The position numbers were made by a program, and so were the translations under genes. The notes under the pieces were generated by a model that saw nothing but the letters and a program-made list of their open reading frames with translations, did not search any database and had not been told where the DNA came from. A stretch of 64,000 nt of DNA from Gnetum montanum (taxonomy: Eukaryota > Plantae > Gnetophyta): positions 392,090-456,089 of the forward strand of contig MNCI01001040.1 in the NCBI GenBank assembly GCA_015680685.1, written 5' to 3'. Of the stretch, positions 1 through 64,000 are shown piece after piece; the stretch's first letter is position 1; every line of letters starts with the position of its first letter.

Positions 1-796
1 TTTGATGTTCCTAGTGCTCATTGGGGTGCAATACTAACATAGCATTAGCATTTTGGTTCATACCTACATTATTAGCTTTGTCCCAATTTACATGTTTTGG
101 TGGTTCTGCATGATCAATTTGCAAGTTTGGTGTTTTGGAAAGCTCTAGCACATTTAGGACTTTTGCTTCATGTGGCAATCTAGCATTTATCATTCTCACA
201 CTTCAGTATTGCACATTTGGCATTTCATTACAATTTGGAATTCTTTACCATTTGCACTTGGCAAATCCTCTGAATTATCTCTATCTCTGGGTGGGGTACC
301 TCAGGATTCTTGAAAAATTCTAATTCTAGGTCATGTCTTTGGGAGTGTAACCCATGCAAATATTTAGTGAAAAAATGCTAACTATCTACTACACTCCCTA
401 GAGAGCATAGCCCTGAAGAACAGCCAAAACTTCCTAACTATTGGCTACGCCCCGTAGGGAGCATAGCCCCCAAAAATATGCAAAAAACAACAAAAATTCT
501 TTCTAACAATTAGAAGCGTAACCTTGACATAAAAATTTTTAAAAATAATATAATATAAAAACTAACTACTACTCCTACCACCGCACCACTTCCCCATCCT
601 AGGCATTATGACCCCTTCACGACATTACCCAGTATAATCGCATGCAAATGTTATGCACTAGGGCACTCACCATGGCCATGGTCTTGGTATCCCTCCTTGC
701 CCCCTTCACTCCTATGATCATGCAATTGGTTTTCTCCTTACCCCACAACCTTCCCCATGCACTATCTATCTCTGAGACACCTCACCCTCCTCTTAC

Positions 797-866
<70 letters not shown>

Positions 867-1967
867 NTGTGTGCCATCATCACTCACCCAAAAAAATGAG
901 GAGAGATGATGGGGTCTCATGGTCCCTCAATCCCATGCCATGACCACAAAAAAACCCTCATTTTGCTCCTCTCCCCATGCCAAGGTGTTGCAACCCTTAG
1001 AAATGAAAAAAATTTCTTTACAGGAAACCCTAGCTCCTTGTTAATGCAAACCCCCTTTTTAGCCCACACATCACCCTCATGCTACCTAAAAACGTAAACC
1101 CTTGTACCATGCTCACATCCCTCTTGGATGCCATGGTAGGCCGTGCCCTAGAAACCCCCTCTTTTTCCAAAAAAAAAAATTAGAAAAACCCAAAACCTCA
1201 TAGCTCATGCATTGCACCTTGACCCATGCAATGCCAAACAAGCAAAGAGAGAAAAAACAAAAAAAAAATGCTAGCGTAGACCCACAACCCGCACATGCAT
1301 CTTCTCTCTTTGGCCCTAACCACCAAGCCGGCCATGGCACTGATGGTCCCTGCTAAGGCAGGCCATCCCGAAGCCCAAACCCCAATGCAATGCAAAGGAA
1401 GAAAAAATGCAAAGAAAAAATGTTGCAAGGAGGTGAGAGTAGCAAGCATACCTAGTAGTCAGTGATACTCTCCCCTCATCTACCTGCACCTATAGTAGGC
1501 ATTCCAAGGCTAATCTTCCCTCTTCCAAATTGGTGAGTTTGAGGTGTCGATGGTCACTATGGCACATCATCCTAGTGCCACACTCAGGTACTATGCTCTA
1601 GTGCTTCACTCTTCTTTCTATGCTCTAGGCTCCACACCTCACTCTAACAATGCTACGCTATGTGATCTCTCATTTTCACTCTAGAAAATGATAGTTTACC
1701 CCTTGGTAAAATGTGCCACCTACCACACTAGCACATCAACACTTTGGCAAATTTTCTTGGATTTTTGTGGAGCATAGCAAGGGGGTGAATGTAGCAAGGG
1801 GTGAGAATAGAAACTAGAGTTATAAAGGTTTCTAAGCTTTTTCTAACAATTTCCAAACTTAGAAAATTTTCTGAGATTTTTCCAATTGCCCAGCTAATGC
1901 TTAGCCCAATTCCATGTTGTAGATACTCTCTTCCCTGCTTGAATTAACACATCTTGCATAAATGATG

Positions 1968-2085
1968 GTCTTCTAAGACCTTAAACTAGTAAACAGTGGT
2001 CCACTAATATATTAAACTAGCAAATGATGATTCACTAAGACCTTAAACTAACAATCCATGGCCTATCAGGGTTCGAAACTAGCTT
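1968..2085 (+). repeat. Tandem array B of Tat-A (~31-32 bp unit, core TTAAACTAGCA) just upstream of pol
   Basis: ttaaacta cores at 1981, 2012 and 2043, with a degenerate copy near 2075. Confidence 0.85.
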
Positions 2086-2214
2086 ACATGTTTGCTTTTC
2101 TAAATCTAATTTTGCACATTTAGGCAATTTCTCATTGCATTGCTTTCCTCATTCTATGCATTATGACTCTATTAAGATAGATGTGGCTTGATGTTCTTTC
2201 TAGTTATTTTGTAG

Positions 2215-5200
2215 GATATGTCATAGGATTATAGCATAAGTGCATATGAGTGTCTTCGTTCACCTCTAATCCTCATCGGACCTCACAATGACCTCATCTG
2301 ATGCATCAATGCCCAATGCCTAGACCTTAAGTCCACAGCTCATGATAACTATGTAACATCCATAGAAGCACCACTAAATTGGCCTAACCACCTAGTTAGG
2401 GCTCTCAATCTAGAGGTAGGTGACATCACTAAGGATTCCCTCATCAAAGTCCCTATAGCAACACTCAATGGCAAGGTGAAGACACTAAAACTCAATTCCC
2501 TATTAGAGCCTCAACACACCTAAAGCATCATCAAAGTTCTCAATGATAACATCAAGGTGTTTGCATGGTCCTATGAGGACATGCCAGGCCTAGATCCTCG
2601 CATAGTGTAGCACAACATCATCCTCGATCCTCACATAAACATAGTTAAACAAAAATCCTATAAGGTTAGGCCTAAGATGATGTTGGCAATTCGTGATGAA
2701 ATCACCAAGCTCTACAAGGCTAATTTCATCTAGGTAGTCAACTATGCAGATTGGGTTTCCAACATTGTGATTGTACCTAAGAAAAATGGAATCATATGCA
2801 TCTACATAGACTTCCAAGAACTGAAAAAGTTGACCATCAAAGATGATTTTCCATTGCCTAGCATTGACCAACTAGTTAATACTATATATGGTCATGCTTT
2901 GTTATCCTTCATGAATGGGTTGTTTAGATACAACTAGATTCAAATCAACTTGGAGCACCAACTCGATACAACCTTCATGACCCCCTGGGGTACATTTTTC
3001 TATACAATGATTCCTTTCAAACTAAAGAGTGCAGGAGTAACCCACCAATGTGCCATGACATACATCTTCAATGACTACTTGTTAGACTTGCTCAATGACT
3101 ACATTGATGACATTACAATTAAATCCAAGATGGCACATGATCATGTAGATGACTTAGACTACATGCTCAAACATTGTCTTAGACATGACCTTAGGCTAAA
3201 TCCTAAGAAGTGTGTCTTCAATGTCAAGATGGGTTTCATGCTAGGCTTTATGGTATTAGAAGTAGGTATATGCATAGACCCCAGTAAGGTTAAGGCCATC
3301 ACTAACTGAGCATTACCAACTAACCTTAAAGAGTTATGTGGGTTACAAGGTAGATTGCAATTCATACGTCGATTTATCACATGGTTGACTAATAAGCTAA
3401 AACCAAGGTAACATTTTCTCAAAAAGGGAGTCCACTTTGAGTGGATAGCTTAATGTGAAAAGGCATTTGACTACCTCAAATAAGAGCTGGCTCAACTTCC
3501 AATAGTCTACCCTTCACAAGGAGATAAACATTTTTACAACTACCTTGTAGCTTTCGACATGTCCATCACTTCTTTGCTTTTCCAAAAGTGAGATGATGGC
3601 TCAAAGGTCCTTGTATACTACCTAAGCCATGCGTTAGTGGCCCATGAAGCAAAATAAAAAAATGTGAAAAAGAACCACCTTACCTTAGTCTTTGCACTTA
3701 AGAAGTGAAGGCATTATCTCTTCCGTAGTCAAGTAAACATCAACTGCAAAAGTAATGCACTTCAGGTAATCACAATGAACATCTATTAAAGTAGTCAAAT
3801 TTCATAGTGAAAATTAATAACTATGAAGTTTTACTTGCATTACATAGCACAAGCATCAACCAAAGGTCAAGCAATATCCAAGAAACTAATAGCTTCACCA
3901 ATAAACAATCAAGCAATGATAGACCCAGAATTCCCGGATGAGCATGTTAGTAGTATAAGCCAAGTGCCTACAACCTTTGAGGTAATCTTAGACTTTGATG
4001 GTGCTTCAACCTTTCAAGGGGGTAGTGTTATTGCTATCATCATGCTTCCCTCTAGGGATATCTAAACCTTTACATATCACTTCACATTTCCTTGCACTAA
4101 TAATGCAGTGGAGTACAAGGGTCTCTTTAGAGGTCTTATAGTAGCTCATAACCTAGGAATCCAAAACATAGCAATCTAAGGTGATTTTTAGTTAGTCATC
4201 AACTAAGTTACAACCTTATTGTGATTTGGTGAAGCACTTGCTCCATTGGTTTGCAATAGTAAATATCTAGCACATCCCCCACAATGAGAACATCATTGTC
4301 AATACATTAGCCACATTAACCTTAAGAATTTCACCTAACATGTTTCATGCCTTGCCCACTTTAATAACATATTACACCAAGCTCATCACACAAGTAACGA
4401 ACATTACATCCATAGCCACAACAAGCATAGCTTACACACAAGAATGGTATGACAACATTAATGTGTACCTTCAACAGGATGAGTCTCCGCAACATCTTCC
4501 CACTACCCAAAAGGATGCATGTGAAAAAAGTTGTGGTAGTATGTCATTGTAGGTGAGAGCGTGGTTTGTCACAGATCCTATGATGGCATACTACTAACTA
4601 GCATTAGCAATGAGGAAGCATAAATGATCATTGATCAAGTCCATAAGGGACTATGTAGAGGGCACATAGTGCCTAGGGAAATGGCATTGAAAATTAGACA
4701 CTTAGGCTATTATTAGCCTTACATGGAGTACAATGGCATTTCCAAGGCTAAGATATGTGACATGTGTCAACAACATGGCAACTTAATGCATGTGCCACCT
4801 ACTAAACTGCATACCACATAGATCATGTGGTCATTCCAACATTGGGAGCTGGATATCATAGGGCCCATCACCCCTAAGGCCTTTGTAGGACATAGCTTTA
4901 TCATAACTACAACCAAATACTTTACCAAATGGGTTGAAGCTATTCCCCTTAGGAAGACAACATCGCAACAGGTTTGCAAATTCATCCTTGAAAATATAGT
5001 AACCTGATTTGGCCTACCCATGACCATTATCATGGACAATAGGCCACAATTTAGTTGTACAAAGACCAAAGCCTTCTGCAAATACCTTGACATCAAGCAT
5101 CCTTTCTTGTTGCCACATTACCCATAGGCGAATGGCTAGGTGAAGGCCATAAACAAGGTCATCATCAACCTTCTAAAGAAGATGCTTAGTAGCAGCAAAC

Positions 5201-5683
5201 AATGATGGCACAAGTAGTTGGTCTATGCCCTATGGGCCTACCACACCACATGTAGAACAATGATAGGTAGGACACCATATAGCCTTGTGTATGAGTATGA
5301 AGTCATTTTTCCTCTTGAATTACAAGTTCCATCGCTCTGCATAATCCTTTCAAGATTCATTGACAAGGCTCAAAATAATGAGTTGAGAATCATTGACCTC
5401 GATTCTATAGAGGAGGAGTGCATGTAGACACTTGACCACATCAAATGGTATCAAGAAAAGCAATGGAAAAATCACTACCACAATTAGCATCAACACTCAA
5501 TCAAGAGGTGGACTTAGTTCTCAAGGCTATTTGTGAACTTGGGAACAAATTCTCAGCCAATTGGGAAGGGCTTTCTTGGTCACCAAGGCCTATGAAAATG
5601 GAGCATTCAAACTTGCTGATCTAGACAATAATGAATTTGCCAATTTGGTCAACCATTCCTACCTAAAGCCTTACTATGCCTAA
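2215..5683 (+). pseudogene. pol: pol (RT, RNase H, additional archaeal-type RNase H, integrase), many stops; no gag/protease directly upstream
   Basis: TTFMTPWGTF..MIPFKLKSAG, NDYIDDI (RT); RLNPKKCVF; DFDGAS (aRH, ~3991); WELDIIGPI..FTKWVEAIPL and YALWAYHTT (INT); stop TAA 5681-5683. Preceded by acceptor-like ttattttgtag|G at 2214. Confidence 0.93.
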
Positions 5684-5727
5684 AATGCATTACCACATTA
5701 GTAAAAGCAAGGTGAGCAAAGCATTCA

Positions 5728-6270
5728 GTATGATGTTAAACTGGCATAGAGCATCCACTATGATGTTAAAATGGCATAGATAGTACACTATGATTATAAA
5801 CTAGCACAAAATGTCCTTGGGATCTAACGTTAAATTGGCATCTATAGAAAACCCATCTGTAGTGAAACTAGCACAGCAAGTCCACTATGACTATAAATTA
5901 GCACAACATGTCATTGGGCTATGACATTAAATTAACATCCATAGCAAACCCATCCGCTATGACTTTAAACTAGCATAGCAAGTTCACTATGACTATAAAC
6001 TAGCATAGAGCATCTTTGGGCCACAATGTTAAACTAGCATCCACAGCACTCATCTACCACAATGCTTAAACTGACATAGCTCATTCTTGCATCATGATGT
6101 TAAACTACCACAACATCCACTATCTGTTACAATGTTAAACTAGCACACAATAGTCTACTAGGACTATAAACTAGAGCATCATGGTCTACCAAGGTTTTAA
6201 ACTAGGTTCATGGTTTGCTAAGACCTTAAACTAGCATAGCATGTGATCTACCAAGATCTTAAACTAGGTT
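5728..6270 (+). repeat. Tandem array C of Tat-A (~30-38 bp units, core TTAAACT(A/G)GCA) just downstream of integrase
   Basis: More than 15 recurrences of (t/a)aaact(a/g)gca with variable linkers, e.g. tatgatgttaaactggcatag. Confidence 0.9.
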
Positions 6271-7943
6271 CACAATTCAACACACATAACTCAACATGCA
6301 TAGTTTTGCAGACAAGCGAGCATGAATACTTTTGATCCTCCATCATTTGCCCATGCCTCTTGGGCAAGGTAGGGTAGGGCATTGTAGTTCAAGAATGGAG
6401 TTCATGTCATCAAGAAAGAGATCTCTGGAACATTTGTAACATCATCGGCCTTGGAATTTTGCTAATCCTCCAGAGATGCCCTTGGACATTTTTCTAATCT
6501 TTTAAAGCTACTGCCACCATCACCAATTGTGCCATCCCCAAGCTGCACCAACAACATCACTAGCCTTGGGTATTTCATTATTCATTAGAGCTCTCACTGT
6601 CAGCACCACTAGCTGGAGTCCCAGTAGTACTCTGGCCCAATCACAATACTACCATCCTCCAACCCTCACCATTTCCTAGGCTTGAAAGTGCATATAGCAA
6701 CTTGGCTCCTTGCCATTTTGCTAGATTTCCAAGTTCCTATCCTTCATGTGGAGTCTTGAGCACCCGCATTGATGTCACCCCCGACTGCTTCATTAGCCTC
6801 CCTTGGGTGCTCACCTTTGGTGTGGCTACTAAACCTTTTATATCCTTTTGGCTCTAGCACCTACATTGGCCTTCTTACTTTGGCACTACAAGCTCTTAAA
6901 ACTATTTCAGCACTCGTGACACTTGTAGCACCTTCACAACTAGCAATTTGCTCTTATCTCATGTTGTGTGGTTATTCTCTTATTTTCTCTACATTATGTT
7001 TGTAGGACAAAGCCCAAAGGTGGTCATTTAGAGGCATGTTTTATTATAGTGGCAAGTCACCACATTGCTCTAACGTGCCTAGTTGGACTCACCAAGACAC
7101 TCAACAGTGCACATCCCTATTACCCCACTATTGCCTATTTGCATTTACCCCTTTATCTTTCCTTTCCCTATCTTTCCTACTAGCTTCTCTAATGCATATG
7201 GCATCCTTCTTTTAGTCAACCACAAAACCTATGATGGATGTAACACAACTCATCCCATGGGAAGCCTCTATGGGCTAGTCAAAGCCCAAGTGGATGGAAT
7301 GCAAGTCATCCTAGGGAGGAAACACTTGTTCCATAGATGCAATGTGGTTGCCTCTAAGCAAAGCCCATCAAGTGGCACATAGTCCACTCGATGATAAGCA
7401 TCTTGTAGCTAGCATTTTACAAAGAAAAAAAAAGCAAAAAGCAAAATAAAAAAGCATAAAATTCAAAAAAATGAAGGGGGTTAAACATGTCCCCAAGAAA
7501 GAATTTAGCAAAGCTACAATTTTGCAACCAATCCAACCCTAAATTTGCATTAGCCTTCTCATAAGCACTCCAACAAGAGGTCAACATGTTAGGGGTAAGC
7601 CATTTTGGCGCTATGGGTGATAGCTCTCTCACAAGCATGCTAACAAGAGGTCATCATTTCACCAACAAGCCACCCTGCTGTCATGATCATGGTCAACTAT
7701 GTTGATCCCTTGTCTCGTAGTATGATACATCATTTGCATCTCATTGGTTTCTTGCTATCCCAAGATAATTCCCTACATCCATTACTCTCAACATACCATT
7801 TTCTTTAGCACTCTTGAGCCTAGAAAAGTTCCCTCCAACTAGGTACTAATGAGCAATGTTGGTGTCATGCCTGCTGTGGTGTTTTAGGTTCTTTGTTAAC
7901 GTCTCTTGGGCCACTCTTCCAAATGTAAACAAAGAGAGGCCAA

Positions 7944-9711
7944 TGAAACACCACCAAATTTTGGCCATAGTACCTTGATTGCAAATTTTCCTAAGTGTCA
8001 GCATGAGATAATTTTTTTCTAAGTGTTTGGCCCATGATCCCACTACTAGGTCTATGCTCTAGAGCATAGCATGTAGCACAGAACCAACTTTGCAAAATTT
8101 TCTAAGTGTCAACAATAGTCACAGAAATTATTCTAAGTGCCCTACTATGCTCCCATTCCTCCTGGTATGCTCTTGAGTGTAGAAAGTGTATCAACACTCT
8201 GGTGGCTAGTTTGCATGAGTGTTAAGCCAAAAGATATCAAGCTAGCTCAAATGGAAGAAATAGTTTAGCAGATTTTCTAACTCCTAAGGCTACCCCTCCT
8301 TCTATGCTCTAGAGCATAGCTAGCGTAGCAAGAACAAGGACTACAATTTCCACTAGATTTCTCTAAGTGTTCATGTTATGCCCTATCCCCTCCTACTACA
8401 CTCATGAGCATAGTAAGCATAACAGTTTTGGACTTTAGTTTTCTTGCAAAATCTACCTAATTGTTGGGTTACACTCTAGAAAGTAGCTAGCATAGCAACA
8501 TGAAACTACCTCCAAAATATTCCAAAGCTTAGCACAGGCCTTCATTCTAGCTCCAACACTCGTTTGGCAAGTAAGATCAACAACTTGCACTTTCTTTGCA
8601 CCCCCTATGTCCAAAAATTGTACCTACACTTAACCATATTTGAAAGAGGGGAGAGCGTAGTCCCAAAGCGTAGCCTCCAAATTGCACTATTTTACACTAT
8701 TTGTAGGTACATTGTGGTCTTGGCACATGCAATCTTGGCAGCATAGTCACAATTTGGTAGTCTCTTGGGGTCCAATGGAGCATACGAAAGTGTAGCACCT
8801 ATTGCATTAGGAGGAGCATAGCAGAGGTTAGCATAGCCCCACCTACCCCCTTTACCATGTGGCAGTTGATCTACACTTCACACTAATCCTAACCCTATAA
8901 ATAGCTTAGCATTCCACACTCTAGGGGATAAAAATTCAAGCAGCAATTGGCATTTTTGGTTGACAATTTTTCACCCACTTGGCAATTTGACAATCTTTAG
9001 CATTATGCTCAAGTACCACTTAGCACCCAAGGCACCTTGAGCACTCCACATACCAAATTTTATTAGCACCTTGGCAACACCTTCGCATCCCATTTAGCAC
9101 CATAGCATACCATAGCCCACAGGACACAGCGACAACCAACCCAATAGGCACATACTTTGCAACGAACATCGGTCTTCATCTTGGGACACCCCAAAGACTA
9201 TGGCTACACTACTACTATGCTTGTCTATACATTGTGTACCTTCTCACCTCTCTTTTATAATTGCTACACTCCCCATTTGGGGTGATGACATTCTCTCTCT
9301 CTCAAAATCCTCTACATTTTCAAGCATTTATGATGCATTTTTCTTTCAAATTTTAGCATTACATTCACATCTCCTTGCTAATTGACACATTTTTGCACAT
9401 TCACACCATCATTCTCATGCTAGAAAACCCCATTATACTTAGGCTTAGTCAGCCCTAGTACTACCAAAAACACTGTTATAACACTTGGCATTATTTTACA
9501 ACATCAACACTTGCATTTTGACTAACCACACCACACCCAGTTACACCCAATACCCTAGTTTTAGTCAAAAAAAAGTCCTTGTTCAATCAACAAGACTATC
9601 CAGGGCACTTTACCTTCATTTTCTAGTAAGGCCCTCATGTGGAGGCATGGTTGAGGCTATGCACTAGTGAACCCCTCAATGTTTTAGCTGCCAACATTTT
9701 CAATCACTACA
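7944..9711 (+). repeat. 3' LTR of Tat-A (~1.77 kb)
   Basis: TG...CA termini, follows the PPT, TATAAATA at 8896-8903. Homologous to the LTRs at 33566-37055 and 51599-53386. Confidence 0.92.
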
Positions 9712-10095
9712 ATATTTTCTAAATCTTCCTTATAGGTATTTTGGTTACAAAACAAGGATATTGAGGTTTTGGCCATTTCATTCAATTTTATGCTCAAATG
9801 GATTCCTAATTTATCATCACATTCTTGTCAAAATGATTTATAAATTTAGAGAATGATCTTGTTAATAGGTATGATGATATTATTCAAAGGCAACACAATT
9901 TCATTAGATGTTTACTAACAACTTCTCTACTCAATGCTATTGTTCTAGGAGAGCATGAATAGTATTTTTTGGATGATGCTAAGGTTGTAATCAAGATATT
10001 GTTTTTAGATCATTGTTAAGTACACTATTTTTTATAGATAGATAACTGCAGTGGTGATAACAAGAATAAATATTTGTTCCTTTACTTATTATTAC
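9712..10095 (+). pseudogene. DUF7869/Sola-like DDE transposase remnant, 5' fragment
   Basis: Encodes DSNFIITFL and DNCSGDNKNKYLFLYLLL. The reading frame resumes after the Athila insertion at 46190. Confidence 0.72.
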
Positions 10096-11046
10096 TGATG
10101 AGCGATGTAGGTTCCTCTATGCCCAACCATACAAATCATGAAGCATTCATGCATGATCCAATTAAATTCCGTGGACTCTCTAGTTTCTAATGCACTAGTC
10201 TTCTAGGAAGTGAATCTTGCCATAAGGTCATTCATTTTCTTTCCAATTACACTTGTGAAGTACAAAGGTATGGTTAAGTGTAATTGAGGCATATGATTTT
10301 TGTCATTTTATGTTTTATGTTCTTTGATGCTTGAAGAGAGATATAAAGTAATTTAATAACTAATTCAATCTAACTAACTAACTAACTAGTCTCTAGCTAA
10401 TCCTAGTATAAGCATCTGATCCCACTTTCTGTACACATCTTGAATCCATGTATCCACTACTAGGTTACCAAGCACTATGCTACTGGATACACCAAGCAAT
10501 AATGCTACTAGGATTACCAAGCGAATATGTGTTTATGCTCGAAGTAGTCATACCTCTGTACTTAATCTATTTAGCTTAATTAATTAAATTCTAATTTAGC
10601 TTAATTGATTTAATATTTAATAAAAATAATGAATGCATAAATAAAACATTTAAGCTATCCAGAATACTACAAGGTTTATCAAGAAGCTTGTCTTTATTGT
10701 TATACACACTAGTGTGGTTTAGGTACAATAGTTCTTGAATAAAGATTTGTACACTCAATCACTCCTATTGTGGATACTTAGGAAAAATATTCTAACTTTC
10801 AAATACACAAACTACAAGAGCTTTGCTACTACTATGAATCTGATGCCCATAAACATAGTTGAGAGCTTGTATTTATAGTTTTTGCTCTAGGGTTGCATTG
10901 ATGGGGCCCCATAAATGTAGCAAACACTACATCAACATGGCCCCTTCAATGGGGAAACACCACGTAAATGAGGCCCCATCAACAAGGGCCCGTTAATGAG
11001 GCTACATCAATAAAGACCTATCAATGCAACACATTGACACTCATCA
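10096..11046 (-). repeat. 3' LTR of the Athila element
   Basis: TGATGAG...CTCATCA inverted termini; direct repeat of 45234-46189; adjacent G-run on the minus strand at ~11049-11053 (PPT-like). Confidence 0.93.
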
Positions 11047-11249
11047 TACCCCCATGACTGAATAAAAACTTGTCCTCAAGTTCTTTTACAAAATTGGGAA
11101 GGTATGGGATTATTGACTAACTCTTAACAAAACAAAAAAAACTAACTTGACAAAACTGAGTGCCCAAGTGTACGAATTAACACATTATAAAATTACGATG
11201 TTCATGACACAAAATTGAACACCATGACATGACTACAAATATTTGTATA

Positions 11250-12823
11250 GCACATCCTCTGATGGTGTCAAGACAAAGATGAACATTAGATAGTACCATG
11301 TGGTGGTGCCTGTTGAGGCTCTAAAGGACTTTTGCTAGCTTTAAGCACATGTGGTAGTTGAGGTGGCTATGGTTGTCCTACTATAGTTGCAACCTCTAGT
11401 GGAAGGCAAAAGGCATCAAGCAATGCCTTCATATTCTCCTCGTTACTCCAAGGATCATTCATAGTCCATGAGGCATCACTAATGTGAGTTGGAATGGGAA
11501 TATCCCATGGACAAGGCATGACCGAGAACATCTCCTTTATGTTAACAAACCAAGCAACAAACTATTTACATTTGATGTTGAATTCCCTTACTACATTTTG
11601 CAACTCCTAGTAGTCATTCATCCTCCTAGCCAAGTTCTTGATAGTTGATCATTGATCTATGAATCATGCCTTGAGAACTTTGGGTTTAGCATTGGCCATC
11701 AAAAGCTTGTCCTTGGTGTTCTTGTGGTGGTCTAACTTGGCCTCGTATAGTAAGTACGAGTTGGCCACCTATTTCCCTAATTCAAACTATGGCCATCTAG
11801 TAGTCAACATGGCCAGATTTGTGTAATGGAGATTGGCAAGCTCCATGTACTCCATCATCTCCTCGATCTACAACTCCTTCTTGTGTATTTCCACCTTTTT
11901 GTAGGCATCTATCCCATCAAAAATGGATTGCCATAACTCTTTTTCTTGTTGGAGTTACTAGAGGGTCTCATTTACCTTTACCTTCACTAACTAGATGTGC
12001 TTCTCATTTACTTCTTTTAGTAGACTAACTTGTTCTCTATAGTGGTCCTTGACTCTCTTAAATTTGAGAGCCTGCAATTTGTAGGTGGTTATGCACACAC
12101 CTCCTCTATGGAGAGATTCCTATTCTTTGCTACCAATCTTATCAATTTTTTATTTTCTCTAGCTAGTTGCTCCTACTATAGTTTCTTTTGTACATCAATA
12201 TTCCATAGGTAATGATTCTCTGTGGTCAATTGGACATTATCCTAATGGGTCTAATCTAATGACTTTTGAATCTTATGTTGTGTGGCCTCTACCAAGGATC
12301 TATTAAACACCTCCATTTCCATTGCAGCTCAACCCCATTGAGCTTAGTGTGAAGTTATGCCATAGCCTCATCTCTTGTTAGTGCTAAGTTGAGAAATGCG
12401 GGATTGGCAATCTAGGCTCTTAGATCAGCAACTTCCATAGCCAAGCATTCATTCTACTCCTTAGCTATTTCAAGTTGCCCCTCAAATATGATATTTTTGG
12501 CTCTTGACACTAGTAGCTCTAACTAGGTTATAGTGATGTTGTCTAAAAGGTCAAAGACATCTAGAAGCAATTGCCCAATTTCCACTAGTCAATCTATCAG
12601 TTCCTCATACTATGTTATGCTTATTCTACCACTTATTATCCCTGCAAATATCTACACATCTCTGAGTGAAGTGATGTCTAGTGTAGATGCCACAAGTGCA
12701 TTGAGCATTTCAAAAATTCTATCAATGATCACTTCTACTATTGTTTCTTGTCCCTAGTGCTGCATCCTCCTCCAAGTACATCAAGAAGGTCACAACATTC
12801 CCAGAGATTTTTGTGAGTGTTTG
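11250..12823 (-). pseudogene. C-terminal part of the Athila 3' extra (env-like position) ORF, charged/coiled-coil-like, decayed
   Basis: Codon-like E/K/L/Q-rich reading on the minus strand between the Tat-B insertion and the Athila PPT. Assignment is by position. Confidence 0.5.
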
Positions 12824-14914
12824 TGTAGCATCTGAAAATGTCAGTGGCTAGAACACTGAAAGGTCATTAAGCACATAACCTAACCCCAAGTCCATAGGAG
12901 GGTCGTGCTAGAGAATATGGAAATGGAATGCCCTCAGTAGTCTGGTTGATGAATCAAGGACTTACGTGGTGTCAAATAACCATTCATTGATAATAGTTTT
13001 AGCACATTACATGTAGAAGTTGAAACAAGTAAGAACGTAGCATGCACAATAGTAGAAGTGTATCAATGTACATAATAGTGGTAATAAACATAAATAAATG
13101 CATGATAGTGCAACATGTATGCTATAGAAAAGTAAAATGAGAATTCAAGTAAGGAAATGCACTACCTCGAGATTGGGGGACTTGACTTTTGATTGAATGA
13201 TGGATGTGTACAATTGGAGAGCAACATTGGACAAACATAGTTGGGTAGTAGAGAAATATGGTCATAGCTTCTAGGATGCTGCAGATGTGGTGTTGATAAG
13301 CACAAATGAGCTAATTCTTGCTGGATGAAGAGTTGTTATGCTAGAGTTGAAGAGAGATTTTGGAGGCTCTAATGCTGGGATTTGCTACTCATCAGCCTTC
13401 TGCTCGCCAATCTGCTGCCAAAGCCAACTACAAAAGCTAACACTTAGAATGTTGTTTACTGGGGTATGTATAGAGCCTAGGGTTGAGAAAGAGATGTGGT
13501 TTGGATGCCACATGTCCTGGGTCCCATGTAGCATGAATGTAAACATGTCACGCTGGTGTGCTACGCTCAAAGTGTGGTGCTACGCTAATATGCTACTCCA
13601 AATGGAACAAGAGCGAGAGTAGGAATAGTTGTCCACCTATGACCACATTGCCCAGACTGCATGTGTCAAAATTTGAGACTACCACATTTTTACACAAGTG
13701 TCTAGAACAAATGCAAATTGGAGCCTATGCTCTAGGACTATGTCTTCCCTTCTCTTTCGAGTAGGATCAAGCATAGGAACAAGTTTTGAGGATCAACAAG
13801 GGGTGCAAAAAAAAAAATCAAACTACTAATATTGGTTGTCGAGGAGAAGCTAGAGTAGAAATGACCATCGACGACATGTTCTAGAAATTTTGGAGAGGTC
13901 CTAAGGATTTTTTTCAAGTGTTACGATGTCTATGCTATTCATCGTAGCAAAGTAGCGTGAACACTGGCTTGCTACATTGTGCTACGCTACATAGCGTAGC
14001 ATAGTGTAGCATCCCCCTTTGCAAATGAATGTTGTCAAAAATTGAAAATATCATTTTGAAACCCAACAGGACAAGCAACTTGAACAATTGGCAACCATTC
14101 TTTCCACATCAAAGAGCCTACGACCTCTCAATTTCATTCTTGAGACACTTTTGTCATTGATATGCCTGCTATGCTGTGTAGCGTAGCACAGTGTAGCACT
14201 TGATTTTGAACAAATTTTACATTAATCTACACTTCTCTACCATGGGACCTTGGTCATGTTCCGAGGGCAAAGTGGGACAAGCAACTTGGAGGTCAAAGAA
14301 TGGTGAAGTGTATTTTCCATGTCAAAACAACTTGAGGGAGGATTTTATTAATGTTGGCACCCTACTACACTATGCAATGTAGCATAGTGTAGCATCCAAA
14401 ATAGGATGAATTTTATGCCACTTACTAGATTTTTCCATGTCACGATAACCATACTCCAAGGATGTAGTAGGACAAGCATCCTTGGAAGTCAAAATTTCCC
14501 AAATTCTTAGAAAACATTTCAACACTGCATGCCCTACTACGCTGTCTACATTGGACAGCGTAGCATAGCGTAATAGGTCAAAAATAGAAAATTTTCCATA
14601 CTATTTTGCACATCCTAAACAATTTTGATTGCTCTTAGCTTGGTACTTGGGTGGACTGACAACTGGGACGGCCCAAAAGATACAAAAAATTGTCGAACTA
14701 CATGGTCCACCTCCAATACTCTGTTTGTGTAAACTGGCCTTGCAACTGGATGCTACGTTAACTATGATAAGGAACATAACAGAAAAGCCTAGAGAAAAAT
14801 TTGTGAATGTTTGGACTTCTAGGGTGCCCCACAATCTATGTGGCCCATCATGACACCACATTTGGAGAAATTTTACCTAAGTCTCAATGCTTGGACAAAT
14901 CTGATGTTGTTTCA
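12824..14914 (-). repeat. 3' LTR of Tat-B
   Basis: Direct repeat of 30524-32606 (about 9 in 10 bases identical in a hand-checked 150-bp stretch, mostly transitions). Minus strand starts TGAAACAAC after PPT aaagagggg. Confidence 0.95.
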
Positions 14915-16424
14915 TTAGCCCCTCTTTATCGATGTTTGGAGGATTTGCCCAAGAGATGTCAACAAAGAATACAAAACACCATGATAAATGTGACACTAAA
15001 ACCATTCATCAGTGCCCACTTAGATGATGCTTTGCTATGCTTGAGAGTGCTAGGAAAGTGTAGTATGGTAGAGAATAGTAGATGGGTTTAAGGAGATGGG
15101 GTCAAAAAAAAATGGATGGAAAAGGAAAAAATGTAGGATGCAATGCCATGAGGGCCATTTCCATGGTTTGATCCCTCATCAGAGTGCTTGTGAGGAAGTC
15201 AGCATGCATGGGTGTCTTTCCCCTTTGGATTTCAACCTCTCATCAGAATGCCTGGAGATGGTTGATCTAGAGTTGAGACAGTTTCAAAGTGGCGACTGTG
15301 CCATTTGACTTGGGCATTTGTCCTATCCGATTCTCTCTTTTTCTTTTTTTATTTTCTTTTCTTATTTCTTATTTTCTTTTTTTTAACAAATCTGCACACC
15401 CATGTCTATTTGAAGGCAACTGCAGCATCGTTGTAGGATAAGTGTTTCCTCCCCAGGATGAGTTGTGTTACATCTGTGTGGGGCTTTGACTAGCCTACAG
15501 AGGCTTCCCATGGGATGAGTTTCATTACTTCCATTATGGGATTATCAGTTAAGCATGGGAAAGGGTTACATGTGCATTGGAGAAGCTTGTGAGGGGATGC
15601 TAGAAATTACAAAGGGAGAAAATAAAGGTTGAATTGGTTGAAAAGATGTGAGGGATGTGAATGTATGCACTCTCAAGTAGCTAGGCTAATTAAAGTGGGT
15701 ACTTTGGAACAATATAGTATCCTGATCTCATGGTAGAATGCATTCTTGATCAGCACCATCCCAGCCTTATCCTGCAAACACAACAAAGAGAAAACCAGAA
15801 AAAATTATCATCATGTAAAACGAAGGTGAAGTCCGATCCACTCAAGATACAACAAAAGCTGTGAATGCACAATGTCCATAGTAGGAAGGCTAGTGTAGGC
15901 GTTGGTGATGGCAAGCTGAAAAAACTCCAGCAGCCACACTGGAAGTGAGCACTCAAGAGGCTAGAAGCAATAATGATGTAGGTGCTTAGGAATCCCCACC
16001 ACGAGCAAGAGCTAGGATATTTAGTCGTAGGGTGAGAAGCCCAGTTGCTAAATGTTCTTTCAAACTTGGATGATGGTAAGGGCTAGAGGGTAGCAACATT
16101 GTGGCTAGGCCACAATAGTGCTAGGACTCTAGTAGGAGGTGCTGACAAAGAGAGCTACAACCAAGATGATTGACAATTGTTGCGGTAGCTCTAGAAGGTC
16201 AACAAGATGTCAAAAGACATCTTTGAAAGATCAAAAACATGCCAGGGACGATGATGTTATAAATGTCCCAAACGATGTTTCCTTGACATCGTGAATTTCA
16301 TTTTGGAACTGCAATGCCCCACCCTACCTTGCTCAAGAGGCATGGCCAAGTAACAGGAGATGGAAAACATTCTTGCTTACTTTTTCACAAGGTCCCATGT
16401 GTTGAACCAGAATGGTTGCCTCAT

Positions 16425-16865
16425 GAACCTAGTTTTAGGTCTTGGTAGACCATTGAATGTGCTAGCTTAAGGTCGAAGTAGACCGTGGTTCCCATTTAAG
16501 GTCCCAGTATACCACGCTATGCTAGTTTAAGGTCCCAGCAAACTGTGATGTGCTACTTTAAGGTTCTAGCAGACCTCTGTGCTAGTTTAACATCGTAGCA
16601 GACAAGGGATGGCCAATTTAAAGTCATAGTAGACCATTCTGTGGGTGCCTGTTTCATGTCATGGCCTAAATACATGTTTTGGGTTCTAGTTTCGTGTCAT
16701 GGCCCAAAGACTTGTGCTAGTTTAATGTCATGTCAAATGCTCTGTGCCAGTTTTACGTCATAATGAATGCTTTGTGCTAGTTTTATGTCATAGTGGATGA
16801 TCTATGCTAGTTTTACGTCATAGCGGATGATTCCGTGCTAGTTTTATATCATAGTGGATGATTCT
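16425..16865 (-). repeat. Tandem array C of Tat-B downstream of integrase
   Basis: Repeated tgctagttt(a/t)a units (reverse complement of TAAACTAGCA) at about 30-bp spacing. Confidence 0.9.
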
Positions 16866-16901
16866 ACTTACCTTGCTTTATATTCAATGTGATGTTATAT
16901 G

Positions 16902-19900
16902 TTAGACATAGTAGGGCTTCAGGTACAAATGATTGACAAGATTTGGGAACTCGTTGCCATCTAATTCAGCCAGCTTGAATGCTCCATTCTCTTATGCCTT
17001 TGTGACCAAAAAAGAGCCTTCCCAGTTGGCTGAGAATGTGTTCACGGGCTCGAAAATGGCCTTGAGGACTATATCCCCATTTTTGATCAAGCATTGGTGT
17101 AGATTACAATGATGTTTCTATCGTTGCTTGTCCTAATACCACTTGATGTCATTAAGCATTTGGATGCACTCTTCCTTTGTAGAGTCAAGATCAATGATTC
17201 TTGACTTGTTATTTTGAGCCTCATCCATAAAGTTTAAGAGGATCATTCAAAGTGATAGGACCTACAATTCAAGAGGTAATACCACTTTAGATCCATACAT
17301 AAGATTATCTGGGGTCTTACCTATAGCCATTTTTCATGTTGTGCGATAAGTCCATAGCACGTAGAGGAGTTTCTCGTGCCATAGTCACTTGCTATTGATG
17401 ATCATCTTTTTTAGAGGTTGATAATTGCTTTATTAGTTGCTTCTACTTGGCCATTTTCTTAGGGATAATATGGTGATGAGAAAGAATTTTTAATACCAAG
17501 GCTTTTGCAAAAGGCTCTAGTTTCCACACTACTGAATTGGGGCTCGTTGTCTGTAACGATAGTCATAGGAAGACCAAATCGAGGTACTATGTTGTCTAGG
17601 ATGAATTTGCAAATTTTTTGTGATGTGGTCTTCCTAATGGGAATAGCCTCTACCCACTTTGTGAAGTACTCAGTTGGAGTAATGATGAAGCTATGCTCTA
17701 CAGAAGACTTAGGTGTGATAGGCCCTATAATGTCTAGTCCCCAACATTGGAAAGGCCATGTGATTTATGTGGTATGTAATTCAATAGGAAATATGTGTAT
17801 GAGGTTCCAATGACATTGACATGCATCACATGTCCTTACCTTAGCAACGCAATCACATTCCATGTAAGGCCAGTAGTAGCCTAGATGCTTAATTTTTGCT
17901 GCCATAGCCCTAGGAGCTATGTGCCCTCCACACAGTCCCTCATGGACTTGATCAACAATTTTTCATGCTCCATCCCCACTAATGCAAGCTAGAAATATCC
18001 TATCATAAGATCATCGGCATAAAGCGTCATCTCCTACAAGGACATACTGCCATGCTCATTTTCATACTACGTCCTTTTTGGCAGACGTTAGGCCATGTGG
18101 AGGCTCACCATGTTGAAGGTATGCCTTAACATCATCATACCAATCTTGGGCATGTGCTACACTGATAGATGTTGTGTTTGGTGTGTGGATGATAGGGTTA
18201 GTGCATTCCACTATTGAAGTGGGAAAGGTAGGGAACATGTGTGGTGGCACACTTAAAGCTAACGTGGCTAATGCATCGACTATAGTATTTTCTTTGCAGG
18301 GTACATATTGGACATCTAGGGTTGCAAATTGATTTAGTAAATATTTAGCCAAATCATAGTAAGGCTGTAAATGTTGTGCCTTGCATGCATAGACTTCTGT
18401 AACTTGGTTGATGACCAATTACAAATTGCCTCTAATTGCTAAGTTTTGGATCCCTGACTCTCGGGCTGCTAGAATACCCCTAAGGAGACCCTCGTATTTT
18501 GCTACATTGTTTGTGCAAAGCAACATGAAGTGATACATGAAAGGTTGAATCTCTCCAGAGGGAAATGTGATAATAGTAGTGGCATTGCCACCTGGTGTAG
18601 TTGAGGCACCATCAAAATGTAGAATAGCTTCAAAATCTGCGGGTACTAGGCTTATGCTACTAATGTGCTCATCCGGAAATTCAGGTTCTATTATTGTCTG
18701 GTCATTAGTGGGTGAAGCCATAGGTTGTGTGGCTATCACTTGAACTTTTGTAGATGACTGTGCTATGTAATGTAGGTCAAATTCTGTAGTTATAGCTTTC
18801 CACCAGGCTATCCTCCTACTTTCGTATATATTGGTTGTAATAGCCCTGAGTATGTTATTTTTGCAGATGATGTTTACTTGGCTATAGAACAAATAATGCC
18901 TCCATTTTGTAAGCACAAAAGACAATTTTTTTCTACATCATTGTATTTTGATTCATAAGTTATCAATGCATGACTCAAGTAATAGATAGGAATTTCAAAA
19001 CCATCATCCCTCTTTTGACAAAGAAAATTTGCAATAGATGTGTCTAAAGTGGTGAAATAAATGTAAAAAGGCTTATGTCTCTATGAAGGGTAAATAGTGG
19101 GAAGATGAACAAGCTCCTTCTTTAAGTTATCAAAGGGTTCCTCGCATTGGTTTGTCCATTCAAAGTTAACTCCTTTTTTAAGCAAGTGTTGCATTGGATG
19201 TAATTTATCTATTAGCCTTGCGATAAACCTTTGTATGAATTGTATCCTACCTTGCAACCCATGCAACTCCTTAAGGTTTGTAGGTGGTGCTAAGTTAACA
19301 ATAGCTTTGACTTTATTGAGGTCTACACGTATCCCCATTTTTGATACTACAAAACCTAACATGTGTCCAATTTTGACTCCGAAGATACATTTTTTGGGAT
19401 TGAGGCGGAGGTCATGCCTACAGCAATGTTGAAGGACCAGGTTTAGGTCATTTTCATGATCAAGAGATTTTTTAGATTTAACGACTATATCATCCACATA
19501 ATCATTTAGCCTTTCCAAAAGGTAGTCACTAAAAATATAAGTCATTGCCTATTAATATGTTGCTCCTACATTTTTTAGCCCGAAGGGCATCATTATGTAA
19601 CAAAAGGTTCCACAAGGGGTCATGAAGGTAGTGGCCAATTGATGTTTTGGGTTTATGTGGATTTGATTGTAGTGTGAGAATCCATCCATGAAGGATAATA
19701 AGGCATGGCCAGCTGTAGTATCAACAAGTTGGTCGATACTAGGCAATGCTAAATCATCTTTAATAGTTACTTTATTGAAATCCCAGAAGTCTATACAAAT
19801 TCATATACCCTAGTTTTCTTGGGGATGACTATGATGTTTAATACCCAATTTGCATAATTGACCACCTAGATGAACCCTGCCTGATAAAGTTTGGTGATTT

Positions 19901-20374
19901 CGTCATGCATGGCTAAGGCAATCTTTGGTTTAATCTTGCAAACTTTTTGTTTGACCACTTTGACATGTGAATCGATGATGATATTATGTTGTATTATACA
20001 TGGATCTAAGCCCAACATATCTTCATACAATGATGCAAACACTTTGATATTATCATTAACTTTAGAAATATTTTGCTGATCATATGGCTCCAATAGAAAG
20101 CTAACCTTTAATGTTCTTACCTTGCCCATAGATGTAGTTATGGGTATTTTGATAAGGGGGTCCTCAATTACATCATCGGCTTCTAAATCTAAGGCTTGGA
20201 CTAGATGTTTGGGCCAATCCAGGGATGTTTCTAAGGATGCTATGTTGGTGTCACAAGGGGGTGGTTCGAAGTCTACCAATTCTACGTTCAAGTGTCTCAT
20301 AAACCTACCATGAGGTCTTTTTAGAATTAAGGAAAAATGAAGATCATCATGCATATCCATTTTTCCAAGCACTC
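16902..20374 (-). pseudogene. pol: pol of Tat-B (RT-RH-aRH-INT), decayed
   Basis: LLSFMDGFSHYNQI, MPFGLKNVGATY, NDYVDDIVVKS, KWRHYL (RH), LHFDGAS..CTNNVAKYEGL (aRH), integrase core. Stop at 16902-16904. Confidence 0.95.
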
Positions 20375-20474
20375 TTGCAAAAATAAGCAAAACAAACAAA
20401 GTCAAGTGATACCTACTTAACACAGCAACATGAAGTAAAATGTATGCAAGGTAATTAAGCAATGTTATAAAATT

Positions 20475-20670
20475 GCCAATTTAAGATCTTAGCAAACTGT
20501 GATCATGCAAAACTATATTTTGAAATTGCTAGTTTAAGGTCTTAGCAAACCACCACTATGCAAAACTATATTTTGAAATTGCTAATTTAAGGTCTTAGCG
20601 GATCATCACTGTGATTATAGTAAAGGGAATGCCAAAATTTCCAGTTTAAGGTCATAGTGAACCATCACTA
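20475..20670 (-). repeat. Tandem array B of Tat-B upstream of pol (~52-bp units containing TTAAACTAGCA)
   Basis: tttaag(g/a)tcttagc...tgcaaaactatattttgaaattgcta repeated 2-3 times, plus a fourth core near 20645. Confidence 0.85.
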
Positions 20671-20831
20671 GGCTTACAAGTTTTTTTTTCTTGTTTTTTT
20701 TGGGACATTTATGTGCTACACTACAGGGGACATGGGGTGTCCCATGTTACATGTAGGACTTGGGGCATTCTGCGTCACGCGCGGGACATGGGACATCCCG
20801 AAAAAGTAACATGTCCTATAACCCTAATGGC

Positions 20832-20870
20832 TATAAATAGGAGTTTACCCATGGTAAACCTATCATTTTC
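20832..20870 (+). promoter_or_regulatory. Putative internal antisense promoter (TATA + Inr) of Tat-B
   Basis: TATAAATA at 20832 and TCATTTT with A at 20865 (33 nt later). Same 33-nt spacing in Tat-C (63896 to 63863, minus). Confidence 0.62.
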
Positions 20871-22080
20871 ACTATCAAAGCTAACAATCCAGAGTGTAGT
20901 GTAGCTCAAAGAGAGCATAGTAGTTGTAGCATAACCACCAATAGGCCCAAGTTTGACACCAAGGAAATGGCACACAGGAGTGAGCGTAGGCATCAGGGTC
21001 TCGCCAACGTAGATGAAGGGGAGCGCACCTTGTGGCATCTCCCTAGAGCATGCATTAAGGAATAGAAAGAGGCACCATATGCCTAGTAAGCCACTACGCT
21101 ACCTTTGTTCATGTTGTGCATTACTCTCTTTGTTTATTAATTTTTTTAGCAGTGATCTATTGAGTGGGGTTATCATCGTCATTGTCCTCGCCATGGTCAT
21201 CGTACCCTACTGGCTATGGTTGCTATAGCTACTATGCTATGGCTATTACCCCTCTTGGCTACGGTAGCTACCACAACTTCTACACTATGGCTAATTCCAC
21301 TACATTTGTGGCGGTCTCCACAACCATTACCAATGCCATCACGGCTACAACCATGGACATTGCGCCACTGCCACGGTCTCCATTGTTGTGACAAGGGCAA
21401 TGTATCATCATTTCTTTTGGAGTATTTGTAATGTTCTATGTGGTGTAGCATGTATCCTAGGTAGCATAGCATGCGTGGGGAGGGTATCCTTTTCTTTTGT
21501 TACGTTCCACACAGTGGAAGAGGGTTGGGGCCTTGCAAACATTGTGTTTTTTTTTCCTTTAGGTCGTGTCACCTTTGACAATGTGACTGACAGGCCATGT
21601 TGCATTTTCAGTGCTTGTTATGCTATGTTGCATGATGCTACTATGCTACGCTGCTATGCTATGCATGACATAGGCATTATGCTACATGGGGCGCAACCAT
21701 TGTGTTGCTACGCTACACAGGGTGTAGCCATTACACTGCACGTTACATAACCATTATGATGCACATGACATAGCCTCTATGCTACATGGGGTGTACCTAC
21801 TATGCTACTATATTGCACGTGACATAGCCACTATGCTACATGGGATGTTATAATTGTTATGCTACCAAACCACTCATGAAAGGGGGCCAAATACTTGGAA
21901 AACATTTTGGTTTTCTCGATAGTACTATGGGTGCCATCTCTCATACCTAGAAAAATTTGTATACAAGGGGGTGCTACACTATATAGTAGCATAACCAAGA
22001 TTTGGAAAAAAAAAATTTAAAAGGCTTTCCCTCACAAAGTGCCTTAATTGTAAACTAACGTTTTTTGTTGTGTTATGCAG

Positions 22081-25000
22081 GGTTATTTTGAAACCAATCT
22101 TGATCGTGATCAAGCTGGTAGGTGTTTTGTGTTGCATAAGTGCCCTATAGCTAATGTTCCCCCTCCCCATGCATGAGTAAGGGACCAAGTAGTCTAGTTT
22201 TGAGAAGGTACATAGGAATTCTTAGAATTCCTCCTTTGCCACTTTAGTGTGATGGTATGGTCACACTTGTCAACCAAGACCGTAGGTGTTCTAGTTGAAA
22301 CGTTATTGCCTAGGGCAAACTGAGGCATCATAAAGTTATGACAGATGGGTCTACTAAAGGTGAAGGGATAGGGGACTCAAGTAGACATCCAAAAGGCTTG
22401 AGACTCTTATCTTGGGTTTGGGCCATGCTTGAATTTAAGTGCTACCACAAGTACAACACCTTGTTCGCACTCGCCATATGGACACTTTTTTTCCAGAACC
22501 CACCTGGGATCATCTACTGCGTTGGTGGGTGAGTCCTATGAAGATACTTAGATATGTTATATCATTCATATTGTATATTTGGAGTGCTTATTATGTTCTA
22601 TGCGTTGTCAGATTTGTAATTGACAAGGATGATCTTCATGATAAAGAGGGGGCATTGGCCTTGGCTCAAACAGCCTTACAAGAGTTCTCTTCTACTGAGA
22701 ACATGCACGTTAGTGTCATAGAATAACTTGGGACTAACTTTAGGACCTATCCAACCAAGTATGCTAAGTTCTATATAAAATGTAAGGAACTTGGATGGTT
22801 GGATGGCAAATGGAAATTTAGTCGAGTGCCCACCATGGAGAAAGTTCTAGTGAAAGTACCACTATTCCCTATGCCATTCACACCATGTGAGTTAGGTTCT
22901 GCATGTGTTTTCATACATTCTTGATTGATCAATTTATTGGTTTTGTTGTTTTATTTTTTCTATTGATTTTATTCTTGATTATTACAGTGGCAACTGAGTC
23001 CAAAGAAGTTACCATAATCACCTCAGGTTGTATCGAAGCTAACCTCTTCTTTAAGTACAGTGAAGTTGATGAGTCACAATGCTAGTTGTGCAATGGGGCT
23101 CTAGTCACCATTGTTCAAAAGGTCCAAGAGGCTAGGCTCATGGACCTCTTTTTGGCAGTAAATCCAAGCATTCCGGTTGTGGAAATGCTTGCCCTTATCG
23201 ATTCTTTTACAGAGAGCACTAACTACTTTCGCAAACACGTCCATAATGTGTGAGTGGTATTTGAGATCACGGACAACCTTTTTTCAAATCTCTTCAATGT
23301 TCCTTCTGATGTTTTACCTGTGGAGGAGAAAGGTGGAAAATATGTAAACCATCGAGGGGACATACAAGAATGGCTGGGTACCAACAAAGATGGCAAGGGG
23401 ATTTACATGCCAAAAGTTAAATTAGAGGTAGCTCAAAAGATTTACCATGTTTTCCAGGCTCGTGCTTTTCCCAAGTCACTTTCTCAAGGAAAACTTCTTA
23501 GAGTAGAGCTAGTCGGGATTATGAGGGACATCATGGAGGAGGGGGCTCATTATAATTGGGCCAAGTATCTTTTCGAAGGCTTGCAAGTCGAAATGGTTAA
23601 GCTCCGTGACAAGCTTGATACTCATTTCAATGTGCATTTTTCCTTTTTCATAGCTTGTTTAAGATGGTTTGCCAAATTCTTGGTGGTTCAGGAGAATGGG
23701 ATCTAGGTATTACAAGATCATACCTAGATCTCTAAACCATGGATCCACTAGGTATTTCACACTACCCGATCTTAGGACCCTCTAGAAGCCATCAGGGAGT
23801 CCTTTTTAATAATGACAAAAGATCTGGTAGGACCATCTTTTCGTGCATAAGATAGCTTTAGGGAGCCCCCCCCCCCCCCCCCCCCCCCCCCCNNNNNNNN
23901 NNNNNNNNNNNNNNNNNNNCAACCTAGTAACGGTGGCACATCTTATTGTGGAAATAGTAAAGTCTAAGCTGTAACTTAAGAAGCCTCATCCTATCAAAGA
24001 GCCTCCACGTATAGGTGAAGAAAGAGGCAAAAGATTATGAATCAAAGTTTGTAATGTATAATCTACACTTGTTGGTGAGTATTCTTTGGCTATCTTGCTT
24101 ACTACTTTTTTTTTTGCATATCTTGGACTAGAATCCTAAATTTGGCTTATGTTCATTAGATGAAGAAGAGGTTTTGGCTCCTGAGGTAGAGGCCCTTGTG
24201 ATAGAAGAAGATGAGGAGGCCCCAGCTACAAAGGAGGAGGCCCCTACCACTAATGAACCTTTTGCAAACTGTGCCCTAGCACCTAAGGCACACATGACTA
24301 TTGAAGACACTGCCACACTTTTAAGTCAGTTTGAGGAAGAGGGGCTATAGTTTGAGGCTGGTGAGTTTGATGCTTTGTTTTAACAGTGTGCTGATGGGTG
24401 ATCCCCCTACTCTCACCCATGAGGGTTTGTTGGGTAGGAGCTTTGTACTTTCATTTATGTTACTTCTCACTTTCCTTTTCCTCTTCTTCATAATGCTAAC
24501 ATGCTTTGTTGCATAGCAAACACTTCTACTAAGGCTCCTGAATATTCCTCTTCCTTTTGCTTATAGCCATGGACAGAGACCCCAGGTAAATTGTTTTTTA
24601 TGGAAGGGGTAGTGGATGATATGATTGATCATTTAAAGCAAATTGACCCCAAGATAAGTGTGTTTGAAATATAGTGTTTGCTCTCTATGTTATTCTATTT
24701 TTCCATCATCTTGTAATTAATGCTTCCTTATGTTGATATAATAGCTTCTCAACTTAAGTGGGATCCAAAACAGGTGGTTGAAGTTGATGTTATGCCTGAA
24801 CTCCCTCTAGAGGTTGCTGAGGTACCTCATCATATATACGACAAGGCAAGAAAATGTGCATTATACTTAGCACGATCCTTATGGGTGTGTAGGCATGTTA
24901 ACGAAGACCTCTGGAAAAGGGTCCAAAAACTTGAGAAAGAGAAAGCAAGTCAAGCTGTCAAGTTGGAAGATTTGCAATTAAGGAATGAGTTCTTGATGGC

Positions 25001-25751
25001 TTGTGGCGCTTTAGATGGTAGTTGGCAATACGGTCGTAATCAATTATGCTAGATACTAGTCAGTCGTACAAGGTAAGAATGAGACTACCCGGGAAGTGAT
25101 TGAACAACTCTTGCAAATGGATTTAGTGGCCTAGAAAAATCAAGACTGGAAGGATTACAGTGCCAAAGTATACGAGTGGGGGAAAGCACAAAAAAATCCT
25201 AAACACATGTATAAGATGGAACGTGCTGCCTATTGTCAGAAGTATAGAGATGTATTTGTAGAATGTCGTACTCGTGAGCTATTTCTTGATGTAATTGATG
25301 CTACTCAAGCCTACAAAAAATTTGCAAAGTAGGTAATGGTGAGTGAATCCCCTAAGAGAGAGGTAACCTTGCCTTCTAGGGAGACCATTGCTGCCACTTT
25401 TTCCTAGGGCCACCTACCTGGACGACTATAGAGAAAGGAAAGATTGTGACTAGCATTGATCTAGGAGATGAAGATTGGGCAAACTTAACAAAGGAAGAAA
25501 CTCTACAATGCCTAGCGTCAGGCCTTGACAAAATACCTTTGGAGATGGATGTAGGCCCATCTCAGGTAGCTAAGCTTTAGGCCCATCTCAGGTAGCTAAG
25601 CTTTACTTTATTATAGTTTGTTGGTAAGAGCCTTATGCATTACCCCTTCTCACTTGTTGATGTATTACTTTATTTTTGATTTATGTAGGATCCACATGAG
25701 GATGTAGGACCTAGTGGCATTGCAGACAAAGGCACTAGCGAAGACCCATAG
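22081..25751 (+). pseudogene. Antisense multi-exon accessory gene of Tat-B (approximate exons 22081-22528, 22612-22886, 22988-24074, 24160-24433, 24517-24653, 24745-25565, 25689-25751)
   Basis: GT(G/A)AG-type donors and Y-rich AG acceptors bound coding-like exons (one donor decayed to ATAAGT). Exon peptides and intron positions match the Tat-C copy (e.g. NPPGIIYCVGG| vs NPPRIVYYVGG|; VDVMPELP..KCALYLARSLWVCRHVNEDLWK vs VDALPELP..KCTLSCVKALWVYRHLNEHMWK). Confidence 0.82.
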
Positions 25752-25934
25752 CTTGTTGAACATTTCTTTTTTTCTTTAAATTATAACCCCTTGTTGTGAG
25801 GCAATGTTGCCATTCTAAGTATGGATTTAAGTTTGGACTGTACATTTGCAATTTAATGACACATGAGAGGCTTATCTTATTTTCTTCAGTTAATATTACA
25901 TATATGTATATTTTTTTGATGTACTTGGGCCTCT

Positions 25935-26110
25935 TGTAGGCCCCATCACTAGTTTTAGGCCATTTTGGGCCATTGCTAGTTTTAGGCCATTTCGGGCCAT
26001 TGCTAGTTTTAGGCCATTTTGGACCATCTCTAGTTTTAGGCCATTTCAGGCCATGCCTATGGAGAGTGGATGGCTAGTTTTAGGCCTTGGTAGGTAGTGT
26101 AGTAGTTTAA
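25935..26110 (-). repeat. Tandem array A of Tat-B (24-bp unit ggccattgctagttttaggccattt) between the protease and the 3' end of the antisense gene
   Basis: 4-5 near-identical units visible at 25948-26050. Confidence 0.9.
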
Positions 26111-26241
26111 GGGCATTCCAGGCCTGGGCATCTAGCTAGCATGAAAAGTAAAATGATGCAACATTGAGAGTATACAAATAAGAAATTGTACAAACAAAAA
26201 TGCTAAAAAAATAAATAAAAGATGCTCACTGATAGTGAGCC

Positions 26242-29200
26242 CTAATCGTGTAATTGTCTCCTAACCCGATGTGACTTAGGTGAGGTGTATAGCTTGGAAG
26301 TCTTGAGATGATATTCTTCTAAGCTATCATCCGCCGTTTGAAAGGGTGATTCAGCCCACATGGTTTCTTTTTGTAAGTTGGTGGTTTTGGCTGACTCATT
26401 GGCTGAACATCAAATTTCAGTATGGATAGGTAATATGTCCTCAGAGATTTCTATCTCTAATCCTTGCTCCATGTTTATATTGTTTATAGCCCTAGGGGCT
26501 ACATCATCACCAAAAATCACCACCTCTTCGCCTACGTAGTGTAGGTGGATTTCTTGGTGTATAGGTGAGGAGATAGCCCTTAACTGGGCTAACCATGATC
26601 TTCCCAAGATCAAGTTAAATCCTAGCATTTCCTCCACCACGATAAGTTCTGCATTGGTGGGAAACTAGTCCCATACCACAAAATTAATCATAATAGTCCC
26701 TTTAACCACGACAAGTGCCCCATTGAATGACTTTAAACAAGAAGTTTTTGTGGGCTTAATCTGATCTACTAGGACCAACTTGTCAACAATGAGAAATGGA
26801 ATCACATTAGTTGCAGCTTCGTCATCAACATGCATCCTACAAATTTTGTAATGACCTGCATAGATTGTTATAAACATGGGGGCAATTGTTACCTAACCTT
26901 TTTTCAGGGTCAACTTTGATGGCTTTGTCATGAAAAACTAGATGAGCTAGCTAGGATTCTATCTCCATAGATGGAAGCATAACAGCATGGATGGCTCTCT
27001 CCTCTACTGGCATGTTTTCACTAATAAGGATGGATGCCAGCATACGAACCAAAGCTTCACAATGGGCCACAAAAGTCATTATTAAATCATACAAGCTTAA
27101 TGTTGTATTTTTTTTGTTTCAAATCCTGTCTAACTTGTGAAAGCACATCTAGAAAGTCTTATCCACCATCTAGTTGTTTGCTGATTTTTGCTTCTTCTAT
27201 ATGCCCTAGAAGACGAATCTCCCAAGGAGGTGTGGCTTTGGACTGGACAATGACCTTTTTTGGATCGGGGGGTGGGGAGGTGTGGGATAGTTGCATATGT
27301 GTGTCAACACCAGTGTCTTTTGCTAATGAGGTCATAGGAATTGCTAAAAAATGGGTGGGCCTCAGGGGTCCTAATGCAATACATTCTCTAGCCAACCTAT
27401 CTACTAGGCATTCATTACATTTCCTTGGATGAGAAGGTTGGGATGTAGTTCCCACCACTAGACTTTGAATGGGTGATGAATGTGTAGGCTTTAGTACCCT
27501 TATAATGAAGGGTGTCTATGTTGTTGGGGCAGTGCGTTGAGGGACATTTAATACGAAAGGGGTAACAAGCCCTTGTGGTGATGTCTTAATGACAAAAGAG
27601 AAATGTTGTTGTGTTGTTGAAGCTTCAACCCTCTAAGAAGGCACATGGACTACAAATGGCTTGTGTGTGGACTCCATATTATCATTAACGCTAATAGCTT
27701 TGATAGTGTAGCCTGGACTATTGGCATTCAATGGGTCTTTGTAAACATTCATCAACTAATTTTTGGGTCAAATAGGACTGGTTTCATCAAGGACCAATTT
27801 ACCTTAATCAATCATGCATTGAATGTCATCTTTTAATGGTAGGAAATAGTTAGTATCATGATTTCACAATTGGTGATAGTTGCAAAATCGTTCGAGCCTA
27901 AAATTTTTAGGCATAGGAGGCTTGTTAGGTGTGGCTATAGAGGGGTCACAAAGGATTTCATAATATCTCTCATGCCACTTACGAGCCTCTGCTAACATTC
28001 TCTTAAACTAGAATATGTCCAACATTTAGGAGTTGGTCCAACAGCTCTGATAACTTAATTAGCAATGGAGTATATTTGGAGCGATCCTTACACTTAAAAT
28101 TTTTCCTTGGTGTAGTTTGTGTCATGGCCATCGACGTTGTAGGTTGGCTAACCCCCGTGTTGCTAGAGCTTGATTCTTTGGTAGCGATAGTTGTGGCTTT
28201 AGGTACTTTGGTAGGTTGTTTGTTGTTGGGCATAGTTTCATTGAACACAGCGGCCACAATGGCCTTTCCCTTTTCTTTCTCTTTCTTCGTGTATGCATTT
28301 TTGTAAGTTACGTAAGCCAAGTCTTTACTTGCTTCTACTGCATCTTGTATACTTTTTGTTTGTGCAAAAGCTTGACTAAGGGAATGTAGCACTAGGTAAT
28401 ATAACCTAGATTTGATGAAATCATTTACAACCCCTTTAAAGATAGCAAGTAGATGGGATTTGGCGATCAGTTCATAGATTTCATTTAGAGTAGCACTCCA
28501 GCATTGTATAAATTTTTTAACAATTTCTAATGGTTCTTTTTTAATATTCATAATCTGATCTAGGGTAATTTCTGACTTCAAGTTATACTTGAAGTGAGTC
28601 ATAAATTGGCTCAACAATTCTTCTAACTTTGAAATTGATGCACAAGGAAGCGTGTGATACCAATCCAAATCCTTGCAAGTCAAGGACATGGCAAAGACAC
28701 AAATGATGACATGTGTCCATGATTGTAATAACAAGGATTTAGATCTAAAGGTAACTAGGTGGGCGTTCAAATTTCCCTCTTCATTGTATTTTGTAAACTA
28801 GGGAAGTTGCACCCCAGGGGGCAATGTAAGTGGAGGAAAAACCGAGCTGATTAGGTCATCATGGTAAAAGTCCATTACTTGGACCATTTTAGAACCAGTA
28901 GCTTTAAGCTGCTTAACTTCATCCATGAGGGTTTGGATAAGCTAAAAGGCTTGGTCCAGTCCTAGAGATGTTACAGGAGGTTGCATGAACTAGAATGCTT
29001 GTGGAGTTGCCAAAGCTGCCATCATTGGAGGTGCTACTAGTGTAGCAACCAATCCCATCGAAGGTGTTGTGGGGGTGACTCCCACTAATGGGACCACCTG
29101 AGCAGCCCATAGCCTAGTGGGTGGTGCTACTGGAGTGGCTACCATTGGTGGTGCCATGGGAATGGTTACATGCCCAGTTGCTAGGATGGCCCATAGCCCC

Positions 29201-30073
29201 GTGGTTGATTACACCATGTGTGATGCTTAATACGTGTGGGGCTACACATATTGCAGCATCTAAGATGCTTGAACCATAGGAAAAGAAGTTGCTGGCCACC
29301 ACACAGTTGAGGTGGGGCCTACTATTGATGATGAAATGGATACAAAGGACGTAATAGAAGCGGACTTATATACAATTATGATGTGGGCATGATATGCACA
29401 TAGGGCAGTGTAGGCATCACAAACATTGAATGTGCAACTTAAATGGACTAAGAAGGAATGATAAAGGGGAATAAAGTCGAAGGACCTGCATGCTTTTGTG
29501 ATAATAGCAGTTGATAACTACCCATCACCATGGAGGGTTTGGGATGTGGCAGTGTTGTGGTAGTCATAAAAGAAGTAGAAGATTGTGACTAGCGTGAATG
29601 AAAGATGGAGTAGACTGAGTAGCTATAGTATAGATAGGGCCACCACCTTTAGAGTGGGATTCTAACTCCTCTTGCCCATCATGAAGGGGCTCATCATAGT
29701 GAGATGTGGTGTCCCATTCTCTTGACCCATCCAATTGCACAAGTTGTTTTAACAGCCATTGAAAGATTTTAGTGAGTAGGATGGTGGTCTCAAGAGTAGG
29801 AAGGAACTTCCTTCTGTTTTGATGAATAATTTCAAAATTACGCTTTTCCTCAAATTCATGACAATCTAATGGTAGGTTTTCTTGGACTTTTACACATAAG
29901 AAGTTGTATCGCTCTTCGTCATGAGGCATACGTTTGGGCGATTTATGTTGTAGCCAAAGAGACTACTACGGTATCCATATTGGACTAAGTGGTTGCTCGT
30001 GATCCATCCCATGTTGTAGGGGATGAGCTATTTCTAGGACGAAAGTGGTGGGTGAGGTGTTGGGTGGATTCAT
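26242..30073 (-). pseudogene. gag: gag-protease of Tat-B, decayed
   Basis: Gag core (LP*FTKYNEEGNLNAHL..F..DWYHTLP), Tat-type CxxHxxxxH knuckle (~27850-27890), protease RMHVDDEAATNVI..FNLILGRSWL. Candidate ATG 30073, stop 26242-26244. Confidence 0.9.
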
Positions 30074-30487
30074 CCTTGTTGTATCAAAGAGGATGTGCAT
30101 AGTATAGGAGTGAATGGGAAATGGTGAAATATAGTAACTTTTGCACTAACGCCCCTAAAATAGTAGTTTACACTGTTATGCTACACTGGGGGGAACTGCT
30201 ACACTAACAAAAAGGTGTTATGCTATAGATGTTACACTGTTCATGCTACACTACATGGAATAGAGATAACATAACATAGTAGAAAATGCTAGGCTTTCCA
30301 TGCTACGGATTTCTAGTGGAACTGTCAATAGGGACCAGTCTGCATTGATGTAGATGTAGACCACTCCTGCACTAGCCTAAAAGCCAACTACTACCATAGC
30401 AGGTCCACAGGGGAGTTATATCTACGTTATCTTGTTGCTACTGGTGAGGGTGTAGAAAGCATGTAGGAATACCCATAACACATAGAA

Positions 30488-30516
30488 CGGAGGTTCAAGC
30501 CCTCATTCTAGTGCCA
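30488..30516 (-). promoter_or_regulatory. Primer-binding site of Tat-B complementary to tRNA-Asn(GUU), unusually long
   Basis: + strand cggaggttcaagccctcattctagtgcca resembles the plant tRNA-Asn 3' end (recalled as CGGAGGTTC(A/G)A(G/C)CCCTCCTTCTAGCGCCA); lies 7 nt from the LTR end. Confidence 0.8.
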
Positions 30517-30523
30517 AAAAAAC

Positions 30524-32606
30524 TGTAGCATTCGAAAATGTCAATGGTTGGAACACCAAAACGTCATCAGGTGCACAACCTACCCCGAGTCTACAGGAGG
30601 GTCATGCTAGAGAATATAGAAATGGGGTGCCCTAGGTAGTCTGGTCAATTAATCAAGGACTTACGTGGTGTCAAATAACCATTCGTAGATAATAGTTTTA
30701 GCACATTACACATAGAAGTTGAAACAAGTAAGAACGTAGCATGCACAACAACAGAAGCATATCAAAATACATAATAGTGGCAATAAACACAAATAAATAC
30801 ATGATAGTGCAACATGTATGCTATAGAAAAGTAAAATGAAAATTTGAGTAAGGAAATGAGCCACCCCAAGATTGGGGGACTTGACTTTTGATTGAATGAT
30901 GAATGTGTACAACTAGAAAGTAGCGTTGGACAAACATATCTAGGTAGTGGAGCAATATGGTCATAGCTTCTGGGATGCTACAGACATGGTGTTGATAGGC
31001 ATGAATGAGCTGATGCTTGCTGGACAAAGAGCTGTTACGCTAGAGTTAAAGAGATATTTGGAAGGCTCTAATGCTAGGATTTGCCGCTCATCAACCTTCT
31101 TCTCACCAATCTGTTGTCAAATCCAACTACAAAAGCTAACTCTTAGAATGTCATTTACTGGGGTATTTATAGAGCCTAGGGTTTAGAAAGAGATGTGGTT
31201 TGGATGCCACATGTCCTAGGTCCCATGTAGCACGAATGTGGACTTCTCACGCTGGTGTGCTATGCTCAAAGTGTGGTGCTACGCTGATATGCTACTCCAA
31301 ATGGAACAACTATCCAACTATGATCACATTGCCCAAACTGCATGTGTCAGAATCTAAGACTACAATGTTTTTACAAGAGTGTCTAGAACAAATGCAAATT
31401 GGAGCCTATGCTCAGGGACTACGTCTTCCCTTCTCTTTCAAGTAGGATCAAGCGTAGGGACAACTTTTGGGGATCAAAAGAGGATGCAAAAAACAAATCA
31501 AACTATTGATCTTGGCTATTGAGGAGAAGCTAGAGTAGAAATGACTGTTGACAACATGTTTTGGAACTTTTGGAGAGGTCCTGAGGCTTTTTCTCAAGTG
31601 TTACGTTGTCTACGCAATTCAGTGTAGCAAAGTAGCATGAACACTGGCTTGCTAAGCTATGCTACACTACACAATGTAGCATAGCATAGCATCCCTCTTT
31701 GTGAATGAATGTTGTCAAAAACTAAAAATATCATTTCGAAACCTAGAAAGACAAGCAACTTCAAAAATTTGCAACCATGCTTTCCACATCAAAAGAGCTT
31801 GAGACCTCCCGATTTCATTCTTGAGACACTTTTGTCCTTGATATGCCTACTACATTGTGCTATGTTGTGTAGCATAGCATAGTGTAGCACCTAATTTTGA
31901 ATGAATTTTACATTAATCTACACTACTCTACCATGGGACCTTGATCATGTTTTGAGGGTAAAGTGAGACAATTAGCTTTGGAGGTTGAAGAATGGTGAAG
32001 TGTGTTTTCCATGTTAAAACAAATTGATGGAGGATTTTGTTAATGTTGGCACCCTAATCCGTTGTGTAGCATAGCACAATGTAGCATCCAAAATAGGATG
32101 AATTTTTTGCCACTTGCCAGATTTTTCCATGTCATGCTAACCATACTCCGAGGATGCAACAGGACAGGTGTCCTTGGAAGTCAAAAATTACCCAAATTCT
32201 TAGAAAACGTTTCAGCACCACATGGCCTACTATGCTATCTACATTGTACAGTGTAGCATAGTGTAACAAGTCAAAAATAGAAAATTTTCCAAACTATTTT
32301 GCACATCCTAAACACTTTTGACTACTCTTAGCCTGGTACTTGGGTGGACCGATGACCAAGATGACTTGAAAGATAGAAAATTTGCTAAACTGCATCGTCC
32401 ACCTCCAATAATCTGTTTTTGTAAACTGTCCTTACAACTAGATGCTATCTTAACTCTGCTAAGGAATGTAACAGACAAGCGCAAAGAAAACTTTGCAGGT
32501 GTTTGAACTTCCAGGGTGCCATGCAATCTGTGTAGCCCATCATGACACCACATTTAGAGAAATTTTACGTAAGTCTTAATGCTTGGACAAATCTAGTATT
32601 GAGTCA
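30524..32606 (-). repeat. 5' LTR of Tat-B
   Basis: Direct repeat of 12824-14914; adjacent to the PBS; outer terminus is degraded. Confidence 0.93.
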
Positions 32607-33565
32607 TAAGAGTCAAAAATTAATGGTATTTCATTTTGTTATTTTGTGAAAGAAAATATGACCTCTCTGGCACTTGGATTCAACCTCACATGTAGCTATG
32701 TTCTTTGGGCCAAGAAAATGGATCCACTCTCACCCATCAAACTAATTTTTCAAGCCACCTCATTAAGGTGACTCATGGCTAGTTTGTAGATGGATGGATC
32801 CTTTCCACCCATGCCTGCTCATTTCTCTTATTCACTCAAGAGCCATTCTTTATATACTCACAACCATTGGGTAATTTCAATGATGTCTGGCATAATTGTT
32901 TGAGTCGTAGGTGGAGATGGTGGTTGCTACTCCTCTTCATGAATAGTTATGATGGGCATTTTATCCTTAATAATTTCTACCTAATTGGAAACTAGAATAG
33001 TTCTGACAGTGTCATTGGTGTACCAAACTATTCCTCCCCTTAGATAAAGTTTCTTGATGAGGCATAGAAAGGGGAGTTCCTTCCTTTTGCATTCATTTTC
33101 TTTAAACTGCTTCTCCATCTCTAGATAGATCATCTATGGAAGGTTGACTAAGAATCTTTCACTCAAAGCAATCCATGGTCAGGCAAAGAAGGTAGTGATT
33201 TTGCTTAGCCTCACCATGGGATTGAGATGGAAGGCTGCAATTGTATAATGGATCCTCCTTATTGGTGTGAGTGCATCAAATTCCTTGTGATCAAAAACAT
33301 AACAATGCTGCACCCATTCTTTCTTTATGCTTAGATCCACCTACATTAGAATTCTAGTAAGATTTTTCCTTGTTTCGAGTAGCCCAAGTGCTGCAACAAT
33401 GGCTTAAACCAAGTAGGATACTAAGATGTCCTTGATTTTCATCATTACTCTACGCTACCTATTGTTCTAGAATAGGAATGTTTCTCCCATGTACTAGTCC
33501 CTAGTGAAAGTGATGATTGGCCACTTGAAAGAGGCCTTCAATTGGTCCTATACTTCTCTTGATGC
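32607..33565 (-). pseudogene. Middle part of the Athila 3' extra ORF (continues from 37056-~37400 after removing the solo LTR)
   Basis: Joining across the gatgc/ggtgc TSD gives a continuous coding-like frame (..ELNFDPFLEHAPSREV*DQLKASFKWPII..). Confidence 0.55.
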
Positions 33566-36500
33566 TGAAACACCACCAAATTTAGGCAATAACACCTCAA
33601 TGGCAAATTTGTCTAAGTGTTAACATGAAGCAAATTTTTTTTGAATGTCTAGTCCATGCTTCCACTACTAGGACTATGCTCTATAGCATAGTCAGCATAG
33701 CATGCATCACAAAGCTAGATTTGCAAAATTTTCAAAGTGTTAACAACAATTGCAAAAGTTTTTTTAAGTGTCATGCTACACTTCCATTCTCTCGCTACAC
33801 TCTAGAGTGTAGTTAGTGTAGCATGCACTTCAGTGGCTAGTTTGCCTAAGTGTCAAGCTAGGAGCCATCAAGCTAGCTCAGCATGGAAGAAATAGTTTGG
33901 CAGATTTTCTAACTCCTGGGGCTACCCCTTCTACTATGCTTCATAGCGTAGCTAGTGTAACTTAGATAAGGACTGCAAGTTTTGCTAATTTTTTCTAAGT
34001 GTCAATGCTATGCTCTAACTTTTCCTACTATGCTCTAGAGCATAGTTAGTGTAGTTGGCATTGGACTTTAATTCTTGTAGAATTTGCCTAACTGTTAGGC
34101 TATGCTCCAGAGCATAACTAGCATAGCAATGTAGGATAGCCTCCAAAAGCTTCCAAAGCTCAACACCAATCTTTGAAACACCACAAAATGTTGGGTCTCA
34201 GCATCTCAACTACAAATTTAGCTGTGTCAAAATGGTGGCACTTTGCCCAAATTTTTCCAAGTGTTGAGTGGAGTTAGCTGCAACTGCCGTATTTGCACTT
34301 TTTTTCTAAGTGTTAGAACAATGGCACTTCCTAGAAATTTGTCTAAGTGTCACAACTTGGAAAATTTTCCTAAGTTTTGGTGCTATGCTCCCTAGCATAG
34401 CCAATGTAGCATACATTGAGCCCTGTTTTGCAAGATTTTTCTAAGTGTCAATAGCAGTTTCATAAAAAAATTTCTAAGTGTCCTGCTATGCTCTCACTCT
34501 ACCTACTACACTCCCTAGTGTAGCTAGCATAGCACACACTTCCATGACCAATTTGCCCAAGTGTTAAGCCAGAAGTGGTCAAGGGTCTCTTGGGATGAAT
34601 GAAATAGTTTGGCAAATTTTCTATCTCTTCAGTTGCTATGCTCTATTATGCTCCATAGCATAGCAAGCATAACATAGGTTCCAATACCCAATTTTTCCTA
34701 AGTGTTGGACAAGGATCTATCAAGCTAGCTCGACATGGAAGACACATTTGGTAGATTTTCTAACTCTTGAGGCTAACCCTCCTACTATGCTCTAGAGCAT
34801 AGCTAGTGTAGCAAGAGCAAGGATTACAGTCTTCACCAGATTCTTCTAAGTGTTCATGCCACACCACATGGGATGAGTGTAGCAACCAGTGTCCTATGTC
34901 CCGCATGTAATACAAGACAAGCATAGCAGCCAATGTTCCATGTCCTACATGTAACATGGGATGAGTGTAGCAAATAGTGTCCCATGTCCCACATGTAACA
35001 TAGGATGAGCATAGTGACCAGAGTTAGAAAATTTTTGAACTTTTTCTAGTCACCTTCGAACATAAAAATTTTCTAAATTTTTCTTCTGGTCCCACCTATC
35101 GCACTACCACATTGCACCCAATCTACATTTTGGGCTAACCCTAGCAGTATAAATTCCCCTACACCCCAATGTTTTAGGGGGGTGGGTTAGCTTCCATTTT
35201 TCACAAGTTGTGTAGTTAGCACATTCATTTTGGCATTTGGCATTTTGGCATCTTGGCACTTATCTCCATGGGAAAATGATACCTAGAGCACACCACACCA
35301 GTAGAGAGGGATCCCTACATCACATCGTACACAATGGCCCTATTGCAACCTTGCACCGCATAGTACACCGCAGCTCCATTGTAGTCCTGCACCACATGGT
35401 ACACCATAACCCCATTGCAACTTCCCAAAATACCACATGGTACATCGTGGTGGCCAACTCAATTGGCAAGTTCATCATGGCAAGCACCAGACTTCACAAC
35501 CCGAAAACATCAAGATTTTGACTACACTTCCACTATGCTTGTTGTGCACTATATACTTTCTAAGATCCTTTTGGAGTTAACTACATCCCCATTTGTGGTG
35601 GTACACTTTTTTTCTCAAGTTTCATTGCATTTCTCAAGAATTTCTTTTTGGTATTCAATGTAACACTTGTATTTTCTCACTATTTCATACATATTTGCAC
35701 ATTTACATCGTTGTTCCTAGGTAGGGACACCCTGCTATGCTCTACCTTAGTCAACCCTAGTGCCTACATGTAACTCTACATAAACTCGACCCCCCACACA
35801 CAATTTTGTTAACACCATGTAAGTCTCTATCTAATCAGCCAGACCATTCAAGGCACCTCATTTTCGTTTTCCAACATGGCCCTCACATGGATTTGAGGTT
35901 AGGTTGTACATCCACTAACCTCTCGATGTTCCATCCACTGATGTTTTTGGTTGTTACAATCTTTATCTCAACTTCAACATTCCTCTGGCAAACATGATTA
36001 GCAAGTTGTATTTCTTTTGCACCCCCCATTTGTCCCAAAATTGTACATATTCTTAATCCCACTCGAAAGAGGGAAGCACGTAGTCCCAAAGTGTAGCCTC
36101 CAAATTGCATTGTTTTGCACTATTTGTAGGTACATTGTGGTCTTTTCAACTTTGGCACATGCAGTCTTGGTAGCACAGTCACAATCTAGTAGCCTCTCGA
36201 GGTCAATTAAAGCACACTAGAGTGTAGCACCAATTGCTTCAATGGGAGCATAGTTGGGCTAGCATAGCCTCAACTACCCCTTTTGCAACATGGTGCCTGA
36301 TCCACATTTCAAATCAACCCTAATCCTATAAATACCCCTACATTTCATATTTTAAGGGTTGGTAAATCAAAAGCATGGTTGGAAGTCCTTGCATTCAATT
36401 GGCAAACCCAAACATCATTTAGCATTTGAGGCATTTGAAGCACCCTGCACCCCTAGAACACTTCGTACCTTGGAAACACCTTTGCACACCACTCAACATC

Positions 36501-37055
36501 GCAGCACACTATAGCTCATAGGACACGATGGTAGCCAACCCAGTAGGCACAAACTTCATAGAGGATGTTAATTTCCATAGCCTAGACACCCCAAAGACTG
36601 TGAATACACTACCTATTGTGCCTATTTGTACACTGCGTAGCTCCTCACCTCTCCTTTACAATTACTACACTCCCCCCATTTGGGGTGGTGACATTCTTCC
36701 TCTATTAAACTCCTTTACATTTTCAAGCATTTTCTTTGGCATTTAGCATGCACTTTCATTTTTTTTATTTTGCACATATTTTCATGTTTGCACTATCGTT
36801 CTCACACCAGGAAACCCTGCCACACTCAGGCTTAGTTAGCCCCAATACCACCAAAGACATAGTGCAAATCCCTAGCACTTATTTGTCAAAATAATCCATA
36901 AGTCTTGGTTTGATTAATAAGATTTTCTCTAGCACTCTACCTCTATTTTTCCCCTCTAGTGATGATCCTTTAGACAGGGGTGTAGTTAGGACTATACTAT
37001 AGTCATGGACCCCTCGACGTGATCATTCCAACCATTGACATTTTCAGTCGCTATA
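33566..37055 (+). mobile_element. Solo LTR of the Tat family (33566-34173 + 35964-37055), interrupted by a second solo LTR
   Basis: TGAAACACCACC start; ...GTCGCTATA end (TACA decayed); TSD GATGC/GGTGC with one mismatch; no internal domain. Confidence 0.9.
34174..35958 (+). mobile_element. Nested solo LTR of a related Tat subfamily
   Basis: TGAAACACCAC...GTTACA termini with perfect TSD ATCTT (34169-34173, 35959-35963). Confidence 0.92.
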
Positions 37056-37400
37056 GGTGCATGCTCCAAGAAAGGGTCAAAATTTAACTCCTAGAGCACT
37101 AATTTTTGGACATCCCTTGATTTAATCTAATTTAGGTAAGCCTCTATTAATTTCACCTCAAGATTTACTGCTTGCACTAGCACATCATCATGATGGGAGT
37201 GTTTTGTTGCTACTGGTGTTGGCTCTAAAATCAATTTGATAGATTCCACTTCTGTCTCTTCCCTGAGAGCACCTATGGCATGGGTTGCGAGTGGTCCTTC
37301 TTGGGGCTATTCTTGGCCTCTTCCTATTCTAGACCATTTCTCCCTTGGTTGGGATACTCCTACTTCCTACGTGTGCTTTCCTTTTTGTACCATTTGTAGT
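37056..37400 (-). pseudogene. N-terminal part of the Athila 3' extra ORF
   Basis: Coding-like frame GALREETEVESIKLILEPTPVATKH..VNLEVKLIEAYLN, contiguous with 33565 after solo-LTR removal. Confidence 0.5.
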
Positions 37401-37835
37401 CATAACACATTCATGGATTAGTAGATGTAATGTGTAACATTAAAGTTTTGAGTACCCTTTCTATTAGTTAGTTAGTTACACCTTGGCTAAGGTCTGACCA
37501 TGGTAGATTGATTATTTTATTAATTATTTATTATAATTATCACTGAAGCTTGTTTAAAAGGTTTAACTCTTGTACTTTAGTATTTAATAGTTGATTTTTC
37601 AATTAAACCTTTGTGGGAGTTAGAAAAATTTACAAAAAAAAAATTGGAAAAAATGGTAAATTTGTGACCCCCATGATGAAGAGCTTGCCTCTAGTAGTTG
37701 TAGGGTTGAAGAATGTAGTGATTTGGATAAATAGTTTGTAAGTTATGGGCTCTGGGAGGTTCTGGGCTCTAAAAATTTGAAAAACTCCTATGGCATTTGT
37801 GAGAAAATATAAAATTTTCTAAGTGGGATGGCATC

Positions 37836-37935
37836 TATTTATACTATTTTTTTCTTACATCAATGAGGCCCCATATATGAGGCCTTGTATATGGGTTAGC
37901 TCCATCAACAAGGCCCCTTATACAAGGCCCATTGG
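37836..37935 (-). promoter_or_regulatory. Internal LTR-U3-like promoter in Athila (GGGGCC repeats + TATAAATA) upstream of the extra ORF
   Basis: tatttata 37836-37843 followed by ggcccc/catcaacaaggcccc repeats, the same arrangement as LTR 10870-11030 and 46013-46165. Confidence 0.55.
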
Positions 37936-39469
37936 TAAAAATTTTCAAACATCAATATCTCAAAAAATATAATGAATTTTTCAATGAAATTGGGGTCTAT
38001 GGAACCTCAAAAAATCTAAGAATATGATGAAATCATTGAAGGGGATCTTTGAAAGCTTAAAAATTAAAAAATTTTATGGATAATGTATTTAATGAAAAAA
38101 ATTTGTGAAGGAACACATGTGTGATGCAAAAGATGGATGTATGAAAGATTCGATTTGCAAAAATGTAGAAGGATAAGGTGCTTAATGAACCTGGCCAAGA
38201 GATATGCAAGTGGATCCTTCCCATAGTAGGCACATGCCTTTTTTCCCTTTTCATAACCTCAACCTAAGGATTCTGTAGGCCCCATAGGTGACTAATGGTC
38301 AATAGAAGTTGAGAACCAAAACTTGAAAGATTCTACCTAAGAATTCAAATACATCAAACAAAGACATAGAATCAAGAACATGGATACCACTAGTAAGGTA
38401 AATTATGGTTAGCATAGATGGATAATAGAGAAGGTGGAATGGAATTCCAACTAAGGTCATAAGAAGTTCCCTATGGATTTTATGTTTAAAATGATCAAAA
38501 AAGATCCATCCTTAGTCCAAACTAAAACCAACCTCCTTCAGTGACTTTGGATCACAACTCCAAGACCAATCCACCCCCTCATGATACAAGAGTGCTCCCA
38601 TACAACAACCATTAATTCATAAAGAGAAGAAAAAAGAAGTAGAAAGTGAGATAGGACCTTAGTTAGAGGGGACCTTTAGGCATGGGTGTAGGTCTTTCTA
38701 GTCTCATAACCAGTGCTTGTAGCCTGCTTATTTGTCTAAGGGGTATGCTTTGAATTTCCATCATGTTTTTTTCTTTTTTATATTTTTTATATTGTTTATT
38801 TTTTTTCTTTTTAGGATTTTTGAATGGGAACCACACCATGCAAAGACTTTATTTAACTTCCTATTAGTGGTTGGAATGGAATGTTAAGAACTCCATGAAA
38901 AACACTCAAGCACTCAAGTAAATAGAAGAGTACAAAGAGTACTAAGTTCCCATGAAGTCACACCCTATTCAAACCTTTGAATCTTTTCCAATTTCAAAAA
39001 TTACCGAGGTCATAAATTTATTAAAAATTTCTTTAATGAAAGGGACCTCAAACTTCCAAAACAAGGAAAACCATAGAGTTTGTGAACTCATTACCTGTTC
39101 CATGAAGAAGAGACCATGACTGAGTCATCGATACAAAAATTCACAAATAGAAACCAGATGTTAACAAACCAAAAACATAAAGCACAAACCACCATTAGTA
39201 ATAGTTATAGCACCACTATGTCCTATTGGAAATAAAGCACTTTTATTAGCAAAAATTTGAAAATCACACAAACAAAACAAAGTAAAATACATAAGAAATT
39301 GTAAAATATCCAATAAATATTTAAACATACTAATGATTGTGTAAAATAAAAAATGATGTAAAAAAAACTTTTGAAAATCAAAAAGTTGTAAAATAAATAA
39401 ATTGCAAAATCAAAAACATGAAAAAACCAAAAACAAAAAAACTGAGAAGCCATATGAATGATTAGCATG

Positions 39470-41860
39470 GATGGCCATCTCCTCCATGACTGAGTTGAAA
39501 GGATGACATCTGAAAAATTAAACGTGTTTGTTCATCCATTGAGGTATTTGTTGCACTAGCTTGATTTGGCTCATGGAAAAGCTTCACTTGTTGTATGTTG
39601 ATCAACTACTTTTTATTTAGACTCTTAGGCTTCTATATAATCCTGGTCCCATAAGAAAAGATACCATCAATTATGTAAAGTCCTTCCCACAATGTTTGAA
39701 ATTTTGTTTTCTAAGGTACACATGTGGGATTCTAGTAAAGAACCTTATCTCCTAATTGAAATTTCACTCTTTGTATTCTTTGGTTATGTTATTGTTTATT
39801 AAATGCCTTATGCACTTCATTCGAAGATAGGGCCACCAATTGATTTTCATCTAGCACATTAAGGTCGATCAATCTTTCTTTTTAGGCTAGACTTAGGTCA
39901 AAATTTAGGTCATAGGCTATTATGAGTGTACAAATCTTGAATTGAACTAAAAGTATTGGAAGTTTTCCATACACTAACTCATAGGAAGAGTAGCAAATAG
40001 GAAGTTTTCCATACACTAACTCATAGGAAGAGTAGCAAATAGGAAGTTTCCATGTTAAGAAGTAGGCCCAAAGGGCATCATTGAGTTTTGTGCTCCAATC
40101 TCTCCTATATTTAGTTATGGTTCTTGTTAAGATCTCTGTGAACTCTCGGTTAGTTACCTCTACTTGACCATTAGCTTGGGGATGATAGGGTGTTGTTAAT
40201 TTATGTTCAACCCCCAAGCATTGCATCAACTTTCTAAAAGTGGCACCTCTAAAATGAGTTCCATTGTTAGAAAGAAATGCCCATGGCATCCCAAACTTGT
40301 TTACAACATTTTTGTTATACAAATATAGCAACAGTGAATGATGTAAAATTAGTGACGACTATTTCTTATGCCCATTTGGTGTAGTAGTTCACTACTACAA
40401 TGATGTATGCATTTCTATTGGGCATGGATGTGATGAGACCCATGAAGTCTATGCTCCATATGTCAAAGAGCTCTAGTGGCTAAATCCATGGTTTAGGACC
40501 CTCCATTCGAGTAGTCATCCCAAAATCTCTTTAACAACACCCACAAGATCAAACAAATTAGTGGATGTCCCTAAATATTGTAGGCCAATAGTATCCTACC
40601 ATCAAGATTTTTATGCCCATGTGTCTCCTTGCATAGTGGCCTCTACAAGGACCTTCATGAGCATCTTTGGAAAATGTACAATTGATCAACATCAAGGAAA
40701 CAACAATGAACCAAGCTATTAGCACACACCTTGTAAAGGTGTCCATTGATTTCTATGAAGTACTTTGCATGATGAAGAAATTGTTGTTTCTTCCTAAAGT
40801 CTAGATATTATAGCATCTCCTAAGTAAGAAGGTAAGTCACAATGCCATCATACCATTTTGGTTCAGTAGGCACTTGGTCATTTATTACTCCTGTAAAGAG
40901 TTCATTTGGAAATTGATTAGAGAGTGGACTATCCTCCTCTTTATTATCCCATCTTAATCAAGAGAGGTGGTCATCGACCACATTCTCAATCCCTTTCTAA
41001 TCTACCATTGTAAAATCAAATTCATGTATGATCATAAGCCATCATATGATATGAGGGCTCATCATTGACTTGTTCATCAAGAAGCAGATGGCACTTTGGT
41101 CTATATGCACAAATATTTTATAACCAAGCATATAGTACCTAAAATTTTCAAGAGCATACACCACTGCCATTAGTTCTTTTTCAGTTTTGGTGTAATTCAA
41201 CATTTTTTATCATCCAACTTTGTAAGTACAACTCCTAAATCATAATTAGATACATTTACCATTATGTGAAATGGTCTAGACTAGTCTAGTGCTCATAGAA
41301 TCAGAGTCTCTACAAGCTTTTCCTTTAGTAGTTGGAATGCATGTTTGCACTCCTTAGTCTAGATGAATGGAGCATCTTTCTTCATAAACTTGACCAACAA
41401 CTTTGTGATCTTAGAGAAATTCTCTATGAATCATTAGTAGTAGCCACTATGTCCAAGGAATTATCAGACATCTTTTACTATCTCTAGTTAGCATGTGATT
41501 CATTAGATGATTCTTACCTTTTTAGGGTCTACCTCAATCCTTTCTTGAGTAATTCTATGCCCTAATACTATGCCTTCATGGACCATTAAATTTCTTTTCT
41601 ACCAATTGAGCCTAAGGTTTTTTTCAACACATCTTTTTAATACCTACTCAAGGTTGTCTAGGGTTGACTTAAATGTAGCCCCATAGGTAAAGAAGTCATC
41701 CATGAAGACTTCTACCCTACTACCAATTTTCTTTTGGAAAATACTAAGGACCAAGCATTGAGATGTTACAATAGCATTGCACAAACTAAACAACATCTTA
41801 CAATATGCAAACATCCCCCATGAACTTGTGAATGTTGTCTTAGCCTAATCTTGCTTGAAA
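39470..41860 (-). pseudogene. pol: Athila pol (partial RT, RNase H, integrase); RT N-terminus deleted
   Basis: KTTFTSSWG, VEVFMDDF (~41690-41715), HEGPCRGH..GYYWPTIFRD, SNNGTHF..TPYHPQANGQVEVTNRE..LNDALWAY. Confidence 0.92.
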
Positions 41861-42099
41861 TTATCAAGGATTTCCAACTCTTCCCAACAGGTATCATCAT
41901 CTTCGTCATTGGAGAGTTGGTGATGAACTTGCTCAAGTTCATTCATGAACATAGGTGCATGTCAAGTGCTCAGTAGGTTCCATGCATAGTGTTCTACTAT
42001 TAGAGTTAGTTGTTAGCCATTAGATGCCCTCTCATTTTCTAGCTGCTACATACATGGACCTTTAAAAATCTATTTCATGTGCACGCTAATTACATGCTT

Positions 42100-42713
42100 T
42101 GAGGAATGTACTTTTGATGGACCAAATTTTCTACATGCAATTGCACTTGCTATTGTTGTATGTCATGCATAGAACACATTTCTTCTCTAGCCTTCCAAAT
42201 TTATTTTCCTTGAATATTTCCAAGGGAAGGTCCCTAATGCCCATTTGTGCATCAATTGTGCTTAACCATGCCCTTCCCATAATGATGGGAAAGTCACCTT
42301 TGCATTTTTATACCTTTATCACCAAAAAAATCAATAGGATAGGATCACCCACTAACTATGGTCACAATGTCCTCCACTAGTCTCAAAGTAATAGTGATTG
42401 TTTGATCTGCCAATTCTAAATGAATGTTTTTCTTCTTGAGAGGTAGTAGGTTCCAAGCCTTGTACATGTCATGGAAGATGGGATTGACACTAGAACCAGA
42501 ATCAAAAAGAGCCTTACATGGCTCATGTCTAGCAATTTGTAAGTAAATAAAAGGACTTCCTAGGTAATACCTTTTCATGAGAATATTGCCAACCTTGATC
42601 CAATTGGAAGCAACATGAGTAGCATTACAGTGCAAATCTAAGGTGGCACTTGGTTTGAAAGGTACTCGAATGTATTTGATGTAGAGGATGAGGGTGTTGG
42701 AGATACAAGGCAA
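42100..42713 (-). pseudogene. Athila aspartic protease remnant
   Basis: GSPFI..KALFDSGSSVNPI..LELADQT and downstream PIIMGRAWL. Confidence 0.85.
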
Positions 42714-42719
42714 CTAACT

Positions 42720-45010
42720 AGATTAGGTTGCTAGGATTTGGAAGGATTGTTAGATCAAAAAATTTATGTTTCCTAAATCAATTGTCTAAACCACTTGGTT
42801 GAAAAGCTGATTATGAATGTACAACCCTTGTAGCATTTTGTTGTTGTGGCTATGGAAGAATTTCACCCTGCATAGATGGAATAATAGGTAACTAGGTTAA
42901 GGGTGGAGAGATTTGTGTAGATAGATTCAAAGGATGGTAAGGATATTTTTTTTTCTCTCGAGTAGATGGTGAATGAGTTTGATAGTACTCTAGAGGGTAA
43001 TAGTGATGCTGAAATGAGGCGTCGCTTGTAGAACTTCTTGGAAAAATGGGTTGCTGAACATAGTACCTGTATGGATTTGTTACCTATAAGGGTACTATTG
43101 CCTTGGTGGTGGCATTCCCAATTATTGTAGTTTGTTCCACTATTGATATTGTTCATATGATTATGGTGGAGCTCCACTTGGATAGTAAGCCTATTTTTGC
43201 TAGTGGAACTACCTTGGATTACCTTGAGGATAAGGCAATCATCTAAGTGCTTACCTTTGTGCTAATCAAATATTCAATGCATACATCCCAAACTCTTGTA
43301 AATGTGAGAACACAAGAAAAAATCCCTTAGGATGTTCATATTAACAAATTTCATAACCAACATCATCATCAATGTCTATCTCCACAACTTCTTCTACTAC
43401 AATAGCTTTGCCCTTACCTCTTTGGTAGGCATGTTCAACTTCTTTCCATATCCTATGGTTATGATCACTATTTTTCTCTTTAGATTCTTTAGAAATCTTC
43501 ATATTATTTTGGAATTTTTTGTCCAAAGAATCCCATAATTTGTCAACCTTTGTCAAAATATTAGAAACAAATTTTTTCATGGGCAAAGTTTTCTTAGTCA
43601 CCACTTCGTCAAGTGGTGACTCCTCATCACAAAATCAGACCTCTATTTTTATAATGGAAGGATTCCTATTATATTCTTCTAAACTTTTCATTTTTTCAAC
43701 TCCCCCTCTTCTTTTAAAACCTATTCTATTAGCCTTTTTATTTGATGAGCTCTTAATTCGAATAATCTCCCTCTAGTTTTAAGCCAAAAAACTCTTTTGG
43801 TTTTTTCTTTAAGCCCATCTATAATGTGGTAGAGTTTTTCCCTTTGAAAATAACCATGGCTAGGGCATCAATGTAAAAGAGAATAGTATCTACCCATGGT
43901 GGCATCCAAGGGTTCATGTATTCTGTATTTCCAACCTTGGATTTGCCTTCTCAAATTAGACACTTTGCAGTATGTTTGATATATGTCATTAAATAGCTCA
44001 AGCATTGTACTCCATTGGTGAATAGATTCCAACTCCAAGGACTAGTACTAGCTTTTAGCTTCTTTAATGAATGTTTTGAGGAATAGCTTCAATTTTTACC
44101 AATCATTTTCAATGTTTTGTAATGCACAAGCATCATGAAAAGCTTCTAGATGTGTCTATGGATCAGAGTTACATCCCGCCTCAAATCTTGGGATATTGTC
44201 CATGTCTAAGTACTTGATTCAACTATCCTTTACATGCCTAGTTGGGATCTTAACTACCTCTAAAATGTTAAGCATGCTTCAACTTGCTAAACAAGGCTCA
44301 TCATCATCATAATTTCATTTTCATCAATGATGTCCTCGATTACCCCTTTGATTATTGTGGCATGGCAATTAGTATTATTGCCTCAATGCTCACCTTTATC
44401 ATGATTGTTCTTTCTATGGCATCTTTTAGAATTAGCAAAGGAAGAAGAAGAAAATGTAGATGAAAAGGGGGTTGAGGGAGGATGACTACCTCCATCAAGA
44501 AATCTACCAACTTCCTATTGGGAATTACTACCACATTCATTATTTTTTGTATCATCTTAATGCTTATTCAATCCCTTACCCTGACTACCATCTTTCCTTG
44601 AACCTAAATTATGGATTGTAGACTGCAGATTCAAGGTCACACCCACATCACTAGTAACAAAGGGTAGAGAATCTTCATGTTGAGAGCCCTTAGAGGCAAG
44701 GTTCTCATTGTTATCTTGGTTTAATAGGAACAAGGGATTAGTGAACCATTTTCCCTTAGCATCCTCATGATGCCTCTCCTAATGTCAATCTTTCCTGCGT
44801 TGTGTTTTAGTGGGATGGTAGTCTCAATAGTCATAGTCTTGCATGACATATTCTTCCTAAAGATCGTGAATGCCTAACTTCTTAAGAGTTTGATGCAACA
44901 TCACTAGCACAAATTGATCAGGGGCCATTACAATGTTGCCCTCCATATCATGCCATCACAGTTGCTCATCCTCATGTAGGATGAAGGTGAAGTCCATCAT
45001 ATACTCATCT
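42720..45010 (-). pseudogene. gag: Athila gag remnant
   Basis: DNIPRFEAGCNSDP*THLEAFHDAC (~44130-44205) matches the Athila-type gag motif; lies between PBS and protease. Boundaries approximate. Confidence 0.7.
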
Positions 45011-45214
45011 GGATGAATATATATCACTTTGCACTCTTGTGGAACCAACGATTTTGTATCATTTCACCTTTGAGAAGAAGACATTTAGCAAATAATAAAA
45101 TATCAGTATGCTCTTGTAGTTATGTTATTTGGAAATGATGTTGACCTTGGGGTTTGTCCAATGATATTAATAATATCAACTAAACCTAGATAGCACACAT
45201 TTCAACAAAAGAAG

Positions 45215-45232
45215 TCCCTAGCAACAGCACCA
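45215..45232 (-). promoter_or_regulatory. Athila PBS (tRNA-Asp type)
   Basis: Minus strand tggtgctgttgctaggga is a transition-decayed TGGCGCCGTTGCCGGGGA, 1 nt from the LTR. Confidence 0.85.
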
Positions 45233-45233
45233 A

Positions 45234-46189
45234 TGATGAGCAGTGAAGGTACCCCTCCATCCAGCCATACTAATCATGAAGCATTCAAGCACGATCTATT
45301 TGAATTTTATGGACTCTGTAGTTTCTAGTGCACTAGTCTTCTAGGAAATGAATCTTGCCCTAAGGTTATTCATTATCTTCCCAATTACACTTGTGAAGTA
45401 CAAAGCTATGGTTAAGTGTAATTAAGGCATATGATTTTTGTCATTTTATGTTTTATGTTCTTTGGTGCTTGAATAGAGAGATAAAGTAATTTAATGACTA
45501 ATTCAATCTAACTAACTAATTGATCTCTAGCTAATCCTAACATAAGCATCCGATTTCACTTTTTGTACATATTCTAAACCCATGTATCCACTGATGGGTT
45601 ACTAAATGCTACACTGTTGGGCACACCAAGCAATAACACTGCTAGGATTACTAAGCAAATACATGTTTATGCTTGAAGTGGTTGTACTTATGTACTTAAT
45701 CTATTTAGCTTAATTGATTAAATTCTAATTTAGCTTAATCTAGCTTAATTAATTGAATATTTAATAAAACAATAAATGCATAAATAAAACATTTAAGTTA
45801 TCCAAAATTCTACAAGTTTTATCAAGAAGCTTGTCTTTATTTCCATACACACTGGTGTGGTTCAAGCACAATAGTGCTCAAATAAAGATCCATACTCTCA
45901 ATGACTCCTACTATGAGACCTCAAGAAAAATATTCCAACTTTCAAATAGACAAACTGCAAGAGCTTTGCTAATATAATGAATCTGATGCCCATAAACATA
46001 GCTAGGAACTCGTATTTATAGTTTTTGCTCTAGGGCTATGTCAAGAAGATCCCATCCACATACCAAACACAACATTGATGTAGCCCCATCGATAAGGAAA
46101 CACCATGTAAATGGTGCCCTATTGATGGGGGCCTATCAATGAGGCTACGTCAACGAGGGCCCATCGATGCGACACATTGACGCTCAACA
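45234..46189 (-). repeat. 5' LTR of the Athila element
   Basis: Direct repeat of 10096-11046; flanked by PBS and TSD. Confidence 0.93.
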
Positions 46190-47250
46190 ATTACTGACCT
46201 CAAGAAGAATTGTCAATAGGATAGAGTTAAGCTTCCTTTCGTTTGGGTACACATATGAAGATAATGATGGAAGATTCATAATACTATCAATGGCTATAAG
46301 AAAAAAGGACATCTTGTTATTACTAAAATTTATGGATATCTATTGTGTTATAGGTATAAATAGTCAAAACAACTACACACCATACTACATTTATGTCATT
46401 TATTACTTAAAGGAATACATATTAAAATAGGTAAGAAACCTTTATGGAATTTAGCGTATTTATTATATCATATTCTACCTAAATAAAGGTGTTTCAGTTA
46501 TGTTTTGAAAGAAAAATATTATTAAAAAAACTTGTTTGAACCATTCAAGCTATGAGAATCTATGAATAAATCTTTGAATTTTCCTTTAGGAGAACCAAAG
46601 ATGTTGGAACCAATATTTGATCAATTTGAGTACATATCAATTATTATTGATTACATTGGATCCCACATAAAGGCATGGGAAGAGATGATAAATGGCTTTC
46701 AGAATGATAATAAGTTATAACGGAGATAGAAGATTGATTACTAGAAAGAAGTTTCAATAAATTTACATGTGATTCATGAGATAATGATAAGTACAAATAT
46801 AATTATGTAGAACTTCTTGCCATGAACTATTCAAGGAGAAATTGTAGAACTAATATGAAAAAATGAAGAAATTCAAGTGGATTAAAAAAAAAGATTCATA
46901 TGTTGGCCTAAGAAGAAAGAAGCAAAAGAGTCCATTTAATCCATTTCATAATCTCAAGATTGGAATAATGGTGTTAATAAAGCGTTGAGAAGGAAATAAA
47001 AATGACATTATGCTAGTGGGTAGGGCCATGAATATAAATTTATTAGGAGATAGGATTAATCAGATAGTTGTGGATTAGCTTAGAATAAAATCGACAGTTA
47101 AGAAAATTGGATTAATTACAAGGGAATATATAATCCAAAAGATATTGAGGTTATAAAAAAATAGTATAGCTTTGTGGTTTACACATGGATCAACAAAACA
47201 AAACATGAGAGAAATCTAAGGCTAAATACCAAAGCAAAAGTAGCAATCAA
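46190..47250 (+). pseudogene. DUF7869/Sola-like transposase remnant, 3' fragment
   Basis: LLTSRRIVNRIELSFLSFGYTYEDNDGRF is a decayed ..IELSFLxxGHTHEDIDxxF. 3' boundary approximate. Confidence 0.7.
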
Positions 47251-48986
47251 GGATATTTTATGATGGAATGAGAAGGAGAGTGAACAACCTATGCATCAAA
47301 ATCCATAGTAGCAACTTCATGTTCAAAGTCATTCGCTTGAAATGTCATATGATTAACCTATCAAGATATTTTTGTAATGTTTTCATGCTAAAATGTTCAG
47401 ACTTATTATTTTTACCTTTGAGCAAACATCATAAAAAGGAAAATATACTACCATATATCTTTCTAGATAGTTGAAACTCAATGTCTAATATTTTTTGATT
47501 TTATTATAGTGATTCTATATGAAATAATTAACAAAAACAAAATTAGTAACAAGAAGAATTTATAATACTATACTATGATTAATTTGAAAAGCATAAAAAA
47601 TATATATTTTGAATTGTACCTTGCATATTAAACTTTCCTTACACTCCACAAGAAAAAGTACATATCTTTACTTATTTAAAGTTGTTAGTATAGTACATGT
47701 TCTAAAAATATAAAATCTAACAAAAACTTTAAGAACAACACACTGTAATCTATCATTCATATAACTCATGACTTTAAAACTTATACTTCTAATAATAATG
47801 TCCAAATATCACATGTGAAGTTTTAACTTATTATTATGAGAAATACACATTTAAAAAATAGGAAAACAACAAATAAACTAAATTAAATGATTTAAAAGAT
47901 GAATTTCTACTTGTTGCATGTTATTATTCTTAAAGCATGAAAAAATGTTAGGTAACATTGTAATCATGGGTGAGAATTAAGTTATGGTAATGCTAGGCAT
48001 TATGTTGATAATGAGTATTTAATCTAATAAGATAAGTTGTTATTCATTCTAATAATTCCAAATCTAATTGTTTTATTGCTAAACATATGTTCAAAAATAA
48101 TGGAGGTAGTAAGATACTTAAATTAATATGGATACTAAACATGATTTTATTTCAAAAGAAATTCAATAAAAAATTGTAAATGGTGGTAAATTAAGATTTG
48201 GTTTGAATTTAGATTTTTTCCAAAAAAAGACATGTAACTAAACTATGAAAATTTAAAAAGTTAGACCTATGATTACTTTTCATTTTTTTTTTATCTTTAA
48301 AACATATAGTGAAACTACAACTACAGTTTCAAATTTACTAATAACACTTTCAGATCTACATAAAATACAAAAAATAGAGGTAGAAATATTAAAAATTTCT
48401 AGTTTACTCAAGGATAGCTTTAAAACAATGCAAAAAAATCCACTCATAAAATTTATTAGTAATTTTTCAAATAAACAAAATTTGTTGTAATAGATTGGTT
48501 TCAAAGCTCAAAGTTAAAAAGATTGAAGAAATCTATACTACAAAAAGAAAAGTTGGTATAGCTACCTACAATAAATAAAAATTAAATAGAAAACCTAAAA
48601 TGATAAACCAAAACTTTAAAAAATCCTAGAAATCTAACAACAAACTATATTAAAATAAAGAAATTTGGTACATTTGTGTGCAATAATTAACTTACAAGAT
48701 ACACCATATAGAATTCTCACTAGGTAAAGTTTTCAAGCAAAGGTCGATGTAAGACTGAGATAAATTTCCTAACAAAAGAATGCTAAATTAGTGTAAGGCA
48801 AAAAATGCAAATATGAAAATGTCAATGTATACATAAAATGGAGCATAGGAAACTCATAAAACACTAAATTCATGGGCAAGCAAAACATGGAATATGCAGT
48901 TAAACTTTTGTTTAATATCTTAATCTTATAAACTTGTAATATCTTTTAAGGTTGTAATGTAAAATAGCATTTTATAAACTCTTTTG

Positions 48987-49018
<32 letters not shown>
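48987..49018 (+). repeat. Compound microsatellite (AT)7(AG)9
   Basis: Directly visible. Confidence 0.9.
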
Positions 49019-49344
49019 GTTTCTATAAACTTGCAAACACCTCTTCTAAAGTACAAGTTTCACATGTTATGTTTGTTTAACTTAACAATAACACCTCAAA
49101 TCTTTTAATTTTTTATGTGCATGATACAGTAGCACTTTTAGGACATATGTTCAAATTTGCACATCATATAACCACTTAGAGTAATGGTTAGGTACTTGTT
49201 TCTTAAGTCCTTAGACCTAGGTCCAACCCTAGAGCAACCACTCAAAAGAGGATACGCTTTTGCTTAGTCTCTAGGTGATGATCCTTTATAATTAATTATA
49301 CATTTGTCAAAAGATTTTCCTTTCTTCATTTTTTCTAAACAATT

Positions 49345-49620
49345 AGGTGTTATCCTAGTAGCAAGACTCCTAATTTGGAAACTCTAAGTCATGAGTTTAA
49401 TTCTACTAGGTAATGCTAAGTTATAAAGTTCTATGTGGACTATATATCTTGGAGTGTACTTATGATTTAATTATTTTATGTTTCAACACCATCCAAAAGA
49501 TGTTGTCATCCTAGTTGTAAGACACTTGATTTGGAAGCTCCAAGTCATAGGTTTGATTCTAGTAGGAAATTCTTACTTATATAAAGTTCTAATTGGACTA
49601 TATATCTTAGGGTGTACCTA
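49345..49620 (+). repeat. Two diverged direct repeats (~120 bp, ~155-bp period) with tRNA-like A/B-box heads
   Basis: tcctagt..taagac..ttggaa.ctc.aagtcat..gtt(t)(a/g)attcta..ggactatatatctt occurs at 49345-49462 and 49500-49620. Confidence 0.65.
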
Positions 49621-50510
49621 TATTACACTTATTTTGAGTTCCAACACCCCAAAAGATTCTCATTTTTCTTCAATATATCTATATTTCTATCATAACTAGT
49701 GCTTGGAATACATGATTATATAAATTTTTTGTACTAACTCATGACATCACACATTAAATAAAAAATAGTACTAAAGAAAAATCATTTGTATATGAAAACT
49801 AAAATTTCCTTTGAATAAAGATTTGTGATTGCTAATAAAACAAATAATCATTTCTTAGGTTTAGCTACATATACTTTTTAAAACAAAATAACATTCTTCA
49901 ATAGTCTATATTTTAAGGTCTTTTTATGGCATAATTCTTGATATAGTAGTGTCATTTATTATGATACTTTATGTAGTCTCTTATGTATAAATAACAAGTT
50001 ATGGTATCTAATTTTAAATAGCATTTTCAAATTGACAACACCATTACAATAGCATATTAAGAGATTTGAATAATAATCACATTTCAATAATGGATACTCA
50101 AATATAGAATAAAATTGTTCTTTTAGATTAGGCATCATGAATAGTAATAATAAAACTATCAACCAAAATAATAACAAAAATCATGTTACATCTTTTAGAA
50201 TTCTACATATATATTATAGTTGGAAGGAGTTATCAATGAGTTGAAGCTTCCATGTGCTTTCAAATATCAAATGAAGATATTTAAGTTAAAAGAATTTACT
50301 ATATGAGGGATAATATATGCCTTCATTAGATGATTATCTAGTTGAAAGTCTTGTTTTTAACTTTGGACCTCCTTGTCTATAATGTAAAATATTATGCATC
50401 AATGACTTTGATTTAAAATAAGACTAAAATTTTTTATATAAGAATATTATATTTTTATCCAAAAATTAATGATATAGACAAGTAGAATCATACATACATA
50501 CTATGGCTCC

Positions 50511-51598
50511 TGTAAGGGTGGACGAAGGCAAACCTACCTTGACTTTCTCTAGATATTTCTACAGTGCCTTATTATATTTTTATTCATGTCTATGTTATAA
50601 TTGGTCCTGTACCTATCCCCACCAAAATAAACTACCTTATCCCTTTTTTAATTTTGGGTACTATGATAATATATAAGGATCTCAAAGGGAGCATCCAAAG
50701 AACCACATTTTTTTGAAGCATAAGCTTAAGAGTCATCTCCCTTCCTTTCTAAATTCTCCTTAAGGTTCAATCCTTTGAAGCTATGCTACCAATGGTCCAA
50801 GAGTCAATTTTTTGTTGGGGTCTTTCATGTTGAAGTTTTTCCCTAGGATAACTCTATGTCTTTTTTATTTTCTACAATTTCTTTTAAATTTAATATAATA
50901 TTGGTGCAAGCAACTAGGAATAAAAATTGGTATTGGAGCCAAGTTCCATGCACCACTATTTATTTTGTCAAGTAATTGTAGGAAAAAATCATGATCAACT
51001 CTCTGTCCAAAATTGAAATTGAAAATTTTAATGGGTCCAACTATGAATTATGGAAGACCAACATGGAGGCTCTCCTCATTGAAAAGGACTAGCATAGTGT
51101 AGTTTTAGGAGTAAAGCCAAATAAGATGTCTGATCAAGAGTGGGAAAAGTTGAACCTAAAGGTGATAAGTACAGTTCATTTATGTCTTTCAGATCTAGTA
51201 TTGCTTAATGTTTCTAATGTTTCTTCTACTAAATATTTATGAGATAAATTACAAACTTTGTATCAAACAAAGTCCCTAATCAATAAGTTGTTGTTGAAGA
51301 AAAAATTGTATGATTGTAAAATGGTTAAAGGTACTACCATTACAAAACACTTAAATGTATTTAATACAATGGTCCATCAATTGCAATCTATGGGGATGAA
51401 AATGGATGAGAGAGATCAATGCATCACACTTCTCAACACACTTCTAAATTCATTGGAGAGATTTGTGATGAATGTAAGTAATACGTCTACTAGCTTTATT
51501 TTTGATAATATTGTTGGTCAATTATTATCTAAGGAAGAAAGAAGGAAAAATTCTACTCCTCAAGATGATGTATTATTTATCAAAAATGATGTAAATTC
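50511..51598 (+). mobile_element. 5' end of a Ty1/copia LTR retrotransposon (LTR start uncertain, tRNA-iMet PBS, gag), truncated by the Tat-C insertion
   Basis: PBS tggtattggagcc 50928-50940 (decayed TGGTATCAGAGC), followed by copia gag. Confidence 0.75.
50991..51598 (+). pseudogene. gag: Ty1/copia gag (Tnt1-like), interrupted
   Basis: KIEIENFNGSNYELWKTNMEALL..; YQTKSLINKLLLKKKLY..M..GTTITKHLNVFN..LL..L..; in-frame stops. Confidence 0.85.
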
Positions 51599-53386
51599 TA
51601 AAACACCACCAAATTTGGGCTACGATGTCTCAATTGAAAATTTCCCTAAGTGCCAAAATGATGCCACTTTCTGCAAATTTTTCTAAGTGCTGGGACTATG
51701 CTCTCCACTGCACCAAAGCATAGTCAACCTAGTGGAGACCATAGTAAGCCCCAAAGAAAGATTTTGTACAATTTTTTCTAAGTGGCAGCATGAAGCAAGA
51801 AGTCACAAATTTTTCCTAAGTGTTGGGACTATGCTCTCCATTGCATGAAAGCATAGTTAGCTCAATATGGATCATAGTCAACACCAAAGGCTAGTTTTGC
51901 AAATTTTCCTAAGTGTCAAGCCAGCAGTTGCAGAGCTTGGTGGGCATGGAAGAAATAGTTTGGCAAGGACTATGCTCTCCACTACACTGGAGTGTATTCA
52001 AGCTTAGTTGGAATGGAAGAAATAGCTTGGCATATTTTCTAAGTGCTAAGACTATGCTCTCCATTTCCTAGGAGCATAGCCAAGCGTAGTCAGTGCTAAA
52101 GGCTCAATTTTTTGCAATTTTTCTAACTATTAAGGCTACGCTTTCCACTACCCTGGAGCATAGTCAAGTGTAGTCAACTATAAGCCTAATTTCTACAAAA
52201 ATTTATCTAAGTGCTTGGACTACACTCAACCTTAGTTGGAAGCATAGTTAGCAACCCCTGGAGTGTAGTCAGCACATGGCCCAAAATTTTGTTAAGTCTA
52301 GGACTACACTCTCCACCAGTCCAAAGCATAGTCAAGTGTAGATAGCCAAAACAACCTCCAAAGGCTTTCACAATGCAACATCGGCATTCACATCAACTCC
52401 AACACACCTTCAACAAGTAGCATGCATTGTTTTTGCACCCCCTTGTCCCAAAATTGTAACTACACTTGACACCACTTGAGACAATGGACAACATAATCCT
52501 AAAGTGTAGTCTCCAAACTTGCATTTTTTGCATTATTGATGGGTACATTATAGTCTATTTTACACATGAACATGCAGTTGGCAGCATAGTCACAATTTGG
52601 CAATCATGCAGAGTCCATTGGAGCACACTAGAGCATAACACCATTTGCTTCAATGAAGAGCATAGTTGGGTGTAGTGTAGTCCCAACTGTCCCACTGCCA
52701 CATGGCAACTGATCCACATTTTGTGCTAATCCTAGTCCTATAAATACCCCTATCCTCTATGTTTTAGGGGTTGGAAAATTTGAAGCAAGCTTGGCATTTT
52801 TGCATTTGGGATTCCTAAAGCATGTTTGGCATCTGAGCAAGGAAGGGCATTCGCAATCCCCCGTAGTCCACTGCACCCCGCAATGGCCAACCTAGTAGGC
52901 ACAGACACTACAATAGAATGTTCATCCTTGTGGATAGGCACCTCGAGACTATGACTACACTATCTACTATGCCTATTGTACATTGCATACCTTTCTCACT
53001 CCATTTAAGGTTATTTATGCTCAGCCTCATTTGCGGTGGTGCCACTTTCTCTCTTGCTCTCCTTCTATGCATTTTTTAGAATTTTATTCACATTTTGGCA
53101 TTTTACTTGCATTTTTCATAATTTTTTCATGTAACCTGACGTTGACACATTTATTTTCGATGGTAACCCTTAACTACACTCACCACCATTAACACAATGA
53201 ACACCACATAAACACTTAGCACCATTATGACATTGGATTTTGTAAGTCCTCATTCGATCAACAAGACCATTCTAGACACCCCGTCTCTACCTCCAACAGG
53301 CCCTCACATGGGTGTGGGATCAAATTTGTGCACTTGTGAACCTCTCGATGTTTCCATTCCAACCACCAATTGTTTTGGTCGCTATA
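51599..53386 (+). repeat. 5' LTR of Tat-C
   Basis: T(G>A)AAACACCACC start, ...GTCGCTATA end, ctataaatacccc at ~52738; homologous to the other family LTRs. Confidence 0.9.
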
Positions 53387-53885
53387 GTTTTCTAGTGCTA
53401 GGAGAGCCAAATCTATTTCCCTCTTTCTAACTTCCTTGGTTGTTGCCTTATGTGCTCTCTACTCCACCATTGCTAGCTTAGGCTAGCATAGACCTAACAC
53501 CCCTATGGACTTGCCCCATGTAGTAGCTAGATCTTAGGCCAATGCAGGCACTGTCTAAAAACTAGTCAATGTAGACTAGACCTTGTTGTCGATTCCCCTA
53601 TAACCTCATGTAGCAACTTTGAAGCATCCCTTCCAACACTTAGCTAATTCTAGGCACTCTCAATGGAGAGCATAGTTGGCTCTCAATGTAGAGAGTGTAG
53701 TCTCAAGACTTAGCCATTTTTTCACAATTTTCAAACTTATTTATTTCTTTTAGAGTCAAATTTTTACAATCTTCATACTTAGCCATTTTTCTACATTTTC
53801 TACAATTAGCTATTTTTTGGCAGTTTCATTACTTAGCCATTTTTCAGCAATTTTCAAAGTTAGCCATTTTTCTTTCACTTACACT

Positions 53886-56800
53886 ATGAACTCTAAGCAA
53901 CCTTTGATGTCAGTTTCAAACACGCTTTCTATCCTACCTATGCAAAAAGAAGATAGAATTGACTATCTTGCTATTCCTACCATGGTAGAGTCAAGGCAAT
54001 CCCTCAGGCTATGTAATCAAGAACCTGAGTACACAATGCTCAATGAAAAGCAGCATGACATCATTTGTGCAAATATCCAAGAAATTCTATTTGTATACTG
54101 CTTAGAAATGGAGGCAAAGAGAAGTTATGAGCTCATACATTGTAATAAACAGGAGTATGACCCTTCTCTTGTTGACTTCATCCTGCTCACCAAACCTTAT
54201 CGATGGATGCTTAGATAGCTCATCTGAGCTAATGAGCATGATGCTAGGACTAATTATGATGAGCCCTTACAAGAAGAATAGGATGATTTTGAAGCTTATT
54301 CTAAGCATGACAACTCTTTCCATACCTCTTTCTAGTAGACAACCCCTACTTTCACTCCTCCACAATCCCACCCATCTATCTTCCTTGAGACAGTTACAAC
54401 CCCAGCATCACCCACCAAGTTAATACATGTGGTGGAAACCCACCAAATGCATTACATGCATTAAGACACAATTCCTCCCTTTAACATACCCTTTTTGGTA
54501 CAATCACAACTTGTCCAATCTTTCCTACCAGCAACCATCATGCTTGCATATCCCTAAATGCACATGGTGCATATCCCTTAGCCTTAAATGACTTAGGCAT
54601 CTTACATCCTACCCATCTCATCTACACCATCAGTAGTGGCCCAAACCATGCATTCATGATTTACCCCAGTCAATGTACCTACAACTCAACCTACACAACA
54701 AGCATCCTATGTGGTCCCACAACCCATAGCTAGGTCATGGGCCACCCAACCAGCATAGCAAGTGACACAACCAACATAGCCTATTGCTACATCTCCAGGC
54801 TTGGATTAGGCATTCTAGCTAATCAAAACTTTAATAGAAGAGGTCAAGTGGCTCAAGGACTCTTCCTCTAAAATAGTCCATGTAGTAAACTTATATTAAG
54901 ATAATCCCATAAGTCCTGCTATGTGACCACTAACTCTTCCAACCGGGATCCCACTTCCTCACTTCACCAAGTACAATGGTGAAGGAGATCCTAATGCACA
55001 CCTCATGACCTTCTAATTTGAGTGCTTACTACTGTAGGCATGGCCACATGCCATTATACGTGGATTTGCCATGTCCCTAACTAGTAAGGTACTCAGTTGG
55101 TACTAGGTCCTTGGAGGACCTGCTCAGCCAATTCATCACACACTTCAAGTAAAACATGAAGCCTAAAACTACTCTTAACCAACTAATGTAGATTAATTAG
55201 GGCCATCTAGAGCCCATGCAAAAGTTTATTTAATGATGGAGCATGTCACTCAATAAAATCCATGAGCCCATAGTAGAAATGCACCTTCTTGCTATTTTCA
55301 AAGGAGCAATCAATGACTTTATTAAGTCAAAGCTATACTATCTAGCCTGTAGTCCTTGAGTTAAGCATTTTCCTAAACTAAAAGCATATAGGACATGGTA
55401 GAAGCTAGCAAGGACCTAGCCTACATGTCCTACAAGAACTTGCACATGATGACAGAAAATGACAAGGGAAAACAAACTACAACCATGGCAACTGTGGCCA
55501 ACGAGGCCAAAGTCACTAACCTAAAGCCAACAACCAAGCCACCCAAGGCCTTAACCAACAACAAGATTGCTAGCCCTAGCACCACAACAAAAAACCAGTC
55601 CACATCATCAGTAGCCATAATGAAAATGGCTCTTAGACCCAACTTTGAGTGTAAGGATTGCTCAAAGTACATCCCATTGACCTAAAATCATTAGAACTCC
55701 TGGACCAACTACTCAAGGCTGGACAAATCCAGTACAAGTAGATATCTAAGGACACTCACAAGACACATGATAGATACTGTGAGCTCCTGAGGAATCCCTC
55801 GACTATAGCCCCAAACAAGCCTCCAATCCCTAAGCACTTTAGGCTAGACTAATTTTGCCATTATCATTAGTTGCCTAGCCACAACACTAACTTTTGCATG
55901 GCCCTATAGGATGACTTACAACACATGATTGATAGGGATGAGTTGGTGCTTGATGCCACTAACCAATTTTGGCCATAGAACCAATCCATGAGGGTATAAA
56001 AAGACCCTCTAAATGTAGATGACACATGGTACATCATTAATGCCATCAATGTTGATGATAATTAAGAATAGGTGTAGTAGCCATTCATGGTTTTTGTGCC
56101 CTTTGGCAATACAAGGGCCCCCTAGATCTCCACAAATTTGAGACAACATTTTATCATTAGAGTGCTACCTCAGGCACCCACAACACCTTTTGTGGTTAGG
56201 AACCCACAACACATTGTAGCAGCAATAGCCTAATCACTCTTTGTCATTAGGATGTCATAGTATGCTGGTTCTTCCCTTGCCCGAAGTCCAATGATAGGTA
56301 ATGCATCAACCCCTTCTCACCCAACGGCAAATACTATAGGTAACACCAAAAAACAATCTAAGTGGCAACCTGGGAGGTCTAACGAGCACCTAATTGATAA
56401 GATGATTCAGTGACATCAAGAGCAGAAGGTGCTAGGTCCATCCAAATCAATCCCCTTGTCCATAGTCCCCATGGCCAAATCAACCAAAGAGGCCACCACT
56501 AGCAAGCAACAACTAAGCACTAAGGCTCCTAAGTAGGCCAAGCAAGCAAAGCCTAGATCCCTTCCACGAGAGATCCATCTCCTAGGATGAATGGAGGAGG
56601 TTAAGGCCAACAAAGCAGCTGACACTAGCAAGGAGTTCTTAGATGCATTAGCCTAGGTGAAGAAAGCCTTAAAGAAAAAGAACACTATGTTGAGCCTATA
56701 TAACCTCATTATGACCTCCCCTACTCATCACAAAGCATTAGTTTTCATGTTAACCTTCATTCCTATCATGAAGGACATCCCAGTAGATGAACACTCCATC

Positions 56801-57557
56801 CATCTTGTGATGTTTCCTCCTACACTGTAGGGATCGAGCTCAACACCCCTAGCATTTCAAAATGAGGCAATCAAGGTTAACCCTAAAAAGATTCAAGTTA
56901 TTACAACACCCATGTTTATCATGATATGCATTGGGCAACACAAAATCTGAAGGGTGCATATTGATGATGGGGTAGTAATAATCATCATCTCATACACCAT
57001 CATTAACAAACTAGGCTTCACCAAACAGATCAAGCCTACAAAAACAACATGCTTAAAATCCTTCAATGGGTCATGCATTTTTTTAGAGGGATTTTCATGA
57101 TAGCTTTCGTGGAAGGGGAAGGATTCCCCATAACTGTTGAGTTCATAGTTATAGAGGAGATGCTAAGCTTCAACCTAATCTTGGGCATGCCTTAGCTAGC
57201 TCAATTATGGGTTGTTTCCTCTCCAATCCATCAAGAAATCCACCTTCCATATGAAGGTGGTAAGGTCATTATACATAGTGACAATGTAGCCCCTCTAACC
57301 ATCAACAACATTGACATGGAGCAAGGGTCCAAGTGGAGTTCCCTAATGGCATGCTTGTAGTGAAGGATGATAGCAAAATGCATGAGGCTAGCCCATCCAA
57401 GCAAACAAAAGAATCCAACAACCTCTTTGAAGATGCTTTGTGGGCAGAATTGCCCTTCAACATAGCTAACGAAGGTCAAGGAGTGTATCATATAGTCCCA
57501 TCTAGGCCCTATAGGCCACCTAACCCACACCAGGATAGGAAACAACTGTGCAACTAA
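53886..57557 (+). pseudogene. gag: gag-protease of Tat-C, decayed
   Basis: LPHFTKYNGEGDPNAHL; VEASKDLAY (shared with Tat-B); VHIDDG..FNLILG.P protease; stop at 57555-57557. Confidence 0.9.
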
Positions 57558-57849
57558 GAAGATTCCTTAGTCCAACACATGCTAGGTGCCTATCTGTCCT
57601 TTGCTTGTACATTTGCATTTCATTTTCTTCTTGTATTACATTAGTCTACACATTTATACTTAGCTTTATTACTTAGACTATGCATTATCTACTTTTTTTG
57701 CATGTTTATTTGCTCTATTGATGCATTTTTCTTAGCCTACATAGTTACTCATTTAGTTTTCCCCTTAGCAGTTATTAGCTTACACATGAAAAACACAAAA
57801 ATGCATAAAAATAAGAAAAGATAAAATCACAAAAAGAGATATAGCACAT

Positions 57850-58165
57850 ATGGCCTACCATGGCCTTAAACTGGCACTGCATAGCCCACCATGGCCCTAA
57901 ACTAGCAATGTATGGCCTAGAATGGTCTTAAAATACCACATGTACTTCTACTAATGTAGGCCACCATGGCCTTAAACTGGCAATGTGTGGCCTGCCATGG
58001 CCTTAAACTAGAAACTCATGGCCTAGAATGGCCTTAAACTACCATCGTAACCCTAAATGGCTTTAAACTAGCACCTTTCATTCCATCATCGCAGCCCGAA
58101 ATGGCCTTAAACTAGCACAAGCCCTCCCGCTATGGCCCTAAACTAACATGGGGCTCATAATGGCC
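57850..58165 (+). repeat. Tandem array A of Tat-C (~32-bp unit atggccttaaact(a/g)gca)
   Basis: About 9 recurrences of ggcc(t/c)taaact(a/g)(g/a)ca. Confidence 0.9.
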
Positions 58166-58399
58166 TAGTTACATTATCACCGCATGATCCAAACTTAGTG
58201 CACCAATCCATCACATTACAAGCATAGTAAGTACAAAATAAAACATAAAAATGAAAGTTTGCAGGTTACACATTAGATATATAGTGAACACATGCATTAG
58301 ACATCACATAAATAATAGTACATAGTATGAGCCACATGGGCAGTAGCAAGAATACTACAAAAATGCAAAAAATACTAGTAGTAGAGCTACATTAGGACA

Positions 58400-61300
58400 T
58401 GCTTAACTAGTGGTACTAGGTGGTGGTGGAGGTCCCTCTTCCCCAGTCACACCATTGGGACCTGCAGCATCTCCTAGTGCTTGTTGCCACAACCACAACA
58501 AAACAAGCAATCAACAAGCAAAACTTGTGCACAAGCTAACATAAAACACATGAAAAAAAGCAAATGAAAACTAACCTAAGAGGTTCTTGCATCAACATCA
58601 TCTAGAGGAAAATTTTCAAGGCCATCCTCCAAACATCGGAGGATCTTAGCCTCTAAAAGTTGCATCCAATCCTACTAGCCAAAGTCAATCCCTATAAGGG
58701 TTTTACCTTTGTCCATGATACTCCATGTGGATGGCTTCATGGAAAAGGTTGTAGAAGAAGCGTCTCCTGAGGGGGTGATGATCTACCTCTCAAGCAAGCC
58801 ACTCACCACTGTATGTCAAGCAAACAACTCATCAAGGAATATCTCAAGGTGACAACATTCAACAAACTCCTCCTTGTACCATCAAAGGTATGCATTGTGC
58901 TCATGCTTGTATTGGTGCTTGTGATTCTTCTGAGTCTATTCCCACTTATACACCTTAGTGCTATAATTTTTCTAGTCTTAGTTTTTCTCAACAAGAAAAT
59001 CAATCTGCAACTACTGCTCAAGTATCTCTCATGTGGTTTCATTTTTGCCTCTAAGAGCTGACCAATAACAAGCGTAGTCTATCTTAGAGGTCCTCCAGGT
59101 GCTATCCCCCTATGACCTAGCAAGTAGAAAGTCATATCAGGATTGAAGTTCCCTGATCTTCTTATCTTGGTTGGTCACTCTCTCTTGGATCTTGTGCAAG
59201 CATTTCCACATGTGCTCATTCAAGTGCCTGTAGACCCATAATGCTTTCACACAAGAAAGTGTACACTTGCTTGCTATCTCATACATGCAACGAGACACCT
59301 GATCTACCTTAGGAGGAAGTTCAGGAAGGGCATCCACATTCGCCACCTTGCTCAGATCCCATCAAAGCTTGAAACCTATTAGCATGTAACAAACAAATCA
59401 ACTCTAGCCATGAACTAAGATTTTGATTGGTAAAACAACACATAAGTAAAGCAACATAGCAAACATACTAAGCTCAAGATCTATTTGCTATAGGTAGTCC
59501 ACCATGTCCTCCACAATACCCTCCATGAAGGTGAATTTATCAAGCATGTCTACCCATAGCTCCATGTGGTAGGTAGACATTGGACTACTAGTAGGCACAT
59601 CTAAGGCTATAACACAATGATGGAATTAGCATGTAACTTGGATAGCTAAAGGTGTTAGAGCAAAATGGTAATAATAGATGGAAATCTAAATTACCTACCT
59701 AGCAAGCCCTCAGGCATGAGTGCAAGAGGGTCATCCAACTATACATCATCAAATAGACAATCAAAATCACCCCCATTGAGATGGAGTAGCCCCTCCTCCT
59801 CCAATTATTAGAGGATCTCTGTGGTGCTAGGTTACTCATCTCCATGGGCTTCCCCCTCCTTAGCTTAGGGAGGTACTTCTTTTGTTACTACCTCTGCTAC
59901 TGCTTCGGCAGCCCTCTCTCCAATCTTTGCAATCAACACATAGCACATTAATACTAGCATAGTAGTATAACATAACACAACAACATAAACATATAAACAT
60001 ATAAAATATAATAAATGCATCTAGCAAGTTATGCATACTAACCTACAACCTCTACATGCAAGCTTTGAAACTTGATTAGGATTTTCTTGTTGCTTGGCCT
60101 CCTAGCCTCAAGAGTAGCCTTCTCTGTAGCACATGGCCTCTTAATCTTTTCCTTGGATGGTCTTGCCATCTCTGCAATGTAGCAGTCTACCTTAGCCACA
60201 TCTTCAGTGCTAAGTAAGGGTGCCTCACCTGCACTATCACGTAAATAGTGTGACTACCCCACAAGACCTTTGGTCATTACTGATAATAACTCATCGATCT
60301 CCTCTAGGGGGTCTTATCCTCATGTGGTCATGAATAGGTTCTTGATCCTTGGCTTTGAGAGCTACTCATAGTCTTGCACCACCCAATTTCCACCATCATG
60401 TATGACCAACAACTCTACAAACCTTTTTAGGCACCTTGTGAAGAATGCAAGGTTAACATGGGATCTCGCATGGATGTTCAACCACAATTGGGAAGTCTCT
60501 ACATGTAATTTGGTCACAATGTAGGCAACCTAATTAAACCTAGTGCCCTCCATTAGTACCTCTTTCATCACCCATGCCTACTTCACCCTAAGGATCTTTC
60601 CTTGGAAGAGTAGCTCTAGAAAGGTGCGGGCACAGAAAAGAGGGTAGAGCTCTCTCATCTTAGGCACAAGCACATCCTTGATTGGTATGCCCTTATAAGG
60701 TTGAGTGGCATCCAACTAGTCCTCAATCTTTCCTCTATGGTCCACCTCCCTACTAGCCTTGTCAACAATCAAAGGGCCATTAGTGGGAAGTCTAAAGAGG
60801 TCAGTGAAGAAGGCCTCATTGAGGTCAAGCACTACCCTCATGCCATGCACACTAGTGACAAACTAGTAGACGTAATTGCTAAATGAGTCAATGATGATGA
60901 CCATTTTAGCCAGCAAAATACTTGGGCTATGGGCCAAAAATAGGTCCATCAACCCTGCATGTGTGAGCCTAGTGGTCAATGCATCCAAGGCCTTATGGCA
61001 CAACCAATGCTACACATCTTCTACATCACCATATTTCATGATAAGGGTGGCCTCTGTATGGCTTGTGGTGATCATTTTCATCTCTCTTAAAGCAAATGTG
61101 ACTGCAACAAAATGTAAAGCAATGTTAAAATTGTGCAAAAGGAAAATTAACAAGCAAAATGTGAGCAATTCCAAGAGCTAAAATGGTAAACACATATGTG
61201 GCACAAATGAAGTATGAGACAGAGGTGGTGGTGTAGACATCTCATCAATGTTAATCATACTAGTAATCTACTCCTCATCCAACCAGTCATGGGCCTTACA

Positions 61301-62003
61301 CCACTCATATGCCCTTAGGTAGCAAGTGCGGTAAGGCTCCAAATCAGACCCCACCTACTCAAGTATAGCTTCCTAAACATTTGTGCTAGAAGAGAACACT
61401 TCTAGGGTGGTGTGAGGTAAAGCTAAAGCATCCATCTCATCGTGTAGGCCTTTCTCATTAACTTTGAATATATCATTAAGTATGAGCCATTAGCAAAATA
61501 GCATGAGTAAGTAGCAAGACATAAACTATGAAAATTTTAAGAGCACTGACCCTCCAACATAGTAAACAATTCTAGGTGGATTCTAGAACAAGGTGTGCAT
61601 GCGCATAGCAACAAAAAGGATGTCACTCTTGTTGTAGCAACTAAACCTCATGATGTGCCAAATCCTAGATAGGTACCAAGTGCCCCTAGGTCCCCCATCT
61701 AAACCACCTACTCCATCACCACCAATAATGGGCTCATTGGACATGAACCTCAAAATGTCCTGATTAGCCCTGAGTAGCAATGTTTTGGTGATGGCACTAG
61801 CAGCCTCCATCGCTAAGTGTGACCACATGATCATACTAAAGTGCTACAATAGGAATTATAGGAACTCATGAGCCCCTAGTTGAAATCACACCACCTATTA
61901 ACCCAGCCACATATCTGGTGTAGGCATGTTGGGAACAAGCTCACTCATGAAGCATAAGATGCCAACAAGCTCCACGACAACTAAGATAGGCTTCAATAGC
62001 ACT
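58400..62003 (-). pseudogene. Antisense multi-exon accessory gene of Tat-C (counterpart of 22081-25751)
   Basis: Donors after 61551, 60043, 59699 and 58576, and acceptors before 62003, 61101, 59606 and 59375, fall at the same protein positions as in Tat-B. Exon peptides align. Confidence 0.8.
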
Positions 62004-63857
62004 CTACAATAGCCAAGCAATGAACAAAGTGTTAGTATACATCCATAGATGCAATTTTGACATAAAAACACTAAATTAAGTCTAGCAAAATAGTTTAGTT
62101 TTTACAATGCTTGCTAGAGCTCCACGGGTATAGGATGTCAACCAATATATTTGATGCATCTCGTACTCACTAGGATACAACATGTTTTGCATAGGATTAG
62201 CATTCCATTTTACATGTTTTCACACATTTAGAATCGTTATAGTTTTTAGTTTTTGATAGTTTAGCATCATTATAATTTGCAAGTTTCACATCGTTATAGG
62301 TTAGCATTGTTGCATTGTGAAAGTTTAGCATTAAGTACAATTTACAAAAATTTCTACAAAATTTTTCTAACTCTGGATAGCGTAGTCTAGAAGGTTGTAA
62401 TTTCTTTTCTAACTCAAAACTACCTCAATGGAGAGTGTAGTCTAGAAATAGAGGCAATTTTTTCAAACTCTAGTGCACCCTGACTACACTCTAGAAAGTG
62501 GAGAGCATAGTCCTAGATAGCTAAAAAAATTTCTAACTCCAAATTACATTCTACACAAGGCATAGTCCTAAAAAAAAACCAACTATTGGGTAGATGTCAT
62601 TTTGATGAACACTTTGTGTCAATTGCACCTTCAACATAAGGATCGTAGTCCTGGCTGTGGCCTATAAGGGGCAAGGTCTCGACCATTGCCCCAATGCTCT
62701 CTCCATGCACTACGCCTTGTTGTAGCACTATACACCATCCACTGCCCTTTTCACCTCACCCTTCCCTATGCACCCTACATCCCCCACTATCATGGGAAGA
62801 ATCACATGTCAACTGCCCACCACAACCACAATCCCTACAGCTGCAACCACAATCATAGCCCTTGTGTCACATCTTTCATCTGCCCCTAAATTTTTAGATG
62901 TTTTTTTTTTAAAAAAATGTAGGAACATGTGCCTTTGGCACCAAGCCTTCCCCCTTGCAATCCCTGTGGCCATGTGGCTGCACCATGGGGTGCAAACACC
63001 CCCACAACCCTAACCATTCCATGGGGTGTAAACATTCCACAGCCTCTTATGATCCCCCAATATGCCTAACCCTTGCTTGCATTCTTCTTCTTTTTTTTTT
63101 GCAAAAAATAAAAAAAATCACAAGGCAAGCCCCTACCNTTTTTTTTTTTGCAAAAAACAAAAAAAATCACAAGGCAAGCCCCTACCTTGCCCCTACCCTA
63201 TGACGAGCTACTCTTAGCCACCATCAAATCCCTCTTCCTTGCCCTATGGGAAAAAAATCAAAAATGAAAAAATTTTAACCCCCACAATACACCCCTACTC
63301 TATGGACAGCAACCCTCAATTGTTACCAAAGCCCCGATCCCTGCTCTACCCTTATCCACCACAAAAACAAAATAGAGAATTCTCCTTTCAAATAAAAAAT
63401 CACAAAATTCCTACATGTAACCCTTCTAGGAGCTTAAAAAATAAAATAAAAAATAGTTTCAGCCAAAACCACCATGCCCTCACATCTGCCTACCCATGGC
63501 CAAGCAAAACCCTTCCCAACCGTAGTGGCCAAAATGACCCATGGCAATGGTAGCCCCTACCATGGCAAGGCATCAACATTCCCTCTCCCAAACCCTCATC
63601 ACAAAATAAAAAAAATAAGAAAAAATGACAAAGGGAATAGTGTAGTTGGGGTACTTGGCAGACACTGGTGCCCTCCTCTCTTCCATGTGTACCTAAGATA
63701 GGTGGCCCAATTCCGACTCCCCCTCATCCACTTTCAGTAGTCCAAGGTGTACACATTCACTTTAGCACATCATTCTAGCCACAACTATGCTCTCTTCACT
63801 GGCAGCACATAACACCAACATCAAGTCTATGCTCTAGATTTCACATTTTTCAAGTTT

Positions 63858-63896
63858 GAAAATGACAACTTACCAATAGTAAAACATGCTTTTATA
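63858..63896 (-). promoter_or_regulatory. Putative internal antisense promoter (TATAAAA + Inr TCATTTT) of Tat-C
   Basis: Minus strand gtataaaagcatgttttactattggtaagttgtcattttc; same spacing as in Tat-B. Confidence 0.6.
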
Positions 63897-64000
63897 CCTC
63901 CCCTGGAATCATTTAATGACCCATCTACCCAAGACTATGCTCCACACTTAGCCAAAATTTTCAACTTTTGGTAGAAGAGTAGGTGGGGGGGGGGGGGGGG

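Follow-up and report, generated by a model that had tools for sequence, protein, structure and literature searches.

A predicted spliced antisense gene between protease and reverse transcriptase in a Tat-type Ty3/gypsy retrotransposon family of Gnetum montanum

The window, a stretch of 64,000 nucleotides of Gnetum montanum DNA (contig MNCI01001040.1), holds three related retrotransposon copies, Tat-A, Tat-B and Tat-C, all of them degenerate through stops and frameshifts, with no intact member among these three. Tat-B is a single minus-strand LTR retrotransposon of ~19.8 kb, the LTRs of which are 84% alike, and is made up of the following features:

12824 to 14918, minus strand: 3′ LTR, with a purine-rich tract adjoining it upstream on the sense strand
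16460 to 16865, minus strand: third tandem array, past INT, with the same core motif as arrays A and B
17462 to 20371, minus strand: degenerate pol with RT, RH, aRH and INT (Pfam; similarity to Tat-A)
17462 to 17764, minus strand: rve (Pfam)
18065 to 18418, minus strand: RVT_3, the aRH (Pfam, E 8e-4, 19.7 bits at a cut-off of 21.6 bits)
18422 to 18937, minus strand: RT_RNaseH (Pfam)
19084 to 19800, minus strand: RVT_1 (Pfam)
20372 to 20383, minus strand: pyrimidine tract and AG resembling a splice acceptor, adjoining the pol coding region (Tat-A counterpart at 2204-2215)
20443 to 20673, minus strand: array A, 53-nt units with the core TTAAACTAGCA on the sense strand
20674 to 22080, no strand: fast-evolving spacer without similarity between Tat-B and Tat-C, with a degenerate internal array at 21646-21865
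25943 to 26077, minus strand: array B, 27-nt units with the core TAAAACTAGCA on the sense strand
26242 to 29962, minus strand: degenerate gag-PR in one frame, closing with TAG at 26242-26244
30492 to 30516, minus strand: PBS-like stretch beginning TGG, 7 nt past the LTR end, found by direct reading
30524 to 32610, minus strand: 5′ LTR, 84.4% identical to 12824-14918 over 2.1 kb, its ends inspected

The complement of the PBS-like stretch resembles a tRNA 3′ end (T-arm, acceptor and CCA). The gag-PR region consists of ORF pieces in a shared frame (29567-29962, 28006-28797, 26668-26892 and 26413-26664) and aligns with Tat-C 54789-57326 at 64-67% nucleotide identity, with readable gag and PR motifs. 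A Pfam search with gag-PR returned no match, and the protease had none in Pfam, PDB or a word-based search; we assign it putatively from motifs, location and similarity to Tat-C. The pol region is 68.8% identical at the nucleotide level to Tat-A 2354-5810. Its domains follow each other in the order RVT_1, RT_RNaseH, RVT_3 and rve, which places the aRH between RH and INT, and the mark of the Tat clade, an extra RNase H beside RT, RH and INT, is thus present through a weak RVT_3 match, weak because this copy is degenerate.

Between the gag-PR stop and the pol coding region lie 5.9 kb, in the order array A, spacer, a plus-strand gene (22081 to ~25751) and array B. The preliminary description had put the protease end at ~26242 and the start of RT at ~20374, in agreement with the TAG at 26242-26244 and with the coding similarity between Tat-B and Tat-A, which begins at 20351, ~25 nt past the acceptor-like site. 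On the sense strand the interval contains no recognisable coding, and its ends carry neither LTRs nor TIRs of their own. A nested transposable element was rejected as an explanation, since terminal repeats are absent from the module and the copies have its layout in common. Three arrays with one core motif are located at both borders of the module and past INT, and array A aligns with Tat-A 1963-2055.

The plus-strand gene, antisense to the element, comprises ~2.9 kb of exons, at least eight in number, predicted as follows:

22081 to 22528, plus strand: exon 1; before it lie a CTAAC branch-like site, which is conserved, and a pyrimidine tract with AG at 22080
22612 to 22886, plus strand: exon 2
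22988 to 24074, plus strand: exon 3, with a 150-aa open piece at 23254-23703 and an assembly gap
23866 to 23919, no strand: poly-C run (27) and N gap (27) within exon 3
24160 to 24433, plus strand: exon 4, acidic, with many indels and an uncertain inner structure
24517 to 24657, plus strand: exon 5
24745 to 25338, plus strand: exon 6, the best conserved (38-53% amino acid identity to Tat-C), coiled-coil-like by eye
25408 to 25565, plus strand: exon 7

An additional exon seems to begin at 25689, and the spacer at 20674-22080 is presumed to house the putative promoter and the first exon. The gene is colinear with its Tat-C counterpart at 57-59% nucleotide identity, with gap-free stretches of 480 and ~900 nt in the alignment. 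The best tblastx chain between the two copies is on the antisense strand (1.7e-160, versus 4.8e-87 for the other strand). Identity is highest at the second codon position and lowest at the third in every one of the six gap-free blocks, and in each of them the BLOSUM sum is highest in the antisense gene frame. In exon 3 an ungapped match of 297 codons to Tat-C gives identities of 0.54, 0.69 and 0.38 at the three positions. For the gene frame dN is 0.47 with saturated dS, and the five other frames have dN/dS of 0.3-1.5. Coding on the sense strand of the module was considered and rejected, because its tblastx chain is weaker and the other frames have either dN/dS close to 1 or a shadow pattern. 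These comparisons show that purifying selection continued to act on the predicted gene during the divergence of the subfamilies.

Seven GT..AG intervals of 69-123 nt, rich in T, interrupt the gene at aligned places in Tat-B and Tat-C, with boundaries chosen by eye. In Tat-B these predicted introns are:

22529 to 22611, plus strand
22887 to 22987, plus strand
24075 to 24159, plus strand
24434 to 24516, plus strand
24658 to 24744, plus strand
25339 to 25407, plus strand
25566 to 25688, plus strand

Their T content is 45.5% in Tat-B and 43.9% in Tat-C versus ~30% for the gene span, a level that none of 20000 random interval sets reached for Tat-B and two of 20000 for Tat-C. Identity between the two copies is 45% in the predicted introns versus 53% in the exons, and gap columns make up 12% versus 3%. 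The codon pattern and the aligned GT..AG intervals uphold the earlier description of an oppositely oriented, multi-exon accessory gene inside the interval, and we consider it very likely that this is a real multi-exon gene, with its exons and introns as predictions from the alignment.

The same arrangement is seen in the other two copies of the window:

1 to 2215, plus strand: Tat-A end of spacer, array (1973-2054) and acceptor-like site (2204-2215)
2245 to 5810, plus strand: Tat-A pol, with RVT_1 at 2938-3306
54789 to 57570, plus strand: Tat-C gag-PR, closing with TAG at 57568-57570
57852 to 58145, plus strand: Tat-C array past PR with the same core motif, found by repeat and similarity comparison
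58462 to 62003, minus strand: antisense gene of Tat-C with exons 1-7 and introns, by similarity to Tat-B
62004 to 64000, no strand: spacer of Tat-C, truncated where the window ends, with a match of 63539-63800 to Tat-A 1332-1610

Tat-C follows the order of Tat-B, with PR stop, array, antisense gene and a spacer that runs to the end of the window, and the gag-PR stops of the two are at most four codons apart in the alignment. The order is kept despite different LTRs and an identity of 57-67%, and the module is colinear over 3.5 kb. Since Tat-A has the array and acceptor in common with Tat-B and a spacer segment in common with Tat-C, the layout is a family trait; the earlier claim of a trait of three diverged copies, as opposed to a one-off insertion, stands on the same comparisons, and the copies are strongly diverged and were inserted separately. 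That the family is characterised by a PR-RT interval carrying this module is, from the aligned copies, highly probable, and the interval (5.9 kb in Tat-B, roughly 6.8 kb in Tat-C) belongs to the element and is copied with it. It is extremely improbable that the interval is foreign to the element, whether through nested insertion, through an assembly join made at the N gap, or as a host gene that happens to lie amid retrotransposon fragments. The N gap and poly-C run inside the interval and its lack of Pfam content could be taken to favour it; against it are the common order of Tat-B and Tat-C, the spacer match between Tat-A and Tat-C, the LTR pair of Tat-B that encloses both halves, and the absence of terminal repeats, where the proposed check for termini of the module itself revealed neither LTR nor TIR. 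The gap flanks are also colinear with Tat-C, position 23865 of Tat-B corresponding to 60224 and 23920 to 60203, and therefore 27 C and 27 N replace ~20 letters of Tat-C. Past the 27-N gap the homologous coding goes on in a different nominal frame, with continuous order and orientation.

The product of the antisense gene was searched exon by exon. Pfam, at E up to 10 and with ten exon pieces of Tat-B and Tat-C, yielded nothing meaningful, including no PMD (PF10536) and no DUF1985 (PF09331). A search for homologous proteins and a PDB sequence search gave no match, and phmmer against 1.84 billion representatives found only a tandem-repeat protein, which was taken as spurious. The AlphaFold single-sequence model (pLDDT 53) was too poor for a fold search. 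The Atlas provided leads only, to a DUF1985 cluster (0.89) and a PMD cluster (0.84), so that kinship to PMD/DUF1985 is a tentative proposal; degeneracy and fast evolution may hide it.

Among known elements, Ogre (Tat IV; pea, Medicago) is similar in its giant size, a gag-PR ORF with a stop apart from RT-RH-aRH-INT, the aRH between RH and INT (as also in Retand), an extra gene and internal tandem arrays. In Ogre the PR-RT interval is an intron, removed by splicing from some of the transcripts (PMC6317226, PMC4408406); it averages 274 bp and is non-coding, whereas the interval described here is 5.9-6.8 kb, ~20 times longer, and carries a gene. The eORF of Ogre precedes gag on the sense strand and in many cases contains the Pfam PMD domain. 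By contrast, Tat-B has no 5′ eORF, with ~560 nt from the end of the 5′ LTR (30524) to the first ORF piece on the gag side (29962), and PMD had no match in any Tat-B or Tat-C piece scanned. The only outside relatives found are RT fragments of at most 51% identity, and, unlike for Ogre, the best-scoring is from Taxus chinensis (47%) and not from an angiosperm element.

Antisense accessory genes are known from Tat III (gymnosperms) and Tat V (PMC4408406), and the PMD or PMD-coiled-coil eORFs of these groups fit the impression of a domain followed by a coiled coil as well as the weak Atlas leads. However, those eORFs, described as single ORFs, lie downstream of pol and ahead of the 3′ LTR, whereas the gene of Tat-B is multi-exon and inside the polyprotein region; moreover, the aRH of Tat III follows INT, whereas in Tat-B it precedes INT and the eORF is internal. 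In Retand, Grande and RIRE2 (Transposase_28; gene23 in Grande), too, an antisense gene is driven by a promoter of its own and tandem arrays occur in a long internal region, but there the gene is placed between POL and the 3′ LTR, encodes a TRP28 domain and has no reported introns (PMC11963269). In Tat-B no plus-strand ORF of at least 80 aa is present between pol and the 3′ LTR (14919-17460, outside the LTR edge), and TRP28 had no match in the pieces scanned, a set without the short ORFs of 14919-17460. HBZ of HTLV-1 is an antisense accessory gene of a retroelement that is spliced (PMC1459196), where splicing of the Tat-B gene is predicted; HTLV-1 is an animal retrovirus, HBZ starts in the 3′ LTR and has one intron, and there is no sequence relation between the two genes. 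The contrast drawn in the preliminary description with Ogre spacing and with 3′-located antisense eORFs agrees with these reports (PMC6317226, PMC4408406, PMC11963269), and no description of an antisense gene between PR and RT was found in the literature searched, the coverage of which was incomplete.

We read the layout (LTR, gag-PR, array, antisense gene, spacer, array, RT-RH-aRH-INT, array, LTR) as a variation of the Ogre/Tat type. A Tat-type Ty3/gypsy family with a split layout, Ogre-like splicing of pol and a spliced antisense accessory gene is the likely explanation as a whole. The full-length unspliced RNA would serve as genome and as gag-PR messenger. As is already known for the PR-RT interval of Ogre (PMC6317226, PMC4408406), pol would be reached by splicing, which would take the entire interval out of some transcripts, with the conserved pyrimidine tract and AG before pol as acceptor. 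A separate promoter, located in the spacer, would drive the antisense gene, the transcript of which would then be spliced. The introns of the gene would outlast retrotransposition, since the genomic RNA contains them in reverse orientation, in which they would not be removed. The product of the gene could have an accessory or regulatory function and be related to the PMD/coiled-coil proteins that the eORFs of other Tat elements encode.

The Ogre-type separation of gag-PR from pol and the conserved acceptor-like site are both present, as read from sequence only. For expression of pol through splicing of the giant interval, by analogy with Ogre, we regard the chances as even. No convincing conserved 5′ splice site was detected upstream of the gag-PR stop in the comparison of Tat-B and Tat-C: a G/GTTAGG-like site is present in Tat-B at 26260-26268, and Tat-C has GA at the aligned place. 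This lack of a donor speaks for the rather unlikely alternative that in the same architecture pol is expressed separately, either by translation from its own ATG or from a separate messenger, for which array A or the spacer would supply an internal promoter on the sense strand, one that might form a bidirectional unit with that of the antisense gene. The spacer must contain at least one promoter, and ATG codons are found in Tat-B directly past the acceptor-like site (20349-20360). However, these are not conserved in Tat-A, the pyrimidine tract and AG are conserved in Tat-A and Tat-B exactly where coding similarity starts, and the nearest known relatives, the Ogre elements, splice the PR-RT junction (PMC6317226).

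It is very improbable that the copies represent a rearranged, non-autonomous fossil family, in which an ancestor with a 3′ antisense eORF was reshuffled, e.g. via template switching between look-alike arrays, and then copied in trans, leaving a split without expression logic. The three arrays with the same core are situated precisely at the module borders and past INT, Tat III and V have 3′ antisense PMD eORFs (PMC4408406), and all copies seen are degenerate. Nevertheless, pol, gag-PR and the antisense gene keep colinear coding similarity across deeply diverged subfamilies and the dN of the eORF is well below dS, as expected if the proteins mattered to the multiplying copies.

Returning to the preferred reading of a spliced, split Tat element, it is well known that only antisense introns survive passage through retroelement RNA, and the element would be a natural case of this principle, a retrotransposon whose polyprotein region houses a gene with several introns, which their orientation shields from loss. 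Quite possibly, if somewhat short of an even chance, the family constitutes a Tat lineage that is not yet described and probably belongs outside the angiosperms, and in this lineage an Ogre-type intron has grown to 6-7 kb and become the home of a needed antisense gene of ~1000 aa and at least eight exons. The splicing strategy of Ogre would then be stretched ~20-fold, and a conserved accessory gene of this size without recognisable relatives would raise the question of its role for the element, e.g. in regulation or escape from silencing. A family with such a layout would get split, or labelled nested or incomplete, and may make up a large part of a giant genome under a wrong annotation.

The poly-C runs at 798-866 in Tat-A and 23866-23892 in Tat-B were considered as homologous and rejected, because both are on the plus strand in elements of opposite orientation; they look like assembly artefacts.

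Self-comparison of the window revealed direct repeats at 12824-14918 and 30524-32610, 84% alike across 2.1 kb, which enclose a single minus-strand LTR retrotransposon of ~19.8 kb (Tat-B; Tat-A and Tat-C are two further copies, on the plus strand). Pfam places the pol domains of Tat-B in the order RT-RH-aRH-INT (aRH, additional RNase H):

19084-19800, minus strand, RVT_1
18422-18937, minus strand, RT_RNaseH
18065-18418, minus strand, RVT_3 (additional RNase H)
17462-17764, minus strand, rve

Ogre and Retand have the same order (Neumann et al., PMC6317226), as do elements of conifers II, Taxus, Ginkgo, gnetophytes and ferns (2026 survey, PMC13468544). Pfam did not recognize the gag and protease (PR) of Tat-B, weak recognition of these domains being a known problem (PMC6317226); gag and retropepsin motifs of the usual plant gypsy kind are visible in the translation. 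Pieces of gag (28006-28797) and PR (26668-26892) lie in one frame, which terminates with TAG at 26242-26244, and the corresponding stop of Tat-C lies four codons off the aligned place. Coding similarity between Tat-B and Tat-A begins at 20351 and 2245, respectively, ~25 nt after a pyrimidine tract with terminal AG (20372-20383 in Tat-B, 2204-2215 in Tat-A). The borders given in the preliminary description, a PR end at ~26242 and an RT start at ~20374, are correct within a few bases. Outside the coding region, a 25-nt TGG... stretch (30492-30516, minus strand), 7 nt past the 5' LTR, resembles the complementary strand of a tRNA 3' end, with acceptor, T-arm and CCA, and exceeds the usual PBS length.

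The layout in which gag-PR and pol are split by ~5.9 kb is real and shared among copies. Over 22049-25567, Tat-B aligns colinearly with 62041-58574 of Tat-C (57-59% identity); in the adjoining PR and gag, identity is 64-67%. The tandem array before RT and the acceptor region are common to Tat-A and Tat-B, and a 280-nt spacer segment is common to Tat-A (1332-1610) and Tat-C (63539-63800), which places the RT start of Tat-C at ~64400, just beyond the window end. Since the LTR of Tat-B differs from the LTR-like sequence common to Tat-A and Tat-C, the layout is common to at least two subfamilies. No terminal direct or inverted repeats of the interval were found, and none of its sense-strand ORFs had a Pfam match; the earlier view of the interval as a family trait is borne out by these comparisons. 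Three stretches (33566-36859, 7944-9472 and 52423-52806) share the LTR-like sequence at 70-74% identity: one ends Tat-A, another begins Tat-C, and the remaining one may be a solo LTR or a further member of the Tat-A/Tat-C subfamily.

N runs occur in the window at 867, 23893-23919 and 63138, and the second of these, within the Tat-B interval, is directly preceded by 27 C. When the Tat-B and Tat-C modules are aligned globally, position 23865 of Tat-B pairs with 60224 of Tat-C and 23920 with 60203, with 54 letters (27 C and 27 N) in Tat-B versus ~20 in Tat-C. Homologous coding restarts immediately past the gap in a different nominal frame, the frame across the gap being beyond judgement. The two sides therefore keep the order and orientation of a separately inserted copy, with very little sequence, if any, missing at 23866-23919. 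A second combination of poly-C and N lies at 798-867. Since the runs of 69 C and 27 C are both on the plus strand in the oppositely oriented Tat-A and Tat-B, they look like technical artefacts of assembly or basecalling at joins and not like a biological feature.

The interval had been described as housing an oppositely oriented multi-exon gene, and the comparison of Tat-B with Tat-C agrees with this. The tblastx sum E between the modules is 1.7e-160 on the strand opposite to gag-pol versus 4.8e-87 on the sense strand. Nucleotide identity follows codon position (pos2 > pos1 > pos3) in all six gap-free blocks, e.g. 0.69, 0.54 and 0.38 in a block of 297 codons, and the BLOSUM62 sum peaks in the frame with this pattern. 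Over 629 codons dN is 0.47, whereas dS has reached saturation (NG86 leaves it undefined, LWL85 gives 2.5); dN/dS in the remaining five frames ranges from 0.3 to 1.5. Stretches of ~900 and 480 nt are free of indels although the two copies share only 54-55% identity. Together, these independent measures mark a protein-coding gene that remained under purifying selection during subfamily divergence. In their present state both copies are pseudogenes: the long block contains 7 and 9 stops, and the Tat-B copy carries single-base deletions.

Seven GT..AG intervals, aligned in both copies, separate the coding blocks. These putative introns are 69-123 nt long in both copies, with a T content of 45.5% in Tat-B and 43.9% in Tat-C versus about 30% across the gene span, a value matched by 0 and 2 of 20000 random interval sets, respectively. 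Identity between the copies is 45% in putative introns versus 53% in exons, and gap columns amount to 12% versus 3%. Intron boundaries were set by eye, so that the exon map is a model, in which exons 1-7 total ~2.9 kb. A conserved CTAAC, pyrimidine tract and AG precede exon 1, implying an additional exon upstream, in the spacer. Two frame changes in Tat-B are one-base deletions relative to Tat-C and not introns, and the first five Tat-C blocks are in one frame. In Tat-B, a perfect 26-nt tandem duplication (25552-25603) doubles the donor-like site of putative intron 7; Tat-C has none. The antisense introns would survive retrotransposition, since the genomic RNA carries them only in complementary form, in which they cannot be spliced out.

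Homology searches for the product covered single exon pieces. Pfam gave no informative match with E values up to 10, and neither a word-based protein search nor a PDB sequence search gave a match. With a 150-aa open piece, phmmer found a single match among 1.84 billion representatives, a repeat protein that was taken as spurious. A single-sequence structure model (pLDDT 53) was too poor for use. The Protein Atlas returned clusters of plant hypothetical proteins, with DUF1985 (0.89) and PMD (0.84) as leads below threshold. By eye, the product starts with a globular part, continues with an acidic stretch and ends in a coiled-coil-like part, a layout with some resemblance to the PMD-coiled-coil eORFs (extra ORFs) described in Tat IV and Tat V (Ustyantsev et al., PMC4408406).

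The position of the gene differs from that in known Tat-clade elements: the antisense eORFs of Tat III, Tat V and Retand are located at the 3' end (PMC4408406, PMC11963269), whereas the gene of Tat-B and Tat-C lies between PR and RT, and the Ogre PR-RT interval measures ~274 bp compared with ~5.9 kb in Tat-B. The contrast drawn earlier with both groups thus agrees with the literature (PMC6317226, PMC4408406, PMC11963269). A full-text literature search, with incomplete coverage, notably for Ogre, brought up no description of an element that houses a gene in the PR-RT interval. RT matches from outside do not exceed 51% identity and are all fragments, the best-scoring being one from Taxus chinensis (47%), with no close match among well-sampled angiosperm elements. 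This is a slight hint at a host that is not a flowering plant.

By analogy with Ogre, in which splicing of the ~274-bp interval has been shown experimentally (PMC6317226 and references therein), the unspliced RNA would serve as genome and gag-PR messenger, and pol would be reached by splicing the whole interval out of part of the transcripts; plants can splice introns of 5-10 kb (PMC5575664). The acceptor side of this proposal is supported by conservation, the acceptor-like tract before pol being shared by Tat-B and Tat-A. By contrast, no conserved donor was found: Tat-B has a G/GTTAGG-like site (26260-26268) upstream of the stop, but the corresponding position of Tat-C reads GA. Expression of pol from an internal promoter is therefore a serious rival, against which the conserved acceptor-like tract speaks.

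Each element has three tandem arrays, directly after PR, directly before RT and after INT. The motif TTAAACTRGCA (up to one mismatch) has 38 matches in the window versus 5 expected, 37 of them within arrays and always on the sense strand of the element concerned; the exception is a one-mismatch match in the gag region of Tat-B. Arrays with this core are located as follows:

1981-2053, array
5736-6236, array
16460-16846, array
20474-20649, array
25974-26011, array
57866-58117, array

The arrays may act as cis signals, or they may be scars of an ancient rearrangement in which an antisense eORF moved from the 3' end into the polyprotein. The Tat-B spacer also contains a degenerate array (21646-21865) with ~50-nt units rich in CTATGCTAC, not common to Tat-C. 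Elsewhere in the window, a 960-nt direct repeat (10096-11046 and 45234-46189, 82% identity) that has no relation to the Tat elements may belong to another repeat family, an AT-rich stretch (38000-52000, GC 26-36%) lies between Tat elements, and an ORF at 51243-51683 looks Ty1/copia gag-like by eye.
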